From Acidimicrobiia bacterium (GTDB taxonomy: Bacteria; Actinomycetota; Acidimicrobiia; Spongiisociales; ZC4RG35), in assembly GCA_041599115.1 (NCBI GenBank), contig JBFHXF010000001.1:1-57596 (forward strand): a stretch of DNA of 57,596 nt. The letters are read 5' to 3'. The notes below the pieces were generated by a model, which worked only from the letters and a program-made list of their open reading frames with translations, did not search any database and was not told the DNA's origin. Positions 1 through 57,596 of the stretch are shown in pieces. Every line of letters starts with the position of its first letter. Position 1 is the first letter of the stretch. A program made the translations under genes and the position numbers.

Positions 1-90
1 AGCGGTCAGAAGGCAGCCAAATGGGGTCGCATCCTGGTGTTGGGCCTCATCCTCACCGAGGCTGCAATGGTCCTCCGCCTGGGTTCCTGA
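1..90 (+). CDS. 3' end of an unidentified upstream gene (partial)
   Basis: Frame 1 is open from the window edge to TGA at 88-90. Hydrophobic tail ..KWGRILVLGLILTEAAMVLRLGS. Too short to classify. Confidence 0.3.
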   Translation, partial: SGQKAAKWGRILVLGLILTEAAMVLRLGS

Positions 91-187
91 CGGGGACGCC
101 CGTCCGAACTGCCGACGGCTCGTATGAGCGCGATCCGTCGCCGCTCGGCGCCGCTCCGTCCTCAGACGGGATCTAGGGTGCCCGACG

Positions 188-751
188 ATGGGCTTCACCA
201 AGGATCAGCTTGCCAGCTACGAGAACGGTTCGGTACCGGATCTGATCGGGCCCGATTGCCGGCTCCTGTTCGTCGGCATCAACCCAGGCTTGTGGACCGT
301 GGCCACTCAGACCCACTTCTGCCATCCGTCCAATAGGTTCTATCCCGGGCTTCGCCGGGCGGGCCTGATCGGGTTCGAGGTGGACCCCTCGGTCGGGATG
401 ACTCCCGGACAGCGGTCGGCCTTCATGGAGCGTGGCATGGGAATCTCCAACATCGCTTCGCGGGCTACCGCGCGCGCCGCTGAGCTGAGCAAAGAGGAGC
501 TGGTGGCCGGGGCGCTGAGGTTGGAGGAATTGATAGGGCGTCTGAATCCGACTGTGACCGCGATCTCGGGGATCACCGCCTATCGCCGCGCCTTTGACGC
601 GCCCACGGCGGCGATCGGCCGCCAGCCGGCCAGGGTGGGCGGCTCGGCGCTCTGGGTGATCCCCAATCCGAGCGGGCTCAACGCTCACGAAACGATCGCA
701 TCGCTCGCCCAGTGGTACAGGCGGGTCGCCGCATCCGCAGGTGTGATGTGA
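188..751 (+). CDS. mug: G/U mismatch-specific uracil-DNA glycosylase (UDG family 2, Mug/TDG-like)
   Basis: 187-aa ORF. LLFVGINPGLWTVATQTHFCHPSNRFYPGL matches the Mug GINPG...NRF active-site region. Confidence 0.8.
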   Translation: MGFTKDQLASYENGSVPDLIGPDCRLLFVGINPGLWTVATQTHFCHPSNRFYPGLRRAGLIGFEVDPSVGMTPGQRSAFMERGMGISNIASRATARAAELSKEELVAGALRLEELIGRLNPTVTAISGITAYRRAFDAPTAAIGRQPARVGGSALWVIPNPSGLNAHETIASLAQWYRRVAASAGVM

Positions 752-999
752 GCGAGCCAACCCCCAGACAGGTTCTCTATGCCCTGGTGTCGGGGGCGTT
801 CTTGGTGGTCGTTGCGGTACTCACCGCGGCGGCAGCGGCGGCCACTCTGGTTCCGCTGTGGTGGACCGTCGTCTCGTTCGCCCTACTGGCCGGATCGGGG
901 GTTTGGATGGCCTTCAACTGGCGACGGACGGCAACCGTCCTTCTGCTGAGCATCAGCCTCTTCATCGGCTGGACGGTCGGGACCCTGATCCTCTCCTAA
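748..999 (+). CDS. small integral membrane protein (2-3 TM), hypothetical
   Basis: ORF 712-999. A GTG at 748 overlaps the mug stop (GTGA). Strongly hydrophobic: LVSGAFLVVVAVLTAAAAAATLVPLWWTVVSFALLAGSGVWMAF. Confidence 0.5.
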   Translation: MSEPTPRQVLYALVSGAFLVVVAVLTAAAAAATLVPLWWTVVSFALLAGSGVWMAFNWRRTATVLLLSISLFIGWTVGTLILS

Positions 1000-2261
1000 C
1001 CGGTCCAGACCGGTGCGTCCGGGAAGAAGGCTTGCCAGGCGAACCAGAACTCGTTGCGATGGATGAGGATCTCGAGTTGTCTGCCGGCGAGCTCTCCGCG
1101 CAGCCCTTTTCCGAGGATGGACCAGGTTGTGCCGGTCTCGGTGTCGCGGAATTCGGAGTCAGACAGTGCCTCGAAGGTCAGAGTCCTGCCATCGACGACC
1201 GGCGAAAACGCAATACCCGTGCCGATTCCCACCGATTGGGTTATCCGAGGCGAATCGAGGGCGTCGGCCGTGTCGGGTGCGCCCCAGAACACCACGACCG
1301 GTTGACCGGCGATGCGGTCATTGACCACTCGGACCGTCTCGATTTCGGAGAACGGATAGGCCTTCGCATGGTCATCAATGTTCACGCCGACAACACGGGA
1401 AAGGGCGGGATAACGATCGTCGATTTCGCCCCTGAAGAAGGGATATGGGCCCGATCGGGAGGAATAACCCACGTAGGGGTTTCCCCCATAGCCGGTCCCG
1501 AATCCCTGGTTTGGAGCCATGGCCATCCCTTCGGGGTAGGTTGCTTCGAAGTCGGCCCAGCGGACGATGGCGGACCCGATCGGCGGCAACTTGTCTCCGG
1601 CATGGGTGCCGACGATTCCCTGGCCGGTGACTTGCTGCCAGAGAGACTCGGTCTTGTCGTCCCACATCACCAGATCGGAGTTGCGCAACAGCCCGGAGAC
1701 CCCGAGACGCAACACCTCACCGTCGAGACTTCGCTCAAATACCACCCCGGTGTTGCATAGCGGGCAGAAGGTGACGGCCACCGCTACACCACCGACGACG
1801 TCGTTGACGATTTCGTGGCGTGTCAGCACTGCGAGGGGGTAGAAACGAGCGTCACCGTTTATCTCGAGAACGACTCCGGGATCCTGGGCGTTCAACCACG
1901 ACGTATTGGCCACCGATTCGAATACCGGCTCATCGATTGGCCGGATCAGATCCCGCGGGTCAAGAGCTGGAATTCCAACCAGTATCTCGTTGAGGTCGAC
2001 CGTGGCACGGGTGAAGTCGGTCTTCCACACGAGTTCGAGGTTGGCGAGGACCTCGGGGATCTCCTGTACGGGCAGGAGATCCTCGCCATTCCCCACCAGG
2101 GAACCTGTGGCGGGCGAGTCGGCCTCAGTGGTGGTGCCGGCCGGAAGTGATGATGTGGTCGTGCCGGCTTGGGTTGAAGCCCCGGGAACGCCTGTGACGG
2201 CGCCGCAGGCGGCGATCACCAGTGCCAGGGTCGCTGGCATCGTGTGGCGTCGAAGTGTCAT
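996..2261 (-). CDS. DUF3179 domain lipoprotein
   Basis: 421 aa. Lipobox signal MTLRRHTMPATLALVIAAC. Core RFYPLAVLTRHEIVNDVVGGVAVAVTFCPLCNTGVVFER...GLLRNSDLVMWD is typical of DUF3179. Confidence 0.8.
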   Translation of the reverse strand: MTLRRHTMPATLALVIAACGAVTGVPGASTQAGTTTSSLPAGTTTEADSPATGSLVGNGEDLLPVQEIPEVLANLELVWKTDFTRATVDLNEILVGIPALDPRDLIRPIDEPVFESVANTSWLNAQDPGVVLEINGDARFYPLAVLTRHEIVNDVVGGVAVAVTFCPLCNTGVVFERSLDGEVLRLGVSGLLRNSDLVMWDDKTESLWQQVTGQGIVGTHAGDKLPPIGSAIVRWADFEATYPEGMAMAPNQGFGTGYGGNPYVGYSSRSGPYPFFRGEIDDRYPALSRVVGVNIDDHAKAYPFSEIETVRVVNDRIAGQPVVVFWGAPDTADALDSPRITQSVGIGTGIAFSPVVDGRTLTFEALSDSEFRDTETGTTWSILGKGLRGELAGRQLEILIHRNEFWFAWQAFFPDAPVWTG

Positions 2262-2333
2262 GCCGCGTCTTCAACGGGGGAGGCCAGGTCAATGATTCCC
2301 CGTTCAGGGCCGCTCTGTCATCTTTCCGACAGT

Positions 2334-3179
2334 TCAACCCTCGGCACGGTCCAGAAAGAGAGTTTGAGTGGATTGACCGAGAAAGCTCTTCATATCCCAC
2401 AGAGTTCCGGTCGCGATACCTCTCCCATCGGTCGAATAGTAGGAAACGGCTTTCAGAGCGACCCATTCGCCGGTAGGCAAGCGATTTATGTTCACGGTCA
2501 GATCCGGATTCATGAACACCCAGTTGGGTTCGGTGGTCAAGCGGGCAACCCCATTGCAGAAGTCCGCAGTGAACAGAAGTCTTTGCAGGGGCGTGTTTTC
2601 CTTCCCGGCGATGACTGGCGTGGTCACGCGAACCCAGATCGACCCGGGGCCGGGCACCTGGAATCCGCCCTCGATTTCCCTGACTTCGATGGCATTGCGA
2701 TGAGCCATCACCTTGCCCTGGGGGCCATGTGCCCATGCGTCGGGGTCAACGGCGGGGAGCACGCCCGGTGCCGCGAGGTTGCTCGCCTCTTCCCCAACGC
2801 CCTGAGGAAGGCCCACATCCTCCAGCCGAAGACGCTGCACATAGGCGCGGGTCATCTCTTCGCCATTTCCAAACACCCGCACCTGGATCACCTGTATTCG
2901 CTTTCCCTCCCGGACGACGGTGGACTCGATTCTCAGAGGGATCAACGGCACGACCCGGAATAGCTCCATCGTGAACCGGGTCATTTGCATCGGCGCCAGC
3001 GAAGGGACCGACTCGACGTGCCCGCCTATGAGGGCCGCAAGGGCGCCACCATGCTGACCCTCGTCGTACCAGCCCGCGTTTGCCAGGTCCGTTGATTCGT
3101 ATGTGTCCGGGTCGTCCGTGGGCAGGTAGACCCCCAACGGTGTGGCGTTCATCGACCGCGAGGTTAACGGGACCCTCAA
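2334..3179 (-). CDS. acyl-CoA thioesterase-like (double hot-dog, TesB/4HBT_3-type) protein
   Basis: 281 aa. GQHGGALAALIGGH... and the general layout resemble the thioesterase-like superfamily. The start could instead be the internal ATG at 3152. Confidence 0.65.
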   Translation of the reverse strand: MRVPLTSRSMNATPLGVYLPTDDPDTYESTDLANAGWYDEGQHGGALAALIGGHVESVPSLAPMQMTRFTMELFRVVPLIPLRIESTVVREGKRIQVIQVRVFGNGEEMTRAYVQRLRLEDVGLPQGVGEEASNLAAPGVLPAVDPDAWAHGPQGKVMAHRNAIEVREIEGGFQVPGPGSIWVRVTTPVIAGKENTPLQRLLFTADFCNGVARLTTEPNWVFMNPDLTVNINRLPTGEWVALKAVSYYSTDGRGIATGTLWDMKSFLGQSTQTLFLDRAEG

Positions 3180-3220
3180 TCGCTATTGCCGTAGCCCAAC
3201 TCCGTTTAGCATCATGGCCC

Positions 3221-4063
3221 GTGACCAATGATGTGACCGCTACTTCCAGTACCGCAAGCGACACCATCAAAAAGATCGGTCCTGCCCTCGTCATCGCATC
3301 GATACTGGGATCGACGCTGGGAATCGTCGTCGCCCAGTTCCTCGACGACCTGGGTGACGGCTTGTTGGCCCAAGTCCTGGGTGGCAACGCGATCCTTTTC
3401 AACAACAGAGTCGAGTTCACCGGCGCCTCCGACCTGGCCTGGGCAGGGGGCTTCCTGCTGTGTCTGATCGTGGGACTGTTGATGCTCTTCACCTATCCCA
3501 CCGCTCGCGGCCACGGTGTTGCCCGATTGACCCTTCTCTGGATGCTGCTCCACATTCTCCGGCAGGCGTTCCTTCAGGCGATCCTGCTACCTATCGAGCC
3601 CTCTAGCCAGCTCGCCCTGGCGTATCGAACACTGGACGCCCCCCCGGGTCTCGAGGTCGTGATCGCCGCCGGTGGCGCAGTCGGGCTCTTGCTGATCGCC
3701 CTCTCAGCGGCGGCTGCTTTCCTGACCTTCACACCCCACCGTCGACTGATCTCCACAGGGAAGAGACGATTCAGCCTGGCTCTATGGCTTGGACTTGTTC
3801 CTGCAGCCATCTCCATCTTCCTGGCGATTCCATACTTCGCCTCGGGTGTGAGCAGCGGCGTCATACCCGCGCTTCCGCTGACCGCACTCATGTTCCTGGC
3901 GACCCTGGCCGCTGCCCCAGGCACCACGACCGTGCAAGGTCCCGAAGACCAGAGAGAAACCCCGATGCCGTGGGGACTCGGAGCCACTCTCGCGGTGATC
4001 ATGCTGTTGGAGATACTCATCTTCCGGGGCGGGGTGTCGGTCAACCCGATCCTTTGGGGTTGA
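3221..4063 (+). CDS. polytopic membrane protein, hypothetical
   Basis: ORF 3080-4063. Its first 140 nt overlap the thioesterase gene on the opposite strand, so GTG 3221 (or 3233) is the likelier start. About 7 hydrophobic segments. Confidence 0.55.
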   Translation: MTNDVTATSSTASDTIKKIGPALVIASILGSTLGIVVAQFLDDLGDGLLAQVLGGNAILFNNRVEFTGASDLAWAGGFLLCLIVGLLMLFTYPTARGHGVARLTLLWMLLHILRQAFLQAILLPIEPSSQLALAYRTLDAPPGLEVVIAAGGAVGLLLIALSAAAAFLTFTPHRRLISTGKRRFSLALWLGLVPAAISIFLAIPYFASGVSSGVIPALPLTALMFLATLAAAPGTTTVQGPEDQRETPMPWGLGATLAVIMLLEILIFRGGVSVNPILWG

Positions 4064-4068
4064 GCGAC

Positions 4069-4539
4069 GTGAAGGCCCTGATCGTCACGGTCAGCGACGG
4101 TGTGAGCTCCGGGGCACGCGAAGACCTTTCAGGGGAGTTGCTGGCTGAATCACTGGCGACCGCAGGCTTTACCGTCGAGAGGGTGGTTGTCCCGGACGAG
4201 CAGCGCGACATCGTCGGGGCAATCCAAGACGCCACCGGTGAGTTCGATCTGGTGCTCACAACCGGTGGTACAGGATTCGGTCCGCGCGATGTGACCCCGG
4301 AGGCGACGGCCATGACCCTCGACAGGGAGGCGCCGGGAATCGTGCATCTGATGACGTCCAAGGGGCTGGAATCAACACCCTACGCCGCCCTGTCCCGGGC
4401 GCGGGCGGGAACCGTCGGGCGCACCCTGGTGGTGAACCTTCCCGGGTCGCCGAAGGGAGCGTCGGAAGGTCTGGAGGCGATAATCGATCTTCTTCCCCAC
4501 GTGCTGGGTCTCATCGCCGGCGACACCGAGCACAAATAG
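4069..4539 (+). CDS. mogA: MogA/MoaB-family molybdopterin adenylyltransferase
   Basis: VKALIVTVSDGVSSG...LVLTTGGTGFGPRDVTPEAT...VVNLPGSPKGA are canonical MoCF_biosynth motifs. Start is GTG 4069 or TTG 4060, overlapping the upstream stop. Confidence 0.85.
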   Translation: MKALIVTVSDGVSSGAREDLSGELLAESLATAGFTVERVVVPDEQRDIVGAIQDATGEFDLVLTTGGTGFGPRDVTPEATAMTLDREAPGIVHLMTSKGLESTPYAALSRARAGTVGRTLVVNLPGSPKGASEGLEAIIDLLPHVLGLIAGDTEHK

Positions 4540-4598
4540 GCCCATCCTCTGGTGATTCACTACCGTTTACCGGCTACAGAGCTTTGTCGAGGAGGATT

Positions 4599-5156
4599 AT
4601 GAGGATCACCCAAGAATTCGTGGTGGCACGTTCCCCTGATGTCGTGTGGCGCTTCTTTCAAGATGTGCCGGCCGTGGCGGCATGCCTCCCGGGCGCCGAA
4701 CTCCTCGGTCAGGGAGACGACGGGTCGTACGAGGGCCGGGTGTCGGTCAAGCTCGGTCCCATGCAGGCCGCCTTTGAGGGAAAGGCGACGGTGGCTCCCG
4801 ATGCCGCCAGCCTGAGCGCGACCATCGACGGCAAGGGTGTCGACAAGCGGGGCGGATCGAGGGGCCAGGTCAAGGTGGTATACGCCATCGCGGCCGCTGA
4901 CTCCGCATCCCGGGTGAGCGTCGACGCCGATATCATTCTTTCCGGGCCGGTGGCCCAGTTCGGGCGGACAGGTCTCATCAATGAAATGTCGAAGAGACTC
5001 ATCGAAGAGTTCGTCACTTGTCTCGAGGCGAAGCTGGCTGCGGGAACCGACGAGGAAGCGGCTGCCATCCGAGCCCCTGAAGTCCGCGGGATATCCCTCT
5101 TCCTTGTCTCCCTCTGGGCTTGGATAAAGAGACTCTTCAGCCGGAGAGATATTTGA
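4599..5156 (+). CDS. CoxG/SRPBCC family protein (carbon monoxide dehydrogenase subunit G-like)
   Basis: MRITQEFVVARSPDVVWRFFQDVPAVAACLPGAEL...GRVSVKLGPMQAAFEGKA is a typical CoxG N-terminus. GAGGAGG RBS sits 4 nt upstream of ATG 4599. Confidence 0.8.
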   Translation: MRITQEFVVARSPDVVWRFFQDVPAVAACLPGAELLGQGDDGSYEGRVSVKLGPMQAAFEGKATVAPDAASLSATIDGKGVDKRGGSRGQVKVVYAIAAADSASRVSVDADIILSGPVAQFGRTGLINEMSKRLIEEFVTCLEAKLAAGTDEEAAAIRAPEVRGISLFLVSLWAWIKRLFSRRDI

Positions 5157-5542
5157 GAACCCGAATCGGGGTGCTGACCATTCTGGGTCTGCTCACCCTC
5201 GCCTCATGTGGTGATGCCGGCGCTTCCGGCAAGCTCGAGACCATCACCGGTCAGGATGTCACCGTTCGGATGTTCGACAACCGATATGAGTACAACGACA
5301 TCAAGGTCCCTGTAGGAGGGTCGGTCACCTGGCTCGGTGCCGGGCGCAATGCCCACAACGCCGAGGATGCCGGAGGCACCTGGTCCACCGAGAGTGTTTT
5401 CGGCACTCTGGATCAATACAGGGGGGATGAGGCGACGATCACATATGATCAGCCCGGTGTTTACCCGTTCTTCTGTTCCTATCACGGGAATGCCGACGGC
5501 GAGGGGATGGCAGGTGTGCTGACAGTGGGCACCGCGGAGTGA
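5153..5542 (+). CDS. cupredoxin (plastocyanin/azurin-like blue copper) lipoprotein
   Basis: Lipobox ..GLLTLASCGD. C-terminal type-1 Cu ligand pattern FFCSYHGNADGEGM (C-x2-H-x7-M) plus an upstream NAHN His. TTG 5153 overlaps the coxG-like stop. Confidence 0.75.
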   Translation: MRTRIGVLTILGLLTLASCGDAGASGKLETITGQDVTVRMFDNRYEYNDIKVPVGGSVTWLGAGRNAHNAEDAGGTWSTESVFGTLDQYRGDEATITYDQPGVYPFFCSYHGNADGEGMAGVLTVGTAE

Positions 5543-7188
5543 TGGCGAAGGGATCAGCTTGGGTGGTGGCCGGGGTGGCTCTGGTCCTGGCGGCTTGCGC
5601 CGGGCCTCCGACAGGCGATCCTTCCCCCGCCGCTGTCGGCGACACAACGACCGATTCTCCTGCTGAATGGAGCGGCGCCACCCTTCACGTGCCTGCCGAA
5701 TACCCGACGATCCAGGCCGCCGTCGATTCGGCCGAACCAGGCGATCTGATCCTCATCGACCGCGGAGTCTTCAAGGAGCAGGTGACGGTCACCACCCCCG
5801 GGTTGACGCTGCGGGGGGTGGATAGGAACGAGGTGATCATCGATGGGGAGTTCGAGAGGGCGAACGGGGTTTTGGTCCTGGCCAATGGGGTGGTCGTCGA
5901 GAATATGACCGCAATGAACAACACTGGCAACGGATTCTTCTGGACCGGCGTACGGGGTTACCGCGGTTCCTACCTCACCGCGGTCAACAATGCGATCTAC
6001 GGGATATATGCCTTCAACTCGGGCGACGGGATATTCGATCACTCGTACGCTTCGGGCTCGCAGGATGCCGGGTTCTATATCGGCCAGTGCAATCCGTGCG
6101 ACGCCGTGATCACCGACTCGATCGCGGAGCACAACGGTTTGGGATACTCGGGATCGAACGCCTCCACCGAGATCTATCTGGTCAACTCCGTCTGGAGATA
6201 CAACGGAACCGGCATGGTGCCCAACACCCTCGACGGAGAGCTCATACCCCCAGCCGAGAACGTCGTTATCGCAGGAAACTTGATCCATGACAATGGTTAC
6301 GGAGACTTCCCCCATCTTCGCCTCGAATGGACCGCTCAGGGCAACGGAATCATGCTCCCCGGCGTGGTCGATTCCCTCATCACCAAGAATCGGATTGTCA
6401 ACAGTGCCGGCAATGGCATCCAGTTGAACCCCAATCCAGACGAGAACGTCTGGATGGCAGGCGGGAATACCGTTACAGACAACGTGATCGAGGGCTCTGG
6501 ACTCGCTGATCTGACCATGACCGGCCCCTCTCAATCGGGGAATTGCTTCGAGGGGAATGAGCATTCATCCTCGCTCCCGCCGGTCCTGCAGTTCAAGCAG
6601 GGGTGTGATGGTCTGAGGTTTCCCGCGCTCTGGGAGTTGGGTTCGCTTTCCGCGCAGTTCGGGCGGTTGCTCGAATACAACCTGGGTCTGGCGCCCGACG
6701 TGGACTACACGAAGCTGGCGCACCCCGGACCACAGCCTCAGATGCCGGGCGGGGCAGCCGCGGATGTCACACCGGCCTATTTCGTCTATGAGGATGCCAA
6801 ACCCGACCTCGACTCGATCCACCTTCCAGAAATGCCGCCAGATTTGAAAGTAACGCAGGAGAAAGGATTCAACATCATGGGTGTGAGCTTCGCTTCAACC
6901 CTGGGAGGCGTCATTGGCCTCTACGCCTACGTGCTACCCCTCGTGCTCTATACAGCATGGGTCGTGCTGGCTCTGTGGGATATCTCACGCCGCGAGGACC
7001 TGGGAAAGGGGGCAGGCTTGGGCTGGATGGGCGCAATCCTGGTGATTCCGTTCCTTGGGGTCGTCGCCTATTACATCTTTGGGAAGAGCACGATATCGGT
7101 CGCTCAACGCTGGGTGCTGCTCGCCGGAGGTCTCGGGGTGTACGCCCTCTTCTTGGTCATCGGCCTGGTGGTCGGTGGCGTCGTCTGA
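5539..7188 (+). CDS. NosD-like right-handed parallel beta-helix lipoprotein with C-terminal PLDc_N-type membrane domain
   Basis: Lipobox VALVLAAC. Repeated beta-helix turns (NNTGNGFFW, NNAIYGIYAF, EHNGLGYSG, IHDNGYGDF, NSAGNGIQL, TDNVIEGSG). C-terminus WVVLALWDISRREDLGKGAGLGWMGAILVIPFLGVVAYYIFGK. An alternative ATG at 5542 overlaps the upstream stop. Confidence 0.75.
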   Translation: MMAKGSAWVVAGVALVLAACAGPPTGDPSPAAVGDTTTDSPAEWSGATLHVPAEYPTIQAAVDSAEPGDLILIDRGVFKEQVTVTTPGLTLRGVDRNEVIIDGEFERANGVLVLANGVVVENMTAMNNTGNGFFWTGVRGYRGSYLTAVNNAIYGIYAFNSGDGIFDHSYASGSQDAGFYIGQCNPCDAVITDSIAEHNGLGYSGSNASTEIYLVNSVWRYNGTGMVPNTLDGELIPPAENVVIAGNLIHDNGYGDFPHLRLEWTAQGNGIMLPGVVDSLITKNRIVNSAGNGIQLNPNPDENVWMAGGNTVTDNVIEGSGLADLTMTGPSQSGNCFEGNEHSSSLPPVLQFKQGCDGLRFPALWELGSLSAQFGRLLEYNLGLAPDVDYTKLAHPGPQPQMPGGAAADVTPAYFVYEDAKPDLDSIHLPEMPPDLKVTQEKGFNIMGVSFASTLGGVIGLYAYVLPLVLYTAWVVLALWDISRREDLGKGAGLGWMGAILVIPFLGVVAYYIFGKSTISVAQRWVLLAGGLGVYALFLVIGLVVGGVV

Positions 7189-7196
7189 TCCGACAG

Positions 7197-8228
7197 GTGG
7201 CTGACGGCGGCGTATCGCGGCGAGAACTCCTCAAGAAGGCGGGTCTCGGCGGGGCGCTGTTCCTCGGCGGTTCTGTCCTCGGCCACAGTGTTCAGGGTGC
7301 CGATGCCTCGACTGGCGGGGATGACGGATACACCGGCGCCGGCATCGGTCATTCGCCGGTTCATGACAATGGAGGAGCGCTGCTGTACGGCGACGCCCAA
7401 GACCCGCCGCCCGGTCTGGGATCCGGCGCGCTCGACCATCACACCTTCCCGCCTGAGCCCGACGGAAGACCGGCCGGAACGGTTCGGGAGATCGAGATGT
7501 CGGTGGAGGAGCGGCTCATCGAAGTGGGCGCCGGGGTGTTCCAGGAGTCTTGGACCTACAACGGCACCGTGCCCGCCCCGATTCTGCGGGCCAGTGAGGG
7601 CGACATCTTGAGGATCCATCTCGAGAATCGGACAGGTCACTCCCACAATCTCCATTTCCACGGCTCTCACCGGCCCGAACAGGACGGCTGGGAGCCGATC
7701 CCCTCGGGTGGGGAGACCACCTATGAGATCGAGGTCGGTCCCGCCGGTCTTCATCCCTATCACTGTCACACTGCGCCCCTCGCAGAGCACATTTCACGCG
7801 GTCTTTACGGGATGCTGATCGTCGATCCTCCCGGCGGAAGGCCGCCGGCCCAGGAGGTGGCTCTCTTGCTGTCCGGGTTCTCCAACGAAGACATCGGGCG
7901 CAATGGCATCGTCGCCTGGAACGGAGTTTCGAGTTTCTATCACCACTACCCGATCAAGGTCACGGTCGCCGAGCCGGTCCGGGCCTATGTCGTCAACATG
8001 TTGGAATACGAGCCGCTCGCCTCTTTTCACCTTCACGCAGAGACTTTCGACGTTTACCCCGCTGGGATGGGCGACATGGCGACATTCCGCGACGACACGA
8101 TCGTGCTCGGCATGGGCCAGCGGGCCATGATCGAGTTCAGGCTTCCCCATGTGGGGCGTTACATGTTCCACCCTCATCAGCACTGGCTCGCCGAGCGGGG
8201 CGCGATGGGCTGGTTCGCTGCGGTCTAG
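7197..8228 (+). CDS. Tat-exported two-domain multicopper oxidase (NirK-like architecture)
   Basis: GTG 7197 gives the twin-arginine signal VADGGVSRRELLKKAGLGGALFLGG. Cu-ligand motifs HSHNLHFHG, YHCHTAPLAEHISRGLYGM and HPHQHW. Confidence 0.8.
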   Translation: MADGGVSRRELLKKAGLGGALFLGGSVLGHSVQGADASTGGDDGYTGAGIGHSPVHDNGGALLYGDAQDPPPGLGSGALDHHTFPPEPDGRPAGTVREIEMSVEERLIEVGAGVFQESWTYNGTVPAPILRASEGDILRIHLENRTGHSHNLHFHGSHRPEQDGWEPIPSGGETTYEIEVGPAGLHPYHCHTAPLAEHISRGLYGMLIVDPPGGRPPAQEVALLLSGFSNEDIGRNGIVAWNGVSSFYHHYPIKVTVAEPVRAYVVNMLEYEPLASFHLHAETFDVYPAGMGDMATFRDDTIVLGMGQRAMIEFRLPHVGRYMFHPHQHWLAERGAMGWFAAV

Positions 8229-8312
8229 GGCTCACCCGATACCGGAGTCCGGCGACGCGGCGCTGGCCGGGCCTGGCATCATGACGAGACCTGATGGAAG
8301 GAGAGGTCGATC

Positions 8313-9050
8313 ATGTCCGAACTTGAAGGAACTGTGGCCGTGGTGACCGGTTCGTCGAGCGGAATCGGCGAGGCCGTCGCCCGAAGCCTGGCAGCTCGGG
8401 GCGTTCACACCGTCGTCAATTCGGCGACATCCGTTGACCAAGGCCGCGCGGTGGCGGAATCACTCCCTGTCGAGTCGATCTATGTCCAGGCAGACATCAG
8501 CGACCGGACCAGCTGTGTGGCTCTGGTGGATGCCGCTGTCGAGAACTTCGGTGGGCTCGACATCCTGGTGAACAACGCAGGCTGGACCAGTTTTGTGGCT
8601 CATGGCGATCTCGAAGCCCTTACAGACGAGATATTCCAGAGGACTTTCGATGTGAACGTCTTCGGCACTTGGTGGCTCACCAAGACGGCCATGCCCTTTC
8701 TGAAGAGATCAGCCGATGGCAACGTGGTCAACATCACCTCGGTGGCCGGTGTCCGACCCATCGGCAGCTCGATCGCCTATTCGATGACAAAGGCGGCGCT
8801 TAACCAGATGACTCTGCTGCTCGCCAAGTCATCCGGCCCGGTGCGGGTGAATGCGGTCGCACCAGGGTTGGTCGCTACGCCGTGGACGGCCGACTGGAGC
8901 GAGATGCACCAGTGGGTCGCCGAGAATTCTCCTGTGGGGCGTGCAGCGAGGCCCGAGGAAATCGCAGATGCCGTCCTGTCGCTCGTGACCAACACCTATG
9001 TGACCGGGGAGATCATGGTGGTGGATGGAGGGCTGACCCAGATGATGTGA
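8313..9050 (+). CDS. SDR family oxidoreductase (FabG-like)
   Basis: VAVVTGSSSGIGEA (TGxxxGIG), NNAG, and S...YSMTKAA catalytic triad spacing. GGAGAGG RBS. Confidence 0.9.
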   Translation: MSELEGTVAVVTGSSSGIGEAVARSLAARGVHTVVNSATSVDQGRAVAESLPVESIYVQADISDRTSCVALVDAAVENFGGLDILVNNAGWTSFVAHGDLEALTDEIFQRTFDVNVFGTWWLTKTAMPFLKRSADGNVVNITSVAGVRPIGSSIAYSMTKAALNQMTLLLAKSSGPVRVNAVAPGLVATPWTADWSEMHQWVAENSPVGRAARPEEIADAVLSLVTNTYVTGEIMVVDGGLTQMM

Positions 9051-9076
9051 GTCGGATGATTCCGGGTCATTCACGA

Positions 9077-9469
9077 TCAGGCCAGTTCGATCTCCTCGAC
9101 CTCGTGCCCTCGAATGAGGAAACCTCTCAACCGGTCGTTTCCAACGATGATGTAGACCCATCCCGGTTCCAAGGCGCGTTGAACGTCGATGAGTGACGGG
9201 GTCGCCGGGCCCTCAGGATGTGAATGGAACACTCCGGAAAGCTCCCACCCCCTGGTCTCGGCATGCCGTAGGGCGGCGAAATGCTCATCTGGGTCGATCG
9301 TGTAGCTGATGGGCGTGGGATCGCAGTTCGTCAGCGGATAGGCAAATCGAATGCGCCCGCTGCTGTCAGAGGCGAGCAGCCCGCAGCACTCATTGGGGGT
9401 AGATGTCTCGGCGTGCGACCGGATCGCGGCGCGAACGTCTTCAGGAAGATGAAGTGGTTCTCGCAACAT
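9077..9469 (-). CDS. mec: JAMM/MPN+ metalloprotease (Mec/Mov34 family)
   Basis: 130 aa. ECCGLL...FHSHPEGPATPSLID is the E..HxHx7Sx2D JAMM motif. Confidence 0.85.
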   Translation of the reverse strand: MLREPLHLPEDVRAAIRSHAETSTPNECCGLLASDSSGRIRFAYPLTNCDPTPISYTIDPDEHFAALRHAETRGWELSGVFHSHPEGPATPSLIDVQRALEPGWVYIIVGNDRLRGFLIRGHEVEEIELA

Positions 9470-10622
9470 TCCCAGCCGGACGACAGAGATCGTCGTACTC
9501 GATGATCACCGGTGGCATCGCAGGATCGGCGCACGCCGGGCATTGCGGGTCCCGGTCGAGCCTCACGGTGGTGAACTCCTCTTCGAGTGCGTCGTAGATC
9601 AACAACCGTCCCGTCAAGGTCTCGCCAATCCCGAGCAACAGCTTGATCGTCTCCATTGCCTCAATGGAGCCGATGATTCCGGGGAGAACACCAAGCACGC
9701 CCGCTTCGGCGCACGATGGTGCCAGTTCCGGCGGGGGAGGTTCGGGAAAGAGACATCGATAACAGGGACCGACATAGGGGTGGAATACCGACGCCTGGCC
9801 TTCGAAACGGAATATGGCCCCGTGCACCACCGGCACCCTCAGATGCAGTGAGGCGTCATTCACCAGGTAACGCGTGGGGAAGTTGTCCCCGCCGTCAACG
9901 ACGACGTCGTACCCCGACATGATTCGAAGGGCGTTGTCGGCACCCAGCCGCTCGGTGTGCGCGACCACTTTGACGTCGGGGTTCAACGCGGTCAGAGTCT
10001 CACGGGCGGACTCGGTCTTGTGCATCCCCACACGGTCCAGATTGTGGAGAATCTGCCGCTGGAGATTCGTGGTGTCGACCACGTCATAGTCGACGATCCC
10101 GATGGTGCCAACTCCGGCGGCGGCGAGATAGAGAGCCGCCGGGGAGCCCAGCCCTCCGGCACCGATCAGCAGGACCTTTGACCCGAGCAGGGCCACCTGA
10201 CCGTCTTCTCCCACCCCGGGGAGGAGGACATGTCGCGAATACCGGTCTCGCTGATCTGCGGTGAGCCCTTCTCCAGTCGACCAGGTCCTACCCTCTGCCT
10301 TCCAGCGGTCGAATCCCCCTGCCATGGACGAGACCTTCTCATATCCCATCACCCGTAGGCTGAGTGCGGCGAGTGCCGAACGATTACCGGCTGCGCAGTA
10401 GATAACGAGAGGTCCACGCTTGTCGGGGAACACGCCGGCGATATCGCGCTCGAGAAGACCCCTTGGTAGGAGACGCGCTCCGGGAATCGCCCCCTGTTCG
10501 AACTCAGAGGGTTCCCGTACATCGATGACTGAGACCGATCCCAGCAGCGCCTCGAGGGCGGCCGGCTCGATCTCTTCCACTTGCGCTTTGGCGGCGGCGA
10601 CGAGTTCGCGATAGGTCGGCAT
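9441..10622 (-). CDS. rhodanese-ThiF/MoeB fusion: E1-like adenylyltransferase/sulfurtransferase (MoeZ-like, reversed domain order)
   Basis: ATG 10622 overlaps the aceE stop (TGATG). N-terminal rhodanese with active loop CAAGNRS. ThiF core LLIGAGGLGSPAALYLAAAGVG. Zn motifs CYRC and CPAC. The 10623-10970 part of the track ORF is antisense-free read-through inside aceE and was dropped. Confidence 0.85.
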   Translation of the reverse strand: MPTYRELVAAAKAQVEEIEPAALEALLGSVSVIDVREPSEFEQGAIPGARLLPRGLLERDIAGVFPDKRGPLVIYCAAGNRSALAALSLRVMGYEKVSSMAGGFDRWKAEGRTWSTGEGLTADQRDRYSRHVLLPGVGEDGQVALLGSKVLLIGAGGLGSPAALYLAAAGVGTIGIVDYDVVDTTNLQRQILHNLDRVGMHKTESARETLTALNPDVKVVAHTERLGADNALRIMSGYDVVVDGGDNFPTRYLVNDASLHLRVPVVHGAIFRFEGQASVFHPYVGPCYRCLFPEPPPPELAPSCAEAGVLGVLPGIIGSIEAMETIKLLLGIGETLTGRLLIYDALEEEFTTVRLDRDPQCPACADPAMPPVIIEYDDLCRPAGNVARTTSSS

Positions 10623-13342
10623 CAGTGCTGCCTCGCCGGGTCGGGTCGATCCGGGTCGATGTCGTATCGTCGAAACGCATCCCGAACCAGCGAGGGCTCG
10701 ACGAGACCGTCGGCGGCGAGAGACGACAGCGTTGCCACGACGATGTTGGCGGCATCGATCTCGAAGAACCTTCTCAAGGCCGTCCTCGAATCGGATCGTC
10801 CGAACCCATCGGTGCCAAGTGTCACATAAGTGCCCGGCACCCACCTCGACACCTGATCTGGAACCAGCTTCATGAAATCGGTGACGGCAATCTTCGGGCC
10901 TTTGATCGGAGCGAGTTTCTCGGTGATGATTGGGACGCGGCGTGGTCGATCGGGATGGAGGAGGTTCCACCGATCGACAGCCAGTCCGTCTTCTCTGAGA
11001 CGCTTGTAGGACGTCGCCGACCAGAGCTCTGCGCCGATCTGGTAATTCTCGACGAGTTCGTCGGCCGCCTCACGCGCCGCGAGATTCGCCGAACCGGAGA
11101 AGATGATGGCTGCAGACGGGCCGGACGTGTCCGGCGCGTCCTTCCACTTGTAGAGACCGTCGATGATCCCCCGGTCCACTCCTTCAGGGCGAGCCGGCTG
11201 GCTGTAGTTCTCGTTGTAAAGGGTGAGGTAATAGAAGACGTCTTCCGGGTCGGGCCCGTACATCCGCCGGATCCCGTCCTCGACGAGCACACCAACCTCG
11301 TATGCGAATGCCGGGTCGTAAGCCTGGCAGACCGGAACCGTTGCGGCCAGGATCAAACTGTGGCCATCCTGATGCTGCAGGCCCTCGCCTTGCAGCGTCG
11401 TTCTCCCGGCGGTGGCTCCCAGGAGAAAACCCCTGGCCCGCGAGTCGGCTGCTGACCAGATGAGGTCACCGACTCGTTGGAAGCCGAACATCGAGTAGAA
11501 GATGAAGAAGGGGACCATGGGCACTCCACGGGTGGCGTAGGAGGTCGCAGCCGAGATCCAGGAGGCCAACGACCCGGCCTCGGTGATGCCCTCCTCGAGA
11601 ATCTGGCCGTCCTGGCTCTCGGTATAGGAGAGCAGCATCGAGGCGTCAACCGGTTCGTAGAGCTGGCCCTGGGAGGCATAGATCTTCAGCTCCCTGAACA
11701 GCGAATCCATTCCAAAAGTCCTGGCCTCATCCGGGACGATGGGTACTACCCGCTCGCCGAACTCCTCGACCCTGCTCAGATTGCGAAGAAGGCGGGTGAA
11801 GGCCGACGTCGTCGAGGCCTCGACCTTGCCGGACCCAGCATGGATCTCGGCGTAGGCGTCCGGGCCGGGCAGGGTCAGCGGCGTGTCTCGGACCTGGCGC
11901 GTGGGCACCGGGCCACCCAGTGCGTCGCGATGAGACCGGAGATAATCGAACTCGGGGGTGCCCGGTCCCGGCCGGAAGTACGGAGGCTCGGCCTCGCCGT
12001 CGAGAGCCTCCGCGGGGATCTCCTCCTCGAGGTGGAGGGTCGTCCTCAGCGCCATCAATTGCCTGTTGGTCAGCTCCTTGATCTGATGGGTGGCGTTGCG
12101 CCCTTCCACGTCTGGTCCCAGGGTCCAGCCTTTGATGGTCTTCGCCAGAATCACGGTGGGTTTTCCGTTGTCAACTTCCGTCGCCACTTTGTAGGCGGCG
12201 TACACCTTGCGAAAGTCGAGTCCACCACGTCTCAGTCTCCAGATCTCCTCATCGGACATGTCGGCGACCATCTCCCTGGTGCGAGGGTCCTTGCCGAAGA
12301 AGTGATCTCGCACATAAGCACCGTTCTCTGCCTTGTAACGCTGGTACTCACCGTCGACGGTGGTGTTCATCACATTCACCAGTGCCCCGTCGCGATCGCG
12401 CGCCAGCAGGGGATCCCAGCCTTTTCCCCAGATCACCTTGATCACATTCCATCCCGCGCCACGGAAGACAGCCTCCAGTTCGGTGATGATCTGCCCATTG
12501 CCCCTCACCGGGCCGTCAAGACGCTGCAGATTGCAGTTGATCACCCAGATGAGGTTGTCGAGACCTTCCCTGGTGGCGAGTGAGATGGCGCCCAGAGTCT
12601 CGGGCTCATCGGTCTCCCCGTCGCCGATGAAGCACCAGACCTTGGAATTGGAAGTGTCGTCGAGACCGCGGTTGCCGAGGTATTTGTTGAACCGGGCCTG
12701 GTAGATGGAGTTGATCGGGCCGATTCCCATGGACACCGTGGGAAACTCCCAGAACTCAGGCATGAGTCTGGGATGGGGATACGAAGAGAGGCCCTCGCCG
12801 CCGATCTCGGACCGGAAATTGTCGAGGTGCTTCTCGTCAAACCGACCCTCGAGATAGGCGCGGGCATATATGCCGGGAGCGGCATGTCCCTGGAAATAGA
12901 CATGATCACCGCCACCGGGTGCGTTCTTGCCTCTAAAGAAGTGATTGAAGCCAATCTCGTAGAGCGTGGCCGATGAGGCGAAGGTTGAGAGATGACCGCC
13001 GATGCCCTTCTGGCGATGGTTGGCCTTGATGACCATCACAGCCGCGTTCCACCTGATGAAACGTCGAATGCGACGCTCGATGTGTTCGTCACCGGGGAAT
13101 TCGGGCTCATCCTCTGGTGGGATCGTGTTGATGTATGGCGTGGCGATTGCCCGCGGTATGCCCAGATTGTTCTCATGAGCCCGCTCGATGAGCTTGGCGA
13201 CCAGGAATTGCGCCCGATCAACTCCTTGCTGGGTGGCGACGGCGTCGAGCGAATCGATCCATTCCCTGGTTTCGACGGGATCGCTGTCGGGTATTTGGTT
13301 GACGAACTCTTCCCCGAGCGTCCGCCCGAGATCGCTAGGCAT
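10622..13342 (-). CDS. aceE: pyruvate dehydrogenase E1 component, homodimeric type
   Basis: 906 aa with full-length similarity to AceE (..DPVETREWIDSLD.., GDGETDEPE, transketolase-like middle and C-terminal domains). Confidence 0.95.
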   Translation of the reverse strand: MPSDLGRTLGEEFVNQIPDSDPVETREWIDSLDAVATQQGVDRAQFLVAKLIERAHENNLGIPRAIATPYINTIPPEDEPEFPGDEHIERRIRRFIRWNAAVMVIKANHRQKGIGGHLSTFASSATLYEIGFNHFFRGKNAPGGGDHVYFQGHAAPGIYARAYLEGRFDEKHLDNFRSEIGGEGLSSYPHPRLMPEFWEFPTVSMGIGPINSIYQARFNKYLGNRGLDDTSNSKVWCFIGDGETDEPETLGAISLATREGLDNLIWVINCNLQRLDGPVRGNGQIITELEAVFRGAGWNVIKVIWGKGWDPLLARDRDGALVNVMNTTVDGEYQRYKAENGAYVRDHFFGKDPRTREMVADMSDEEIWRLRRGGLDFRKVYAAYKVATEVDNGKPTVILAKTIKGWTLGPDVEGRNATHQIKELTNRQLMALRTTLHLEEEIPAEALDGEAEPPYFRPGPGTPEFDYLRSHRDALGGPVPTRQVRDTPLTLPGPDAYAEIHAGSGKVEASTTSAFTRLLRNLSRVEEFGERVVPIVPDEARTFGMDSLFRELKIYASQGQLYEPVDASMLLSYTESQDGQILEEGITEAGSLASWISAATSYATRGVPMVPFFIFYSMFGFQRVGDLIWSAADSRARGFLLGATAGRTTLQGEGLQHQDGHSLILAATVPVCQAYDPAFAYEVGVLVEDGIRRMYGPDPEDVFYYLTLYNENYSQPARPEGVDRGIIDGLYKWKDAPDTSGPSAAIIFSGSANLAAREAADELVENYQIGAELWSATSYKRLREDGLAVDRWNLLHPDRPRRVPIITEKLAPIKGPKIAVTDFMKLVPDQVSRWVPGTYVTLGTDGFGRSDSRTALRRFFEIDAANIVVATLSSLAADGLVEPSLVRDAFRRYDIDPDRPDPARQH

Positions 13343-13427
13343 ATGGGTGGATCCTAGTTAGAGGTCGGTTTTGGACACGGCCGGCCGGCCCGGCCATCGG
13401 GCTTTCAGCCCAGGTTTTCGGCCCCGG

Positions 13428-13459
13428 CCAACCGGCAGTTATCGTGCGTCTCCGGTTGG
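13428..13459. promoter_or_regulatory. perfect 8-bp inverted repeat CCAACCGG-N16-CCGGTTGG in the aceE/ABC divergent intergenic region
   Basis: Read directly. Lies 17 nt upstream of the ABC ATPase GTG start. Could be an operator or a 5'-UTR hairpin. Confidence 0.3.
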
Positions 13460-13475
13460 CTGACAGGGAGAATCA

Positions 13476-14414
13476 GTGGCACCCGTTTTGATTGCCGAGG
13501 GCATGGTCAAGACCTTCGGGGACCTGGTCGCGGTCAATGGTGTCGACCTCGAGATCGCGGCTGGGGAGACCTTTGGCCTCCTCGGTCCCAACGGAGCCGG
13601 CAAGACAACGAGTATCTCCATCGTGGGTGGCCTCTTGCATCCGGATAGGGGAACGGTGACAGTGGCCGGAGTCCCGGTGTCGGCGGAATCAACCAAGGGC
13701 AAGGCAGCCATCGGGCTCGTCCCCCAGGATCTGGCGATCTACCCCGACCTGACCGCGGTGGAGAACCTGACCTTTTTTGGCCGTCTGTACAGCATGAACG
13801 GGGCCGACCTCAGGTCGAGGGTCGATGAGGTGCTCGAAGTCATCGGCCTAAGCGAACGGCGCGACGACCTCGTCAAAGAGTTCTCCGGTGGGATGAAACG
13901 AAGGTTGAACATCGGGATCGGCCTCCTCCACAAACCGCAGCTGCTCATCCTCGATGAGCCCACCGTCGGTGTCGACCCCCAATCTCGCAATGCGATCCTC
14001 GAATCAGTGGAGCAGCTCAGCGGCGAGGGGATGGCCGTCCTCTACACGACCCATTACATGGAAGAGGCGGAACGTCTGTGTGACCGGGTGGCAATCATCG
14101 ACGAAGGGACGATCAAGGCGGAGGGGACCCGGCGTGAGCTGGTCTCAATGATCGGGCAGAGAGACAGAGTGACCGTCTCGGCGTCGGGTGATCTCCAAAA
14201 AGCCGCCGAGGCAGTGCGCCGACTGCCCGATGTGTCGGAGGCGAGCCCGTCGGATCACAGGATCGAGATCCTTGCAAACGAGGCGGCGAAGCTGCTGCCG
14301 GCACTGTTGGCCTCGATCGCCGCCACCGGGGCAGCGGTCACCGGCGTTCAGGTCATCGAACCCAATCTCGAGGCGGTGTTCCTCCACGTCACCGGGAAGG
14401 CGCTTCGTGACTGA
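13476..14414 (+). CDS. ABC transporter ATP-binding protein (ABC-2/DrrA-like exporter)
   Basis: Walker A GPNGAGKTT, signature FSGGMKRRL, Walker B LLILDEPT. Confidence 0.9.
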   Translation: MAPVLIAEGMVKTFGDLVAVNGVDLEIAAGETFGLLGPNGAGKTTSISIVGGLLHPDRGTVTVAGVPVSAESTKGKAAIGLVPQDLAIYPDLTAVENLTFFGRLYSMNGADLRSRVDEVLEVIGLSERRDDLVKEFSGGMKRRLNIGIGLLHKPQLLILDEPTVGVDPQSRNAILESVEQLSGEGMAVLYTTHYMEEAERLCDRVAIIDEGTIKAEGTRRELVSMIGQRDRVTVSASGDLQKAAEAVRRLPDVSEASPSDHRIEILANEAAKLLPALLASIAATGAAVTGVQVIEPNLEAVFLHVTGKALRD

Positions 14415-14417
14415 GCG

Positions 14418-15602
14418 GTGAGCGCTTCGACTCGGATCGCGTCGAAGGACCTCAAGCTGAGGGTCCGCGACCGGTCGGCAATCATCATCGGGATCGTCGC
14501 CCCACTGACATTGGCGTTCATCTTCAACCTGACCTTCGGAAGTGCCCTCGATACCACTTCCCTCGATCTCCATTTCGGCCTGGTCGACCAGGACCAGACC
14601 ACCACCTCTGCGTCCTTCAAGACTGTGCTGGATGATCTAGAGGGGCAGGGCATGGCCACCATTGTCTCTTACCCCTCCGCCGCTTCGGCCGAGTCTGCCA
14701 TCGCCGCGGGCGATATCGATGCCTACTTCCTCCTCCAGCCGGGGATGGGACAGGCGATTCAAACCGGTGCACCCTACGTCATCAAGGTGGTGGGCGACAT
14801 CGACCACCCGACCTCGACCCAGATAGCAACTTCGATCGCGGAGCAATATGGCCAGGGTGTGATCACGGTGCAGACCGCGCTCGGGGTCAGCGTCGAGATG
14901 AGCCAGACCCCGCCCAGCCCACTCGATCTCGTTTCATGGAGCCAGGCCGCGGCGCAACAGGCGCGAGGTTTTCAATTCGTCCCGGTGGCAGCGGCCACTC
15001 GCCAACTCGACGGCCCGACCTTCTTCGCCGCCGGCATGGCCGTCTTCTTCCTCTTCTTCACGGTTCAGTTCGGTGTCTCAGGGGTGCTCGAGGAGGAGCG
15101 TGAGGGGACCCTGACGCGGCTCCTGGCTGCACCGATACCCCGGCGCAGCCTCATTCTTGGAAAAGCGATCCTGGCTTTCGCTCTTGGTATCATCTCGATG
15201 ACCGTACTGGTCATTGCCACCTCGCTCCTCATGGGGTCCGATTGGGGTGCGCCTCTTGGTGTCGCGATTCTGGTGATAGCGGGTGTGCTGTCCGCTATTG
15301 CCATACTGGGAGTGGTAGCTGCCGTCGCCAAGACGCCGGAAGGGGCGGGGAATCTGGGGTCGATCATCGCGGTTACCCTGGGCATGCTCGGCGGGACCTT
15401 CTTCCCGGTGGGCCGTGCCGACGATCTCCTCTCCAAACTCTCCTTGATCACTCCTCACGCCTGGTTCATGCGTGGTCTCGGCGACTTGGCCGGCGATGCT
15501 CCATGGACCGCGGCCTTACCTGCGTCAGGTGCGATCACGGTTTTCGCCCTTGTCTTCGGAAGTGTCGCCTGGATGTTGCTGCGGCGGAGGATGAGCCGAT
15601 GA
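14418..15602 (+). CDS. ABC-2 type transporter permease
   Basis: 394 aa. N-terminal TM, large extracytoplasmic loop, then 5 C-terminal TMs. Starts 4 nt after the ATPase gene. Confidence 0.8.
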   Translation: MSASTRIASKDLKLRVRDRSAIIIGIVAPLTLAFIFNLTFGSALDTTSLDLHFGLVDQDQTTTSASFKTVLDDLEGQGMATIVSYPSAASAESAIAAGDIDAYFLLQPGMGQAIQTGAPYVIKVVGDIDHPTSTQIATSIAEQYGQGVITVQTALGVSVEMSQTPPSPLDLVSWSQAAAQQARGFQFVPVAAATRQLDGPTFFAAGMAVFFLFFTVQFGVSGVLEEEREGTLTRLLAAPIPRRSLILGKAILAFALGIISMTVLVIATSLLMGSDWGAPLGVAILVIAGVLSAIAILGVVAAVAKTPEGAGNLGSIIAVTLGMLGGTFFPVGRADDLLSKLSLITPHAWFMRGLGDLAGDAPWTAALPASGAITVFALVFGSVAWMLLRRRMSR

Positions 15603-16762
15603 AGGTGGCCGTGATCGCCATGACCAACGTCAGGCGGATGCTCCGCGAGCGATCCAACATCTTTTTCGTCTTCGTCCTCCCACTCGCCATCATCCTTCTC
15701 ATCGGAGCCCAGTTTGGAGGCAGCTTCGAACCGGCAGTGGGGTACCACTCAGCCGACGATGACGTGATCGCACGGTCGATCATCACCGCGCTGGGGTCAA
15801 CAGATGGGTTGGACCTGGTGAGCTATTCCTCATCCGACGACCTCTTGAAGGCGGTGGAGCGGGGCCAGGTGCAGGCAGGCATCTTCCTGCCCGCGGGGAT
15901 TGGGGCCAGCGCTCGCGCCGGTGAGACGGTGGATATCGGGTTCTTGGCAAGACCCGACGGATTCGGGGCGCAGCTGCAGTCCACTGTTGGGGCGGCGGTG
16001 TCAGAGGTGATGACCCCGGTCGCTGCCGCCCACTTTGCCGCTACTCAGACCGGCGGTGATTTCGATCAGGCCCTCGCTTTGGCTACCGACTATGTCAGGT
16101 CATTGAACACTGTGAGGGTCGAGACCTCCGCGGTTGGTGAAGCCCTCTTCCCATCGACGCTGGGCCGTTTCGACTTGGGAGCTGCACAGCAACTCGTGTT
16201 GTTTGTGTTCCTCACCGCACTGACCGGGTCCTCGGCCCTCATCTTGACCAGGCAACTCGGCATATCCCGACGCATGCTCTCCACCCCAACTGCCGTTGGG
16301 ACCATCGTGGTGGGCGAGGGCACCGGACGCTGGGCAACGGCCATGGTGCAGGGTCTCTATATCGCTGTCGCCACGCTGATCCTCTTCAGGGTCAACTGGG
16401 GTGATCCGCTGGCAGCCTTCTTGGTCCTGGTCGCCTTCTCCGCGGTCGGGGCCGGGACCGGAATCTTGATGGGCTCCCTGTTCTCCAACGACCAGCAGGC
16501 GGCGGGAGTCGGCATCGTGTTGAGTCTGGGTTTGGCCGCCTTGGGGGGCTCGATGGTGCCCGCCGAGCTGTTCTCCCCGATGCTGCAACGAGTGGCTCAT
16601 CTCACACCACACGCCTGGGCGCTCGATGCCTTCGCCGAACTGGTGCGCCGGGGTGGGACGGTGGCGGACATCCTGCCCGAACTTGGTGTGCTCGCCCTAT
16701 ACGCCGCCGCTCTGTTCGTCGTGGCATCCTTCAGGTTGCGAAGAGTGATCACACGGGTTTGA
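15599..16762 (+). CDS. ABC-2 type transporter permease (second subunit)
   Basis: ATG 15599 overlaps the upstream stop (ATGA). Same topology as the previous permease. The 15242 start in the track lies inside the previous gene. Confidence 0.8.
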   Translation: MKVAVIAMTNVRRMLRERSNIFFVFVLPLAIILLIGAQFGGSFEPAVGYHSADDDVIARSIITALGSTDGLDLVSYSSSDDLLKAVERGQVQAGIFLPAGIGASARAGETVDIGFLARPDGFGAQLQSTVGAAVSEVMTPVAAAHFAATQTGGDFDQALALATDYVRSLNTVRVETSAVGEALFPSTLGRFDLGAAQQLVLFVFLTALTGSSALILTRQLGISRRMLSTPTAVGTIVVGEGTGRWATAMVQGLYIAVATLILFRVNWGDPLAAFLVLVAFSAVGAGTGILMGSLFSNDQQAAGVGIVLSLGLAALGGSMVPAELFSPMLQRVAHLTPHAWALDAFAELVRRGGTVADILPELGVLALYAAALFVVASFRLRRVITRV

Positions 16763-16769
16763 GGATCAA

Positions 16770-17300
16770 ATGACGCAGATGTCCAATGAGACGGTCCTGA
16801 CCCCCGGTGGGTGTCTCGGACGAGTTCTGACCTGGGTGGGCAGCGCCTGGCTGGCACTGATAATCATCGCCGGCCTGGGGGCCTTTCGTGGGAGTCCGCT
16901 CGATGAGATAGTTTCGATTGTGGGCGCCAGCCTTGTGCCGGCCGTGTTGCTCATCGCAGCGGGAACGGCCCTGAGACGTCGCCAGAAGGCAGTCGAACGA
17001 CAAGCTGAGCCCGTTGTTGTGCCGCGGCGACCCCAGGGCCCTCGTCGCCCGCCGCCGCCGGCCCCTGTGAAGAAGCCGGCCCCAAGGGCACCGGAGCCAC
17101 CCGCGTACGGCGTGCCGGAGCCCGACCAGGATGATCTCCGGGAAAGGCTCGAGAGCGGCGCGGAGGATGAATTTGATCCTGCTTCCCACCCCATGTTCGA
17201 TTTCGACTTCGGTATCGGTGCCGGAGGTATGCCGAAGACCTCCAAGGAGATGATCGAGGAGGCGAAACGGCGGTTGAGAGAGCAGGATCCTCCGAACTAG
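16770..17300 (+). CDS. membrane protein with proline-rich linker, hypothetical
   Basis: 176 aa. Two TMs, then PRRPQGPRRPPPPAPVKKPAPRAPEPPAYGVPEP and an acidic tail. Starts 7 nt after the ABC-2 operon. Confidence 0.55.
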   Translation: MTQMSNETVLTPGGCLGRVLTWVGSAWLALIIIAGLGAFRGSPLDEIVSIVGASLVPAVLLIAAGTALRRRQKAVERQAEPVVVPRRPQGPRRPPPPAPVKKPAPRAPEPPAYGVPEPDQDDLRERLESGAEDEFDPASHPMFDFDFGIGAGGMPKTSKEMIEEAKRRLREQDPPN

Positions 17301-19570
17301 AGACCTATTGCGGCGAGCTCCCGAGCAGAGCGCACTTCTGCGGCAAAGTGGGCGCGTTCGGCTCTCACCTCGGGTCGGTCCACGAGGAGACGCCGGTTCT
17401 CGGCGAGGCTGAGGGCTGACTTGAACAACACCTGGCTGGCACTTTCCCCTGATATGAGTCTTTCTTCGATCCGGTACATCCGTGCTCTCGCCAGACATGC
17501 CTTGAGAAACGTCTTCTCGATGAAGGGCCCACGCAAAGCTTCGAGTTCATCTCCGACGATCTGGTAGGCGTCGAGGAACGGGAGCAAAGCCCAGTGAGCA
17601 ACCCGATCACCGAGTCTTGCCACAACCCCGTTGGCACCAATCTCTGTCATCAATTGCTCCCATGCCGGCAGGTCGATCGCCAGATCGGCAGCCGCCTTGT
17701 CGAGAAAGGCCTCCTTCTCGGGGAAGAAAAACTCGAATTTGAGAAGATCGCGGAATTCGAGGAGCCGCTCGTGAAACATCTCGAAGTCGCTTCCATGGCC
17801 TAAGGCGCTCAGGGCCATCTCGGAGAAAGCCCGAGGCACGAAGAAGTGGACCACCATGTTGCGGTAGTACGAGATCTTGATCATCTGACTCTCGTCCAAC
17901 CAAAACACGCGCCGACCGAGGGCCTCATGGCTCGACACATAACCGTTGTCCACCAGCCCTTGAGTGATCCTGGCGGCCATTTGCGCGTTTCCGTGCTCAA
18001 ATCCCACCTCGGTCAACGCCACCCCCCGTGCCATCAGGAACTCGGCAATCGAGGCGCATTCCTCTGCCAGTTGGGAGGCCGAACGGGCCGAGCCCCGTGC
18101 CGCGAGTAGGGCGATGCTCATCAGCGCCGTTGGCGTCACCGGAGTCACCTGGCCAATCCGATAGAGGACCTCGAACGCCATCTTCTGGAGTTCGACGGAT
18201 GACTCGTCGGTCGAATCCGCGCTGTCGAGCGAAGCGCGAACCGACACCGGTTCGCCGAATCTCACGTGGATGTCGCCGTAGCGTCTCCTGAGCGATCGGA
18301 TCGTTCTGAAAAGCCATCCCAGTGATTCCTTCTCCTTGTCCATGCCCTCCGCCTCGCGGGCGTAGCCGGGAACATCCTGAATCTGGTCGTAGGCGATGGA
18401 GACCGGGATGAGAAGGACGTCATCACTCTTGCCCCGCAGTTGGGCATCGACGACGTAGCTGAGAAGCCCCAATCGCGGGGGCAGCAGTTTTCCTGAGCGG
18501 GATCGCCCACCTTCGACATACCACTCGAGCGGGAACCGTTTCTCCACCAGATAGTCGAGGTAGCTCTTGAGCACCGTCTTGTAGAGGTCGTCGTCACGAA
18601 AGGACCTGCGAATGAAGAAGACGCCGGTTCGGCGGACCAGGGGCCCTACGGGGAAGAAATTGAGATTTATCCCACCTGCAGTGTGGTTAGGCGGCAGGTC
18701 GTTCTCCCAAAGCAGAAACTGAAGACTGAGACGATCCAGATTGGAACGATGCGAAGGAAGGAAGACCACCGGGTGCTCCTGTCCCAGGAGTGCGATCTTC
18801 CTAACCTCATCTTCGCTGTATTTGATGCTCCCGTAACCCAGGCCGTAGAGCTTGTGGATCGCGGCGGCGATCATGTCTATCACATAGGGGGAATGTGTCG
18901 CCGCGATCTCTCGAAGGTATCGCTCGGCCCTTGCTCGGGTTGATTCCGGACTGGCCCCGGTTCTTTTGGCCACGGCAGCAACGGCGTCCAGGAATTCGCG
19001 CCGGCTGAGAATCGCCTCAGGGACGAAACGGGGGATCTTGTATCGATTCCCACGGATCTGGCGTTCGGCCTTGTCGAGAACTCGCCAGGCCCGGCCGGTG
19101 ACAAACCCCTCCAGCGGGTCGACCTGACCCGAGCTGGCGTAACTGACGGCCAGCTCGCTGACGAGGGCACCCTGGGCCGCCACGAACTTGACCCGCTTCG
19201 GTGCCATCGTCCTGATCCAAAGAGCGCGCAGACCTTTCGGGTCACGCGGGTCGCCAGGCTTGAAGACATCGGAGATGGCGACAGATCGCCTGCCGTCCTT
19301 ACCGGGCGCCATCCACACCACCCGGAGCGGTATGAGATAGACGGGCTTCGGGCTATCGCCGAGGGCAGCGGAGAGGGCATCTTGTTCACCTCCGCGACCC
19401 CGTCGGGAAGAGGCGATCCTGATCGTTGTCGCGTCCGGTCCGACGTGGTGAGCCAACCACCGCCTCAGCATCTTGGCCTCGAAACCCGTAGCCACGTCAA
19501 GTAGGTACACCGGTGAACATCCGTCCGGCCCGACCAAGGGCTCGGGTATGGCTGGGTTACGGGAACGCAC
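17297..19570 (-). CDS. plsB: glycerol-3-phosphate acyltransferase, PlsB-like (mycobacterial type)
   Basis: 757 aa. Acyltransferase motif I VFLPSHRSNLD (HX4D), FFIRRSF, and VEGGRSRSGKL blocks. Confidence 0.85.
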   Translation of the reverse strand: MRSRNPAIPEPLVGPDGCSPVYLLDVATGFEAKMLRRWLAHHVGPDATTIRIASSRRGRGGEQDALSAALGDSPKPVYLIPLRVVWMAPGKDGRRSVAISDVFKPGDPRDPKGLRALWIRTMAPKRVKFVAAQGALVSELAVSYASSGQVDPLEGFVTGRAWRVLDKAERQIRGNRYKIPRFVPEAILSRREFLDAVAAVAKRTGASPESTRARAERYLREIAATHSPYVIDMIAAAIHKLYGLGYGSIKYSEDEVRKIALLGQEHPVVFLPSHRSNLDRLSLQFLLWENDLPPNHTAGGINLNFFPVGPLVRRTGVFFIRRSFRDDDLYKTVLKSYLDYLVEKRFPLEWYVEGGRSRSGKLLPPRLGLLSYVVDAQLRGKSDDVLLIPVSIAYDQIQDVPGYAREAEGMDKEKESLGWLFRTIRSLRRRYGDIHVRFGEPVSVRASLDSADSTDESSVELQKMAFEVLYRIGQVTPVTPTALMSIALLAARGSARSASQLAEECASIAEFLMARGVALTEVGFEHGNAQMAARITQGLVDNGYVSSHEALGRRVFWLDESQMIKISYYRNMVVHFFVPRAFSEMALSALGHGSDFEMFHERLLEFRDLLKFEFFFPEKEAFLDKAAADLAIDLPAWEQLMTEIGANGVVARLGDRVAHWALLPFLDAYQIVGDELEALRGPFIEKTFLKACLARARMYRIEERLISGESASQVLFKSALSLAENRRLLVDRPEVRAERAHFAAEVRSARELAAIGL

Positions 19571-19602
19571 GGCACCACTCTATTTGGTGGCAGAATCCTT
19601 GA

Positions 19603-20058
19603 ATGCGGCTGGTTCTTCAACGGGTGTCACAAGCCGCAGTCACGGTCGAGTCTGAGGTCGTCGGACAGATCGAGAGAGGATTCTTGGTGCTCGTCGGTGT
19701 CGAGAACTCCGACGCCGAGCAAGATGCGCGTTTGGCGGCTGAGAAGATCGCCGGTCTGCGAGTGTTCCCCGACCAAGACGATCGGATGAATCTCTCGGTG
19801 CTGGACGTGAGCGGTGAAGCCCTCGTGGTGAGTCAGTTCACCCTGGTGGCCGACATCACCAGGGGTCGCCGTCCGTCTTTTGATGCAGCCGGTGACCCAA
19901 CGCATGCCCGCAGGCTGGTTGATGTCTTGATAGCCGCTTTGGAGGATCTGGGCGTCCCAGTCGCACAAGGGAGGTTCGGGGCCCGGATGGTTGTCGATCT
20001 GGTAAACGACGGACCGGTGACGATCTTGTTCGACGTGCGCGACGGACGGATCATCTGA
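19603..20058 (+). CDS. dtd: D-aminoacyl-tRNA deacylase
   Basis: MRLVLQRVSQAAVTV...GFLVLVGV...VSQFTL...GRRPSF are canonical Dtd motifs. Confidence 0.95.
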   Translation: MRLVLQRVSQAAVTVESEVVGQIERGFLVLVGVENSDAEQDARLAAEKIAGLRVFPDQDDRMNLSVLDVSGEALVVSQFTLVADITRGRRPSFDAAGDPTHARRLVDVLIAALEDLGVPVAQGRFGARMVVDLVNDGPVTILFDVRDGRII

Positions 20059-20635
20059 GCGGATGTCGGGCGTCGTACAGATGCCTTGGGGTGAGGAGCA
20101 GAGCCAGCGCGAGCGACAGGATCACCATCATTCCTCTCGACTCGAGTCCCCAGCCCTGAGGCCAATGGAATACCTGCCAGGCCACTGAGAGGAGGATGGC
20201 GCCACCGAGGGCTATGAGCGTGGCATATCCCGATGATCTCGTGAGCAGAAGCGCGATGGCAATCAGGACGACCAGCGCCGGGAAGGCCAAAGGCCAGGCC
20301 GCGAGGAGCACTCCGCCCGTGATCGAGAGTCCTTTCCCCCCGTCAAAGCGGTACCACATGTTGTAGATGTTGCCGGTGATGGAGGCGATGCCGGCCAGGA
20401 CGGCACCAGTCTCGCCGCCGAGGGTGGTACCGATGATCACCGCCAGCGCACCTTTGGACATCTCGACGAGGAGGACGATCGCTGCCAGCCGAATACCCCC
20501 CACACGACGGGCGTTGTTGGCCCCAGGGTTTCCCGAGCCGGAGGTTCTCAGATTCACACCGAACATCCGGGCTATCCCGTTGGCCGTGGGCATCGAACCG
20601 ATCAGATATCCCAGCAGCGGGGCGAGGGCGATCAC
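20051..20635 (-). CDS. plsY: acyl-phosphate:glycerol-3-phosphate acyltransferase
   Basis: LGYLIGSMPTANGIARMFGVNLRTSGSGNPGANNARR is typical PlsY. The GTG start overlaps the adnB stop (GTGA). Confidence 0.9.
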   Translation of the reverse strand: MIALAPLLGYLIGSMPTANGIARMFGVNLRTSGSGNPGANNARRVGGIRLAAIVLLVEMSKGALAVIIGTTLGGETGAVLAGIASITGNIYNMWYRFDGGKGLSITGGVLLAAWPLAFPALVVLIAIALLLTRSSGYATLIALGGAILLSVAWQVFHWPQGWGLESRGMMVILSLALALLLTPRHLYDARHPLR

Positions 20636-23600
20636 GGTCGTGAGGTCCAGACCTGTCCGGGGCTGCAGAAACCAAGAAAATCACAGTTGGCGCACCACCG
20701 ACCCGGTCGCTCTTCAAATGCGGCTTGCGAGATGTCCGCAGTGAGTGCCCCCAGATGCGATCTGGCTGTATCGGTCCATTCACGGTCGGCGTGATGGGTC
20801 TCTATCGTCAAACCACCGCCGAAATAGGCGAAGGTGACGTCCATTGTCGTAGGTGTGTCGAGGCCGAAATCGACCTCCAGACCGGCCACCGCATATGCCT
20901 CCAATTGGACCATTCGGGCGTCATCGGTGCTGGGTCTTCCGCTCTTGAAATCGACGATCTCCCAACGGCCCTCATCGTCATAGACGGCATCGATGCGTCC
21001 CCTCACCCTGTAACCGTTGTCGAGTTCAAGCTCGAAAGGAGCCTCAACCAGCGCTGGCTGTTTGGCGGCGAAGCGCGATTCCCGAAATACGTGGAAGCCA
21101 CCCGGCCCGACCGCCTCTTCCGGGACGTCGTACAGGTCGGGCTCCACCTCATCGAAGGGGACCTGACCGCGGTGAAACAACTCGATTCTCCGGTGGAACT
21201 CGGTGCCTGCTATCGCGGCCGGATTTCGCCGTCTGGGAAGGGGATCGACATCGGACCAGTAGAACCGCTTTGGGCATTGTGCGTAGGTGACCAGTCCGGT
21301 CACCGAAACCACCCGGGTCCGCTCCGACGTCACGGCAGGTTCGATGCGACCGAGGTCGAACAGACGATCAGTCAACCGCTCGACCTCCTCTTCGAACTCG
21401 ACGGAAACACCCAGCGACTCGGCCAGATCTGCCATTGTCGTTTCGGTTTCGACTGTTCGCCGGAGGGCCTCATTCCACCCGCCACGGAAGAGTGGGTCGG
21501 GTGAGGCCTCCGCTTCATTGGCGGCCAGTATGGCCGGTCTCGGTGGGGCTTCCTCGTGAGTCCGCACATTGACCTGGGCATGCGAAGCGACCATTTCAAA
21601 AAGCTCGGACGGCTTGCTTGGCTTTAGCTTGGGCTCGGGAAGGCCGTACCAGTACGCGCCGGTGACGATCAGGGTGTGTTTGGCCCGGGTGGTGGCGACA
21701 TAGGCGATTCGCCACTCCTGGATGTCGTTCCGCTCCTTGAAGAAATCATCGCGAGCCTGTCGATCCTCGGGCATCTCATCGAGAAGGTGGTCGATCCGAA
21801 AGGCCGGAGGGACGTACTCGGCGAATCGAAGGGGGTCGGGATGCTGGATGGACCGGCCGGGAAAACTCTGATGCACCACGACCGGAACGGCCACAATGTC
21901 CCATTCCAGACCTTTGGCCCTGTGGACGGTCACCAATGTCACCGCATCCTCGCCGGAGAGATGAGCCGAGTCGAGCTCTTCCGCAGGCTCGTCTTCCATC
22001 GCCTCGAGATACTCGAGGAAGGCGCCCAGCGAAGGGCGGCCTCCAAGGGGACTCCAGTCTTCGGCGAGGTCCAGCATCCGATAGATATTGAGCCTCGCCG
22101 TGAGCCTTTGGTTCTTGGGGAGGGAATCCATGTCCCTCCAGGCGTTGGTTCGATCAAGGACGAGCCGGCAAGTTTCGACCAGGCTGACTCCCTGGGACTC
22201 CACCAGAATCCCTCGGTACGTCTCGAAAAAATGGGTGAGTGTCTTTCTGGCTTCTTCGCGTAGCTCGATCTCCTCGCAGTGTTCTATCGCTTCGAGAATC
22301 GTTATGGCTGGTACTTCTTCACTGTCCTCGTCGAGATCCTGAGAATGGACCCAGGCTGAAAGCGGAGCGATATCGGCCAGGCCGAGCCTGTAGCGGCTTC
22401 CCAGCAGGATCTGAGCGACCGCGGCAGAATCTCCGGGTCGTTCCAGAATGGTGAGCCAGGAGCGCAAGTCGCTGATCTCGGGGACCGACAGAAGGCCGCC
22501 CAAGTTGGCGACTTCCACCGGGATGTCGGCCCGTCTCATGGCGTCGACCACAACAGCGAAATCCTTGTTCTTGCGGAACAGCACGGCCATCGATTTCCAA
22601 GGAGCGCCCTCCTGGTGCAGAGCTTCGAATCTTGCCGCGACGAAATCGGCTTCTGCCACGGCATCCCCTACCCAGGCGGTGATCACCTGGCCACCCACCA
22701 CGCTCCCGTGGGGCTCCAACCGGTTAGCGACGGGATTGGCCCTCAATCGGACGTGGTTTGCCACCTCGAGGATCTCGGGGGCAGACCGGCGATTGGTGGT
22801 GAGACTGAGATCGTGGGCATGCTGCCCTCCCGAACGCGGGAAATGATCGAGGAACATTTCGAAATTCTCTGCCGATGCTCCCCGCCATTCGTAGATCGTT
22901 TGATCCTCGTCCCCGACGGCGATCACCGGAAAGCCGTTCCCGAAGATCGTGTTGAACAGGACCCGTTGCGCCGGGTTGGTGTCCTGGTACTCGTCCAGCA
23001 CCACGACCTGGTACCGGCTTCTCACCTCGGCGGCCAGCAACGGGTGGAGGATCATGAGACGTGAAGAGAGCAGGACAAGGTCGCCATAGTCGACGACTCC
23101 GAGTCTCAGTTTGTCTGCCTCGTAACCCTCGAGCGTGGCCAACATCTCAGCCCGGGATTTGGCTACATCGTCGGCATCATCGAGAAGGCGCGGCAGGTCG
23201 GCGGGGAGAAGGAGTTGATCGGCGAGTCGGTCACCCAACATGCGGATTCTGTCGATCATCCTGGGAGAGGTGATGTCGAGCTGGTCATATCGAGTTCGAT
23301 GAAACCTCTCACCGATGAGCTGCCGAGAAAAGGTGGGGGTGATCACCCTTATTCGACTGCTCAGACCGGCGAGCGAGGCGAATTCCGAAAGGACCTGGGT
23401 GGCAAAGCCGTGATAGGTGTGGACCTCGACCTGGCGTCCGTCGTCGATCTGGGATGCGAGGTTCTCTCGAATCCGGTCACTGAGTTCGGCTGCCGCCTTG
23501 TTGGTGAAGGTGATACCCAGGACCCTTTCCGGCTCGACCTGTTTGGTGTTGACCAGGTTGGCCACGACCATCGCCACGGTTGTCGTCTTGCCTGTGCCGG

Positions 23601-23676
23601 CCCCGGCACGAATCCGAATCGAGTCGAGTCCGAGATCCAACACTCCCTGCTGTTCTGGCGAAGGTTGGTGGATCAT
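20632..23676 (-). CDS. adnB: UvrD-like helicase / RecB-like nuclease subunit (AdnB-type)
   Basis: ATG 23676 overlaps the adnA stop (ATGA). Walker A GAGTGKTT, DEYQDT, C-terminal nuclease GRIDAVYDDEGRWEIVDFKSG, Cys motif CANCDFLGFC. Named by gene order (second of pair). Confidence 0.8.
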   Translation of the reverse strand: MIHQPSPEQQGVLDLGLDSIRIRAGAGTGKTTTVAMVVANLVNTKQVEPERVLGITFTNKAAAELSDRIRENLASQIDDGRQVEVHTYHGFATQVLSEFASLAGLSSRIRVITPTFSRQLIGERFHRTRYDQLDITSPRMIDRIRMLGDRLADQLLLPADLPRLLDDADDVAKSRAEMLATLEGYEADKLRLGVVDYGDLVLLSSRLMILHPLLAAEVRSRYQVVVLDEYQDTNPAQRVLFNTIFGNGFPVIAVGDEDQTIYEWRGASAENFEMFLDHFPRSGGQHAHDLSLTTNRRSAPEILEVANHVRLRANPVANRLEPHGSVVGGQVITAWVGDAVAEADFVAARFEALHQEGAPWKSMAVLFRKNKDFAVVVDAMRRADIPVEVANLGGLLSVPEISDLRSWLTILERPGDSAAVAQILLGSRYRLGLADIAPLSAWVHSQDLDEDSEEVPAITILEAIEHCEEIELREEARKTLTHFFETYRGILVESQGVSLVETCRLVLDRTNAWRDMDSLPKNQRLTARLNIYRMLDLAEDWSPLGGRPSLGAFLEYLEAMEDEPAEELDSAHLSGEDAVTLVTVHRAKGLEWDIVAVPVVVHQSFPGRSIQHPDPLRFAEYVPPAFRIDHLLDEMPEDRQARDDFFKERNDIQEWRIAYVATTRAKHTLIVTGAYWYGLPEPKLKPSKPSELFEMVASHAQVNVRTHEEAPPRPAILAANEAEASPDPLFRGGWNEALRRTVETETTMADLAESLGVSVEFEEEVERLTDRLFDLGRIEPAVTSERTRVVSVTGLVTYAQCPKRFYWSDVDPLPRRRNPAAIAGTEFHRRIELFHRGQVPFDEVEPDLYDVPEEAVGPGGFHVFRESRFAAKQPALVEAPFELELDNGYRVRGRIDAVYDDEGRWEIVDFKSGRPSTDDARMVQLEAYAVAGLEVDFGLDTPTTMDVTFAYFGGGLTIETHHADREWTDTARSHLGALTADISQAAFEERPGRWCANCDFLGFCSPGQVWTSRP

Positions 23677-26627
23677 GAGATATACGCTCCCCGTCCTTGT
23701 GGCCAGGCAGGACACGAGGTCTGGAACTCGCACTTGCCGCACCTCTCATTGACACGGGGCGCCCAGATCTCACCCAGGATCGCAAGGGTGATCTCGGCCA
23801 TCGCCGCTGTCGCCTGGTCGAGACTCTCGATGTCGAGTTTTCGCACGGTCACACCGACAGAGTTGGCCCTGGGAAACCACATCTCAGCGCCTCGGACCGC
23901 TTCTCCGAAAACCCGGTTTGCCGCCGTGGCGTAGAAGGCGAGTTGAATGGACTCGGCGGCAGCAGCAACGCTCGGGTACGACTTGCCCGACTTGTAGTCG
24001 ACGACCTGCAACCCGTCTTTGGTGCGTTCGAGGCGATCAATGAGGCCCACCCAGGCAACACCCTCTATCTCGGTCTCGACCCTGGTCTCCAGGGCGAGGG
24101 GGACTCCGTTCCCGGGCCATCGGTCGTACAGTTTCGTGAGCCCCTCGATGGCATGCCGCTTCCATGCCTCGTTCAGCTGCGGCGTGCCGAAATCGGCATC
24201 CTTCCAAACCTCCTCGATTGCATCAAGGGCCGTGGCGAGATCCGCATGAGTCGCCCCTGTTCCCAGAATGGTCGATTCTGAGATCTCCAGGACGCGATGC
24301 ACCAGAGAGCCGAAGCGGGCGTAGGGTGATTCGCTGTCTCCCAGGCGCAAGCGGCGCTCCATGGCGTATCGGCGCGGACAGGTCGCGTACGACTCGGCCT
24401 GGCTGGGCGACAGGCGGATCGAAACAGGGAGGAGTGGGGCGTCCGGTCCGAAGGCGGGAACCCCGGCGAAACGGTCCGGCTCCCACCATCCGCCCGGCGC
24501 TGTGGCGAGAACCTGCGTGGCGGCCAATCGAGCCACGGCCGGGGCATGCGGGTCGAGGACCTTTCGCCGCAGCGATACCTCGAACTCGGAGACCGTCACC
24601 GGGTCCAGCTGGGACTCCTTGGGAGCTCCCAGGGATTCGATCGACGTGACCCCTGCGGCTGCAATCAGGAAGCGGGAAGGTCGTCGCTCCCCCTGGTCCA
24701 CGCCGGCGTCAGTAGCCGTCCACACCACCCTCCTCTTCGCCCTCGTCATGGCGGTGTATGCCAGACGCATCTCCTCCTGAACTTGGAACAGATGCTGCGC
24801 GCCGATATTGGTGGCCCGTTCCGGTGAAAGGAGTTCTGGCCGGAGCATTCTCCGGCTGCGGCGCAGGTCCGGAAAGACACTTTCGACCGCATTGGCGATG
24901 AAGACATGGTCAAACTCCAGTCCTTTGGCCTGGTGGAGGGTGGTCAAAGTGATCTGGTCCGTGTGCGGGGTGGGCGAAATCAGCGGGGTGGCCTCGAAAT
25001 CTTCTTCCTCGGTCAGCTCGAAGTAACGGGCGAGGGAGACGCTCGGGTCCCGATCGGCCTGCCGGCTGAGCGCCTGGGCGAAGGAGCTGAAAGCCAGGCG
25101 CCATTGATCCTTGTCAGGGTGTTTGGCGATCGCCTCGAAGACTCCGAGGCTGGTCCACAGGTGCCAGAACCCTTCGCTGGCCGGTCCGGAGGTCGCCCAG
25201 CGATTGTCAACCAGGATTCCTCTCAGATCGCTGGCTGCAACCCCTTCTTGTTCGAGGATGTCCACCCAAGAAAGCCCAAGCCGGCGGCGGCGTCTCGCCA
25301 GATCACGCTCTTTTCCCAGGGAGGTGGCAAACAGCGGACCAAGCATTACGCGGCGCATGGCCCGGTCGGCCTCCGCTGCCTGACCGGGTGGGACGCCTCT
25401 GGCCGATCCGCCCTGGACGGCAACGGTCACCAGATCGTTGACGAGGCGAATCGCAGGATGATCGACAAGTCTGCGTCTCGGCGGGTCGTGGGGCAGGTCG
25501 CGTCGTTGCAGAGCTCGACTCAGCTCGTTGAGCATTTCCCTCTTGGATCTCACCAGAATGGCGATGTTCCCCGGGAGGACCCCCTCGGCCCTGACGGCGT
25601 GCTCGATCTCCTGAGCGATCCACTCCGCTTCGGCGGTTTCCTGATCGAAGATGTAGGCGTCGACCCGTCCAGCGCCTGCAGCTGGTTTGACGGGCCCGGC
25701 GGCACCGGGGAGATCGCCAGAGGACACCACCCTCAGGGCTGCTTCCAGTATCTCTGGAGGAACCCGGAAGCTGCGGTCCAGGACCAGTCGCAGACATCCT
25801 TCGTGCTGTTCACCGAAAGCCGCGATGTTTCGAACCTCGGACCCCCGGAAGGAATAGACCGACTGGTAGGGATCTCCAGCCACCGTCAGATTGCCGTTGG
25901 GCCTGGCCAGGAGGTTGGCAATCGATGCCTGAGCGGGAGATGTGTCCTGGTAGTCGTCGACCAAGACGAACCTGTAGCCGCTTGCGATCTGCTGGCCTCG
26001 GGTGGTTCGGAGAAAGTCAACCGCAGAGACGAGAAGAGTGCCGTAATCGATCCTCTCCATGTCGAGGAGGCGTTGGCGGTATTTTTCGAAGAACTCGGGG
26101 ATGCCCCGCCAGTCGTGTCGCTCGAGCGCTTTTTGCCGGAGGTCCTCCGGGGACAGCAACCGCTCGGCGCATCGCATCAAGAAGTCGGCGATCTCGGCTG
26201 CGAAGGCGGGGGAGGGGAGGATCCCTCGATAGATGAGGGGCCAATCGGTAGGCCGTTCGGCTCTGAGAAGGTCACCGACGACCGCTACGTGTTCGGGTGT
26301 GGTCAGCGGTATGGGTCGCTGGCCTGATCCAACTTCGAGCAACCTCAGGGAGAGGCTGTGGAAGGTGGACGACTCGACCGGCATTCCGGATTGGCCCAGG
26401 GACTCGGTGATTCTGCGGCGAAGATCGGACGCCGACCTCCTGGAGAAGCTGAAGACCGCCACCTCATCGCGGCGGGCCAGACCGGACCCCACGATGGAAG
26501 CCACCCGGCGAACCAGGAACTCCGTCTTCCCCGTACCGGGCCCGGCGACGATCAACTGCGCACCATCCGCTCGGTCGAGCCATTGACCCCACTCTTGGGG
26601 GGAGATCCGATGGTCCCTCACAGCCAC
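23673..26627 (-). CDS. adnA: UvrD-like helicase / RecB-like nuclease subunit (AdnA-type)
   Basis: 984 aa. Walker A GPGTGKTE, DDYQDT, nuclease GLIDRLERTKDGLQVVDYKSG, Cys motif CGKCEFQTSC. First gene of the pair. Confidence 0.8.
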   Translation of the reverse strand: MAVRDHRISPQEWGQWLDRADGAQLIVAGPGTGKTEFLVRRVASIVGSGLARRDEVAVFSFSRRSASDLRRRITESLGQSGMPVESSTFHSLSLRLLEVGSGQRPIPLTTPEHVAVVGDLLRAERPTDWPLIYRGILPSPAFAAEIADFLMRCAERLLSPEDLRQKALERHDWRGIPEFFEKYRQRLLDMERIDYGTLLVSAVDFLRTTRGQQIASGYRFVLVDDYQDTSPAQASIANLLARPNGNLTVAGDPYQSVYSFRGSEVRNIAAFGEQHEGCLRLVLDRSFRVPPEILEAALRVVSSGDLPGAAGPVKPAAGAGRVDAYIFDQETAEAEWIAQEIEHAVRAEGVLPGNIAILVRSKREMLNELSRALQRRDLPHDPPRRRLVDHPAIRLVNDLVTVAVQGGSARGVPPGQAAEADRAMRRVMLGPLFATSLGKERDLARRRRRLGLSWVDILEQEGVAASDLRGILVDNRWATSGPASEGFWHLWTSLGVFEAIAKHPDKDQWRLAFSSFAQALSRQADRDPSVSLARYFELTEEEDFEATPLISPTPHTDQITLTTLHQAKGLEFDHVFIANAVESVFPDLRRSRRMLRPELLSPERATNIGAQHLFQVQEEMRLAYTAMTRAKRRVVWTATDAGVDQGERRPSRFLIAAAGVTSIESLGAPKESQLDPVTVSEFEVSLRRKVLDPHAPAVARLAATQVLATAPGGWWEPDRFAGVPAFGPDAPLLPVSIRLSPSQAESYATCPRRYAMERRLRLGDSESPYARFGSLVHRVLEISESTILGTGATHADLATALDAIEEVWKDADFGTPQLNEAWKRHAIEGLTKLYDRWPGNGVPLALETRVETEIEGVAWVGLIDRLERTKDGLQVVDYKSGKSYPSVAAAAESIQLAFYATAANRVFGEAVRGAEMWFPRANSVGVTVRKLDIESLDQATAAMAEITLAILGEIWAPRVNERCGKCEFQTSCPAWPQGRGAYIS

Positions 26628-26643
26628 CTCGGGATGGTATCTG

Positions 26644-26829
26644 TCAAGCGGCTTGCGGCAGTGGCGCGGGGGTCGTTCCCACCACGACTGCCTCGAGTCC
26701 GAGCCCGCGTAGATAGGAAACCGGATCCTCGAAGACGCTGTCGGCCCAGGGTTGCGGGTGGGATTGGCAGGTGTGCTTGTTCATCGGGGAGTCCGTCGAT
26801 GGGCGGGTGTTGATGGTTGTCGTTCTCAT
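26644..26829 (-). CDS. small hypothetical protein (61 aa) immediately upstream of adnA
   Basis: ATG 26829 to TGA 26644, ending 16 nt before the adnA start. MRTTTINTRPSTDSPMNKHTCQSHPQPWADSVFEDPVSYLRGLGLEAVVVG.. The longer track ORF (to 27012) overlaps gdh. I recognise no family. Confidence 0.35.
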   Translation of the reverse strand: MRTTTINTRPSTDSPMNKHTCQSHPQPWADSVFEDPVSYLRGLGLEAVVVGTTPAPLPQAA

Positions 26830-26886
26830 GATGGGATCGAATTTAAGAGACGGGTATGACAAAAAGAGTCGGGGCGAACTCATAAG

Positions 26887-28184
<1,298 letters not shown>

Positions 28185-28188
<4 letters not shown>

Positions 28189-28970
28189 ATCGGTTCGGCG
28201 AATGCCGGGCAGATCTCCTGGTAGGAGCACCAGTCGCACAGCCGACCGGGACGGGTGGGAAATCGGTCCGATGCCAGGGCTCGCTCGATGGCCGTCCACA
28301 AGGCTTGGAGTTGGCTGTGCATTGCGTCGAGTTGCCGGTCGTCGATCGCGAGGCGGTACATCGTCGGACCGTTCAGGTAGAGCAGCCGGATTTCCTTTGG
28401 CGTCTCGCCGGTCCTCTCTCTGATGAGCAGGGCGTAGATCTTCAATGCGAAGAAGGCGGGCAGGGCGTAGCTCTCCGGAGGGGCTTTCCCGGTCTTGTAG
28501 TCGGTGATGATGAGTGCGCCATCGTCGGCGCGATCCATCCGGTCGAGGATTCCCCTGATGGTGAGTCCGTCGAGCTCCTGGGTCATATCCAGCTCGCGAT
28601 CGACCGGCTCGATCAGTTGAGGGTCTTCGACAGTGAAGTAATTGGCCAGAAGCTGCATGGAGTCGACACCCCAAACACGCTCTTCCTCGAGATCATCGAA
28701 CAGGTGCTCGTACTCGTCACTGCTACGCAATTCGGTCCATGCGGCCCGGAACAGGTCATAGAGATTCTCAGGCGATCGCTCCTGGGCCGGCATGTCGAAG
28801 AGGCGCTGCAAGGCCAGGTGGGCAGTGGTACCACGGGCTTGATAGATCGATGCCGGCTCGGGGATCTTGTCGATGGCACGGAACTTGAACAATTGGGGGC
28901 ACGTCTTGAAGTCCCCGGCGCGACTTGGCGAAAGGGTCTGCAGAGTCGGGTTTTCCAGTTCCATCGTCAT
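28185..28970 (-). CDS. RecB-family PD-(D/E)XK exonuclease (Cas4/AddB-like, four-Cys)
   Basis: 261 aa. GILDRMDRADDGALIITDYKTGK nuclease core. Cys at FKTCPQLF plus CDWCSYQEIC at the C-terminus. Confidence 0.85.
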
Positions 28971-29022
28971 TCACACGATCTTAGGAACCGGGTCTGACAG
29001 ATTCCGGCCAACCGAGAACCTC

Positions 29023-29052
29023 CGCGAAAACTCTTGCTAGCGCGCGAAAAAC
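29023..29052 (+). repeat. direct repeat pair CGCGAAAAC / CGCGAAAAAC (20-nt register)
   Basis: Copies at 29023-29031 and 29043-29052. In the divergent promoter zone, upstream of the putative -35 at 29069. Confidence 0.5.
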
Positions 29053-29068
29053 TTCGAGAGGGATCGCC

Positions 29069-29097
29069 TTGACGACCCCGGCGATGGGCCGTACCTT
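29069..29097 (+). promoter_or_regulatory. putative sigma-A type promoter TTGACG-17 nt-TACCTT
   Basis: -35 TTGACG at 29069-29074 and -10 TACCTT (TANNNT) at 29092-29097. Predicts a TSS near 29104. Sequence-only inference. Confidence 0.35.
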
Positions 29098-29175
29098 CGT
29101 TAGCACTGATCAGGGGGAGACCTCAGATCAGGGAAAGAGGGACTTCGGTTCCTCTGGATCGTCGCCCGGCTGGGG

Positions 29176-29254
29176 GCCCGCTTTCCGGCTGGGTGGCAAT
29201 GAGAGCCCCGAGAGGGCTGAGGCTTCGGCCGAAGCTCGCTCGGGGTTTCTCGTG
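29176..29254 (+). repeat. hairpin module copy A (core hairpin 29201-29251)
   Basis: GAGAGCCCCGAG-AGGGCU-GA-GGC(UUCG)GCC-GA-AGCUC-G-CUCGGGGUUUCUC: about 20 bp in three stacked helices with a tandem G.A internal loop. Confidence 0.6.
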
Positions 29255-29266
29255 TCCCGGACCGGG

Positions 29267-29298
29267 TCGCGAAAACAGGAATCCAGGTCGCGAAAAAC
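29267..29298 (+). repeat. direct repeat pair GGTCGCGAAAAC / GGTCGCGAAAAAC (21-nt register)
   Basis: Copies at 29265-29276 and 29286-29298. Same CGCGAAAA core as the pair at 29023-29052. Confidence 0.5.
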
Positions 29299-29665
29299 AA
29301 TCAAGCTTCTGGCTTGCCAGTCGCACGGCAATGGTCTACTTTCGTTTTCACGCCAAAGGGGAAACTTGGAGGCGTACCCGACCAGCAGGTACGGAGCGGC
29401 GAAAGCCGAGCCGGGAAGAATTCCCGCAGGAAGGGTGTCGGAGCACCGGGAAACTGGGGCTTCGGCAGGCCGGAAGTCCGGACGGGGATCCTTCGGGATC
29501 GTCGAGCGGGTTTCCACGGCCAGCGGGTCTCACGACTCGCAACATCTTCTCGGAGACGAGAAGAGCGGCCCGACAGGCGGCATCTGCCGAAAGGCAGGAG
29601 CAAACCATCGGATCGCACGCCCGAGGCTTCGGCCAACGGCATTCCCGACCGGAGTTGGGTCCCCG

Positions 29666-29739
29666 GCCCGATTCCAACTGGGACGAGAACCCCGAGAGGG
29701 TTGAGGCTTCGGCCAAGGCTCCCTCGGGGTCTTCTCGCG
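29666..29739 (+). repeat. hairpin module copy B (core hairpin 29685-29736)
   Basis: Direct-orientation copy of module A about 485 nt downstream. Six substitutions plus one 1-nt indel across the ~54-nt core, and none breaks a base pair. Confidence 0.6.
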
Positions 29740-29752
29740 TTTGAACGACCCA

Positions 29753-29795
29753 GCGTGTGCAGGGGGAAGCGTGTGACCCGCTCTACTGCACACGC
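29753..29795 (+). terminator. perfect 10-bp stem hairpin (GCGTGTGCAG-N23-CTGCACACGC), possible terminator/attenuator without U-tract
   Basis: Read directly. Ends 22 nt before the ATG at 29818. No T-run follows, so intrinsic-terminator status is uncertain. Confidence 0.35.
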
Positions 29796-29817
29796 AACAG
29801 CCTGTAGCCTGGGTGAC

Positions 29818-30423
29818 ATGTCCTACCCACGCAAGCTTCTCAGCAGTGGCGAGACCATAGGCGCCGAGTTCCGGCCCCACTGGTCGTCCATCCTCAGGGA
29901 ACTTCTCCTGCTGATTTTGACCCTGGTCTTCGTCATCCTCGGTGCCATCAACGGCTTTTCCGGATGGGTGCTGGCTGCGATCTCGGTGGCGGCGGTGGCC
30001 CTGGTGGCAAAGGGGTTGATCCGCTGGTACACCACGATCCACGTGATCACCAACGAGCGGGTCATCTATCGCTCCGGTCTGATTTCGAAGCGGGGGAAGG
30101 AGATCCCGCTCGAGGTGGTCAACGATGTGGCTTTCAGCCAATCGGTTTTCGAACGTATCTTCGGAACGGGCGATCTGCTCATCGAATCTGCCGGGGAACA
30201 GGGTCAATCCAGGTACACCGACATACCCAACCCGGAAGGTGTCCAGTCGCTCATCTACTCGGCCCGTGAGACCCGCACCCTGCAGTTGAGGGGAGTCGGC
30301 ACCGCGACGTCGGGGGAGTCGACCGCCTCGCAGTTGGCAACTCTGTCCAGACTGCTCGACGAGGGAAAGCTCACCGTTGAAGAGTTCGCCCGCGAAAAGA
30401 GCAAGCTTCTCGGAGGTTTGTGA
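29818..30423 (+). CDS. membrane protein with bPH_2 (YdbS/DUF304-like) domain and C-terminal SHOCT domain
   Basis: 201 aa from ATG 29818. Two TMs, then ITNERVIYRSGLISKRGKEIPLEVVNDVAFSQSVFERIFGTGDLLIES (bacterial PH). Tail LATLSRLLDEGKLTVEEFAREKSKLLG (SHOCT). Confidence 0.75.
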   Translation: MSYPRKLLSSGETIGAEFRPHWSSILRELLLLILTLVFVILGAINGFSGWVLAAISVAAVALVAKGLIRWYTTIHVITNERVIYRSGLISKRGKEIPLEVVNDVAFSQSVFERIFGTGDLLIESAGEQGQSRYTDIPNPEGVQSLIYSARETRTLQLRGVGTATSGESTASQLATLSRLLDEGKLTVEEFAREKSKLLGGL

Positions 30424-32036
30424 TGCCCCACATGCAGGACGATTTCCCCCTCAACCTGTCAACCCTCTACGACAGGGCTATCTGGCTGTTTCCCGACCAG
30501 GAGATTGTCTCGGTGGAAGCCGACCGGACGCTGACCAGGACGACCTACGCGGAGACGGACGACCGTGTCAGGCGTTTGGCTTCGGCGCTCAAGGGTCTGG
30601 GGCTTGGGAAGGGTGATGTCCTCGGGACGTTTGCCTGGAACAACCGCCGACACCACGAGCTCTACTGGGCAACGGCCAACACCGGAATCGTCTGTCACAC
30701 CTTGAACATCCGCCTCTTTGCGGACCAACTCACCTACATCGTGAATCACGGCGGCGACCGGGTGGTGTTCGTCGATCCCGACCTTGTCCCTTTGCTCGCT
30801 CCAATGGTCGATGCCATGCCAAAGGTGGAGCGTGTCGTCGTGATGGGCGACACCGCCGATCCGCGAATCCCAGGCTCCATCGCCTACGAGGACTTGCTGT
30901 CCGACGCCGCGGCGCACGGCAAGTGGGAGCTACTCGATGAGCGGTCACCCCTGATGTTCTGCTACACGTCGGGAACAACGGGAGATCCCAAGGGGGTGGC
31001 ATACACCCAGCGGTCCACCTACATCCACACCATTTCGAATCTGGCCAACATCCCGATCTCCGCTGCCGACAACGTCCTCCCGGTGGTGCCGATGTTTCAC
31101 GCCGCCGCCTGGGGCTATCCATACATGGCCGTGACCCAGGGAGCCAAGTTGACCTATCCCGGCCCCGATCTCACTCCCCAGGGTCTGGTCCGGTTGCTCG
31201 AAACCGAGAAGGTCACCTTCAGTGCCGGCGTTCCGACCGTCTGGCTGGGGATCAAGCTCTATCTGGAGGACCACCCCGAAGCCGACATTTCCTCCATCAG
31301 GGCGTTCCTCTGCGGTGGCGCCGCCGTGCCCCGGGCGTTGATCGAGTGGTATTGGACGGCGAGGGGTATCCGGGTGGTTCAGGGCTGGGGGATGACCGAG
31401 ACCAACCCGGTCGCCGCGACCTCGGTTCTGAAGCCCGCGATGGAGGACTGGGATCTAGGGCGCCAGCTCGATTTCCTGGAGACCGCAGGTCTGGTGGTCC
31501 CAGGCCTCGAGGTGAAGATCGTCGATGAGCGGGGGGACACACTGCCGCATGATGGGGTGGCCTTCGGCGAATTGCTGATAAGGGGTCCTTTCATCGCCGC
31601 CGAGTACTACAAGGACTCTCGCTCACCGCAATCGTTCGATGATGGCTGGCTCCGTACCGGGGACGTCTGCTCGATCACTCCCCAGGGATACATAAAGATC
31701 ACCGACCGGGCCAAGGACGTCATCAAGTCCGGTGGCGAGTGGATCAGCTCACTCGACCTAGAGGGGGTCATCATGGCCCACCCGGATGTGGTCGAGGCCA
31801 CGGTCGTCGGGCTCAAGCACCTCAAATGGCAGGAGCGCCCGGTCGCTTTCGTGGTGGTGCGCGAGGGCGCCTCGGTCAGCGAACAAGAGATTCTCGACCA
31901 CCTCGAGCCCAAAGTAGCGAAATGGTGGCTCCCCGATCGCGTCGTCTTCATCGACGAAATCCCCAAGACCGGAACGGGCAAGTTCGACAAGAAGGTCGTG
32001 CGAAACCAGTACTCCGATCTCTTGATGGACGCCTAG
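30420..32036 (+). CDS. fadD: long-chain fatty-acid--CoA ligase (AMP-dependent synthetase)
   Basis: 538 aa. AMP-binding motif YTSGTTGDPKGV, GWGMTET, TGDV...GY..I.DR.KD. Start overlaps the upstream stop (GTGATG). Confidence 0.9.
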   Translation: MMPHMQDDFPLNLSTLYDRAIWLFPDQEIVSVEADRTLTRTTYAETDDRVRRLASALKGLGLGKGDVLGTFAWNNRRHHELYWATANTGIVCHTLNIRLFADQLTYIVNHGGDRVVFVDPDLVPLLAPMVDAMPKVERVVVMGDTADPRIPGSIAYEDLLSDAAAHGKWELLDERSPLMFCYTSGTTGDPKGVAYTQRSTYIHTISNLANIPISAADNVLPVVPMFHAAAWGYPYMAVTQGAKLTYPGPDLTPQGLVRLLETEKVTFSAGVPTVWLGIKLYLEDHPEADISSIRAFLCGGAAVPRALIEWYWTARGIRVVQGWGMTETNPVAATSVLKPAMEDWDLGRQLDFLETAGLVVPGLEVKIVDERGDTLPHDGVAFGELLIRGPFIAAEYYKDSRSPQSFDDGWLRTGDVCSITPQGYIKITDRAKDVIKSGGEWISSLDLEGVIMAHPDVVEATVVGLKHLKWQERPVAFVVVREGASVSEQEILDHLEPKVAKWWLPDRVVFIDEIPKTGTGKFDKKVVRNQYSDLLMDA

Positions 32037-33022
32037 CTCGTCGCGGGTGGCAGACCGAGCCAGGCCATCATCTGAGAATCGCTGAGGTTGGCGCCGGTGA
32101 GAATGGTGGCGACGCTCGTTCCGGCAAAGCGCATCGGATCGGCCATCAGGGCAGCGATTCCCGCAGCACCGGACGGCTCGACGATCAGGTTCGCCGCTCG
32201 GTGGAGCATCTGCATGGCCTCGATGAGGCCCCGATCTTCGACCAGCACAACATCGTCGACTATGCCTTTCATGTCGGCTACGGCCAGGGGTACCGGGATC
32301 CTCACTGCGATGCCCTCGGCGATGGTGTCGACCCTCTCACCCTCGATCACCTTGCCGCTGCGCCACGACCGTTCCATGGCGTCGGCACCGGCGGCCGAGA
32401 CGCCGACGATCTCCGTGTCTGGAGTGGTGGCCTTGAGCCATCTGGCCACACCGTTGATCAGCGCTCCATTGCCGAGGGGGATCAGAACGGCGTCGAACGC
32501 TTCTCCCGATTGAGTGAGCTCGACCCCGATCGACCCGGCTCCCTCGCTGATCTCCGGCTCGAATCCGTCTTCGATCATCCAAGCTCCGCTGTCGGCGGAG
32601 AAGCGCTTCGCCCGTTCCTTGGCGTAATCGAAGTCCACACCCTCAAGACGTACCATGGCACCGAAGTCACGAATACGGTTGATTTTGACCGGGTTCGCAG
32701 CTTCATCCGCATATACGATCAGCGGCCTGTCGTGTTTGGCGCATGCGTATGCCATGGCCTGCCCGAAGTTCCCGGTGCTGGCGCACACCATCGGTCGGCT
32801 GTCTCCCCGAGCCATCACCCGGGACACGAAGAAGTCGGCGCCGCGACCTTTGAAGCTCCGAATGGGGTTGTCGGTCTCGACCTTCAGGCCGAGATGGCAC
32901 CCGAGGGTCTCGTCGAGAGAGATGTTCTCGATGAGGGGAGTATTGAGGAAGAGCGGGTCGATTGTTTCGGCAGCTTCCGCTATGGAAGGGAGGGAAAGCC
33001 GGTGCTCGGGGGATACGACCAC
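32033..33022 (-). CDS. PLP-dependent threonine/serine dehydratase family enzyme
   Basis: PLP-Lys motif NPIRSFKGRGA and GNFGQAMAYA. No ACT domain. GTG 33022 chosen because the longer ORF overlaps the upstream HAD gene. Start is uncertain. Confidence 0.75.
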   Translation of the reverse strand: MVVSPEHRLSLPSIAEAAETIDPLFLNTPLIENISLDETLGCHLGLKVETDNPIRSFKGRGADFFVSRVMARGDSRPMVCASTGNFGQAMAYACAKHDRPLIVYADEAANPVKINRIRDFGAMVRLEGVDFDYAKERAKRFSADSGAWMIEDGFEPEISEGAGSIGVELTQSGEAFDAVLIPLGNGALINGVARWLKATTPDTEIVGVSAAGADAMERSWRSGKVIEGERVDTIAEGIAVRIPVPLAVADMKGIVDDVVLVEDRGLIEAMQMLHRAANLIVEPSGAAGIAALMADPMRFAGTSVATILTGANLSDSQMMAWLGLPPATS

Positions 33023-33033
33023 AATCGCGCAGA

Positions 33034-33756
33034 CTATTCGTGGGCGGTTTCTACGGCGTCGGCCATCTCCGCCAAAGAGAGAAAGGTGTAATCCGGACTT
33101 GGGATGTCCTTCACCTCGAGGGTGGCTCCCCAATCTCCCCCGACCGACAGGCCTTGACGGTCGATCCAGGCGGTGGCCAGACCGATCGCACTGGCGGGAA
33201 CATGATCATGAAAGAGGCTCTGTGCAGTATGGAGTATCTGGTGCGGCTCCACGCCGAGATCCTCTCGGAGACGGCTTATCAAGAAGCGGAAGTTGGCCGG
33301 ATTCGGTTTATAGGAGCCAATGTCCTCGGCGGTGTAGACGGCGTCGAAATCCACTGCGAGAAGCCGATTGGAGAGGGCGAAACTGGCGCGATCCACATTG
33401 GAAAGGATGACCAGTGAAAAGAACGACTTCAATCTGATCAGAGCGCCGGCGCTGTCCGCGAATGCCGGCCACCTGCCGACCGAGGATCCGAACCTCAAGT
33501 CCATGTCGGTGCTCGTGGTCAACGAGAAGCGCTCCGCAATCAGATGATGGGCTTGTTGCAGAACCTCCGGGTAGGCCACGCCGGGTAACTCCGCTTCGGT
33601 CATCGTCTCGATCTCCGCGTACGCCTGGAGCACCTCGGGTCGGGAAGGCGGATCGTTGCCCGTGACGAGAAGAGGTTGCAGGGCGTGCCACAAGCCCGTT
33701 TCCCAATCGATCAGGGTTCCGTAGCAGTCGAATGTCAGGGCCCGGAACTCGGTCAA
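33034..33756 (-). CDS. haloacid dehalogenase type II / HAD-superfamily hydrolase
   Basis: Motif I LTFDCYGTLIDW, later ILSNVD and SYKPNP. TTG 33756 has a GGAG 11 nt upstream. The longer ORF overlaps the upstream small gene. Confidence 0.75.
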   Translation of the reverse strand: MTEFRALTFDCYGTLIDWETGLWHALQPLLVTGNDPPSRPEVLQAYAEIETMTEAELPGVAYPEVLQQAHHLIAERFSLTTSTDMDLRFGSSVGRWPAFADSAGALIRLKSFFSLVILSNVDRASFALSNRLLAVDFDAVYTAEDIGSYKPNPANFRFLISRLREDLGVEPHQILHTAQSLFHDHVPASAIGLATAWIDRQGLSVGGDWGATLEVKDIPSPDYTFLSLAEMADAVETAHE

Positions 33757-33773
33757 GTCCCGCTTAGCTCCGC

Positions 33774-34034
33774 TCAGACTTCGACCAGCTGTCCCGAGGT
33801 GAGGTCGAGAACGAACTCCTTGTTGCTCTTGGAGTCGGCGATGAACTGCGCCAGGCGAGCGCCGGTCTTTCGCACGATCCACCATGCATAATCTTCGGAC
33901 CCAGAGTCCATGAAGATCCGCCGTGCCTCACGGGCCGCTTCGACAGCCGTTGTCTCATCGGCAAAGGTGCCCAGTAGGTTCTGTATCGGTTCAGGTTCGA
34001 ACCTCGATTCTATGAACTCGACCGCCTCGAACAT
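33774..34034 (-). CDS. small acidic hypothetical protein (86 aa)
   Basis: Strong GAAGGAGG RBS 7 nt upstream of ATG 34034. Globular-looking composition. I recognise no family. Confidence 0.6.
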   Translation of the reverse strand: MFEAVEFIESRFEPEPIQNLLGTFADETTAVEAAREARRIFMDSGSEDYAWWIVRKTGARLAQFIADSKSNKEFVLDLTSGQLVEV

Positions 34035-34103
34035 AGGGTTGCCTCCTTCGTCTCATTGTAGGGACGTCACGGCCCCGGCGGGTAGTTCCCTAAGCTCGTT
34101 CGC

Positions 34104-34463
34104 GTGAGTTCATTACATTCGACCTGGGGATACGTCGCCGTCGTCGTCAACGGTCTGGTGGGGCTTTGGGGCGTCGTGATGGCCAAGAGGGATGAGCCAC
34201 CACGCATCTTCCTCTGGGCGGTCGGTGGTGCCGTTGTGGCCCTGCTGATTCAAGTCACTTTGGGGGTGATCCTGGCGAATACCGGAATCAATCCCGGCAA
34301 CCAGCACGTCTTCTACGGTGTCGTGATCGTCATCACCCTGCTTTTCGCCTATATCTATCGGGCACAATTCCGCAAGCGTCCCACCCTCTATTACGGGCTT
34401 CTCATGTTGTTCACCATGGGGTTGGGCATCCGGGGCATCATGACATTTGGCGGAAACTTCTAG
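34104..34463 (+). CDS. small membrane protein (4 TM), hypothetical
   Basis: 119 aa, GTG start. Four clear hydrophobic segments. Confidence 0.55.
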   Translation: MSSLHSTWGYVAVVVNGLVGLWGVVMAKRDEPPRIFLWAVGGAVVALLIQVTLGVILANTGINPGNQHVFYGVVIVITLLFAYIYRAQFRKRPTLYYGLLMLFTMGLGIRGIMTFGGNF

Positions 34464-34473
34464 GAGGACCGAA

Positions 34474-35259
34474 ATGCTTCTCGAGGGAAAGAGACTCCTC
34501 ATTACAGGCGTGCTCACCGACGATTCGATCGCCTGGCATGTTGCCCGGGTCGCCCAGGAAGAAGGTGCCGAGATAGTCGCCACCGGATTCGGCCGGGGTA
34601 TGCGGCTCACCGAAAGATCGATCCAACGTCTACCCCAACCCTGTGACGTCCTCGAACTCGACATCAACAACTCCGACCAGGTCGCCTCTGTTGTGTCAGC
34701 CCTGGATGAGAGATGGGGTGGTATCGACGGAGCACTGCATGCCATAGCGTTTGCCCCCGAAGACGCCCTGGGTGGCAACTTCCTCAACACACCCGTGGAA
34801 TCGGCGCAGACCGCCTTCGTCACCTCTGCGTTTTCCTACAAGACGCTGGCGGTAGCCCTCCTCCCGCTGATGGAAAAGGCCGGCGGAGGCGCTCTCGTGA
34901 CACTGGATTTCGACAACACCCACGCCTGGCCGGCCTATGACTGGATGGGTGTGGCCAAATCGGCACTGGAGAGCGTCACCCGATACCTGGCCCGTGATCT
35001 GGGCAGCCACGGCGTGCGGGTCAACGCAGTGTCGGCCGGGCCGCTCGGCACGGTTGCGGCCAAGTCGATCCCCGGCTTCGCGGCATTCGACAAGGTCTGG
35101 TCGGCACGGTCTCCGCTTCGGTGGGACACCTCAAATCCGGACCCGGTGGCGCGAATGGTCTGTGTGCTCCTGAGTGACTGGGCTTCGATGACTTCTGGTG
35201 AGATCGTCCACGTGGACGGTGGGTTTCACGCGATTGCGGCGGGCTCCGACGAAGGCTGA
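34474..35259 (+). CDS. inhA: NADH-dependent enoyl-ACP reductase (InhA/FabI)
   Basis: MLLEGKRLLITGVLTDDSIAWHVARVAQEEGAEIV...WMGVAKSALESVTRYLARDLG...LLSDW align along the whole length with mycobacterial InhA as I recall it. AGGAGGA RBS. Confidence 0.9.
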   Translation: MLLEGKRLLITGVLTDDSIAWHVARVAQEEGAEIVATGFGRGMRLTERSIQRLPQPCDVLELDINNSDQVASVVSALDERWGGIDGALHAIAFAPEDALGGNFLNTPVESAQTAFVTSAFSYKTLAVALLPLMEKAGGGALVTLDFDNTHAWPAYDWMGVAKSALESVTRYLARDLGSHGVRVNAVSAGPLGTVAAKSIPGFAAFDKVWSARSPLRWDTSNPDPVARMVCVLLSDWASMTSGEIVHVDGGFHAIAAGSDEG

Positions 35260-35261
35260 GA

Positions 35262-37043
35262 TCACTCGATCGGTTGCAGCGCCGGTGCCAGGGGAAGTTC
35301 GATGACGAAGGTGGCGCCGCCCCCTTCGGTCTCTTCGACGCGAACCCTGCCGCGCATGACCTCCGAGAGGCTTTTCACAATCGACAAGCCCAGCCCGGTT
35401 CCCCCCCGGGACCTGGTGTCGGATTGGTCGATCTGGGTGAATCTCTCGAAGACTCGATCCCTCTGATCCTGTGGGATCCCGGGACCGTGATCGACCACCG
35501 CCATCACGGCACGATTACCACGCTCCCAGGCGAACATTTCGATAGGACTGCCCGGGGCGTACTTCGCAGCGTTCTCCACGAGGTTTATCAATATGCGTGT
35601 CAAATGATCTATATCGGCCTCCACGGTGAGGTTCGGAGGTTCGATGGTCATGGTCGGTTCTGCGGCGACGACCCGGTTGACGTCGCGGAAGACTTTTCCT
35701 ACCTCGATGTGCTCGGAGTGCACCGGGATGGCGCCGCGATCGATGCGTGACACGACGAGCAGGTCGTCGATCAGCCTCTGAAGACGACCCGCCGAGATCC
35801 GGGCGGTCGCCAGGAGCTGCTGGGCAGTGGCCTGCGCCGGCGCCAATTCGGGTCGGTTCACCGTGTCCAGCGATCCGATGATCGAAGTTAGGGGAGTGCG
35901 CAGCTCGTGGCTCACGGTGGAGACGAAGTCGCTCTTCATCTGAGCAACCTCTTCCAGGCGTCTCGTCATCTCCGCCTGAGCCTCGTATCGGCCGATTTGG
36001 GAGAGAACCAAACCGGCCGGGGCGGCCAGCGACCCGAGTTGCTCGAGTTGCTCCTCGCTGAATGACCCTTCGTATGGATCTCCGATGACAATCACGCCCA
36101 CCCTCAGGCTTTCCACTTTCAGCGGTGCGACCAGGGCCTGTTTCAAACCGAGCTCGCGCAGCAGCAGGTGGGCATCGGAGTCCTCGACGACTTGTCGGAC
36201 GAATATGGGCTTTGCCGCCCTGAAAGCTTGGGCGACCACTCCCGGTCCACCTACCTCGACCACGATGACCTCGGTGTCCAGCGGGTAGCCGTTGACCCAG
36301 ATCGGGCTCATCACCTCGAGCCAATGACGATCAGGGTTGTAGAGGAGAACCCCTCCGACCTGCGCATCGAGGTATTTGCAGATGGTGCCGACCAGATGAG
36401 GCACGATTTCTGCGAGGGACTCCGCCCTGGCCAGGGTGGCGCTCACCTCATAGAGACGCTCGAGGTCGCGTCGCTGTTGATCGATTTGGACCTCGCTCTC
36501 GATGGCGCGCACTGCCTCTCGCTCGAACTCGAGACCCACGATCGCAGTTGCTGCGGCCACGATCGCCATGGTCAGCAACGGCGCCACCACGTCGATGAGG
36601 GCATCTGCTTGGCCAAGGGAAAAGGCGACCGAACTTATACCGGCCCCAATGAACACGGTCATGAATGCATGTGCCCACCAGGTGAGCAGCAGACCCGAGA
36701 CCGCGGTGATCCCAAAGAGGATCGGTTCGGCAATCGGATTGAGATCGGGGATCAATGCCAGGACGCTGATGCCAACCACCAGGCTGGCCAGCCATGCGGT
36801 CGAGATCCAGGGGGCGGCGGCGGTGGTCATGAGACGCTCCCAGCGCACCGCGGCCGAGATGGTGAGCAAGGCGGCGATGGCGGCCATCGGAATCCACGAG
36901 CGAGGCTCGGTGAATACCCCGGTCCTCACTGCCTGTGCGGCGATGACGATGAGGACCACCCAGGCAATTGCCGAGGCGCGGCGCAAAAGAGACGCCCGGA
37001 AGCGCGCCATGGCTTGATGAGTCGTCGGGACTGGATGTTCCAT
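35262..37043 (-). CDS. membrane sensor histidine kinase with GAF domain
   Basis: 593 aa. About 6 N-terminal TMs, a central GAF-like region, H-box SHELRTPLTSIIG, and N/G boxes (NLVENAAKY, GTGLGLSIV). Confidence 0.85.
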   Translation of the reverse strand: MEHPVPTTHQAMARFRASLLRRASAIAWVVLIVIAAQAVRTGVFTEPRSWIPMAAIAALLTISAAVRWERLMTTAAAPWISTAWLASLVVGISVLALIPDLNPIAEPILFGITAVSGLLLTWWAHAFMTVFIGAGISSVAFSLGQADALIDVVAPLLTMAIVAAATAIVGLEFEREAVRAIESEVQIDQQRRDLERLYEVSATLARAESLAEIVPHLVGTICKYLDAQVGGVLLYNPDRHWLEVMSPIWVNGYPLDTEVIVVEVGGPGVVAQAFRAAKPIFVRQVVEDSDAHLLLRELGLKQALVAPLKVESLRVGVIVIGDPYEGSFSEEQLEQLGSLAAPAGLVLSQIGRYEAQAEMTRRLEEVAQMKSDFVSTVSHELRTPLTSIIGSLDTVNRPELAPAQATAQQLLATARISAGRLQRLIDDLLVVSRIDRGAIPVHSEHIEVGKVFRDVNRVVAAEPTMTIEPPNLTVEADIDHLTRILINLVENAAKYAPGSPIEMFAWERGNRAVMAVVDHGPGIPQDQRDRVFERFTQIDQSDTRSRGGTGLGLSIVKSLSEVMRGRVRVEETEGGGATFVIELPLAPALQPIE

Positions 37044-37110
37044 ATCGCCGGGGTTTAGCCCGTTACCTGTATTCTCGGCATTTCTTCAGCAATGATCGAG
37101 GATTGAAAGT

Positions 37111-37857
37111 TTGGCTCTGCGCGCACTTGCCGATGGATCGGTCTTCGCCGAGGTCACCGGGTCGTCGTCGCCCCGTATTCTCGCACTCCACGGCTGGGCC
37201 CGTCGTGGCAATGACTTCGGCCCGGTCCTCTCGGGGCTGGATGCCATTGCCCCCGATCTCCCCGGCTTCGGTGCCTCACCAGAACCGCCTGGCGTCATGG
37301 GCGCCGAGGGTTACGCCCGGTTGATCCGCCCGATTCTCGACGAGTTCCGCCAACCGCCGGTGGTTATCGGGCACTCGTTCGGCGGCAGGGTGGCGGTGTG
37401 CCTGGCCGAAGTCAACCCAGATCGCGTCGGGCCACTGGTTCTGACTGGCGTTCCCCTCGTGAAGATGACCCCTTCCCGAACGCCGGATCTGGGCTATCGG
37501 ATCGCGAAAGGGCTGAACCGGTTTGGGCTCTTGTCCGATGCCCGCCTCGAGAGGGAGAAGAAGAGGCGCGGGTCTTCCGACTACCGGGCCGCCGGCGGAG
37601 TGATGCGCGACATCCTCGTAACGGTCGTCAACGAGTCCTACGAGGAGCAATTGCGGGGGTTGAAGGGGCCGGTGCGCCTGGTTTGGGGTGGGCGAGACAG
37701 CGAGGTGCCTCTCGAAGTGGCCGAAGTGGCAGTCCGCATTCTCACCGACGCCGGGGTCGAAGCCGATCTGACCGTTCTCGAAGGCATCGGGCATTTGACC
37801 CCCTCGGAGGCACCCGGACACCTGCGGGCGGCGGTTCTCGAGTTCCTGCGAAGATGA
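37111..37857 (+). CDS. alpha/beta-fold hydrolase
   Basis: 248 aa (TTG start). ILALHGWARRG, nucleophile elbow GHSFGG, C-terminal GIGHL. Confidence 0.8.
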   Translation: MALRALADGSVFAEVTGSSSPRILALHGWARRGNDFGPVLSGLDAIAPDLPGFGASPEPPGVMGAEGYARLIRPILDEFRQPPVVIGHSFGGRVAVCLAEVNPDRVGPLVLTGVPLVKMTPSRTPDLGYRIAKGLNRFGLLSDARLEREKKRRGSSDYRAAGGVMRDILVTVVNESYEEQLRGLKGPVRLVWGGRDSEVPLEVAEVAVRILTDAGVEADLTVLEGIGHLTPSEAPGHLRAAVLEFLRR

Positions 37858-39347
37858 TTTGGTTGCTTGTCGCCGCATGTGTGGCCGGCTCTGTCCCGGC
37901 CGCCTTGAGGTGGCTGCGGGTGGCGCAGAGGGAGCATTACTTGGCCCCTGCGGCCACCAGGTTCGCCTGGCGATGGTGGGGGAGCAGTCGGCTGAATCGC
38001 CTGCTAGCCACAGCGATGGTCTTCGGGCTGATCGGATCCATTTGGAGCGTCTGGTTCGGGTTCTTGGTGCCGATCGCACAGATTGGACCGCGAGGTCTGT
38101 CCCTGAAGGGGAGAACATCGGCGCTCGCCTGGACCTCGAGAATGAGACGGGCCGCCCTGGCGACCGGTTCGATCATTGTGATCCTTTACCTGGTCGGCGC
38201 TCTTGTCGGCTCGACGCTGATCGTGGTCGCAGGGCTGGCAGCACTGCCCGTTGTCATCGATGGCGTGCTGTTGGCCCTTGCGCCCCTGGAGCGAAGTCTG
38301 GGGAATCCCTGGGTCGAGAAGGCCGCGGCGAGATTGCAGGCGTCCGGCGCAGAGGTGGTGGCCATAACCGGGTCCTTCGGCAAGACGAGCACCAAGGCCT
38401 ACACGGCACATCTCCTCGGCGGGGCGAGACGGGTGGTTGCCAGCCCGGCTTCATTCAACAACAGGATGGGTCTGGCACGGGCGATAAACGAGCAGTTGGT
38501 GGCGGGTACCGAGGTCTTCATCGCCGAAATGGGGACCTACCGGTCGGGGGAGATCGCCGATTTGTGCAGATGGATCCATCCCAAGGTTGCGGCAATCGTC
38601 GCAGTTGGACCGGTACATCTCGAGAGGTTCAAGACGGAGCCGCGGATTGTTGCCGCGAAGTCCGAGATCCTCGATCAGGCCGAGATCGGGGTAATCGCCA
38701 TCGACCACCCGTTGCTTGCCGAACTGGCCAGGGCCAGGTCCGACAACCTCGAATTGATCACCGCCGGCACCGATCGGGGCGAAGCACAGGTGGTAGTGCG
38801 AGATGGTGGGCTGTACCTGGCCGGCGATCGTGTCGCCGAGGTCGGCGAGGGGGTGCTCGGCGTCAACCTCGCCGTGGCGGTGGGCATATGTCTGGCGCTG
38901 GGCCTTCCGTTGGAGTCCATTGTTCCCAGGCTTGCCGACATGCCCGATGTCGAACACCGGCAAACAGTGAGGATCGGAGACGGCGGTTTCACCATCATCG
39001 ACGACACCTACAACTCGAACCCTGCCGGTGCGGCGGCAGCACTGGACAAGCTGTCCCAGATGCAGGTCGGCGGTCGTCGGGTGGTGGTGACGCCGGGAAT
39101 GGTCGAGCTCGGTCCTCGCCAGAGGACGGAGAACATTTTGTTGGCGAGTAGGGCTTCTCGGGAAGCGGACCACCTGATAATCGTTGGCGATACCAACCGT
39201 GTCGCCCTCCTCGAAGGTGCGGAAAAGGGCGTAGCCGCTATTACCGTCGTCGGCTCGCGGGAGGAGGCTGTCGACTGGGTTCGGGAAAACCTGGGGCCAG
39301 GTGACATCGTCCTCTATGAGAACGACCTGCCCGATCATTATCCATGA
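37854..39347 (+). CDS. Mur ligase family protein, MurF-like, with N-terminal ~4-TM membrane region
   Basis: ATG 37854 overlaps the hydrolase stop (ATGA). ITGSFGKTSTK P-loop, AEMGT, DDTYNSNPAGAAAAL are typical MurF. The first ~130 aa are hydrophobic instead of the usual soluble N-domain. Confidence 0.8.
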   Translation: MIWLLVAACVAGSVPAALRWLRVAQREHYLAPAATRFAWRWWGSSRLNRLLATAMVFGLIGSIWSVWFGFLVPIAQIGPRGLSLKGRTSALAWTSRMRRAALATGSIIVILYLVGALVGSTLIVVAGLAALPVVIDGVLLALAPLERSLGNPWVEKAAARLQASGAEVVAITGSFGKTSTKAYTAHLLGGARRVVASPASFNNRMGLARAINEQLVAGTEVFIAEMGTYRSGEIADLCRWIHPKVAAIVAVGPVHLERFKTEPRIVAAKSEILDQAEIGVIAIDHPLLAELARARSDNLELITAGTDRGEAQVVVRDGGLYLAGDRVAEVGEGVLGVNLAVAVGICLALGLPLESIVPRLADMPDVEHRQTVRIGDGGFTIIDDTYNSNPAGAAAALDKLSQMQVGGRRVVVTPGMVELGPRQRTENILLASRASREADHLIIVGDTNRVALLEGAEKGVAAITVVGSREEAVDWVRENLGPGDIVLYENDLPDHYP

Positions 39348-39354
39348 GGTCTCC

Positions 39355-40431
39355 ATGTCCAAGCCAGCGGTGATCTTCGGAGGACCATCCGACGAACACG
39401 ACATCTCCATCCTGACCGGGCTACAGGTTGTTCGAGCCCTGGAGGAGGTTCATCCCGTGTTCTGGTCGAAATCCGGCGACTGGTTCTTGGTCGACTCCGA
39501 TCTGGAGGCGGCCGACTTCATCGCAGGGGCTCCCCGACGATCCACGGCCCTGAGCTTCGTGGCTTCCCCGGGTCAGGGCCTGATGCTGAAAAAGAGACGA
39601 CTCGATGTCAGCGCCGTATTGATTGCCTGTCACGGCGGGCCAGGCGAGGATGGGACGCTCCAGGGTCTGCTGGATCTGGCTGGTCTCCGCTACGGCGGAC
39701 CGGGCCAGGCGGCCTCGGCCCTGGGCATGGACAAACTGGCGTTTGGCGCGGCCATGGCCGCTGCCGGGCTGCCCACTCTCCCCAGAACCCTGGTCGCGAC
39801 CGGGCATGAACCGGCTCCAGGCTTTGCCGGCCCGTTCATCCTCAAACCCCGATTTGGAGGCTCATCGATTGGCATCGAGGTGGCAGAGGATTGGGAGACG
39901 GTCCTCGCACTCAAAGGATCCTCGGGCTATTTCGACCAGGGCGCCGTGGTGGAACCTTTCCTCGGGGAGAGCCGGGATCTTCAGGTGGGCGTGCGGACGT
40001 ACCCTGTATGGCAACTCTCAGCAGTCGAGGCCCCGGTTCGTGTCGCCGGGGGCATCTACTCCTATGACCAGAAATACCTGGCTTGGGGTGGCGAGGTGAG
40101 CGGCGGCCGCGAACTCCCGGCTGCTCTGAGCCAGGAGTTGCAGTCCGGAATCGTTGCAATGGCGAGGAGGGTGACGGAGGTTGCCGGCCTGCGAGGGATC
40201 GCCCGAATCGACTTTCTCGAAAAGGGCGGCGAGCTATTCGTGAATGAGGTAAACACCATCCCGGGGTCGATGGCCGCCTACCTGTGGATCGACCCTCCGC
40301 TGACCCGCAGGCAACTCTTTGATGACGTGCTGGCTGAGGCGCAAGGCCCGCCAGTGCGCGTGTTCTCGGTCAAGGGGAGCGATGGCACCGCCCTTCGCAG
40401 CGCGGGAACCATCGCCTCCAAGCTCGGGTGA
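39355..40431 (+). CDS. ddl: D-alanine--D-alanine ligase (ATP-grasp)
   Basis: VIFGGPSDEHDISILTG, HGGPGEDGTLQGLLDLAGLRYGG, MDKLAF, EVNTIPG. Confidence 0.9.
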   Translation: MSKPAVIFGGPSDEHDISILTGLQVVRALEEVHPVFWSKSGDWFLVDSDLEAADFIAGAPRRSTALSFVASPGQGLMLKKRRLDVSAVLIACHGGPGEDGTLQGLLDLAGLRYGGPGQAASALGMDKLAFGAAMAAAGLPTLPRTLVATGHEPAPGFAGPFILKPRFGGSSIGIEVAEDWETVLALKGSSGYFDQGAVVEPFLGESRDLQVGVRTYPVWQLSAVEAPVRVAGGIYSYDQKYLAWGGEVSGGRELPAALSQELQSGIVAMARRVTEVAGLRGIARIDFLEKGGELFVNEVNTIPGSMAAYLWIDPPLTRRQLFDDVLAEAQGPPVRVFSVKGSDGTALRSAGTIASKLG

Positions 40432-40478
40432 TCGGCGGCGTCGGAGGACGGCGACGACACCAGGGGCGGCGTGATGAG

Positions 40479-40712
40479 TTAGAGGTGTACGACCGGGCAG
40501 GTAAGAGTGCGGGTGATGCCTTCGATCCCCTGGATCTTTGCCACCACCAACTTGCCAAGCGAGTCGACGTCCTCCGAGGTTGCCTTGACGATCACGTCGT
40601 AGGGGCCGGTTACATCATCCGCCGAGTCGACGCCGGGGATTTCCCTCACGGCAATTGCGACGAGGGCGGCCTTACCGACCTCGGTCTGGATCAGGACGTA
40701 CGCCTGGACCAA
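40479..40712 (-). CDS. stand-alone Lrp/AsnC-type ligand-binding (RAM) domain protein
   Basis: 77 aa. MVQAYVLIQTEVGKA...EIPGV..ADDVTGPYDVIVKA...D.LGKLV..KIQGIEGITRT. No HTH domain. Confidence 0.8.
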   Translation of the reverse strand: MVQAYVLIQTEVGKAALVAIAVREIPGVDSADDVTGPYDVIVKATSEDVDSLGKLVVAKIQGIEGITRTLTCPVVHL

Positions 40713-40818
40713 TTGTTCCTCCTGTTGCTCTAGAGGGCCGGAACCCTACACATTCTGGCCGACTCCGTGACTGGCGAATACCGGTCAACCGTCTGAGCTT
40801 GCCGAGAACGCCTGCTCT

Positions 40819-41034
40819 CTAGTACCCGTCCTGGCCCATGCGGACCGAAACGGCAAAGAGATGCCCGTCCTCTTCTACGGTCTCGAATACGAGACGTTGA
40901 CCCTGGCGAAGGGTGCGGAAGATGGATCCCTTGAGCGACCCGGCCCGCAGGAACACCTCCGATCTGTCATCCTCCCGGACGATTATGCCTACCCCGGTGA
41001 CAGGGTCATATGTCTTGACCACGCCCTGGAGCAT
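40819..41034 (-). CDS. cold-shock-domain-like small protein (degenerate RNP motifs)
   Basis: 71 aa from ATG 41034, 2 nt after the rpmB stop. MLQGVVKTYDPVTGVGIIVREDDRSEVFLRAGSLKGSIFRTLRQGQRLVFE parallels the Csp layout. Confidence 0.55.
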   Translation of the reverse strand: MLQGVVKTYDPVTGVGIIVREDDRSEVFLRAGSLKGSIFRTLRQGQRLVFETVEEDGHLFAVSVRMGQDGY

Positions 41035-41036
41035 CT

Positions 41037-41225
41037 TCAGGCCTTTTCCACCTTGCCGGCCCTTATACACGAAGTGCAGACGCGAGCGCGGCGTGTGTTT
41101 GACCCGTGCTTGACACGGATTCTCTGGATATTGGGAAGCCAACGCCTATTGGCGCGCTTGTGGGAGAAGCTGACGGTCTTGCCGTAGCTAGGTTCCTTGC
41201 CGCAGATCTCACAGCGATAAGACAT
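41037..41225 (-). CDS. rpmB: 50S ribosomal protein L28
   Basis: 62 aa from ATG 41225. [38 protein letters not shown]. Confidence 0.9.
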
Positions 41226-41369
41226 GAAAAAGACTCCTGGAACGGGCCGGAAGGTTAGACGGGCCATTCGGGCCCGGCGCGAACCCGGCAAGAATAGCGG
41301 CGTTCCGGTCCAAGTCCCACTCCCGATGTACCGTGCCCGGGTGGGAATGGAGTATCACCCCGGAGGAAC

Positions 41370-43535
41370 ATGGCCGGACTCACCCGACTGACGGCGGTCT
41401 CCGTCTCCGAGGTGAGGGGTCTCGCCGGGAAGCGTGCGGAGATCCTCACCGGAGCTGGGATTGTCAACGTGGCCGACCTCCTGCATCATGTGCCCCACCG
41501 ATACATCGATCGGAGTCGAAAAGTCCCCATTGCCAGGCTTCCGCTCGGCGCCGAGGTCACGGTGATCGGTGAGGTCCAATCGGTCAGCATGCGCCGGCCG
41601 CGTCGCAACCTGGCGATAATCGAAGCCCGGATCGCCGATGAGACGGCCACGATCAAGGCGGTGTGGTTCAACCAGGTATTCCGGGAGCGTCAGCTGACCA
41701 AGGGCGCTCAGGTTGCCCTCTCCGGAGTGGTCGAGTCGTTTCGTGGCGCGCTCCAGATGAAGAGTCCGGCGGTTGATGTTCTCGACTCTCCCTCCGAGTC
41801 GCTGATCACCGGTCGAATCGTTCCCATTCACTCCTCGGTCGGCAAGGTCAGCCCCGGTCACATCCGTAGGGGAATACACAATGCCTTGTTGCGCGCCCGT
41901 CCCATCGACGACACCGTTCCAAACCGCTTGCTTCGGATGAACGATTTGTTGACACGCGATCAGGCGTTTACGGACATTCACTTTCCCGACTCGCTCGATC
42001 AGGTGGGCCCGGCCCGTCGCCGATTGGTCTATGACGAGCTTTTTCGGCTGGAGTTGGCTCTCGCACTGCAAAAACGCCGGCAGATGCTGGATGCGGTCGG
42101 CATCGTCCATGCGCCGACGGGTGAGTTGACGGGTCGTTTCATATCCGGTCTTCCCTACGAGCTGACTGCCGCGCAGAGACGAGTCCTGGGTGAGATCAAA
42201 GCCGATCTTCGCCTCCCCCATCCGATGCATCGTCTCCTCCAGGGCGAAGTCGGCTCGGGCAAGACGGTTGTGGCGGTGTCCGCTCTGTTGGCCGGCATCG
42301 AGGGTGGATGGCAGGGGGCGATCATGGCTCCGACCGAGGTTCTGGCCGAGCAGCATTTCCTCGGTGTGACCGACCTTCTAGCCGAGGCCGGGTTGTCGCC
42401 TGAGTTGCGAGGGGCCAGTTCAGATCTGGGGATGGAAAGCCTCTTCGGCAGTGACGGGCCCGCGGTTCATCTTGCATTGCTCACCGGCTCGAACGCAACC
42501 GCCAATTATCGATCCGGCATCACCCGGGCCGAGTTGCTCGAGGACATCGCCAGCGGTCAGGTCGACCTTCTGGTCGGCACCCATGCGCTGATACAGGAGG
42601 GGGTCAGCTTCGGCCGCCTCGGGGTGGCCGTGGTCGATGAACAGCATCGATTCGGCGTGGCCCAAAGGGTTCAGCTCAGAGACAAGGCAGACCAGGCCGA
42701 GCCCGACCTGCTCATCATGACTGCCACACCGATTCCCCGCACTCTCTCAATGACGCTCTACGGGGATCTCGACGTTTCGATCATCGACGAAATGCCGCCG
42801 GGAAGGACCCCGGTGAGCACCCGTCTCTTGTCTCCGCTGGAGGAGATGCAGGCCTGGGCGGTGATACGGGCCGAGGTCGAGAACGGACGACAGGCTTTTG
42901 TGGTCTGCCCGCTCGTGGAGGACAGCCCCAAGATCGAAGTTGCTTCCGCGGTAGCCGAGCAGGGAAGGCTGTCCGCTTTGTTTCACGATCTGAGGGTCGG
43001 CCTCATCCATGGGCAGCTGCGCTCTGCTGAGAAAGAGTCCGTCATGATGTCGTTTCGCAGGGGCGAGATAGATGTTCTCGTTGCCACGACCGTCATCGAG
43101 GTCGGCATCGACATTCCCAATGCAACAGTGATGGTCATAGAGGACGCGGATCGATTCGGCCTGAGCCAACTTCACCAGCTGCGGGGCAGAGTGGGCCGGG
43201 GGGAACACCCCGGTACCTGCCTGCTCATCGCCAAACCGACGACGGACGAGGGCGAGCAGCGTATTGCCGCAATGACTGCGACTACGGACGGGTTTCGACT
43301 CGCCGAGGAAGACCTTCGAATCCGGGGCCAGGGAACGGTGTTCGGCACCCGTCAATCGGGAGTCAAGGACCTGAGGCTGGCCGATGTGCTTGCCGATTTC
43401 GATCTGTTGGTGGCCGCCCGTCGGGACGCCTTCTCATTGGTGGCCGACGACCCGGGATTGCAAGGGCATCCGGAGCTACGCGATGAGGTGAGGGCGATGC
43501 TCGGCGACTCTGTCGAGTGGCTCTTCGTCAGCTGA
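41370..43535 (+). CDS. recG: ATP-dependent DNA helicase RecG
   Basis: 721 aa. Wedge/OB N-terminus, Walker A GEVGSGKT, DEQHRFG, TATPIPRTL, HGQL..AEKE, QLHQLRGRVGRG. Confidence 0.95.
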   Translation: MAGLTRLTAVSVSEVRGLAGKRAEILTGAGIVNVADLLHHVPHRYIDRSRKVPIARLPLGAEVTVIGEVQSVSMRRPRRNLAIIEARIADETATIKAVWFNQVFRERQLTKGAQVALSGVVESFRGALQMKSPAVDVLDSPSESLITGRIVPIHSSVGKVSPGHIRRGIHNALLRARPIDDTVPNRLLRMNDLLTRDQAFTDIHFPDSLDQVGPARRRLVYDELFRLELALALQKRRQMLDAVGIVHAPTGELTGRFISGLPYELTAAQRRVLGEIKADLRLPHPMHRLLQGEVGSGKTVVAVSALLAGIEGGWQGAIMAPTEVLAEQHFLGVTDLLAEAGLSPELRGASSDLGMESLFGSDGPAVHLALLTGSNATANYRSGITRAELLEDIASGQVDLLVGTHALIQEGVSFGRLGVAVVDEQHRFGVAQRVQLRDKADQAEPDLLIMTATPIPRTLSMTLYGDLDVSIIDEMPPGRTPVSTRLLSPLEEMQAWAVIRAEVENGRQAFVVCPLVEDSPKIEVASAVAEQGRLSALFHDLRVGLIHGQLRSAEKESVMMSFRRGEIDVLVATTVIEVGIDIPNATVMVIEDADRFGLSQLHQLRGRVGRGEHPGTCLLIAKPTTDEGEQRIAAMTATTDGFRLAEEDLRIRGQGTVFGTRQSGVKDLRLADVLADFDLLVAARRDAFSLVADDPGLQGHPELRDEVRAMLGDSVEWLFVS

Positions 43536-43614
43536 GCAGCCGGGTCGAATCGGGCCCGGTAACGTGGCGATGACGGGGTTGGAGCCAGGCCACCCGAGCC
43601 GGTCCCGATGACCT

Positions 43615-44163
43615 ATGAGAATCATTGCCGGGGTAGCCAAAGGCAGACGCCTGGTGGCGCCCGACACCAGAGACACCCGCCCTGTGACAGACCGGGTTCG
43701 CGAGGCCGTGTTCTCAATGGTCGGAACATGGGTGGAACAGGCGGGCGTGCTCGATCTGTATGCCGGCTCGGGAGCTTTTGGTCTCGAGGCCTTGTCCCGC
43801 GGGGCAGCCAGCGCTGTCTTCGTCGAGAATGCGTCTCAGGCGTTGTTCGCTCTGAGGCTGAATATCCGGGCCGTCGGCCTCGGTGGGGTAGTCGTGAGTA
43901 CCACGGTGCAGGATTATCTGATCCGCGCTCATGACACATTCGACCTGGTCTTCTCCGACCCTCCCTGGCTCCGCGAGCGGGCGAAGATCGAGGAGGATCT
44001 TGCTCAGATCGACCGTTTGACCTCGCCGCTGGCCGAAATCGTGATTTCACGAAGACACAGCGACCCCCAGCCGACCCCGCCCGAAAACTGGCGAGTTGCC
44101 ACCGATAGACGTTACGGAGATACAAGAATCCTCAGATACGAGAAAAAGGCTGACAGGCAATGA
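43615..44163 (+). CDS. rsmD: 16S rRNA (guanine966-N2)-methyltransferase
   Basis: MRIIAGVAKGRRLVAPDTRDTRPVTDRVREAVFSMV..LDLYAGSGAFGLEALSRGA..DPPW. Confidence 0.9.
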   Translation: MRIIAGVAKGRRLVAPDTRDTRPVTDRVREAVFSMVGTWVEQAGVLDLYAGSGAFGLEALSRGAASAVFVENASQALFALRLNIRAVGLGGVVVSTTVQDYLIRAHDTFDLVFSDPPWLRERAKIEEDLAQIDRLTSPLAEIVISRRHSDPQPTPPENWRVATDRRYGDTRILRYEKKADRQ

Positions 44164-44627
44164 CTACCGCACTTTGCCCGGGGAGTTTCGACCCTCCGAC
44201 GAACGGGCATGTCGACGTGATCGAACGGACGCTTTCCTCCTTCGACGAGGTTGTGATCGCGGTCGTGGACAATCCGGCAAAACAGACCCTGTTCAGCGTG
44301 CAGGAAAGGGTCGACCTGCTGTCAGAGTTGTTCGAGGGTCGGGCCAGAGTGGTTGCGTTTGAGGGACTTCTGGTCGACTTTGCCCGGGATGCCGGGGCCG
44401 ACGTTGTGGTAAAAGGGCTGCGCACCGTGGACGACTACGAGTTCGAACTTCAAATGGCGCAGATGAACCGGCATCTCAGCGGTATGGAGACGGTCTTCAT
44501 GGCGACCAAGTCGGAGTGGAGTTTTGTGTCATCATCTCTGATCAAAGAAGTTGCCCGTCTTGGAGGCTCGGTCGCCGGCCTGGTCCCCAATGTTGTCGAG
44601 GCTGCTCTCAAGGAGAGACTGCAGTGA
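44160..44627 (+). CDS. coaD: phosphopantetheine adenylyltransferase
   Basis: CPGSFDPPTNGHVDVIER. ATGA overlap with rsmD. Confidence 0.95.
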   Translation: MTTALCPGSFDPPTNGHVDVIERTLSSFDEVVIAVVDNPAKQTLFSVQERVDLLSELFEGRARVVAFEGLLVDFARDAGADVVVKGLRTVDDYEFELQMAQMNRHLSGMETVFMATKSEWSFVSSSLIKEVARLGGSVAGLVPNVVEAALKERLQ

Positions 44628-45163
44628 GTGAAGAAACACCGCCAACCACAAGCGAATCCGTCGATGCCGACCTGGGGCAAAGAGTCGAGGTAGGCGACCT
44701 TCAGGACATGGTCGACGATTTGATCGTCCATTTGCACGAGGCGAAGTCGGTCCCGCTGTCCGGCAATGCCATGGTGGACCGGGAGAAGTTCCTCGGACAA
44801 TTGGAGAGAGTCCGGGCGGACCTCCCGGATGAGCTTCGTGCCGCGAGGTGGATGGTCCGCGAGCGGGAGGCGTTCATAGCCCGCACCAACGAAAAGGCGA
44901 GGGAGATCATCGATCGTGCCCGCAAAGAGGCCGATGAGCTCGTTTCGGACTCGAACATCGTCGCCGAGGCGGTCGAGGAGGCCAACATCCTCGTCAGGAG
45001 AGCGGAAGGTGAGGCGAGAAGGCTGAGACTCGAGACCGAGGACGAGATCGAAAAGAAGCTGCAGCGGGTCGAGGTTCTATTGAACGAGACGATGGTGCAG
45101 GTCCAGTCGGCTCGCGACGAGCTTCATCAGGCGAGACCCAAACCTCCGGACGTCCCGATCTGA
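44624..45163 (+). CDS. coiled-coil protein (ATP synthase b / DivIVA-like), hypothetical
   Basis: GTG 44624 overlaps the coaD stop (GTGA). Charged heptad-rich sequence (REREAFIARTNEKAREIIDRARKEADELV...). Sits in the conserved position before yceD-rpmF. Confidence 0.6.
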   Translation: MSEETPPTTSESVDADLGQRVEVGDLQDMVDDLIVHLHEAKSVPLSGNAMVDREKFLGQLERVRADLPDELRAARWMVREREAFIARTNEKAREIIDRARKEADELVSDSNIVAEAVEEANILVRRAEGEARRLRLETEDEIEKKLQRVEVLLNETMVQVQSARDELHQARPKPPDVPI

Positions 45164-45164
45164 G

Positions 45165-45656
45165 ATGAGTCAGGATCTGTTGGTTCCGGTCGGAGACCTG
45201 ATCGGATCTCCGGGGAAGACCCGGTCCTTCGCAGGAGAGGTCGCGGTTCGGCTCCGTCTGGGTGAGACGACGGTGAATGGACCTCTGAGGATTGTCGGAG
45301 CTGTTCATGGCTTGCTCGATGCGGTAAGAGCCGAATTCGAATCGGTTGCCGATGTGCACATGACCTGCACACGATGTCTTACAGAATGGGACGAGAAGCT
45401 ATCGGTGGCCGGCCGGCAGTACTTCGGATTGGCGGCCGACGAGGACGGCTATGCCATCTCCGGCGGCCAGATCGACATCGCACCGCCTGCAAGGGATGAA
45501 TTTGCCCTGGCTCTCCCGGGGGCACCACTGTGCCGACCGGATTGCCTGGGACTTTGCCCAACGTGTGGAACCGACTTGAATAGTGAGCCTTGTGACGGCC
45601 ATTGGGATGACGCTGACTCACCCTTCGCCGTTCTGAAAGACCTGTTCGATTCCTGA
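45165..45656 (+). CDS. yceD: YceD/DUF177 family (large-subunit rRNA accumulation) protein
   Basis: 163 aa. C-terminal CRPDCLGLCPTCGTDLN Cys cluster. Immediately precedes rpmF. Confidence 0.85.
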   Translation: MSQDLLVPVGDLIGSPGKTRSFAGEVAVRLRLGETTVNGPLRIVGAVHGLLDAVRAEFESVADVHMTCTRCLTEWDEKLSVAGRQYFGLAADEDGYAISGGQIDIAPPARDEFALALPGAPLCRPDCLGLCPTCGTDLNSEPCDGHWDDADSPFAVLKDLFDS

Positions 45657-45674
45657 GATACCAAGGAGTGCCCG

Positions 45675-45851
45675 ATGGCGGTGCCCAAGAAAAAGATGTC
45701 GCGCTCCCGGACCCGGCAGCGCAAGGCCGCCTGGAAAGTCGCCAGCCCGAGCACTGTGGCCTGTGAGCAGTGTGGGAAGCCGAAACTGCCACACCGTGCC
45801 TGTCGTGAATGCGGCACTTACAGTGGCCGCGAGGTAGTGGAGACCCGCTGA
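45675..45851 (+). CDS. rpmF: 50S ribosomal protein L32
   Basis: Not in the ORF track (58 aa). ATG 45675 to TGA 45849-45851. MAVPKKKMSRSRTRQRKAAWKVASPSTVACEQCGKPKLPHRACRECGTY. AAGGAG RBS. Confidence 0.9.
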   Translation: MAVPKKKMSRSRTRQRKAAWKVASPSTVACEQCGKPKLPHRACRECGTYSGREVVETR

Positions 45852-46036
45852 GTCTCAGCCTTACCCACCAGCGCCGGCCGCGTCAGCCGTGCTCAGCGCT
45901 CGATATGGCATTTCCCTGCACCACACCGGCCTGGTAGCCAATCAGTAGGCGTTTGGTTCCTCTTGGGCATGCCCTCTCATTACGCTGCCCACGTTATGGG
46001 CAAAGTGATCGAAGCCGATGTGTCGGAGGCGTCGTA

Positions 46037-47017
46037 TTGAGCCTGGTCCGAATCGCCCTCGACGCGATGGGTGGCGACAATGCTCCCGGGGAAACAGTTG
46101 CGGGGGCCGTCGAGGGGTCACGACGCGGTGTCGACGTAGTTTTGGTCGGAAGACCCGAGATCCTCGAGGTCGAACTTGCCAGGCATGAGACGCGGTTGCC
46201 CATTGTCGACGCGTCGGAGATCATTCACATGGGGGACGATCCGGCGCGCGCCCTGCGGGAGAAACCGGGAGCGTCCATCCTGGTGGCGGCCAGGCTCGTG
46301 GCCGAAGGGAATGCGGACGGATTCGTGGCAGCAGGGTCGACCGGGGCCGCCATGGCTGCGGCGGCCATAGTCATCGGTCGCATCAAAGGAGTGGCCCGTC
46401 CCCCGATCGCCACGGTTCTGCCCACCCCGGGCACACCGACCGTGGTGCTCGACATGGGTGCCAACCCGGAGGTGAAGCCCGAGCAGTTGTTCCAATTCGC
46501 GGTCATGGGCTCGATCGCGTCAGAGGTGCTCATTGGTGTGGAGAACCCCAGAGTCGGACTGTTGTCTATCGGGGAGGAGAGGGGCAAGGGCCGGGATCTC
46601 GAGAAGGCTGCCTACACGCTGCTCGAGTCCAGCCCACTGAATTTCGTGGGCAACGTCGAGGGTAGAGATATCGCCGACGACAAGGCCGATGTCATAGTCA
46701 CCGACGGCTTCACCGGCAACGTTCTCCTCAAGACCCTCGAAGGCACCGCCCGGATGGTGGCGATGTTCACAGCCGAGGAGATTGCCACTCTCGATCCGGA
46801 ATTACAGGCGATCGTAGGCCCGGTTCTCATGAAGGTCCGCAGACGTATGGATTATGAGACTTACGGCGGTGCCCAGCTTCTCGGAATCAAGGGCATGGTC
46901 GTCATCTCCCATGGCAGTTCGACGCGTACCTCGATCGCCAACGCCCTGGTCATGGCCAAGGACGGCGCCGAGAAGGATCTCCCCGGTCTGGTTGCCGCCA
47001 GGCTCGCATCGACATGA
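46037..47017 (+). CDS. plsX: phosphate acyltransferase
   Basis: IALDAMGGDNAPGETV, GSTGA, GANPE, TDGFTGNVLLK. TTG 46037 is the likeliest start. Confidence 0.9.
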   Translation: MSLVRIALDAMGGDNAPGETVAGAVEGSRRGVDVVLVGRPEILEVELARHETRLPIVDASEIIHMGDDPARALREKPGASILVAARLVAEGNADGFVAAGSTGAAMAAAAIVIGRIKGVARPPIATVLPTPGTPTVVLDMGANPEVKPEQLFQFAVMGSIASEVLIGVENPRVGLLSIGEERGKGRDLEKAAYTLLESSPLNFVGNVEGRDIADDKADVIVTDGFTGNVLLKTLEGTARMVAMFTAEEIATLDPELQAIVGPVLMKVRRRMDYETYGGAQLLGIKGMVVISHGSSTRTSIANALVMAKDGAEKDLPGLVAARLAST

Positions 47018-47694
47018 GTCTCGAGCGTTCACTCGGCTTCGAGTTCAACGACCCGGCTCTTCTCCGGCTGGCATTGACCCACCGGTCGGTGAGTTCGGAG
47101 AACCCGGCGCGCTATGACAACGAGCGTCTCGAGTTCTTGGGTGACGCCGTCTTGCAGTTGGTAGTGACTCGAAAGCTCTATGAGGACTATCCCCACCTGG
47201 CCGAGGGAAAAATGGCCAAGGTCCGGGCTGCGGTGGTCAGTCGCCCTTCTCTCGCCGAGGTCGCTCGCACCATACACCTCGGCGACTACGTCGAGTTGGC
47301 CCCGGCGGAAGAGCGGACCGGTGGGCGGAGCAAGGATTCGATCCTTGCTGACGCCACCGAAGCAATCATCGGGGCCGTTTATTTGGACGCCGGGATTGAA
47401 CGGGCGGCATCACTGATACTGCGGCTTTGGGGGGATCTGATCGCCGATCGGGCGAAACGGCCCGGAGTCAAGGATTACAAGACTCGTTTGCAGGAGGTGG
47501 TCGCCCGCGAAGGACTACGCCCTGTCTACTCCACTGAGGGCCATGGACCGGATCACGCCCGGTCATTCACAACCTCGGTATCGGTGGACGCCAAGCACCT
47601 GGGAGAGGGAGCGGGGAGGTCGAAGAAGGAAGCCGAACAGGTCGCGGCCCGAAAGGCCCTGGAGACTCTCGCCCGGGAATCGCGTCCTGACTAG
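47014..47694 (+). CDS. rnc: ribonuclease III
   Basis: Signature NERLEFLGDAVL and a C-terminal dsRBD (GRSKKEAEQVAARKALE). ATGA overlap with plsX. Confidence 0.95.
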   Translation: MSLERSLGFEFNDPALLRLALTHRSVSSENPARYDNERLEFLGDAVLQLVVTRKLYEDYPHLAEGKMAKVRAAVVSRPSLAEVARTIHLGDYVELAPAEERTGGRSKDSILADATEAIIGAVYLDAGIERAASLILRLWGDLIADRAKRPGVKDYKTRLQEVVAREGLRPVYSTEGHGPDHARSFTTSVSVDAKHLGEGAGRSKKEAEQVAARKALETLARESRPD

Positions 47695-48476
47695 GCCGAT
47701 TGGCTGACGGTGAGGTTTCTATACCAGGCGGCACTCATCACTGCGATCGCCGCGATGATGAAACCCTGAACCACGACGGTCACGACAAAGGCCAGCCCGG
47801 TCCCAATGCCGATGGAACCGATTGCCAATAGGGGAACGGCCACTGTTTGGACGAGTATCTCTGCTACCGAGCCGAGCAGACCCACGAGGAGCAGGAATCC
47901 GACGGTGGGCCACCAGTGGCCTTTCACCAGGTTCGAGCTGCGGGTGAGCGCGGCGAGAGGGCCCGTTTTCTCGAAGCCGATGATCGGCGCCGCCATGGCG
48001 AATCGCCCGGCGAACCAGATGCCGGGAATGATCAGGAGAAACAGTCCGGCGCCAACGGCCACGATTGCCACCCCAGCCGCTACCAGGAAAGTAGTCAGCC
48101 GGGAAGTCGCGAACCGTGCAGCGCTGCCGGCGGTGATGATCTCCCCGCGGATCTCTGAGTCAACCAGACGGTAGGCGGCCAGAGCCACGAAACCGGAGGC
48201 GATCACCTGAACACCGGCGGCGAGGACAAACCCGACAATGAAATCTCCCGATACCGCGAGCAACTCGGCGTCGGTCATGGCCTCCAAGGCCTTGGGGTTG
48301 TTGAACACCAAATCGAGAAAGGCATCTGCGCCGGTGAGCTTGAAGATCGCAAGGGTGGCCGCCCCGAGCAGTATGAATGCGCCGAACGACGGAGGGATTA
48401 AGCGACGCCAGACCAGACCGAGGATACGCGTTCCCTCGTTGAGCACTTCGCCGACGCTTCTGATTGGTGTGGTCAT
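47691..48476 (-). CDS. polytopic membrane protein, hypothetical
   Basis: ATG 48476 (MTTPIRSVGEVLNEG...) chosen because the longer ORF runs antisense into mutM. 5-6 TM segments. Confidence 0.55.
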   Translation of the reverse strand: MTTPIRSVGEVLNEGTRILGLVWRRLIPPSFGAFILLGAATLAIFKLTGADAFLDLVFNNPKALEAMTDAELLAVSGDFIVGFVLAAGVQVIASGFVALAAYRLVDSEIRGEIITAGSAARFATSRLTTFLVAAGVAIVAVGAGLFLLIIPGIWFAGRFAMAAPIIGFEKTGPLAALTRSSNLVKGHWWPTVGFLLLVGLLGSVAEILVQTVAVPLLAIGSIGIGTGLAFVVTVVVQGFIIAAIAVMSAAWYRNLTVSQSA

Positions 48477-48499
48477 GGGCAGCGGTACGGTAACCCACC

Positions 48500-49345
48500 A
48501 TGCCCGAGCTACCTGAAGTCGAATTGACCCGGCGTCATCTCGACGCGGCAATGACCGGCAAGTTGATCGAGTCGGCGAAGGTCGCTCACCCTCGGACAGC
48601 GCGACGAAACAGCGGACCGCAAGAAGTTGAGCAACGGTTGGCGAGACGCCGGGTTTTGGCCGTCGAGCGCACGGGGAAATACCTTCACGCGCCACTCGAC
48701 GACGGTCAGATCTTGGTTGCGCATTTGGGCATGTCAGGTCGTTTCACCGTCAATGGCCCGATCGAACCCCATACCCATTTCACCGCGGTGATGGAGGGGG
48801 GTGACGCGGTTCGCTTCATCGACCCCCGCACCTTCGGTTTCATCGCGGTCTGCGCCGCTGACGAGATCGCGGACTCGACTCTGGGGCGCCTTGGCCCCGA
48901 TTCATGGGCAGAGCCTGTCGATCCGGGCCAACTCGAGGAGAAACTAAAGAATCGGACTGCTCCCATAAAGGCCCTGTTGTTGGATCAGTATTTGGTTTCG
49001 GGTTTGGGAAACATCTATGCAGATGAGGCCCTGCATATGGCAGGCATCCACCCGGCCCGCCCCGGCGGGTCCCTGAGACGGGAGGATCTCGATAGGTTGG
49101 TGGTGTCGATCGGGCTGGTCCTCGATTCTGCCATTGAGCATGGCGGCACCAGCCTCGATGACCTCGCTTATCTGCTTCCCAACGGCAGGGCAGGCGAGAA
49201 TCTCGGCCGACTCGCCGTCTACGGACGGACTGACCTCCCATGTTTCGCATGTGGCACTCCGATCCGGCGGATTGTGCTGCGCTCCCGGTCGGCTCACTTT
49301 TGTCCTGTGTGCCAAGGCGAAATCATGGATACTTTGGTGAAATGA
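48500..49345 (+). CDS. mutM: formamidopyrimidine-DNA glycosylase / DNA-(AP site) lyase
   Basis: N-terminal MPELPEVE and C-terminal zinc finger CFACGTPI...FCPVCQ. Confidence 0.9.
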   Translation: MPELPEVELTRRHLDAAMTGKLIESAKVAHPRTARRNSGPQEVEQRLARRRVLAVERTGKYLHAPLDDGQILVAHLGMSGRFTVNGPIEPHTHFTAVMEGGDAVRFIDPRTFGFIAVCAADEIADSTLGRLGPDSWAEPVDPGQLEEKLKNRTAPIKALLLDQYLVSGLGNIYADEALHMAGIHPARPGGSLRREDLDRLVVSIGLVLDSAIEHGGTSLDDLAYLLPNGRAGENLGRLAVYGRTDLPCFACGTPIRRIVLRSRSAHFCPVCQGEIMDTLVK

Positions 49346-49887
49346 CGGCCAGGGACAAGGCTCTCAGGGGTCTGGCAGATGTTCTGACCGGCGGACGCCT
49401 GGTGATAGCGGGGGTTATCGCCATCGCGGCCTATCGAGCTGATTGGAACCTGGTTGCCTTACTGCTCTCCCTGGCGTGGTGGTCAGATTTCTCAGATGGC
49501 AGGCTGGCCCGGAGGGCCGGGGGAGGTACCCGGCTGGGGGCATGGGACTTGAGGGTGGACACCGCGGTCGGTGCGATGCTTCTCGTCGGAATGACCCTGG
49601 GCGCACACATCAGCATCGTTTGGGGAGTCGTAGGAGCCGGTCTGGGGTTTGGTTACATCCTGACTGCAAATGGCTCGCTCGCCATGCTCCTTCAGGCGAT
49701 CGCCTATGGTCACGCCCTTCGGCTCTCTGCGGTCGAGGGCTTTCCCGGGTTCGTCGCGGCGACCGTCACGATTGGTGTCATTCTCGTATCGAGCTGGCCG
49801 CGTTTCGTCCAGGAAGTCGTTCCCACCTTCCTGAGCGGCCTTGTGGGGGATAGACGTGTGGAGAGCGAGCCGCGATCCGATGGATGA
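49342..49887 (+). CDS. CDP-alcohol phosphatidyltransferase family membrane protein
   Basis: ATG 49342 overlaps the mutM stop (ATGA). DFSDGRLARRAGGGTRLGAWDLRVD approximates the DxxDGxxAR...G..D...D motif. Confidence 0.7.
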   Translation: MTARDKALRGLADVLTGGRLVIAGVIAIAAYRADWNLVALLLSLAWWSDFSDGRLARRAGGGTRLGAWDLRVDTAVGAMLLVGMTLGAHISIVWGVVGAGLGFGYILTANGSLAMLLQAIAYGHALRLSAVEGFPGFVAATVTIGVILVSSWPRFVQEVVPTFLSGLVGDRRVESEPRSDG

Positions 49888-50176
49888 CAAGACAGTTCAC
49901 GCTTTCGTGGCCGGTCACGTGCAAAAGGTTGGTTACCGGCAGGGCTGTCGTCAGATGGCTCGGTCTTTGGATCTGTTCGGCTGGGTGAGAAATCTCCAGG
50001 ACGGCCGCGTCGAGTTGCTGGCCCAGGGCAACGCCGATGCGATCGATCGGTTGGTCGCCTGGTTGTGGTTCGGCCCTGCCTCTGCTCGGGTGGTGAGCGT
50101 GGAGTCCGACATCGTGGCTCCGGACCCGACCCTGCGTGACTTCTTCATACACCCCAACCCGGGTAAAAGCAGCTGA
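49880..50176 (+). CDS. acyP: acylphosphatase
   Basis: VHAFVAGHVQKVGYRQ...GWVRNLQDGRVE are canonical acylphosphatase motifs. ATG 49880 overlaps the end of the upstream gene. Confidence 0.85.
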   Translation: MDDKTVHAFVAGHVQKVGYRQGCRQMARSLDLFGWVRNLQDGRVELLAQGNADAIDRLVAWLWFGPASARVVSVESDIVAPDPTLRDFFIHPNPGKSS

Positions 50177-50239
50177 TTCGCCCGTTGCTGTTAGCCTTTC
50201 GGGGATAATCACATCCGTGTTATTTCCCAGGAACTGCTT

Positions 50240-53200
50240 GTGTATTTGAAATCTCTGAAACTCGTCGGCTTCAAATCGTTTGCCGACCGAACCCAACTGG
50301 AGCTGCGACCCGGCGTAACAGTGATAGTGGGTCCCAACGGCTCGGGAAAGTCGAATCTGGTCGATGCCCTCTCCTGGGTCATGGGCACCCAGTCCACCAG
50401 GGCGCTGCGGACCTCCAAGATGGAGGATGTCGTCTTTGCCGGAACGGCAACACGACCGGCACTCAACCGGGCCGAAGTGACGCTCCTCATCGACAATGCC
50501 GAGCGGAGGCTCCCACTCGACCTTCCCGAAGTGGCACTCACCAGACGTCTCTATCGAGACGGCTCGAGCGACTATGAGATCAATGGAGTGGCCTGCCGTC
50601 TTCTCGACATCGAGGAGCTGTTGAGCGATTCGGGCGTGGGCCGTCACCAACACGTGATCATCGGCCAGGGCGAGATAGGGACGATTCTGAGTGCCTCGCC
50701 GGAAGAGCATCGCGCCGTCATAGAAGAGGCCGCAGGGATCCTCAAACACAGGCGACGAAAGGAGAAGTCGGAGCGCAGGTTGGAGCGCACCGACGATGAC
50801 CTGGTTCGCCTTCGGGATCTGGTGACTGAGATCGAACGGCAGTTGAGACCGCTGAGACGTCAGGCGAAGGCGGCCAAGAGATACGAGGGCATGAAAAACG
50901 AGGTGCGTGGCCTCGCACTATTCCTCGGGCGAGAGAGACTTGAGCTCTACGAGGCCGAGATCCTTCAACTCGAATCGGACCAGTCGTCGAAGCTCTCGGC
51001 TGTCAACACTTCCACTGCCCGGGCCGGCGAGGCTTCGGCTGATGTGCAACGACTGAGTGAGAGTGCCTCATCCGTCGGGGCAGACCTCGATCGTGATACT
51101 GCTGCCGCAGCGAGACTCGAGACAACGATAGAGAGGCTCCGGCGGTTGGGCTCTGTCGCCCATGAGCGTATCCGGGCAGCTGCCGGTCGACATGAGGCGG
51201 TCGCCGAGAGGAGGGAGGACCTCGAATCGGAACTGGTCATGATCATGGAAGAGGTCGAATCGATCGCTATCGCCGAGAAGGAGGCGGTGACAGCCGCGGT
51301 GAAGCGGGAAGAGGCTTTCCGGGCGTTGGAGGACGAAGAAAGAGCCATTGCAACCCAGACGTCACTGTCACCCGAGGGAGCAGCAGCGGCTTTGAGAGGC
51401 GAACTGAGTGTTCTCGAGGCTGCAGGTCTCAGAGACAAACGAGAAGGGGAGTCCGTCGCAGACCGGATGCGGGTCATAGAGGCCCAGCTGGCTGACGAAT
51501 CCTCGGAGATAGCCCGTATAAACGATGAGATCAGGGACGCCGATGAACGACTCTCGGCGGTCTCGGTGATTTATGAATCTGCCGCCCGAGCCCGCGTGCG
51601 AGATCAGCACAGTTGGACCGCCGCCGAAGATCTGGTGTCAGCTGCCCGACTCGACGAAGCCGCTTCGAGAGCTCGAGTGGAGGCGATATCGGCTGCACTG
51701 GAGGGCTCATTCGATCTGGAGGCTCGCCGGGAAGTGGAGGCTTCGCAGGGTGTCCTAGGGAGCTTGATATCACTGCTCGACGTTCCGGAAGGTCTGGAAC
51801 TGGCCGTGGAAGCCGCTTTGGGGAGTTGGTCGAGTTCTGTCGCTTTCTCCAACCCATCGGACCTGAAGAAGGCCGTCGAAGCGGTGAGGGGATCGGGGAT
51901 CGGCGGCATCCCGGTCGTCTTATCTCGAGGAACGGTCGAATGCCCGGCCCGCGATTTGGCGCTGGCGTCAGGTGTCGAGGCCCTGATCGACAAACTGGGC
52001 GGAGCGCGGGACGATGACCTTGCAGAGCGTTTGCTGGGGGATGTGCTCCTGGTGGAGGGCTGGACTGCTGCTTGGGGATTGGTGAGCAAGAATCCGATTG
52101 TTCGGGCAGTGACGCCCGAGGGCGATCTCATCACGAGTTTTGGGATCCAAATAGCCCATCCGGACGGCATGGGCCCGACAATGCTCGAAGCGGCGGAGGT
52201 GGGCCTGGAAAGAGCAGACACCGCTCTTGCCCGGGCCACGTCGATCCTGACCGCAGCCAAGCGAGATTTCGACAAGAGCCGTGAAGCGGAGCGGGCCGCT
52301 TTGGAGACTGTCGAGCAGGTCGAAGCGGGGCTGGCCGGCAAGTCCGAGGCGATGGCAAGGCTCCAGAAGTCCGTCGATGCCCTGGCTGATGACCGCAACA
52401 GGCTTGGCCAGCGCATGTCATCTCTCAATGAAGGCATGGCCCAGAGAAGCGTCCAGTCATCGGCGCTGAACGATCGCCTCGCTGCGCTCGAAGGAACAGA
52501 AGCGGCCAGGGTCAAGGCGTGGGAGGAGATGGAAGCACGCCGACTGGACCTGGCGGCCGCCCGCGAGGAAGCCCGGTCCGAGTGGCAGCAGGCGGCCACT
52601 CGCAGCCAGTCCATCGCGGAACGGCGACGGTTGCTCGAAGAGCGTGCCTCCCGGATCGAATCAGAACTGACCCGGTTGGGAGGTTCTTCGCCTGAGACGG
52701 TCGACGTGTCTGTCCTCCGATCGGTTGAGGCTTACGCCCAGAGGTCGGTGGACGTGCTCTCCGGGAAGTTGGGCGTGCTGCGCGACCGACAGGCCGAGCT
52801 CCGGAGGAACAATGCCACGGTGCTCGCCCAACTCGACGAGGCCCGCAGTGACTACGAAGCGGCACGATCGGCCATCGCCGGCGACCGCGAGCGGCTCGGA
52901 GAGATCGAGGTGCGGCTCACCGCGTTGCGACTTCAACGCGAGAGCTTGATCGAGGGCCTGCGCCGCGACGCCGACTCTGACGCCGAGGAGGCGAGATCTG
53001 CGGTCCGGCCGGATTATCCCGAGGATGCCGATCTCGCTGCCCTGTTCGAGGAGAAGTCCGCGCAGCTGAGGCGTCTCGGTCCGATCAACCCGCTCGCTGC
53101 CGACGAGTACGCCGAGATGAGTGCCCGATACGAGTTCCTCACCACTCAACTGGCCGACGTGGAGTCGTCGCGTGCCGAATTGCGAAAGGTCATCTCAGCC

Positions 53201-53689
53201 CTGGAAACCGAGATCGAGACTCGCTTCGCAGAGGCATTCAAAGAGGTCGCCGAGGCCTATCAGCGTTACTTCTCGATTCTCTTTCCGGGTGGCCGCGGCC
53301 GGATCAGGATGACCGATCCCGAGGACGGCCATTCCGGATTGCTGATAGATGCCCAGCCTGTAGGCAAGAAAGTGGCGCACATGACTTTGCTTTCGGGTGG
53401 AGAGCGCTCTCTGGCCGCGCTCGCCTTTCTGTTCTCGGTTTTCGAGGCCAGACCGAGTCCCTTCTATGTTCTCGACGAGGTGGAGGCGGCCCTCGACGAC
53501 ACGAATCTGCGCCGGTTCCTCCGAATCGTCGACGAGTTCCGCAGGCGGGCCCAGGTGGTGATCATCACCCATCAACAGCAGACCATGGAGGTAGCCGACG
53601 TGCTGTACGGTGTGACGATGGAACCCGGCGGTTCCTCCCAGGCGATCCGAAAGGACATGACAGCAGTTGGAGTCGACCGGGTTGCATAA
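50240..53689 (+). CDS. smc: chromosome partition protein Smc
   Basis: 1149 aa. Walker A GPNGSGKSN, long coiled coils with a central hinge, C-terminal LSGGERSLAALAFLF and Walker B YVLDEVEAALD. Confidence 0.95.
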   Translation: MYLKSLKLVGFKSFADRTQLELRPGVTVIVGPNGSGKSNLVDALSWVMGTQSTRALRTSKMEDVVFAGTATRPALNRAEVTLLIDNAERRLPLDLPEVALTRRLYRDGSSDYEINGVACRLLDIEELLSDSGVGRHQHVIIGQGEIGTILSASPEEHRAVIEEAAGILKHRRRKEKSERRLERTDDDLVRLRDLVTEIERQLRPLRRQAKAAKRYEGMKNEVRGLALFLGRERLELYEAEILQLESDQSSKLSAVNTSTARAGEASADVQRLSESASSVGADLDRDTAAAARLETTIERLRRLGSVAHERIRAAAGRHEAVAERREDLESELVMIMEEVESIAIAEKEAVTAAVKREEAFRALEDEERAIATQTSLSPEGAAAALRGELSVLEAAGLRDKREGESVADRMRVIEAQLADESSEIARINDEIRDADERLSAVSVIYESAARARVRDQHSWTAAEDLVSAARLDEAASRARVEAISAALEGSFDLEARREVEASQGVLGSLISLLDVPEGLELAVEAALGSWSSSVAFSNPSDLKKAVEAVRGSGIGGIPVVLSRGTVECPARDLALASGVEALIDKLGGARDDDLAERLLGDVLLVEGWTAAWGLVSKNPIVRAVTPEGDLITSFGIQIAHPDGMGPTMLEAAEVGLERADTALARATSILTAAKRDFDKSREAERAALETVEQVEAGLAGKSEAMARLQKSVDALADDRNRLGQRMSSLNEGMAQRSVQSSALNDRLAALEGTEAARVKAWEEMEARRLDLAAAREEARSEWQQAATRSQSIAERRRLLEERASRIESELTRLGGSSPETVDVSVLRSVEAYAQRSVDVLSGKLGVLRDRQAELRRNNATVLAQLDEARSDYEAARSAIAGDRERLGEIEVRLTALRLQRESLIEGLRRDADSDAEEARSAVRPDYPEDADLAALFEEKSAQLRRLGPINPLAADEYAEMSARYEFLTTQLADVESSRAELRKVISALETEIETRFAEAFKEVAEAYQRYFSILFPGGRGRIRMTDPEDGHSGLLIDAQPVGKKVAHMTLLSGGERSLAALAFLFSVFEARPSPFYVLDEVEAALDDTNLRRFLRIVDEFRRRAQVVIITHQQQTMEVADVLYGVTMEPGGSSQAIRKDMTAVGVDRVA

Positions 53690-53717
53690 CCCGGTTCGCG
53701 CGCCCAACCTCTGATCC

Positions 53718-54698
53718 GTGGACATCCAAACACTCGTTTTGGCGGTCGTTGCGGGCTCGATCGTGGCGACAGTTTTGCTCCTGATTGTCCGCCGGGCATC
53801 CAGGGAGGGTGTGACACCGCTGGTCACCGGCGGTCTTGACAGGTCCGCGACAACTCTTGGCCAGGCATTACGCCAAGCCTGGAGCTCCGGGCTCGACGAT
53901 TCGACCTGGTCGGAGATGACGGAGGCACTTGTCGCCGCCGACGTCGGGCCGGAAGCCTCCGAGGAGATCGTCCAGGCAGTCAGAAAAGCCCGTCCGGCGT
54001 CAGCGGACGAAGCTCGAGAACATCTGGCGGACCAGTTGCGAAGCCAACTCGGAGGTCGTGAACGAGACCTGTCTTTCGCGGGGCGCCCGACAGTGGTCCT
54101 CGTCGTAGGCGTCAACGGAACCGGGAAGACCACCACGATTGCCAAGTTGGCCAACCGCTTCGTCATCGATGGCCGGTCCGTTTTGCTGGCCGCTGCAGAC
54201 ACGTTTCGGGCCGCAGCCGCCGAGCAATTGCGAGCCTGGGGTGCCCGGGTCGGCGTCGAGGTCATCGCCGGGCAGGAGGGAAGCGACCCGGGCTCGGTGG
54301 TCTTCGACGCCGTGGCGGCCGCTCGGGCGAGAGGCTACGACGTTGTCATCATCGATACCGCGGGCCGTCTGCACGCCAAGAAGAATCTGATGGCCGAGCT
54401 CTCCAAGATTCATCGGGTGGCTGCCGGCGACCGAGGAAATGTAGACGAAGTCCTGCTGGTTCTTGACGCCACGGGAGGCCAAAACGGACTTGCCCAAGTC
54501 ATGGACTTCTCCGAAGCGGTGCCGGTCACCGGGATCATCTTGACCAAGCTGGATGGCACTGCGAAAGGCGGGATAGTGGTTGCAATCGAGCGCTATCTTG
54601 GAGTTCCGGTGAAATTCGTGGGTCTCGGGGAGGGTTTGGGTGATCTCGAGCCATTTGATCCGGATAGGTTTGTTGGCAACTTGTTGGAGCACGCATGA
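53718..54698 (+). CDS. ftsY: signal recognition particle receptor FtsY
   Basis: N-terminal TM. GVNGTGKTTT, DTAGRL, TKLDGTAKGG. Confidence 0.95.
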   Translation: MDIQTLVLAVVAGSIVATVLLLIVRRASREGVTPLVTGGLDRSATTLGQALRQAWSSGLDDSTWSEMTEALVAADVGPEASEEIVQAVRKARPASADEAREHLADQLRSQLGGRERDLSFAGRPTVVLVVGVNGTGKTTTIAKLANRFVIDGRSVLLAAADTFRAAAAEQLRAWGARVGVEVIAGQEGSDPGSVVFDAVAAARARGYDVVIIDTAGRLHAKKNLMAELSKIHRVAAGDRGNVDEVLLVLDATGGQNGLAQVMDFSEAVPVTGIILTKLDGTAKGGIVVAIERYLGVPVKFVGLGEGLGDLEPFDPDRFVGNLLEHA

Positions 54699-55087
54699 CA
54701 AACGAAGAACTGGCCGCCTCTGCAAGAGCTGCCGCCGAGGGTTCCTACTCGCCGTATTCCAGCTTCAGGGTCGGTGCGGTGGCGGTGGGATCCGGCGGTG
54801 AGATCTTCATCGGGGCCAACATCGAGAACGCGGCATATCCGGCCTCGAATTGCGCCGAGGCAAGTGCCATCCATGCCGCGGTGGCCCATGGCGTGCGGAA
54901 GATCGACACTGTGGCGGTGGCCTGCATCGATGCCGATGACATCGAGGGCGCTTATCCCTGTGGCCACTGCCGCCAGATAATGTCCGAGTTCGATGTGGAG
55001 ACGGTTATCGTCACCGCGAGCGATGGGTCTGTGATACGGGAGCACACTCTGGACGAACTGCTACCCCACCGATTCAAGCTCAACTGA
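54695..55087 (+). CDS. cdd: cytidine deaminase
   Basis: CAEASAI (H/CAE) and PCGHCRQ zinc motifs. ATGA overlap with ftsY. Confidence 0.9.
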   Translation: MTNEELAASARAAAEGSYSPYSSFRVGAVAVGSGGEIFIGANIENAAYPASNCAEASAIHAAVAHGVRKIDTVAVACIDADDIEGAYPCGHCRQIMSEFDVETVIVTASDGSVIREHTLDELLPHRFKLN

Positions 55088-55107
55088 TTCGAACAGGGGG
55101 ACCGGCG

Positions 55108-55206
55108 ATGAACGTCTGGTCTCAATCGATGAGTCAATGGTATGGGATCGCCATCAGGATCTTCGTTGCCGCCGGGGGCGCCTTCCTCGGCTTCTCGCTT
55201 ATCTAG
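55108..55206 (+). CDS. candidate 32-aa single-TM micropeptide
   Basis: Below the ORF-track cutoff. ATG 55108 to TAG 55204-55206. MNVWSQSMSQWYGIAIRIFVAAGGAFLGFSLI. AGGGGGA is 7 nt upstream. Fills the cdd / DUF3052 gap. Confidence 0.3.
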   Translation: MNVWSQSMSQWYGIAIRIFVAAGGAFLGFSLI

Positions 55207-55223
55207 TATCTACGCCACCAGGG

Positions 55224-55649
55224 TCACTCAGGACTCGCGGGCCATCGTGACCGATTCTCCTTGCGAACCACAAACCGCAGACCCGACCAGATATCGTCGA
55301 TGGCACAGACCTTGTTGTCGACCATACCGGTAGGCAGGAACAGCCCCCGCATGACGGACTCGGTGAGGTCGGTCTCGACTCCCGAGCTCCTTTTGGGCCA
55401 GGCCACCCAGATCGCGCCGTCATGAGGGAGCAGAGTCATTGCAGCGTGGAAGGCTCTTTCGATTTGAGCGGGAAACCGACCGAACACGATGAATAGGTCG
55501 GAACTCCTGAGGTCTTCGTGCAGATCGATATCTGGCGGCAAGACCCCAAGCGTGGCAGCGAATCCGTCGGGGGCACCGGACAGTCCAATGGTCATGCCTT
55601 CTCTGATTCCCAACTTACGGGGGAGGGGTGTTCCGCTGTATCCGACCAT
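55224..55649 (-). CDS. DUF3052 family protein
   Basis: MVGYSGTPLPRKLGIREGMTI...IWVAWPKRSSG is typical of DUF3052. Confidence 0.75.
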   Translation of the reverse strand: MVGYSGTPLPRKLGIREGMTIGLSGAPDGFAATLGVLPPDIDLHEDLRSSDLFIVFGRFPAQIERAFHAAMTLLPHDGAIWVAWPKRSSGVETDLTESVMRGLFLPTGMVDNKVCAIDDIWSGLRFVVRKENRSRWPASPE

Positions 55650-55695
55650 GACAGTGATTAGTGATTGGTGATTATGACTTGGCTTCTATGGGCAC

Positions 55696-56133
55696 TCAGC
55701 CCTCCACGAACGGCCTTCTCCACTCGGGGGCGTCGAATGGGGTGGCCCAATACCAGACCTCTTCGGAGACCAGGCCATCGTCCAGTTTGAGGATCCCAAC
55801 CAGGTTGAACTGCCCCATACCGGCGTAATCGGCGGTCCCCTCGATGACGAAGGTGTCGCCGCTCCCCATGACGGTGATTATTGGCGGTCCAAACGGAAGT
55901 GGCCTGGAAACCTGGACCGCCTCCTTTTCTCCGCGAATATCGACGATCTTTCCCTCCGGAAGACCCGAGGGATAGTTGCTCAGCATCGCCACATAGTTGT
56001 CACGACCCTTGATGACTTCCCCTGATTGTGGATACCTGACCACGATGTTCGGGTGCATCAACTCCGCGCTAGCAAGTGGATCCCGGTTCACCAGCGACTC
56101 CGAATATCGCTTCACCGCTGTTCGATTATTCAT
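55696..56133 (-). CDS. NTF2-like / SnoaL-like (ketosteroid isomerase fold) protein
   Basis: 145 aa. Size and N-terminal pattern (VKRYSESLVNRDPLASAELMHPNIVVRYP) fit the NTF2-like superfamily. Confidence 0.65.
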   Translation of the reverse strand: MNNRTAVKRYSESLVNRDPLASAELMHPNIVVRYPQSGEVIKGRDNYVAMLSNYPSGLPEGKIVDIRGEKEAVQVSRPLPFGPPIITVMGSGDTFVIEGTADYAGMGQFNLVGILKLDDGLVSEEVWYWATPFDAPEWRRPFVEG

Positions 56134-56233
56134 CTGCGCCCTTTCCGGCCATTCCGATGAGCCCGGAAGAACCTACATCGAACGTCGGTGACCGGGCCCG
56201 GTCTTCGGCCGCAAACAGCCGTCCGGTTCACGG

Positions 56234-56665
56234 TCAGACGCCGTCGGCCAGCTGGCGTTGGTATTCATCCGCGTCGAAAGTGCCGATCGATTGCGCCACC
56301 AGACCCAGGGGGGAGAAGGTCCAACTCTCCCATCCACTGAATCGCACCCGGTAGCCGGTGCCGCCGGGCCCGGTGTTGGTGCCCGCGAAAGTCCAGAGGT
56401 ATACCGCGCGGTCGGCTGCTCCCCGAACGGCGTCCATCATGACCACCGTGTCGGGGAAGGCGTCATAGAAACCCTGGGCAACCCCGGCAATGGCCACCCG
56501 TCCGACCGCCGGTTCGGCGCCATTCACCGCCAAAGAGCCGTCTTCGGCGAAGAAGGCCGCTACCGAATCTGCGTCGTGTGAACACCAAGCTGCCGTGTAG
56601 CGCATGGCAAAGTCCTCGAGTTGGTCAGCTGTCATGGCGAGGAGGGTATACGTCGCGATCGTCAC
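56234..56665 (-). CDS. NTF2-like / SnoaL-like protein
   Basis: 143 aa. FAMRYTAAWCSHDADSVAAFFAEDGSLAVNG... is typical of the SnoaL/ester-cyclase-like fold. Confidence 0.65.
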   Translation of the reverse strand: MTIATYTLLAMTADQLEDFAMRYTAAWCSHDADSVAAFFAEDGSLAVNGAEPAVGRVAIAGVAQGFYDAFPDTVVMMDAVRGAADRAVYLWTFAGTNTGPGGTGYRVRFSGWESWTFSPLGLVAQSIGTFDADEYQRQLADGV

Positions 56666-56729
56666 CTGTGGACCGCTTTCGACGCCAGGAGGTGACGGCG
56701 ACCGCCTTTAGGGTCCTGGGTACTTCTGT

Positions 56730-57596
56730 TCAGGAAACGACGGCGGAGGCGAGTCGAGCCGCCTCGTCTGGCTGTGGCAGATCGACTTCCTCCGCGTCCA
56801 ACGATGAGAGCTCTTCTCTCAGAAGTCCGGCGAGAGTCGGGAGCCACTCGGCCAGGAGGGGTGCGAAGCTGCTGAACAAGGACTCGATCTCCGCCTTTCC
56901 CTCGTGTGTCTGCGAACGGGCGCTTTTCCGCACCAGCACTCCGTTCTCGGCTTCGACCACCTCGTCGGTCACGAAGAATTTCTCTCCGTCCTCGAAGCTG
57001 CCCGAATAAGTCACGTATTTCGGGGGTCGCCAATCAACGACCTCCTCTTTGATCGTCCCCTGCCCGTGAACGCAGTGGGTCTCGGCGCCGAGACCCCGCC
57101 GGCCCTCGAGATTGGGGTGGAAGATGTCGTCGAACCCGACCTCCCACAGGAGTCGCTTTGAAGGTCGGGTGATCCATTCCCACGCCATCGCGACGGGAAT
57201 GTCCGGCACGAATTCTTCGGATGTCCAAACGGCGTCTTCCGGGGCCACATAGATCCGGCGGCGGGCTTGCTCCATCTTCCAGGCGCGATCCAAATCGTGC
57301 ACCCATCCTGTGACGGCCCCGACGTCGCTGTACTCATCGCTGAACTGGGTCATCCCGAGGAGATCTGGCTCGAGGCCTGTAGCGGCGACAGTGGCGTCGG
57401 TCAAGAGGGCGTAGGCGTGGGCCCCGGTCTCCTCGGCAACGCTGTTCTTGAGCAACCGGTGCACCAGGATGACATCCTCACCGACAAGCTCTGTCATCCC
57501 GAACAGCTCCTGGACGATCACGGTTCCGGTGTGAACGACGAGTTTGAGATCCAGTTGGGGGATCAGACTGCAGGCACCGCACTCGCAAGCCGAAGC
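56730..57596 (-). CDS. DUF2652-like protein with SRPBCC-like C-terminal half (5' end outside window)
   Basis: The frame stays open to the window edge (..ASACECGACSLIPQLDLKLVVHTGTVIVQ..), so the track's GTG 57521 start is probably internal. CxCxxC...LKxVxHxG resembles DUF2652. Confidence 0.6.
   Translation of the reverse strand, partial: ASACECGACSLIPQLDLKLVVHTGTVIVQELFGMTELVGEDVILVHRLLKNSVAEETGAHAYALLTDATVAATGLEPDLLGMTQFSDEYSDVGAVTGWVHDLDRAWKMEQARRRIYVAPEDAVWTSEEFVPDIPVAMAWEWITRPSKRLLWEVGFDDIFHPNLEGRRGLGAETHCVHGQGTIKEEVVDWRPPKYVTYSGSFEDGEKFFVTDEVVEAENGVLVRKSARSQTHEGKAEIESLFSSFAPLLAEWLPTLAGLLREELSSLDAEEVDLPQPDEAARLASAVVS

Follow-up and report, generated by a model that had tools for sequence, protein, structure and literature searches.

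The window, a stretch of 57,596 nt from an Acidimicrobiia contig, contains an 847-bp gap flanked by a PD-(D/E)XK nuclease gene on one side and a bPH/SHOCT gene on the other. A codon-periodicity scan marked the gap region as the longest aperiodic stretch of the window (885 nt, the next longest being 525 nt). The codon-position GC and GC3 profiles are flat over the whole gap, and seven ORFs overlapping it matched no family in Pfam and no chain in PDB. These results agree with the preliminary description of the gap as non-coding and the longest such stretch in the window. The six copies of CTTCGG counted there were all found again, at the same positions; the background in the remainder of the window is 0.58 per 847 nt, giving an approximately 10-fold enrichment (P(>=6) ~3e-5), and the gap has a single CCGAAG, the reverse complement. 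The features of the gap are as follows, all RNA ends being predicted.

28971-29817, + strand units: the gap (847 bp), carrying two predicted tandem sRNA units
29023-29049, +: unit 1 upstream boxes, CGCGAAA at 29023-29029 and 29043-29049, directly repeated, start-to-start distance 20 bp
29069-29097, +: unit 1 promoter-like core, TTGACG (29069-29074), 17-bp spacer, TACCTT (29092-29097)
29105-29252, +: RNA1, ~148 nt, four hairpins including the terminator
29106-29131, +: RNA1 hairpin H1, GNRA loop
29136-29155, +: RNA1 hairpin H2, UUCG loop
29161-29197, +: RNA1 hairpin H3, loop GGGCCCGCUUU, with the terminator hairpin next
29199-29253, +: RNA1 terminator module, conserved 46-nt hairpin GAGAGCCCCGAGAGGGCUGAGGCUUCGGCCGAAGCUCGCUCGGGGU, then UUCUCGUG
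29268-29295, +: unit 2 upstream boxes, CGCGAAA at 29268-29274 and 29289-29295, 21 bp apart
29314-29342, +: unit 2 promoter-like core, TTGCCA (29314-29319), 17-bp spacer, TACTTT (29337-29342)
29350-29742, +: RNA2, ~390 nt, about 12 hairpins with mostly GAAA, GAGA or UUCG loops
29478-29509, +: RNA2 invariant hairpin (helix 12), ...CGGGGAUCC-UUCG-GGAUCGUCGAGCG
29645-29681, +: RNA2 conserved hairpin with a C-rich loop (helix 19), GGAGUUGGGUCCCCGGCCCGA
29685-29742, +: RNA2 terminator module (helices 20 and 21), 89% identical to the RNA1 module, then CUUCUCGCGUUUG
29746-29817, +: spacer before the bPH/SHOCT gene, including a hairpin at 29753-29795; outside the RNA family

Structure calculations upheld the earlier proposal that the folding is strand-specific. 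On the + strand both RNAs are far more stable than their shuffled counterparts (RNA1, MFE -91.7, z -5.9; RNA2, MFE -209.1, z -6.95), while the minus strand of RNA2 reaches a z of only -2.24. Most of the stems listed previously are present in the minimum-free-energy folds. Two were misplaced: the 'stem' at 29314-29331 lies within the -35 element and spacer of the second promoter-like block, outside any RNA, and the hairpin at 29753-29795, thought to close the structure, falls beyond the conserved RNA, shows no conservation in relatives and lacks significant stability (z -1.6). A covariance-model search with Rfam 15 returned no match at the gathering threshold in the entire window or in 16 related loci, in line with the earlier failure to match the region by motif to RNase P, tmRNA, 6S, SRP RNA, group II domain V or the common riboswitches; at E<=10 the best sub-threshold match in the gap was a microRNA model (E 0.63). 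ARAGORN found no tRNA or tmRNA gene in the whole window. A mobile-element origin was considered and dropped, as blastn of the region against phage and plasmid collections and a comparison of the terminator module with IMG/VR were all empty.

Layout of the two predicted units

The gap very probably carries two tandem, independent and co-oriented sRNA genes of one new family, both predicted from the + strand. It is divided into two units because its first structured part ends in a terminator-like hairpin (29199-29253), after which a further promoter-like block follows (29268-29342). The preliminary description had proposed a single RNA of ~690 nt running from the promoter at 29069 to the hairpin at 29796; comparison with related loci gives two separate genes instead, of ~148 and ~390 nt. 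Its label of a 'novel large structured RNA' is accordingly right in that the material is structured, strand-specific, non-coding and unmatched in Rfam, but the size implied by 'large' is approached only by the 390-nt unit. Each unit appears to have its own predicted promoter and terminator and, as paralogous genes with a common upstream element, the two would form an array of the sibling-sRNA type.

Both units in the window share one layout, in which two phased CGCGAAA boxes precede a TTGNNN -35 and a TACNTT -10 element. The boxes end 16-19 bp upstream of the -35, a distance that is fixed, and a spacer of 17-18 bp separates the -35 from the -10. Over 129 family units the spacing between boxes is 20-23 bp, and the family core consensus is TTGACG-17/18-TACNTT, with transcription predicted to start ~7 nt downstream of TACNTT. 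The boxes of unit 1 are near-invariant in 30 orthologues and, lying near -60 and -80, may be sites for an activator. A single putative activator could bind both boxes, centred near -60/-80 on the same helical face, and would thereby co-regulate all units. A literature search for a CGCGAAA direct-repeat operator found nothing relevant. The TTGACG-17-TACCTT element noted previously is indeed present at 29069-29097, but a generic promoter scan calls nothing there. More widely, a generic sigma-70 promoter and terminator scan called neither a promoter nor a terminator at any of these sites, which leaves comparative conservation as the basis of the assignments.

The same 46-nt hairpin module ends both units, and these are its only two copies in the 57.6-kb window. 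The RNA1 copy is near-invariant across 30 species. The hairpin is strong (~20 bp) and the tail, UUUCUCG, is weak, with 3-4 U, and does not pass the generic terminator scan; weak U-tracts are common in Actinobacteria. The combination of a conserved long hairpin and a weak U-tract is predicted to be terminator-like. Module signatures differ by unit type and are kept across species, GGGCUG being found mostly in the short unit and GGGUUG in the long unit of the close clade. That a terminator hairpin is itself conserved in sequence is an unusual trait.

Conservation and distribution in Acidimicrobiia

Covariance model R1, which scores RNA1 itself at 157 bits, detected 67 related Acidimicrobiia loci and, in the window, exactly the two units. 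With nhmmer, both units were present in more than 40 loci. A map of promoter-to-terminator patterns showed arrays of 1-6 units per locus, short and long, and the RNA lengths of the 129 units are bimodal, with 71 at 137-155 nt and 46 at ~260-585 nt, mostly above 300 nt. Sequence comparison shows both unit types retained, at one and the same genomic position, in a clade of uncultured Acidimicrobiia. The arrays nearly always lie between the PD-(D/E)XK nuclease gene and the bPH/SHOCT gene, a fidelity that is partly an effect of sampling because the loci were collected through the nuclease gene. A motif-based scan of metagenomes found the same neighbouring genes in six of eight contigs, eight being a lower bound as the search pattern had a spacer one base shorter than that of the family. 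In some loci genes are inserted between nuclease and array; judged by eye, they resemble an MFS-type transporter, an M24-like peptidase and a SnoaL-like protein, and offer no lead to a transcription factor or partner gene within the arrays. The family itself, densely packed with hairpins, appears to be undescribed so far.

Homologous loci keep the stems with compensatory base changes, the outcome that the preliminary description had named as a test of its RNA proposal. In RNA1 such changes were found at 20 of 40 consensus pairs, and 95.1% of paired cells can pair, compared with 88.0% after shuffling. The RNA2 consensus has 116 pairs in 21 helices, with compensatory changes in 51 of them; 90.0% of its paired cells are compatible, against 83.5% in shuffled alignments and 31-51% in slid controls. 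The observed value was reached by none of 500 shuffles for either RNA, the alignments being from MAFFT and the shuffle controls ignoring phylogeny. G-U pairs account for 17% (RNA1) and 11.5% (RNA2) of the paired cells, and read on the opposite strand they no longer pair. Helix 12 of RNA2 has an identical sequence in 20 species, and eight of its 11 pairs are without any variation. Both RNA bodies consist of short hairpins with UNCG or GNRA caps and are paired nearly throughout; in the family as a whole, these two tetraloop types account for 75-83% of predicted hairpin loops. The loop of helix 19 is the sole conserved hairpin loop of RNA2 that is not a tetraloop, and its motif B is restricted to the close clade. 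Linkers hold only ~5% of k-mers, and those containing GGA are confined to short purine-rich linkers.

These comparisons bear on two other accounts of the gap. One continuous structured RNA of ~690 nt (29104-29796) would be in keeping with both parts lying on the same strand, and the weak first terminator could conceivably be read through. Such a transcript is nonetheless extremely unlikely: a complete second promoter block with its boxes stands between the parts in every species, the order and number of units differ among genomes, and the 3' hairpin at 29753-29795 that should end it lacks conservation. A feature not acting as RNA at all, either a decayed gene or a cluster of DNA repeats or palindromes of the REP/BIME type, is given a probability close to nil. 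Long ORFs do overlap the gap, and the locus has two copies of the terminator module, itself an imperfect palindrome, but the flat GC3 and the empty Pfam and PDB searches speak against a former gene, the module is not scattered elsewhere in the 57.6-kb window, and the compensatory changes are rich in G-U pairs, which makes sense only for a + strand RNA.

Possible modes of action

The two RNAs would be set free at their terminator hairpins and act in trans. What the whole family shares is the arrangement in hairpins, a GNRA-capped hairpin at the 5' end and the invariant one at the 3' end, and an accessible segment, either single-stranded or in a large loop, is not among its conserved features; protein binding is for this reason preferred over antisense pairing through a seed. 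The RNAs may thus be decoys, sponges or scaffolds for a protein, with the dose set by copy number, a mode of action that we favour tentatively. The joint proposal of two sRNA genes and a protein-binding mechanism is regarded as reasonably likely. A wider and more speculative extension, which we consider possible but doubtful, is that the arrays form a lineage-specific global-regulator RNA system of uncultured Acidimicrobiia, in which one dedicated activator acts at the CGCGAAA boxes and the RNAs titrate or scaffold an abundant protein. Up to six gene copies would then yield large amounts of the two size classes, and the target, for example RNA polymerase, an RNase or an RNA chaperone, would be contacted by the invariant 3' hairpin among others. 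If true, such a system would be functionally analogous to 6S/Ms1 or CsrB, though unrelated in fold and in recognition code.

The units could instead be sibling base-pairing sRNAs, acting in trans as antisense on mRNAs through one C- or pyrimidine-rich loop (GGGCCCGCUUUCC in RNA1, UCCCCGG in RNA2). In the close clade each RNA has exactly one conserved loop that is not a tetraloop, and it is C-rich, which suits a base-pairing regulator equally well; the tandem multi-copy layout with a common upstream regulator site is also typical of sibling sRNAs such as LhrC1-5, the csRNAs and OmrA/B, and the C-rich loops of 6C, LhrC and RsaE act on G-rich ribosome-binding sites. Distant members of the family, however, have no C-rich loops and carry tetraloops throughout, and very little of either RNA is single-stranded. 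The one candidate target examined, the nuclease mRNA, fails, since its complementarity to the RNA2 C-rich loop is lost at wobble positions in relatives. Base pairing is seen as rather unlikely. That RNA2 acts in cis on the bPH/SHOCT gene, as a leader or attenuator whose terminator governs read-through, is very unlikely. In most loci the array does lie directly upstream of the bPH gene and in the same orientation (~75 nt away in the window), but each unit has its own predicted promoter and terminator, up to six units are stacked, and no conserved alternative antiterminator pairing was found. In four loci (L049, L055, L060 and L063) the bPH gene is across the nuclease gene, in several others further genes separate it from the array, and the spacer leading to it is without conservation; in the window, the alignment shows 29746-29817 to be conserved with a single locus, L006.

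The nearly exclusive use of tetraloops, the sequence-conserved terminator hairpin, the side-by-side short and long paralogues and the expansion in copy number are unusual traits, which make the family a candidate both for a new regulatory RNA that binds protein and for a new transcription factor.

Relation to Ms1 and other known RNAs

Acidimicrobiia are abundant soil and water bacteria, most of which are uncultured. To our knowledge, the regulatory RNAs described outside cultured Actinomycetes are few, with none from Acidimicrobiia. The present family bears on what replaces RNAs of the 6S/Ms1 type in the actinobacterial lineages from which no such RNA is known. It could itself be the Acidimicrobiia counterpart of Ms1 (or be 6S-like), an abundant structured RNA that binds the RNA polymerase core as a stationary-phase buffer. 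Ms1 is widespread in Actinobacteria, has a length of 230-300 nt, and diverges to the extent that the Ms1 RNAs of S. coelicolor and M. smegmatis show no mutual BLAST similarity (PMC9130861). Its synteny consists of a HAD-IB hydrolase on one flank and an oxidoreductase, Fic, PH or similar protein on the other, 'PH domain-containing protein' being among the recurrent annotations next to Ms1 intergenic regions (PMC9130861). Ms1 (MTS2823, scr3559) and the family described here have in common the phylum, a highly structured RNA of a few hundred nt, fast evolution and a PH-domain gene neighbour, the array lying directly upstream of a bPH_2/SHOCT gene that matches the PH-type flank; Ms1 is also unreported in Acidimicrobiia. 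On the opposite side lies a PD-(D/E)XK nuclease, a protein missing from the listed annotation phrases, and the hallmark HAD-IB neighbour is missing, the HAD protein of the window being of type II/IA and 3.2 kb away. The consensus fold is a string of hairpins and not a long rod with a central bubble, up to six copies and a 150-nt class are unlike Ms1, and bPH orthologues of a more distant lineage (Acidimicrobiia MAGs) have no such RNA upstream. No Rfam match appeared even at E<=10, and HMMs of the units were empty at E<=10 against S. coelicolor Ms1, similarity tests that are weak because Ms1 itself is too divergent for them. On balance, kinship with Ms1 is improbable. The family motifs are absent from the supplement of PMC9130861. 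In Streptosporangium, also examined with Ms1 homology in mind, Ms1 is on another contig than the nuclease homologue. For 6S RNA, a rod of ~180 nt with a central bubble resembling an open promoter, there was no match to RF00013, and the folds here are strings of four or ~12 hairpins.

In organisation, the predicted genes resemble Listeria LhrC1-5, the streptococcal csRNAs (CiaR repeats) and E. coli OmrA/OmrB, which are likewise tandem sRNA genes transcribed independently, with a common upstream direct-repeat element, their own promoters and hairpin terminators, and variable copy number. The present family has no sequence or Rfam kinship with them and differs in having two size classes, one of ~390 nt, nearly all UNCG/GNRA loops in place of accessible seed loops, and a terminator hairpin conserved in sequence. 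The protein-sponge RNAs CsrB/CsrC and RsmX/Y/Z resemble it in a possible mode of action, in their variable number of short hairpins, in short and long paralogues that are sometimes multi-copy, and in a conserved upstream activating sequence and a terminator; their loop GGA motifs, however, are missing here, where the loops are UUCG or GNRA, and there is no Rfam match. We know of no CsrA/RsmA partner in this lineage. The actinobacterial 6C RNA has a conserved C-rich hairpin loop, as do the RNAs of the close clade, but it differs in size and architecture, has no Rfam match here, and not all members of this family carry the C-rich loop.

With its promoter and terminator modules, strong covariation and 67 loci, the family is well defined and ready for inclusion in RNA databases. 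It shares with the large orphan bacterial ncRNAs OLE, GOLLD, ROOL, HEARO and raiA a long, GC-rich, covariation-supported RNA in a long intergenic region, but the RNA is smaller, has no Rfam match and is modular in its hairpin content. Whole hairpins have been gained or lost between species, which argues against one rigid tertiary fold.

The two units of the gap

The gap between the nuclease and bPH_2/SHOCT (bPH) genes (nt 28971–29817) had been described as non-coding and rich in tetraloop hairpins. A window-wide scan agrees, as it is the longest aperiodic stretch (885 nt versus 525 nt for the next), position-specific GC being flat across it and GC3 periodicity strong in both flanking genes. 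None of the seven ORFs overlapping the gap matched a Pfam family, and the longest matched no PDB chain. The hexamer CTTCGG occurs six times, at the positions previously reported, and its reverse complement once; the remaining 56.7 kb of the window carry 39 copies (0.58 per 847 nt), giving, by our arithmetic, a Poisson tail of ~3e-5 for at least six copies in the gap. The plus strand folds of nt 29104–29256 and 29349–29745 have z-scores of −5.9 and −6.95 against dinucleotide shuffles (minus strand of the latter, −2.24), and most of the stems listed previously recur in them. The next-longest stretches of the window without codon-position GC periodicity (465–525 nt; nt 2026–2550, 36871–37335 and 49111–49605) could represent junctions between genes or additional non-coding regions. 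A mechanically called 369-aa ORF with a TTG start (nt 29314–30423) corresponds to bPH plus a false N-terminal stretch read through RNA2: GC3 periodicity begins only near nt 29818, and no Pfam family matches the added stretch.

The preliminary description saw a single structured RNA of about 690 nt here. Its core observation is sound, but one RNA of that size is unlikely: comparative analysis shows instead two separate structured-RNA genes, members of a multi-copy family with common flanking modules and conserved, covarying bodies. A 46-nt hairpin module (repeat D1) occurs twice, at nt 29201–29246 and 29685–29730, 484 nt apart and with 89% identity, and the 110 nt preceding the two RNA bodies align, with common CGCGAAA...CGCGAAA, CTTGNC and TACNTTCGTT..CAC. 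The units, each with a double CGCGAAA box and ending in the hairpin (terminator) module, are as follows.

Features of the two units (promoter-like cores assigned by comparative conservation; RNA ends predicted)
29023–29029 and 29043–29049, plus strand: unit 1 boxes, CGCGAAA
29069–29074 and 29092–29097, plus strand: unit 1 promoter-like core, TTGACG and TACCTT
~29105–29252, plus strand: RNA1
29268–29274 and 29289–29295, plus strand: unit 2 boxes, CGCGAAA
29314–29319 and 29337–29342, plus strand: unit 2 promoter-like core, TTGCCA and TACTTT
~29350–29742, plus strand: RNA2

A generic consensus scan called neither promoters nor terminators at either unit, so these assignments rest on comparative evidence. 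Since TTGCCA and TACTTT occupy nt 29314–29342, the stem earlier proposed at nt 29314–29331 falls in promoter DNA of unit 2. The hairpin thought to close the RNA (nt 29753–29795) lies beyond the RNA2 terminator; it lacks conservation, and its stability is not significant (z −1.6). Neither the terminator module nor the double box has further copies in the 57.6-kb window.

Conservation among related loci

Homologues of the nuclease number in the hundreds among Acidimicrobiia metagenome bins (75–89% identity), and 78 loci were obtained by scanning the GTDB species representatives. In nhmmer searches with each unit, both were found in >40 loci, the terminator module often in extra copies. Mapping double boxes followed by the module revealed 1–6 tandem units per locus, and none in Streptosporangium or distant loci. 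Across 129 units, predicted RNA length is bimodal (137–155 nt in 71; ~260–585 nt, mostly >300, in 46), the boxes are 20–23 bp apart, the second ends 16–19 bp before the −35 element, and the commonest promoter elements are TTGACG and TACNTT with a 17–18 bp spacer. An RNA1 covariance model matches 67 of 72 Acidimicrobiia-type loci, the remaining five being contigs that end beside the nuclease gene; its only two matches in the window are the two units (157 and 69.5 bits). Gene order is stable (adnAB-(gdh)-nuclease-[array]-bPH-acyl-CoA ligase), with few rearrangements and some inserted genes. The hairpin motif alone recovered eight metagenome contigs (an undercount, the motif pattern being mis-spaced), six with the same neighbours.

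In MAFFT-based alignments, and against a shuffle control that ignores phylogeny, RNA1 (23 species) has 40 consensus pairs, 20 with compensatory changes, and 95.1% of cells paired versus 88.0% after column shuffling (slid controls 36–63%), the observed value being reached by none of 500 shuffles on four of five measures. In RNA2 (20 species), compensatory changes affect 51 of the 116 pairs, which form 21 helices, and 90.0% of cells are paired versus 83.5% shuffled (0/500; slid controls 31–51%). G-U pairs make up 17% (RNA1) and 11.5% (RNA2) of paired cells, and reading the opposite strand as RNA lowers pairing to 78% and 82%, in agreement with the fold z-scores on strand. A non-RNA feature is unlikely; the feature is real, and structured sRNA genes are predicted here from sequence comparison.

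Species differ by the gain or loss of entire hairpins. In the close clade, the subset of relatives that includes the window, three blocks are invariant in sequence: a UUCG hairpin (nt 29478–29509), a hairpin with a UCCCCGG loop (nt 29645–29681) and the terminator module. Terminator signatures by unit type (GGGCUG mostly in short units, GGGUUG in close-clade long units) are kept across species, and on this evidence the types seem to be long-standing paralogues, not the outcome of recent gene conversion. The tetraloop observation extends to the whole family: in short units 83%, and in long units 75%, of the hairpin loops predicted are UNCG or GNRA. The non-loop single-stranded linkers, which are purine-rich, account for only ~5% of 4-mers. 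The conserved larger loops, found in the close clade only, are all C-rich (GGGCCCGCUUU in RNA1, UCCCCGG in RNA2). An RNA1 loop (5'-GGGGGCC-3', nt 29168–29174) can pair with an RNA2 loop (5'-GGUCCCC-3', nt 29658–29664) over 7 bp with one G-U; both motifs are limited to one and the same clade and are invariant, which makes covariation uninformative for a kissing interaction.

Nine loci (L046, L047, L050, L052, L053, L056, L059, L069 and L073, ~3600–3900) carry convergent unit pairs with a single common hairpin module, which fits the terminator pattern on both strands and is apparently a bidirectional terminator. Double-box promoters lacking a recognisable terminator module or RNA1-like body (L006, 3160–3866; L062, L066 and L061, ~3870–3916) suggest further divergent unit types. 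Just past the six-unit array of L035, two paralogous small ORFs on the minus strand (1145–1429, 94 aa; 1552–1959, 135 aa) share the motif YAWWIVR...LANWI.DSR.

Possible function and known RNAs

The two phased boxes, at about −60 and −80, are putative activator sites that would co-regulate all units; these are classical upstream-activator positions. The conserved long hairpin would terminate transcription despite its weak U-tract, and the RNAs would act in trans. Trans action by protein binding is favoured because the family as a whole keeps no accessible segment, most loops are inert tetraloops, conservation of the 3' hairpin extends to its sequence and not only its pairing, and copy number rises to six. 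Protein-binding RNAs, as sponge or scaffold, are thus our tentative preference. Seed pairing through the C-rich loops ranks next and is rather doubtful. A cis leader for bPH, the gene downstream of the array, is unlikely.

In the window and 16 related loci no Rfam 15 family reached threshold, the best sub-threshold matches being chance microRNAs, and the window contains no tRNA or tmRNA. The literature searched held no description of the family, which is not in Rfam. Ms1, the actinobacterial RNAP-binding RNA, is similar in being actinobacterial, structured, fast-evolving and neighboured by a PH-domain gene, its loci often adjoining a 'PH domain-containing protein' gene (PMC9130861). The units have no similarity to S. 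coelicolor Ms1, however, and the sequence supplement of that paper contains none of the family motifs. The window HAD is neither type IB nor adjacent to the array, and the Streptosporangium contig with Ms1 is not the one with the nuclease homologue. In an Acidimicrobiales lineage at greater distance, the bPH orthologues lack an RNA upstream. The architecture, with multiple hairpins, multiple copies and two size classes, does not resemble that of Ms1 or 6S. Membership of Ms1 is not supported, sequence alone being a weak test, and an RNAP-binding, Ms1-like role seems improbable. In kind, we take these to be sibling or multi-copy structured sRNAs, unusual in composition and with clean regulatory modules.

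Genomic context

The surrounding genes are chromosomal housekeeping genes, and phage collections, plasmid collections and IMG/VR returned no match.

Neighbouring genes in the window
20632–26627, minus strand: AdnAB-like helicase-nucleases
28185–28970, minus strand: PD-(D/E)XK nuclease, 261 aa, divergent from unit 1
29818–30423: bPH_2+SHOCT membrane protein
Other neighbours: glutamate dehydrogenase; acyl-CoA ligase; threonine-dehydratase-like enzyme; type II/IA HAD hydrolase

An AdnA/AdnB-like pair (UvrD helicase + PD-(D/E)XK) adjoins the third, stand-alone nuclease (nt 20632–28970), an arrangement kept in nearly all related loci. The nuclease gene starts (nt 28970) only ~53 bp away from the first box of unit 1, so its promoter has to coincide in part with the box region, and a single factor could control the two. 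This adjacency is broken where an extra gene is inserted (e.g. L005). At nt 29802–29820, a TANNNT-type −10 element (TAGCCT) ends 7 nt upstream of the bPH ATG, a position that points to a leaderless mRNA for this gene in the window genome; relatives have instead a GGAG Shine-Dalgarno and, upstream, a conserved CGTTANTCTCC block.

Follow-up and report, generated by a model that had tools for sequence, protein, structure and literature searches.

The region between positions 28971 and 29817 of the window (the whole 57,596-nucleotide stretch of DNA analysed here) probably contains two adjacent, independently transcribed, paralogous small RNA genes that share a 3′-terminal hairpin module. About 160 genomes and metagenome contigs of uncultured Acidimicrobiia carry this twin RNA locus at one shared chromosomal position, where the order is a PD-(D/E)XK nuclease gene, the RNAs, a gene for a bacterial PH-domain protein (bPH), and an acyl-CoA ligase gene. 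Each unit carries two CGCGAAAA boxes 20-21 bp apart followed by a −35/−10 pair. The best reading of the module is that it would act as a shared terminator and as a hairpin that protects the 3′ end, and it probably doubles as an element recognized by a protein partner. The features of the region are as follows.

28185-28970, − strand: gene for a PD-(D/E)XK (RecB/Cas4-like) nuclease of 261 aa, divergent from the RNA genes (Pfam PF12705, E = 1.3e-35)
29023-29030 and 29043-29050, + strand: CGCGAAAA boxes of unit 1, near-invariant in 56 orthologous promoters
29069-29074 and 29092-29097, + strand: promoter-like element of unit 1, from the sequence (−35 TTGACG, 17-nt spacer, −10 TACCTT)
29105-29254, + strand: predicted short RNA of ~150 nt with four hairpins (fold and 36-sequence alignment)
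29106-29131, + strand: hairpin H1 of the short RNA, GNRA-type loop (fold)
29136-29155, + strand: hairpin H2 of the short RNA, UUCG loop (fold)
29161-29197, + strand: hairpin H3 of the short RNA, loop CCCGC(U), with an invariant tip GGGGGCCCGCUUUCC at 29172-29186
29201-29254, + strand: module A, the 3′-terminal three-helix hairpin (H4) of the short RNA (fold; model score 82.3 bits)
29268-29275 and 29289-29296, + strand: CGCGAAAA boxes of unit 2 (59 orthologous promoters)
29314-29319 and 29337-29342, + strand: promoter-like element of unit 2 (−35 TTGCCA, 17-nt spacer, −10 TACTTT; conserved architecture)
29350-29739, + strand: predicted long RNA of ~390 nt, a chain of ~12 local hairpins with module B as the last (two alignments)
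29484-29504, + strand: hairpin GGGGAUCCUUCGGGAUCGUCG of the long RNA, a direct repeat, invariant in 36 sequences
29618-29641, + strand: hairpin of the long RNA carrying a third tip, GAGGCUUCGGCC, at 29623-29634 (repeat finder)
29643-29683, + strand: penultimate hairpin (helix 13) of the long RNA, C-rich apical loop, with invariant GGAGUUGGGUCCCCGGCCCGA at 29651-29671
29685-29739, + strand: module B, the 3′-terminal hairpin of the long RNA (model score 75.9 bits)
29805-30423, + strand: gene for a bPH_2 plus SHOCT protein, ATG at 29818 (Pfam)

Structure and conservation of the terminal module

A sequence-only reading of this DNA had described cores A (29201-29254) and B (29685-29739) as direct copies about 485 nt apart, and both the coordinates and the sequences proved to be as claimed. 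The repeat finder returned a 46-nt repeat (29201-29246 and 29685-29730) with 89% identity at a distance of 484 nt, and global alignment of 29201-29254 with 29685-29739 gave exactly the six substitutions and one 1-nt indel that had been counted by eye. Three of the substitutions are at paired positions (G.U to A-U, C-G to U.G, and U-A to U.G) and, as had been proposed, break no pair; the other substitutions affect the 2x2 internal loop, the 1x1 mismatch position, or the tail. Folding of each copy reproduced the suggested three-helix hairpin with a UUCG loop at −36.9 kcal/mol (z = −5.3) for module A and −32.5 kcal/mol (z = −3.4) for module B, such that both are stable GC-rich hairpins of the type found in intrinsic terminators; the reverse strand folds less well (−26 kcal/mol). 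When the window was searched with a 25-nt module pattern allowing up to three mismatches, only modules A and B matched, with 0.00 matches expected by chance. The weaker similarity noted upstream of the cores is real and corresponds to the penultimate hairpins of the short and long RNAs. The repeat finder also located the third GAGGCTTCGGCC at 29623-29634, and the hairpin that carries it (helix 12) has compensatory changes in four of its seven pairs. CGAGAGGG does occur at 29055-29062, inside the unit 1 promoter region, but it is an octamer rather than the heptad described, and its presence there looks incidental.

Across 141 distinct module copies, 97.9% of the cells are paired and 8 of the 20 pairs have compensatory changes between the two arms, which, together with strand-asymmetric model scores, bears out the proposal of a structurally constrained RNA domain, encoded on the + strand. 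Covariance-model scores are 45-85 bits in the sense orientation and 20-33 bits in antisense; the low antisense scores are due to conserved G.U pairs, and this strand asymmetry indicates selection at the RNA level. Conservation at the base of the module (CCCCGAGAGGG / YYCUCGGGG) far exceeds what pairing needs, and a terminator role alone does not explain it, with the qualification that the apparent invariance of the 5′ arm is largely by construction, as the exact-pattern searches fixed this arm and only ~20 divergent copies found by the model put it to the test. The module is followed by a conserved tail, UUUCUCGCG, with four U in eight positions, and sequence conservation ends after UUUCUCGCG(U); a terminator scan requiring at least five T in eight makes no call here. 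In module A, the tail UUUCUC pairs with the 5′ GAGAG of the module. The sequence of the module stays almost the same even where the flanking proteins have diverged to 40-80% identity.

Promoter-like elements and predicted transcripts

The 57.6-kb window contains paired CGCGAAAA boxes at only two places, with 0.01 occurrences expected, and we infer that this direct repeat either binds an activator or is a phased A-tract element. The unit 1 promoter-like element has the consensus gCTTGACG-N17-TACtTT, which is conserved in 56 sequences, and transcription is predicted to start near 29105. The unit 2 promoter contains a conserved TGGTC in its spacer, aligns colinearly with that of unit 1 (TACCTTCGTTAGCA against TACTTTCGTTTTCA), and is predicted to start transcription near 29350. 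A consensus scan of the sigma-70 type called neither a promoter nor a terminator on the + strand here; the elements differ from the consensus of E. coli. The position of the boxes is fixed at −175/−155 relative to module A, and ranges from about −300 to −530, typically −360 to −440, relative to module B.

Comparative alignments support the predicted folds of both RNAs, with covariation in favour of every helix. For the short RNA, the alignment of 36 sequences has 48 pairs (95.2% paired), 24 of them with compensatory changes, compared to 10.7 +/- 1.9 in shuffled alignments and at most 12 when the structure was slid along the alignment. The long RNA, whose hairpins are mostly capped by GNRA or UUCG tetraloops, has 97 pairs in 15 helices (97.7% paired); compensatory changes were again found at 24 pairs, whereas shuffling gave 11 +/- 1.9 and sliding no more than 8. 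No conserved long-range helix was found in the long RNA alignments, and the sole long-range pair predicted in the consensus structures is invariant and isolated. Among base-pairing sRNAs, a ~390-nt RNA with a dozen conserved hairpins would be out of the ordinary, and so would a terminal hairpin with such a constant sequence.

Two other roles for unit 2 were considered and rejected. In the window, an open frame runs through unit 2 (29334-29744), and an NTG precedes the conserved GGTCTAC; in other species the frame is interrupted at 10-137 codons, just 7 of 29 keep it open throughout, and the indels in the long RNA alignments are not multiples of three, so unit 2 is not protein-coding. The many GGA-containing linkers prompted comparison with sponges of the CsrB/RsmZ type, but GGA is not enriched over dinucleotide shuffles (15.9 per long RNA versus 16.0 +/- 2.6), and AGGA is depleted.

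The two units are built on a common ground plan consisting of the boxes, the −35/−10 pair, a 5′ hairpin, a hairpin with a C-rich loop, and the module with UUUCUCGCG. Colinear alignment of the two covers the promoter, a UUCGG..GGAUCGUCG block, the penultimate hairpin, and the module; the block is represented in the short RNA by UUCGG...GGAUCGUCG at 29145-29164, which is related to the invariant GGGGAUCCUUCGGGAUCGUCG hairpin of the long RNA. Extra tetraloop-capped hairpins expand the plan of the short RNA into that of the long one. On this comparative evidence (boxes, −35/−10 pairs, module, and colinear alignment), the locus consists of adjacent paralogous units, each with its own putative promoter and terminator.

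Distribution and genomic context

An exact module 24-mer was found in 87 stretches from 83 species-representative assemblies and in 77 metagenome contigs, all of the Acidimicrobiia type; the assemblies are metagenome-assembled genomes. Virtually every contig of sufficient length had the flank with GDH and the PD-(D/E)XK nuclease and the flank with bPH and the acyl-CoA ligase, and 72 of the 77 metagenome contigs matched the same syntenic region; the metagenome matches comprise contigs of at least 1 kb only and are informative for synteny but not for transcript ends. Each locus or assembly has one to three module copies, and the complete 3.25-Mb chromosome OY970227.1 has a single locus. A covariance model identified ~158 strong copies in 696 kb of sequence; 67 of 88 sources have two copies each, and no copy lies elsewhere than at the locus. 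All but four of these copies are oriented as the bPH gene, the exceptions being an inverted copy in each of the loci L032, L055, L026, and L041. Searches of 72,556 plasmids and 50,697 phages with blastn gave no match, and an origin from mobile elements was rejected. The whole window had no match in Rfam 15 at gathering thresholds, and lowering the stringency to E <= 10 for 28900-29900 and for five related loci gave only chance-level matches to miRNAs and sRNAs. Literature searches on Acidimicrobiia sRNAs and non-coding RNAs gave nothing relevant. A functional coupling of the RNAs to the PD-(D/E)XK nuclease was also considered and rejected, as the adjacency is not strict and whole clades have insertions of 0.6-1.3 kb before unit 1.

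Alternative explanations

The long RNA might instead be a riboswitch-like cis-acting leader or attenuator of the PH-domain and acyl-CoA ligase operon, with module B as the regulated terminator. The long RNA does share its orientation with the downstream gene, the last module lies a median of 74 nt from the start of bPH or the ligase, and the ligase gene directly follows the RNAs at loci that lack bPH. However, the downstream gene appears from its sequence to have a promoter of its own: in the window, a −10-like TAGCCT (29805-29810) is located 7 nt before the bPH start codon, and 54 of 88 distinct upstream regions from orthologous loci have TANNNT 5-8 nt ahead of the start codon. A long leader could not serve this leaderless layout, and the bPH mRNA is probably leaderless and transcribed from its own promoter. 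A Shine-Dalgarno-like motif precedes the downstream start codon in only 27 of the 88 regions and is absent in the window. In addition, the short RNA ends in the same module yet is followed by a promoter or by genes on the opposite strand, in one clade an abhydrolase-cyclase gene of ~1.4 kb lies between the long RNA and bPH, and the long RNA alignments have no conserved alternative (antiterminator) pairing with the module. We therefore consider a leader function unlikely.

The sequence-only reading was of an internally duplicated RNA domain, which would correspond to one RNA of ~640 nt starting near 29105 with both modules inside it. The RNA domain itself stands, but internal duplication within one RNA does not fit the data, as the copies end two paralogous genes that each have a promoter-like element. 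A single transcript is compatible with the window alone, in which the units are on the same strand only ~100 nt apart and the whole region folds much better than shuffled sequences (z = −6.75), and a leaky terminator A would yield a read-through transcript containing both modules. Against this, a full promoter-like architecture is conserved before unit 2, whereas the spacer from module A to the second pair of boxes is unconserved and variable in length. Across species, the spacer between units ranges from ~0.1 to 2.7 kb and the module-to-module spacing from 318 to 2721 nt. Where the units are 0.3-2.7 kb apart, opposite-strand protein genes lie between them in some species (at locus L007, genes for a DsrE-like protein, a DsrC-like protein, and an oxidoreductase), and unit 1 is inverted in L032. 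Furthermore, no conserved pairing between the units was found in the short and long RNA alignments. A single RNA is thus quite unlikely, and two separate genes remain the preferred reading.

A third possibility is that the twin RNAs are functional analogues or distant homologues of the RNA polymerase-binding Ms1 and 6S RNAs, or of 6C RNA with its C-rich loops. Like these, the twin RNAs are conserved, syntenic, and apparently stable non-coding RNAs of Actinomycetota; they belong to the core genome, are promoter-rich, and are 150-390 nt long, in a class where the window and five related loci gave no Rfam match. A PH-domain neighbour is shared with some Ms1 loci, 'PH domain-containing protein' being a secondary flanking-gene phrase by which Ms1 was located in Cellulomonas (PMC9130861, Table 3), and the invariant C-rich apical loop in both RNAs is reminiscent of 6C. 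However, no Rfam family was matched beyond noise at E <= 10; this covers 6S (RF00013), which also has no match at the gathering threshold, and 6C (RF01066), which has two C-rich-loop hairpins compared to one in each twin RNA. The consensus structures are chains of local hairpins without the closing stem and central bubble of the rod-like 6S/Ms1 fold. The synteny marker of Ms1 loci is a HAD-IB hydrolase gene (PMC9130861), whereas the only HAD gene nearby (33034-33885, ~3.3 kb away) scores as HAD type II / IA, and the Ms1 sequence of S. coelicolor given in the supplement of that paper shows no similarity by eye. The window was accordingly rejected as an Ms1 locus, and a relationship to any of these RNAs is very unlikely.

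Finally, the sequence-only reading had offered a REP/MITE-like repeat family as an alternative, which would make the module a selfish or structural extragenic palindrome scattered through the genome; the module is an imperfect palindrome found twice within 500 nt and inverted at the four loci mentioned above, but such repeats occur as tens to hundreds of dispersed copies without strand preference, and one to three copies per genome, confined to one intergenic region and almost always in one orientation, with strand-asymmetric G.U pairs and no copy in plasmids or phages, leave this explanation with virtually no chance of being correct.

Proposed mechanism

In the two-gene reading, a sigma-A-type promoter would drive each gene, with the two CGCGAAAA boxes positioned two helical turns apart upstream; the presence of the same boxes at both promoters suggests a common upstream input for the two RNAs. 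Transcription would then stop at the GC-rich module and the UUUCUCGCG after it, although the weak U-tract (four U in eight) means that termination may involve a factor or that the 3′ end may be made by processing. Termination at module A would insulate the promoter of the long RNA, and termination at module B would do so for the promoter of the leaderless PH-domain gene. In the released RNA, pairing of the U-rich tail with the conserved GAGAG would bury the 3′ end in a ~20-bp helix and could protect it against 3′ exonucleases. That the module is probably also recognized by a protein partner is suggested by the excess conservation at its base and by a mini-gene consisting only of promoter and module in two species (L011 and L053), which could be a recent remnant as the two are close relatives (89% identity over the region).

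Comparison with known RNAs

Tandem 'sibling' sRNA genes are known from OmrA/OmrB in E. coli, PrrF1/PrrF2 in Pseudomonas, and AbcR1/AbcR2 in alpha-proteobacteria. The twin RNAs resemble them in being encoded by two adjacent paralogous genes on one strand of one intergenic region, each with its own putative promoter and the same upstream sites, and in having conserved ends, including the putative terminator hairpin, with divergent middles. They differ in their host lineage (uncultured Acidimicrobiia), in the 2.6-fold difference in length within the pair, in the class-wide sequence conservation of the shared hairpin, and in being far more structured, with chains of tetraloop-capped hairpins and little single-stranded seed. 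GlmY and GlmZ of Enterobacteria are homologous sRNAs with a similar fold and similar promoters with upstream activator sites, and one member works by way of a protein-recognition structure common to both (the decoy principle). They offer a possible model for the shared module, the decoy idea being pure analogy here; unlike the twin RNA genes, the glmY and glmZ genes are unlinked, and the RNAs have no sequence or structural similarity to the twin RNAs.

The module is similar to intrinsic terminators in being a GC-rich hairpin with an at most weakly U-rich stretch directly 3′ of it, located where the conservation of the unit ends and before the next promoter. In contrast to intrinsic terminators, it is long (~20 bp with two internal loops), has a weak U-tract (UUUCUCGC) that the consensus scan missed, is near-invariant over more than 150 loci, and has a tail complementary to the conserved 5′ GAGAG. 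These four properties point to an additional role beyond termination.

Biological implications

The dozen-hairpin long RNA and the near-unchanging terminal hairpin suggest a protein-binding or structural role. A bolder proposal, which we regard as rather unlikely, is that the module serves as the recognition handle in a new Acidimicrobiia-specific class of abundant, stable regulatory RNAs, for example a protein-titrating pair or an RNA polymerase- or ribosome-associated pair that replaces 6S/Ms1. If this were true, the short, long, and module-only forms would compete for one partner, and the regulator acting at the CGCGAAAA boxes would set the RNA levels. Acidimicrobiia abound in soil and water; most are uncultured, and virtually no regulatory RNAs have been described from them. 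The locus provides two structured core-genome RNAs supported by covariation, neither of which is in Rfam 15, together with a candidate regulator-binding motif. In practical terms, it yields seed alignments for two new RNA families and a clean lineage marker locus for metagenomes and metatranscriptomes.

Sequence, fold and conservation of the module

A repeat finder returned two 46-nt direct copies that are 89% identical (29201-29246 and 29685-29730, 484 nt apart) and cover most of two cores, module A (29201-29254) and module B (29685-29739). The sequence-only reading had described these cores as three-helix hairpins whose differences all preserve pairing, and its account was borne out. The module sequence is present as given, global alignment of the 54- and 55-nt cores yielded exactly the 6 substitutions and one 1-nt indel counted by eye, the three changes at paired positions each retain a standard pair, and both cores formed the proposed hairpin upon folding. 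The fold opens with a 12-bp outer and lower helix, which a 1x1 mismatch separates from the 5-bp middle helix; a 2x2 internal loop and GGC(UUCG)GCC complete it. Core A has an energy of -36.9 kcal/mol (z = -5.3) and core B one of -32.5 kcal/mol (z = -3.4). The complementary strand folds more poorly by ~6-10 kcal/mol, as the conserved G.U pairs turn into A.C. The repeat finder also recovered the CGAGAGGG copy at 29055 and the third GAGGCTTCGGCC copy at 29623, the latter being the apex of a separate, covariation-supported hairpin (helix 12) of the long RNA described below. Allowing up to three mismatches, the 25-nt module pattern has no further match in the 57.6-kb window (0.00 expected).

Among 141 distinct module copies, 97.9% of cells were paired and 8 of 20 pairs showed compensatory changes. 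At the top of the outer helix, for instance, C-G is replaced by U-A; the GAGAG/UUCUC helix shows A-U to G-C, and the apical helix G-C to A-U. Each of the five measures exceeded 500 of 500 shuffles and every slid control. The scans that supplied this collection demanded an exact 5' arm, which by itself accounts for part of that arm's invariance; informative on this point are the ~20 divergent copies found with a covariance model. In these copies, the apical part varies freely (UUCG to GCAA, GGC/GCC to GUGC/GCAC) while the base, CCCCGAG(A/G)(G/U)GG ... CUCGGGG, is unchanged, indicating that sequence is conserved at the base and only structure at the tip. The duplicated module is real, non-random, and biologically meaningful.

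Three loci carry local variations. A 32-nt insertion in the module apex at L067:2882-2975 (- strand) adds two GGCUUCGGCC-type hairpin tips and keeps the conserved base. Between the last module and the downstream gene, L051 has a ~23-nt tandem duplication of the module's 3' half (AAGGCTCCCTCGGGGTTTCTCACGTCC, twice), and in L016 a GTACTGA/GTACCAA microsatellite closely follows the module.

Distribution and synteny

One genome for each of 185,579 species was scanned for exact matches to CCCGAGAGGGNTGAGGCTTCGGCC. This search resulted in 87 stretches from 83 assemblies, all metagenome-assembled genomes (MAGs) and the majority labelled Acidimicrobiia; the same scan over metagenome contigs yielded 77 additional stretches. 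A few of the MAGs (including L001, L008, L009, and L067) are titled Acidobacteriota, Boseongicola, or just "bacterium". As their flanking proteins share 65-85% identity with those of the window, mislabelling or faulty binning is probable.

Searching with the window's four flanking proteins (tblastn) gave the order glutamate dehydrogenase, convergent PD-(D/E)XK nuclease, intergenic region, bPH_2/SHOCT (a bacterial PH-domain protein, bPH), and acyl-CoA ligase in essentially every contig of sufficient length. This order was found in 72 of the 77 metagenome loci, the remaining five being 1-2 kb contigs. Within the intergenic region, the module shares its strand with the gene that follows. Elsewhere in the window (20632-26627, - strand), two adjacent large genes encoding UvrD-helicase and PD-(D/E)XK nuclease proteins (1036 and 984 aa) lie upstream of the glutamate dehydrogenase gene and resemble the AdnA/AdnB pair for double-strand-break resection.

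When the window and the 87 loci (696 kb) were searched with the covariance model, ~158 strong copies (36-85 bits) were identified, every one inside the syntenic intergenic region; the other matches (at most 33 bits) are antisense shadows of the same hairpins. Of the 88 sources, 67 have two copies, 2 have three, and 19 have a single copy, often at a contig end. The complete 3.25-Mb chromosome OY970227.1 has one locus by the CCCGAGAGGGNTGAGGCTTCGGCC scan, and no plasmid or phage record showed similarity to the module. Taken together, these data refute the alternative offered by the sequence-only reading, a REP/MITE-like repeat family.

Two tandem promoter-bearing units

Alignment of nine two-copy loci, borne out by promoter alignments of 56 and 59 orthologues, revealed two tandem units of identical layout. 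Each unit has two CGCGAAAA boxes 20-21 bp apart, a -35 element ~20 bp past the boxes (gCTTGACG in unit 1, TTGyyn in unit 2), a 17-bp spacer, a -10 element of the form TAC(N)TT, and the first hairpin of the RNA ~7 nt later.

Features of the two units in the window (all + strand)
29023 and 29043: CGCGAAAA boxes, unit 1
29069-29074: -35 element, unit 1
29092-29097: -10 element, unit 1
~29105-29254: predicted short RNA, four hairpins, ending in module A
29268 and 29289: CGCGAAAA boxes, unit 2
29314-29319: -35 element, unit 2
29337-29342: -10 element, unit 2
~29350-29739: predicted long RNA, a chain of ~12 local hairpins, ending in module B
29484-29504: invariant long-RNA block GGGGAUCCUUCGGGAUCGUCG
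29651-29671: invariant long-RNA block GGAGUUGGGUCCCCGGCCCGA, a hairpin whose apical loop is C-rich

These are the only two sites in the window with paired boxes (0.01 expected). Their positions are fixed at -175/-155 relative to module A in nearly all species and range from about -300 to -530 (typically -360 to -440) relative to module B. Past the module tail, UUUCUCGCG(U), conservation is abruptly lost. In the unit 2 spacer (29332-29342 and orthologues), a near-invariant NTGGTC directly precedes the -10; 28 of 29 sequences have A, G, or T at the N, which gives it the look of a start codon, but the frame is not conserved.

The spacing between module starts varies from 318 to 2721 nt. In L007, opposite-strand genes for DsrE-like, DsrC-like, and FAD-oxidoreductase proteins lie between the units, and in L032 unit 1 is inverted. 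These observations identify the units as separable genes rather than parts of one RNA. Of the earlier proposal of an internally duplicated RNA domain under structural constraint, the constraint therefore stands, given the covariation across 141 copies, and the internal duplication does not. The duplicated hairpin is the 3'-terminal element of RNA units that lie on the + strand, are syntenic and separable, and each bear a promoter; there are two such units and, rarely, a third. As judged from the alignments, the module is the shared 3' domain of two predicted tandem paralogous RNA genes.

Further rearrangements were noted. In four loci (L032:2935-2996, +; L055:4565-4628, -; L026:3729-3790, -; L041:1776-1835, -), one of the module-bearing units has the opposite orientation to its partner, so the units can rearrange independently. 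In L007, the region 3064-7088 holds the intervening genes and, after unit 2, an abhydrolase-adenylate cyclase gene that separates the long RNA from bPH. Clade-specific spacing classes were also found (~870 and ~1510 nt from the nuclease to unit 1; ~1430 nt after unit 2), and gene insertions seem to favour the RNA locus.

Two related species (L011 and L053) carry a third gene made up of boxes, a -35/-10 pair, and the module, and nothing more. This unit (L011:4060-4240, L053:2733-2915) is an 89% identical stretch with two CGCGAAA boxes and TTTGCG ... TATGTT, and its predicted RNA of ~60 nt is the hairpin alone.

Structure of the two RNAs

In the short RNA, H1 has a GNRA or UUCG cap, H2 a UUCG cap, and H3 the invariant tip GGGGGCCCGCUUUCC; H4 is the module. 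Across 36 sequences, its 48 pairs were 95.2% paired, with 24 compensatory pairs compared with 10.7 +/- 1.9 in shuffled alignments and at most 12 with slid partners. The long RNA varies from 290 to 530 nt, entire hairpins being gained or lost among lineages, and nearly all of its hairpins have GAAA/GAGA or UUCG caps. In 20 sequences, 97 pairs in 15 helices were 97.7% paired, with 24 compensatory pairs (11.0 +/- 1.9 shuffled, at most 8 slid); no conserved long-range helix was found in this alignment. The module is its third invariant block. A protein-coding unit 2 was rejected, as the open frame is not conserved.

The units are colinear through the promoter, start region, UUCGG..GGAUCGUCG block, penultimate hairpin, and module, and are therefore paralogues; the long RNA appears to be an enlarged form of the short one.

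Relation to the downstream gene

The median distance from the end of the last module to the start of bPH (or of the ligase where bPH is absent) is 74 nt, a proximity that could suggest the RNA is a leader of the downstream gene. Against this reading, 54 of 88 distinct bPH upstream regions have TANNNT (usually TAGCCT) 5-8 nt ahead of the start codon (a few per cent expected by chance). In the window, TAGCCT occupies 29805-29810, the ATG follows at 29818, and a Shine-Dalgarno motif is absent. The bPH_2/SHOCT mRNA thus appears to be leaderless, with its own putative promoter right after the module, which argues for the module as the end of an RNA gene and as insulation for the promoter that follows. 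A minority of species have the bPH -10 further upstream, together with a Shine-Dalgarno-like AGGAG.

Possible function and relation to known RNAs

The module would act as a terminator, factor-independent or factor-assisted, and pairing of its U-rich tail with GAGAG would bury the 3' end and stabilize the RNA. An additional role as a recognition element may be proposed because the base is invariant in sequence and a module-only gene exists. The paired CGCGAAAA boxes, centred at about -58 and -79 (two helical turns apart), are candidate sites for a common activator or promoter-strengthening phased A-tracts. The many stable tetraloop hairpins and the scarcity of single-stranded sequence are more in keeping with a protein-binding or scaffold RNA than with a classical sRNA that pairs through a seed, although pairing of the invariant C-rich loops with G-rich sites is conceivable.

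In the window and five related loci, no Rfam 15 family matches these RNAs, and no description of them was found in the literature. The lack of GGA enrichment speaks against a CsrB-type sponge. 6S and Ms1 were excluded as structural classes by the lack of a closing helix and central bubble. Ms1 synteny also fails, the nearby HAD hydrolase being type II/IA and not IB, although the PH-domain neighbour does recall a secondary phrase of Ms1 synteny. The nearest known counterparts are tandem sibling sRNA genes that have regulatory sites and a terminator in common (OmrA/OmrB, PrrF1/PrrF2, AbcR1/AbcR2), and GlmY/GlmZ may offer a functional analogy for a shared recognition structure. The two RNAs are new families, of a kind already known, from an understudied, largely uncultured class, and their significance would be greater if the module proves to be a handle for a global regulator.
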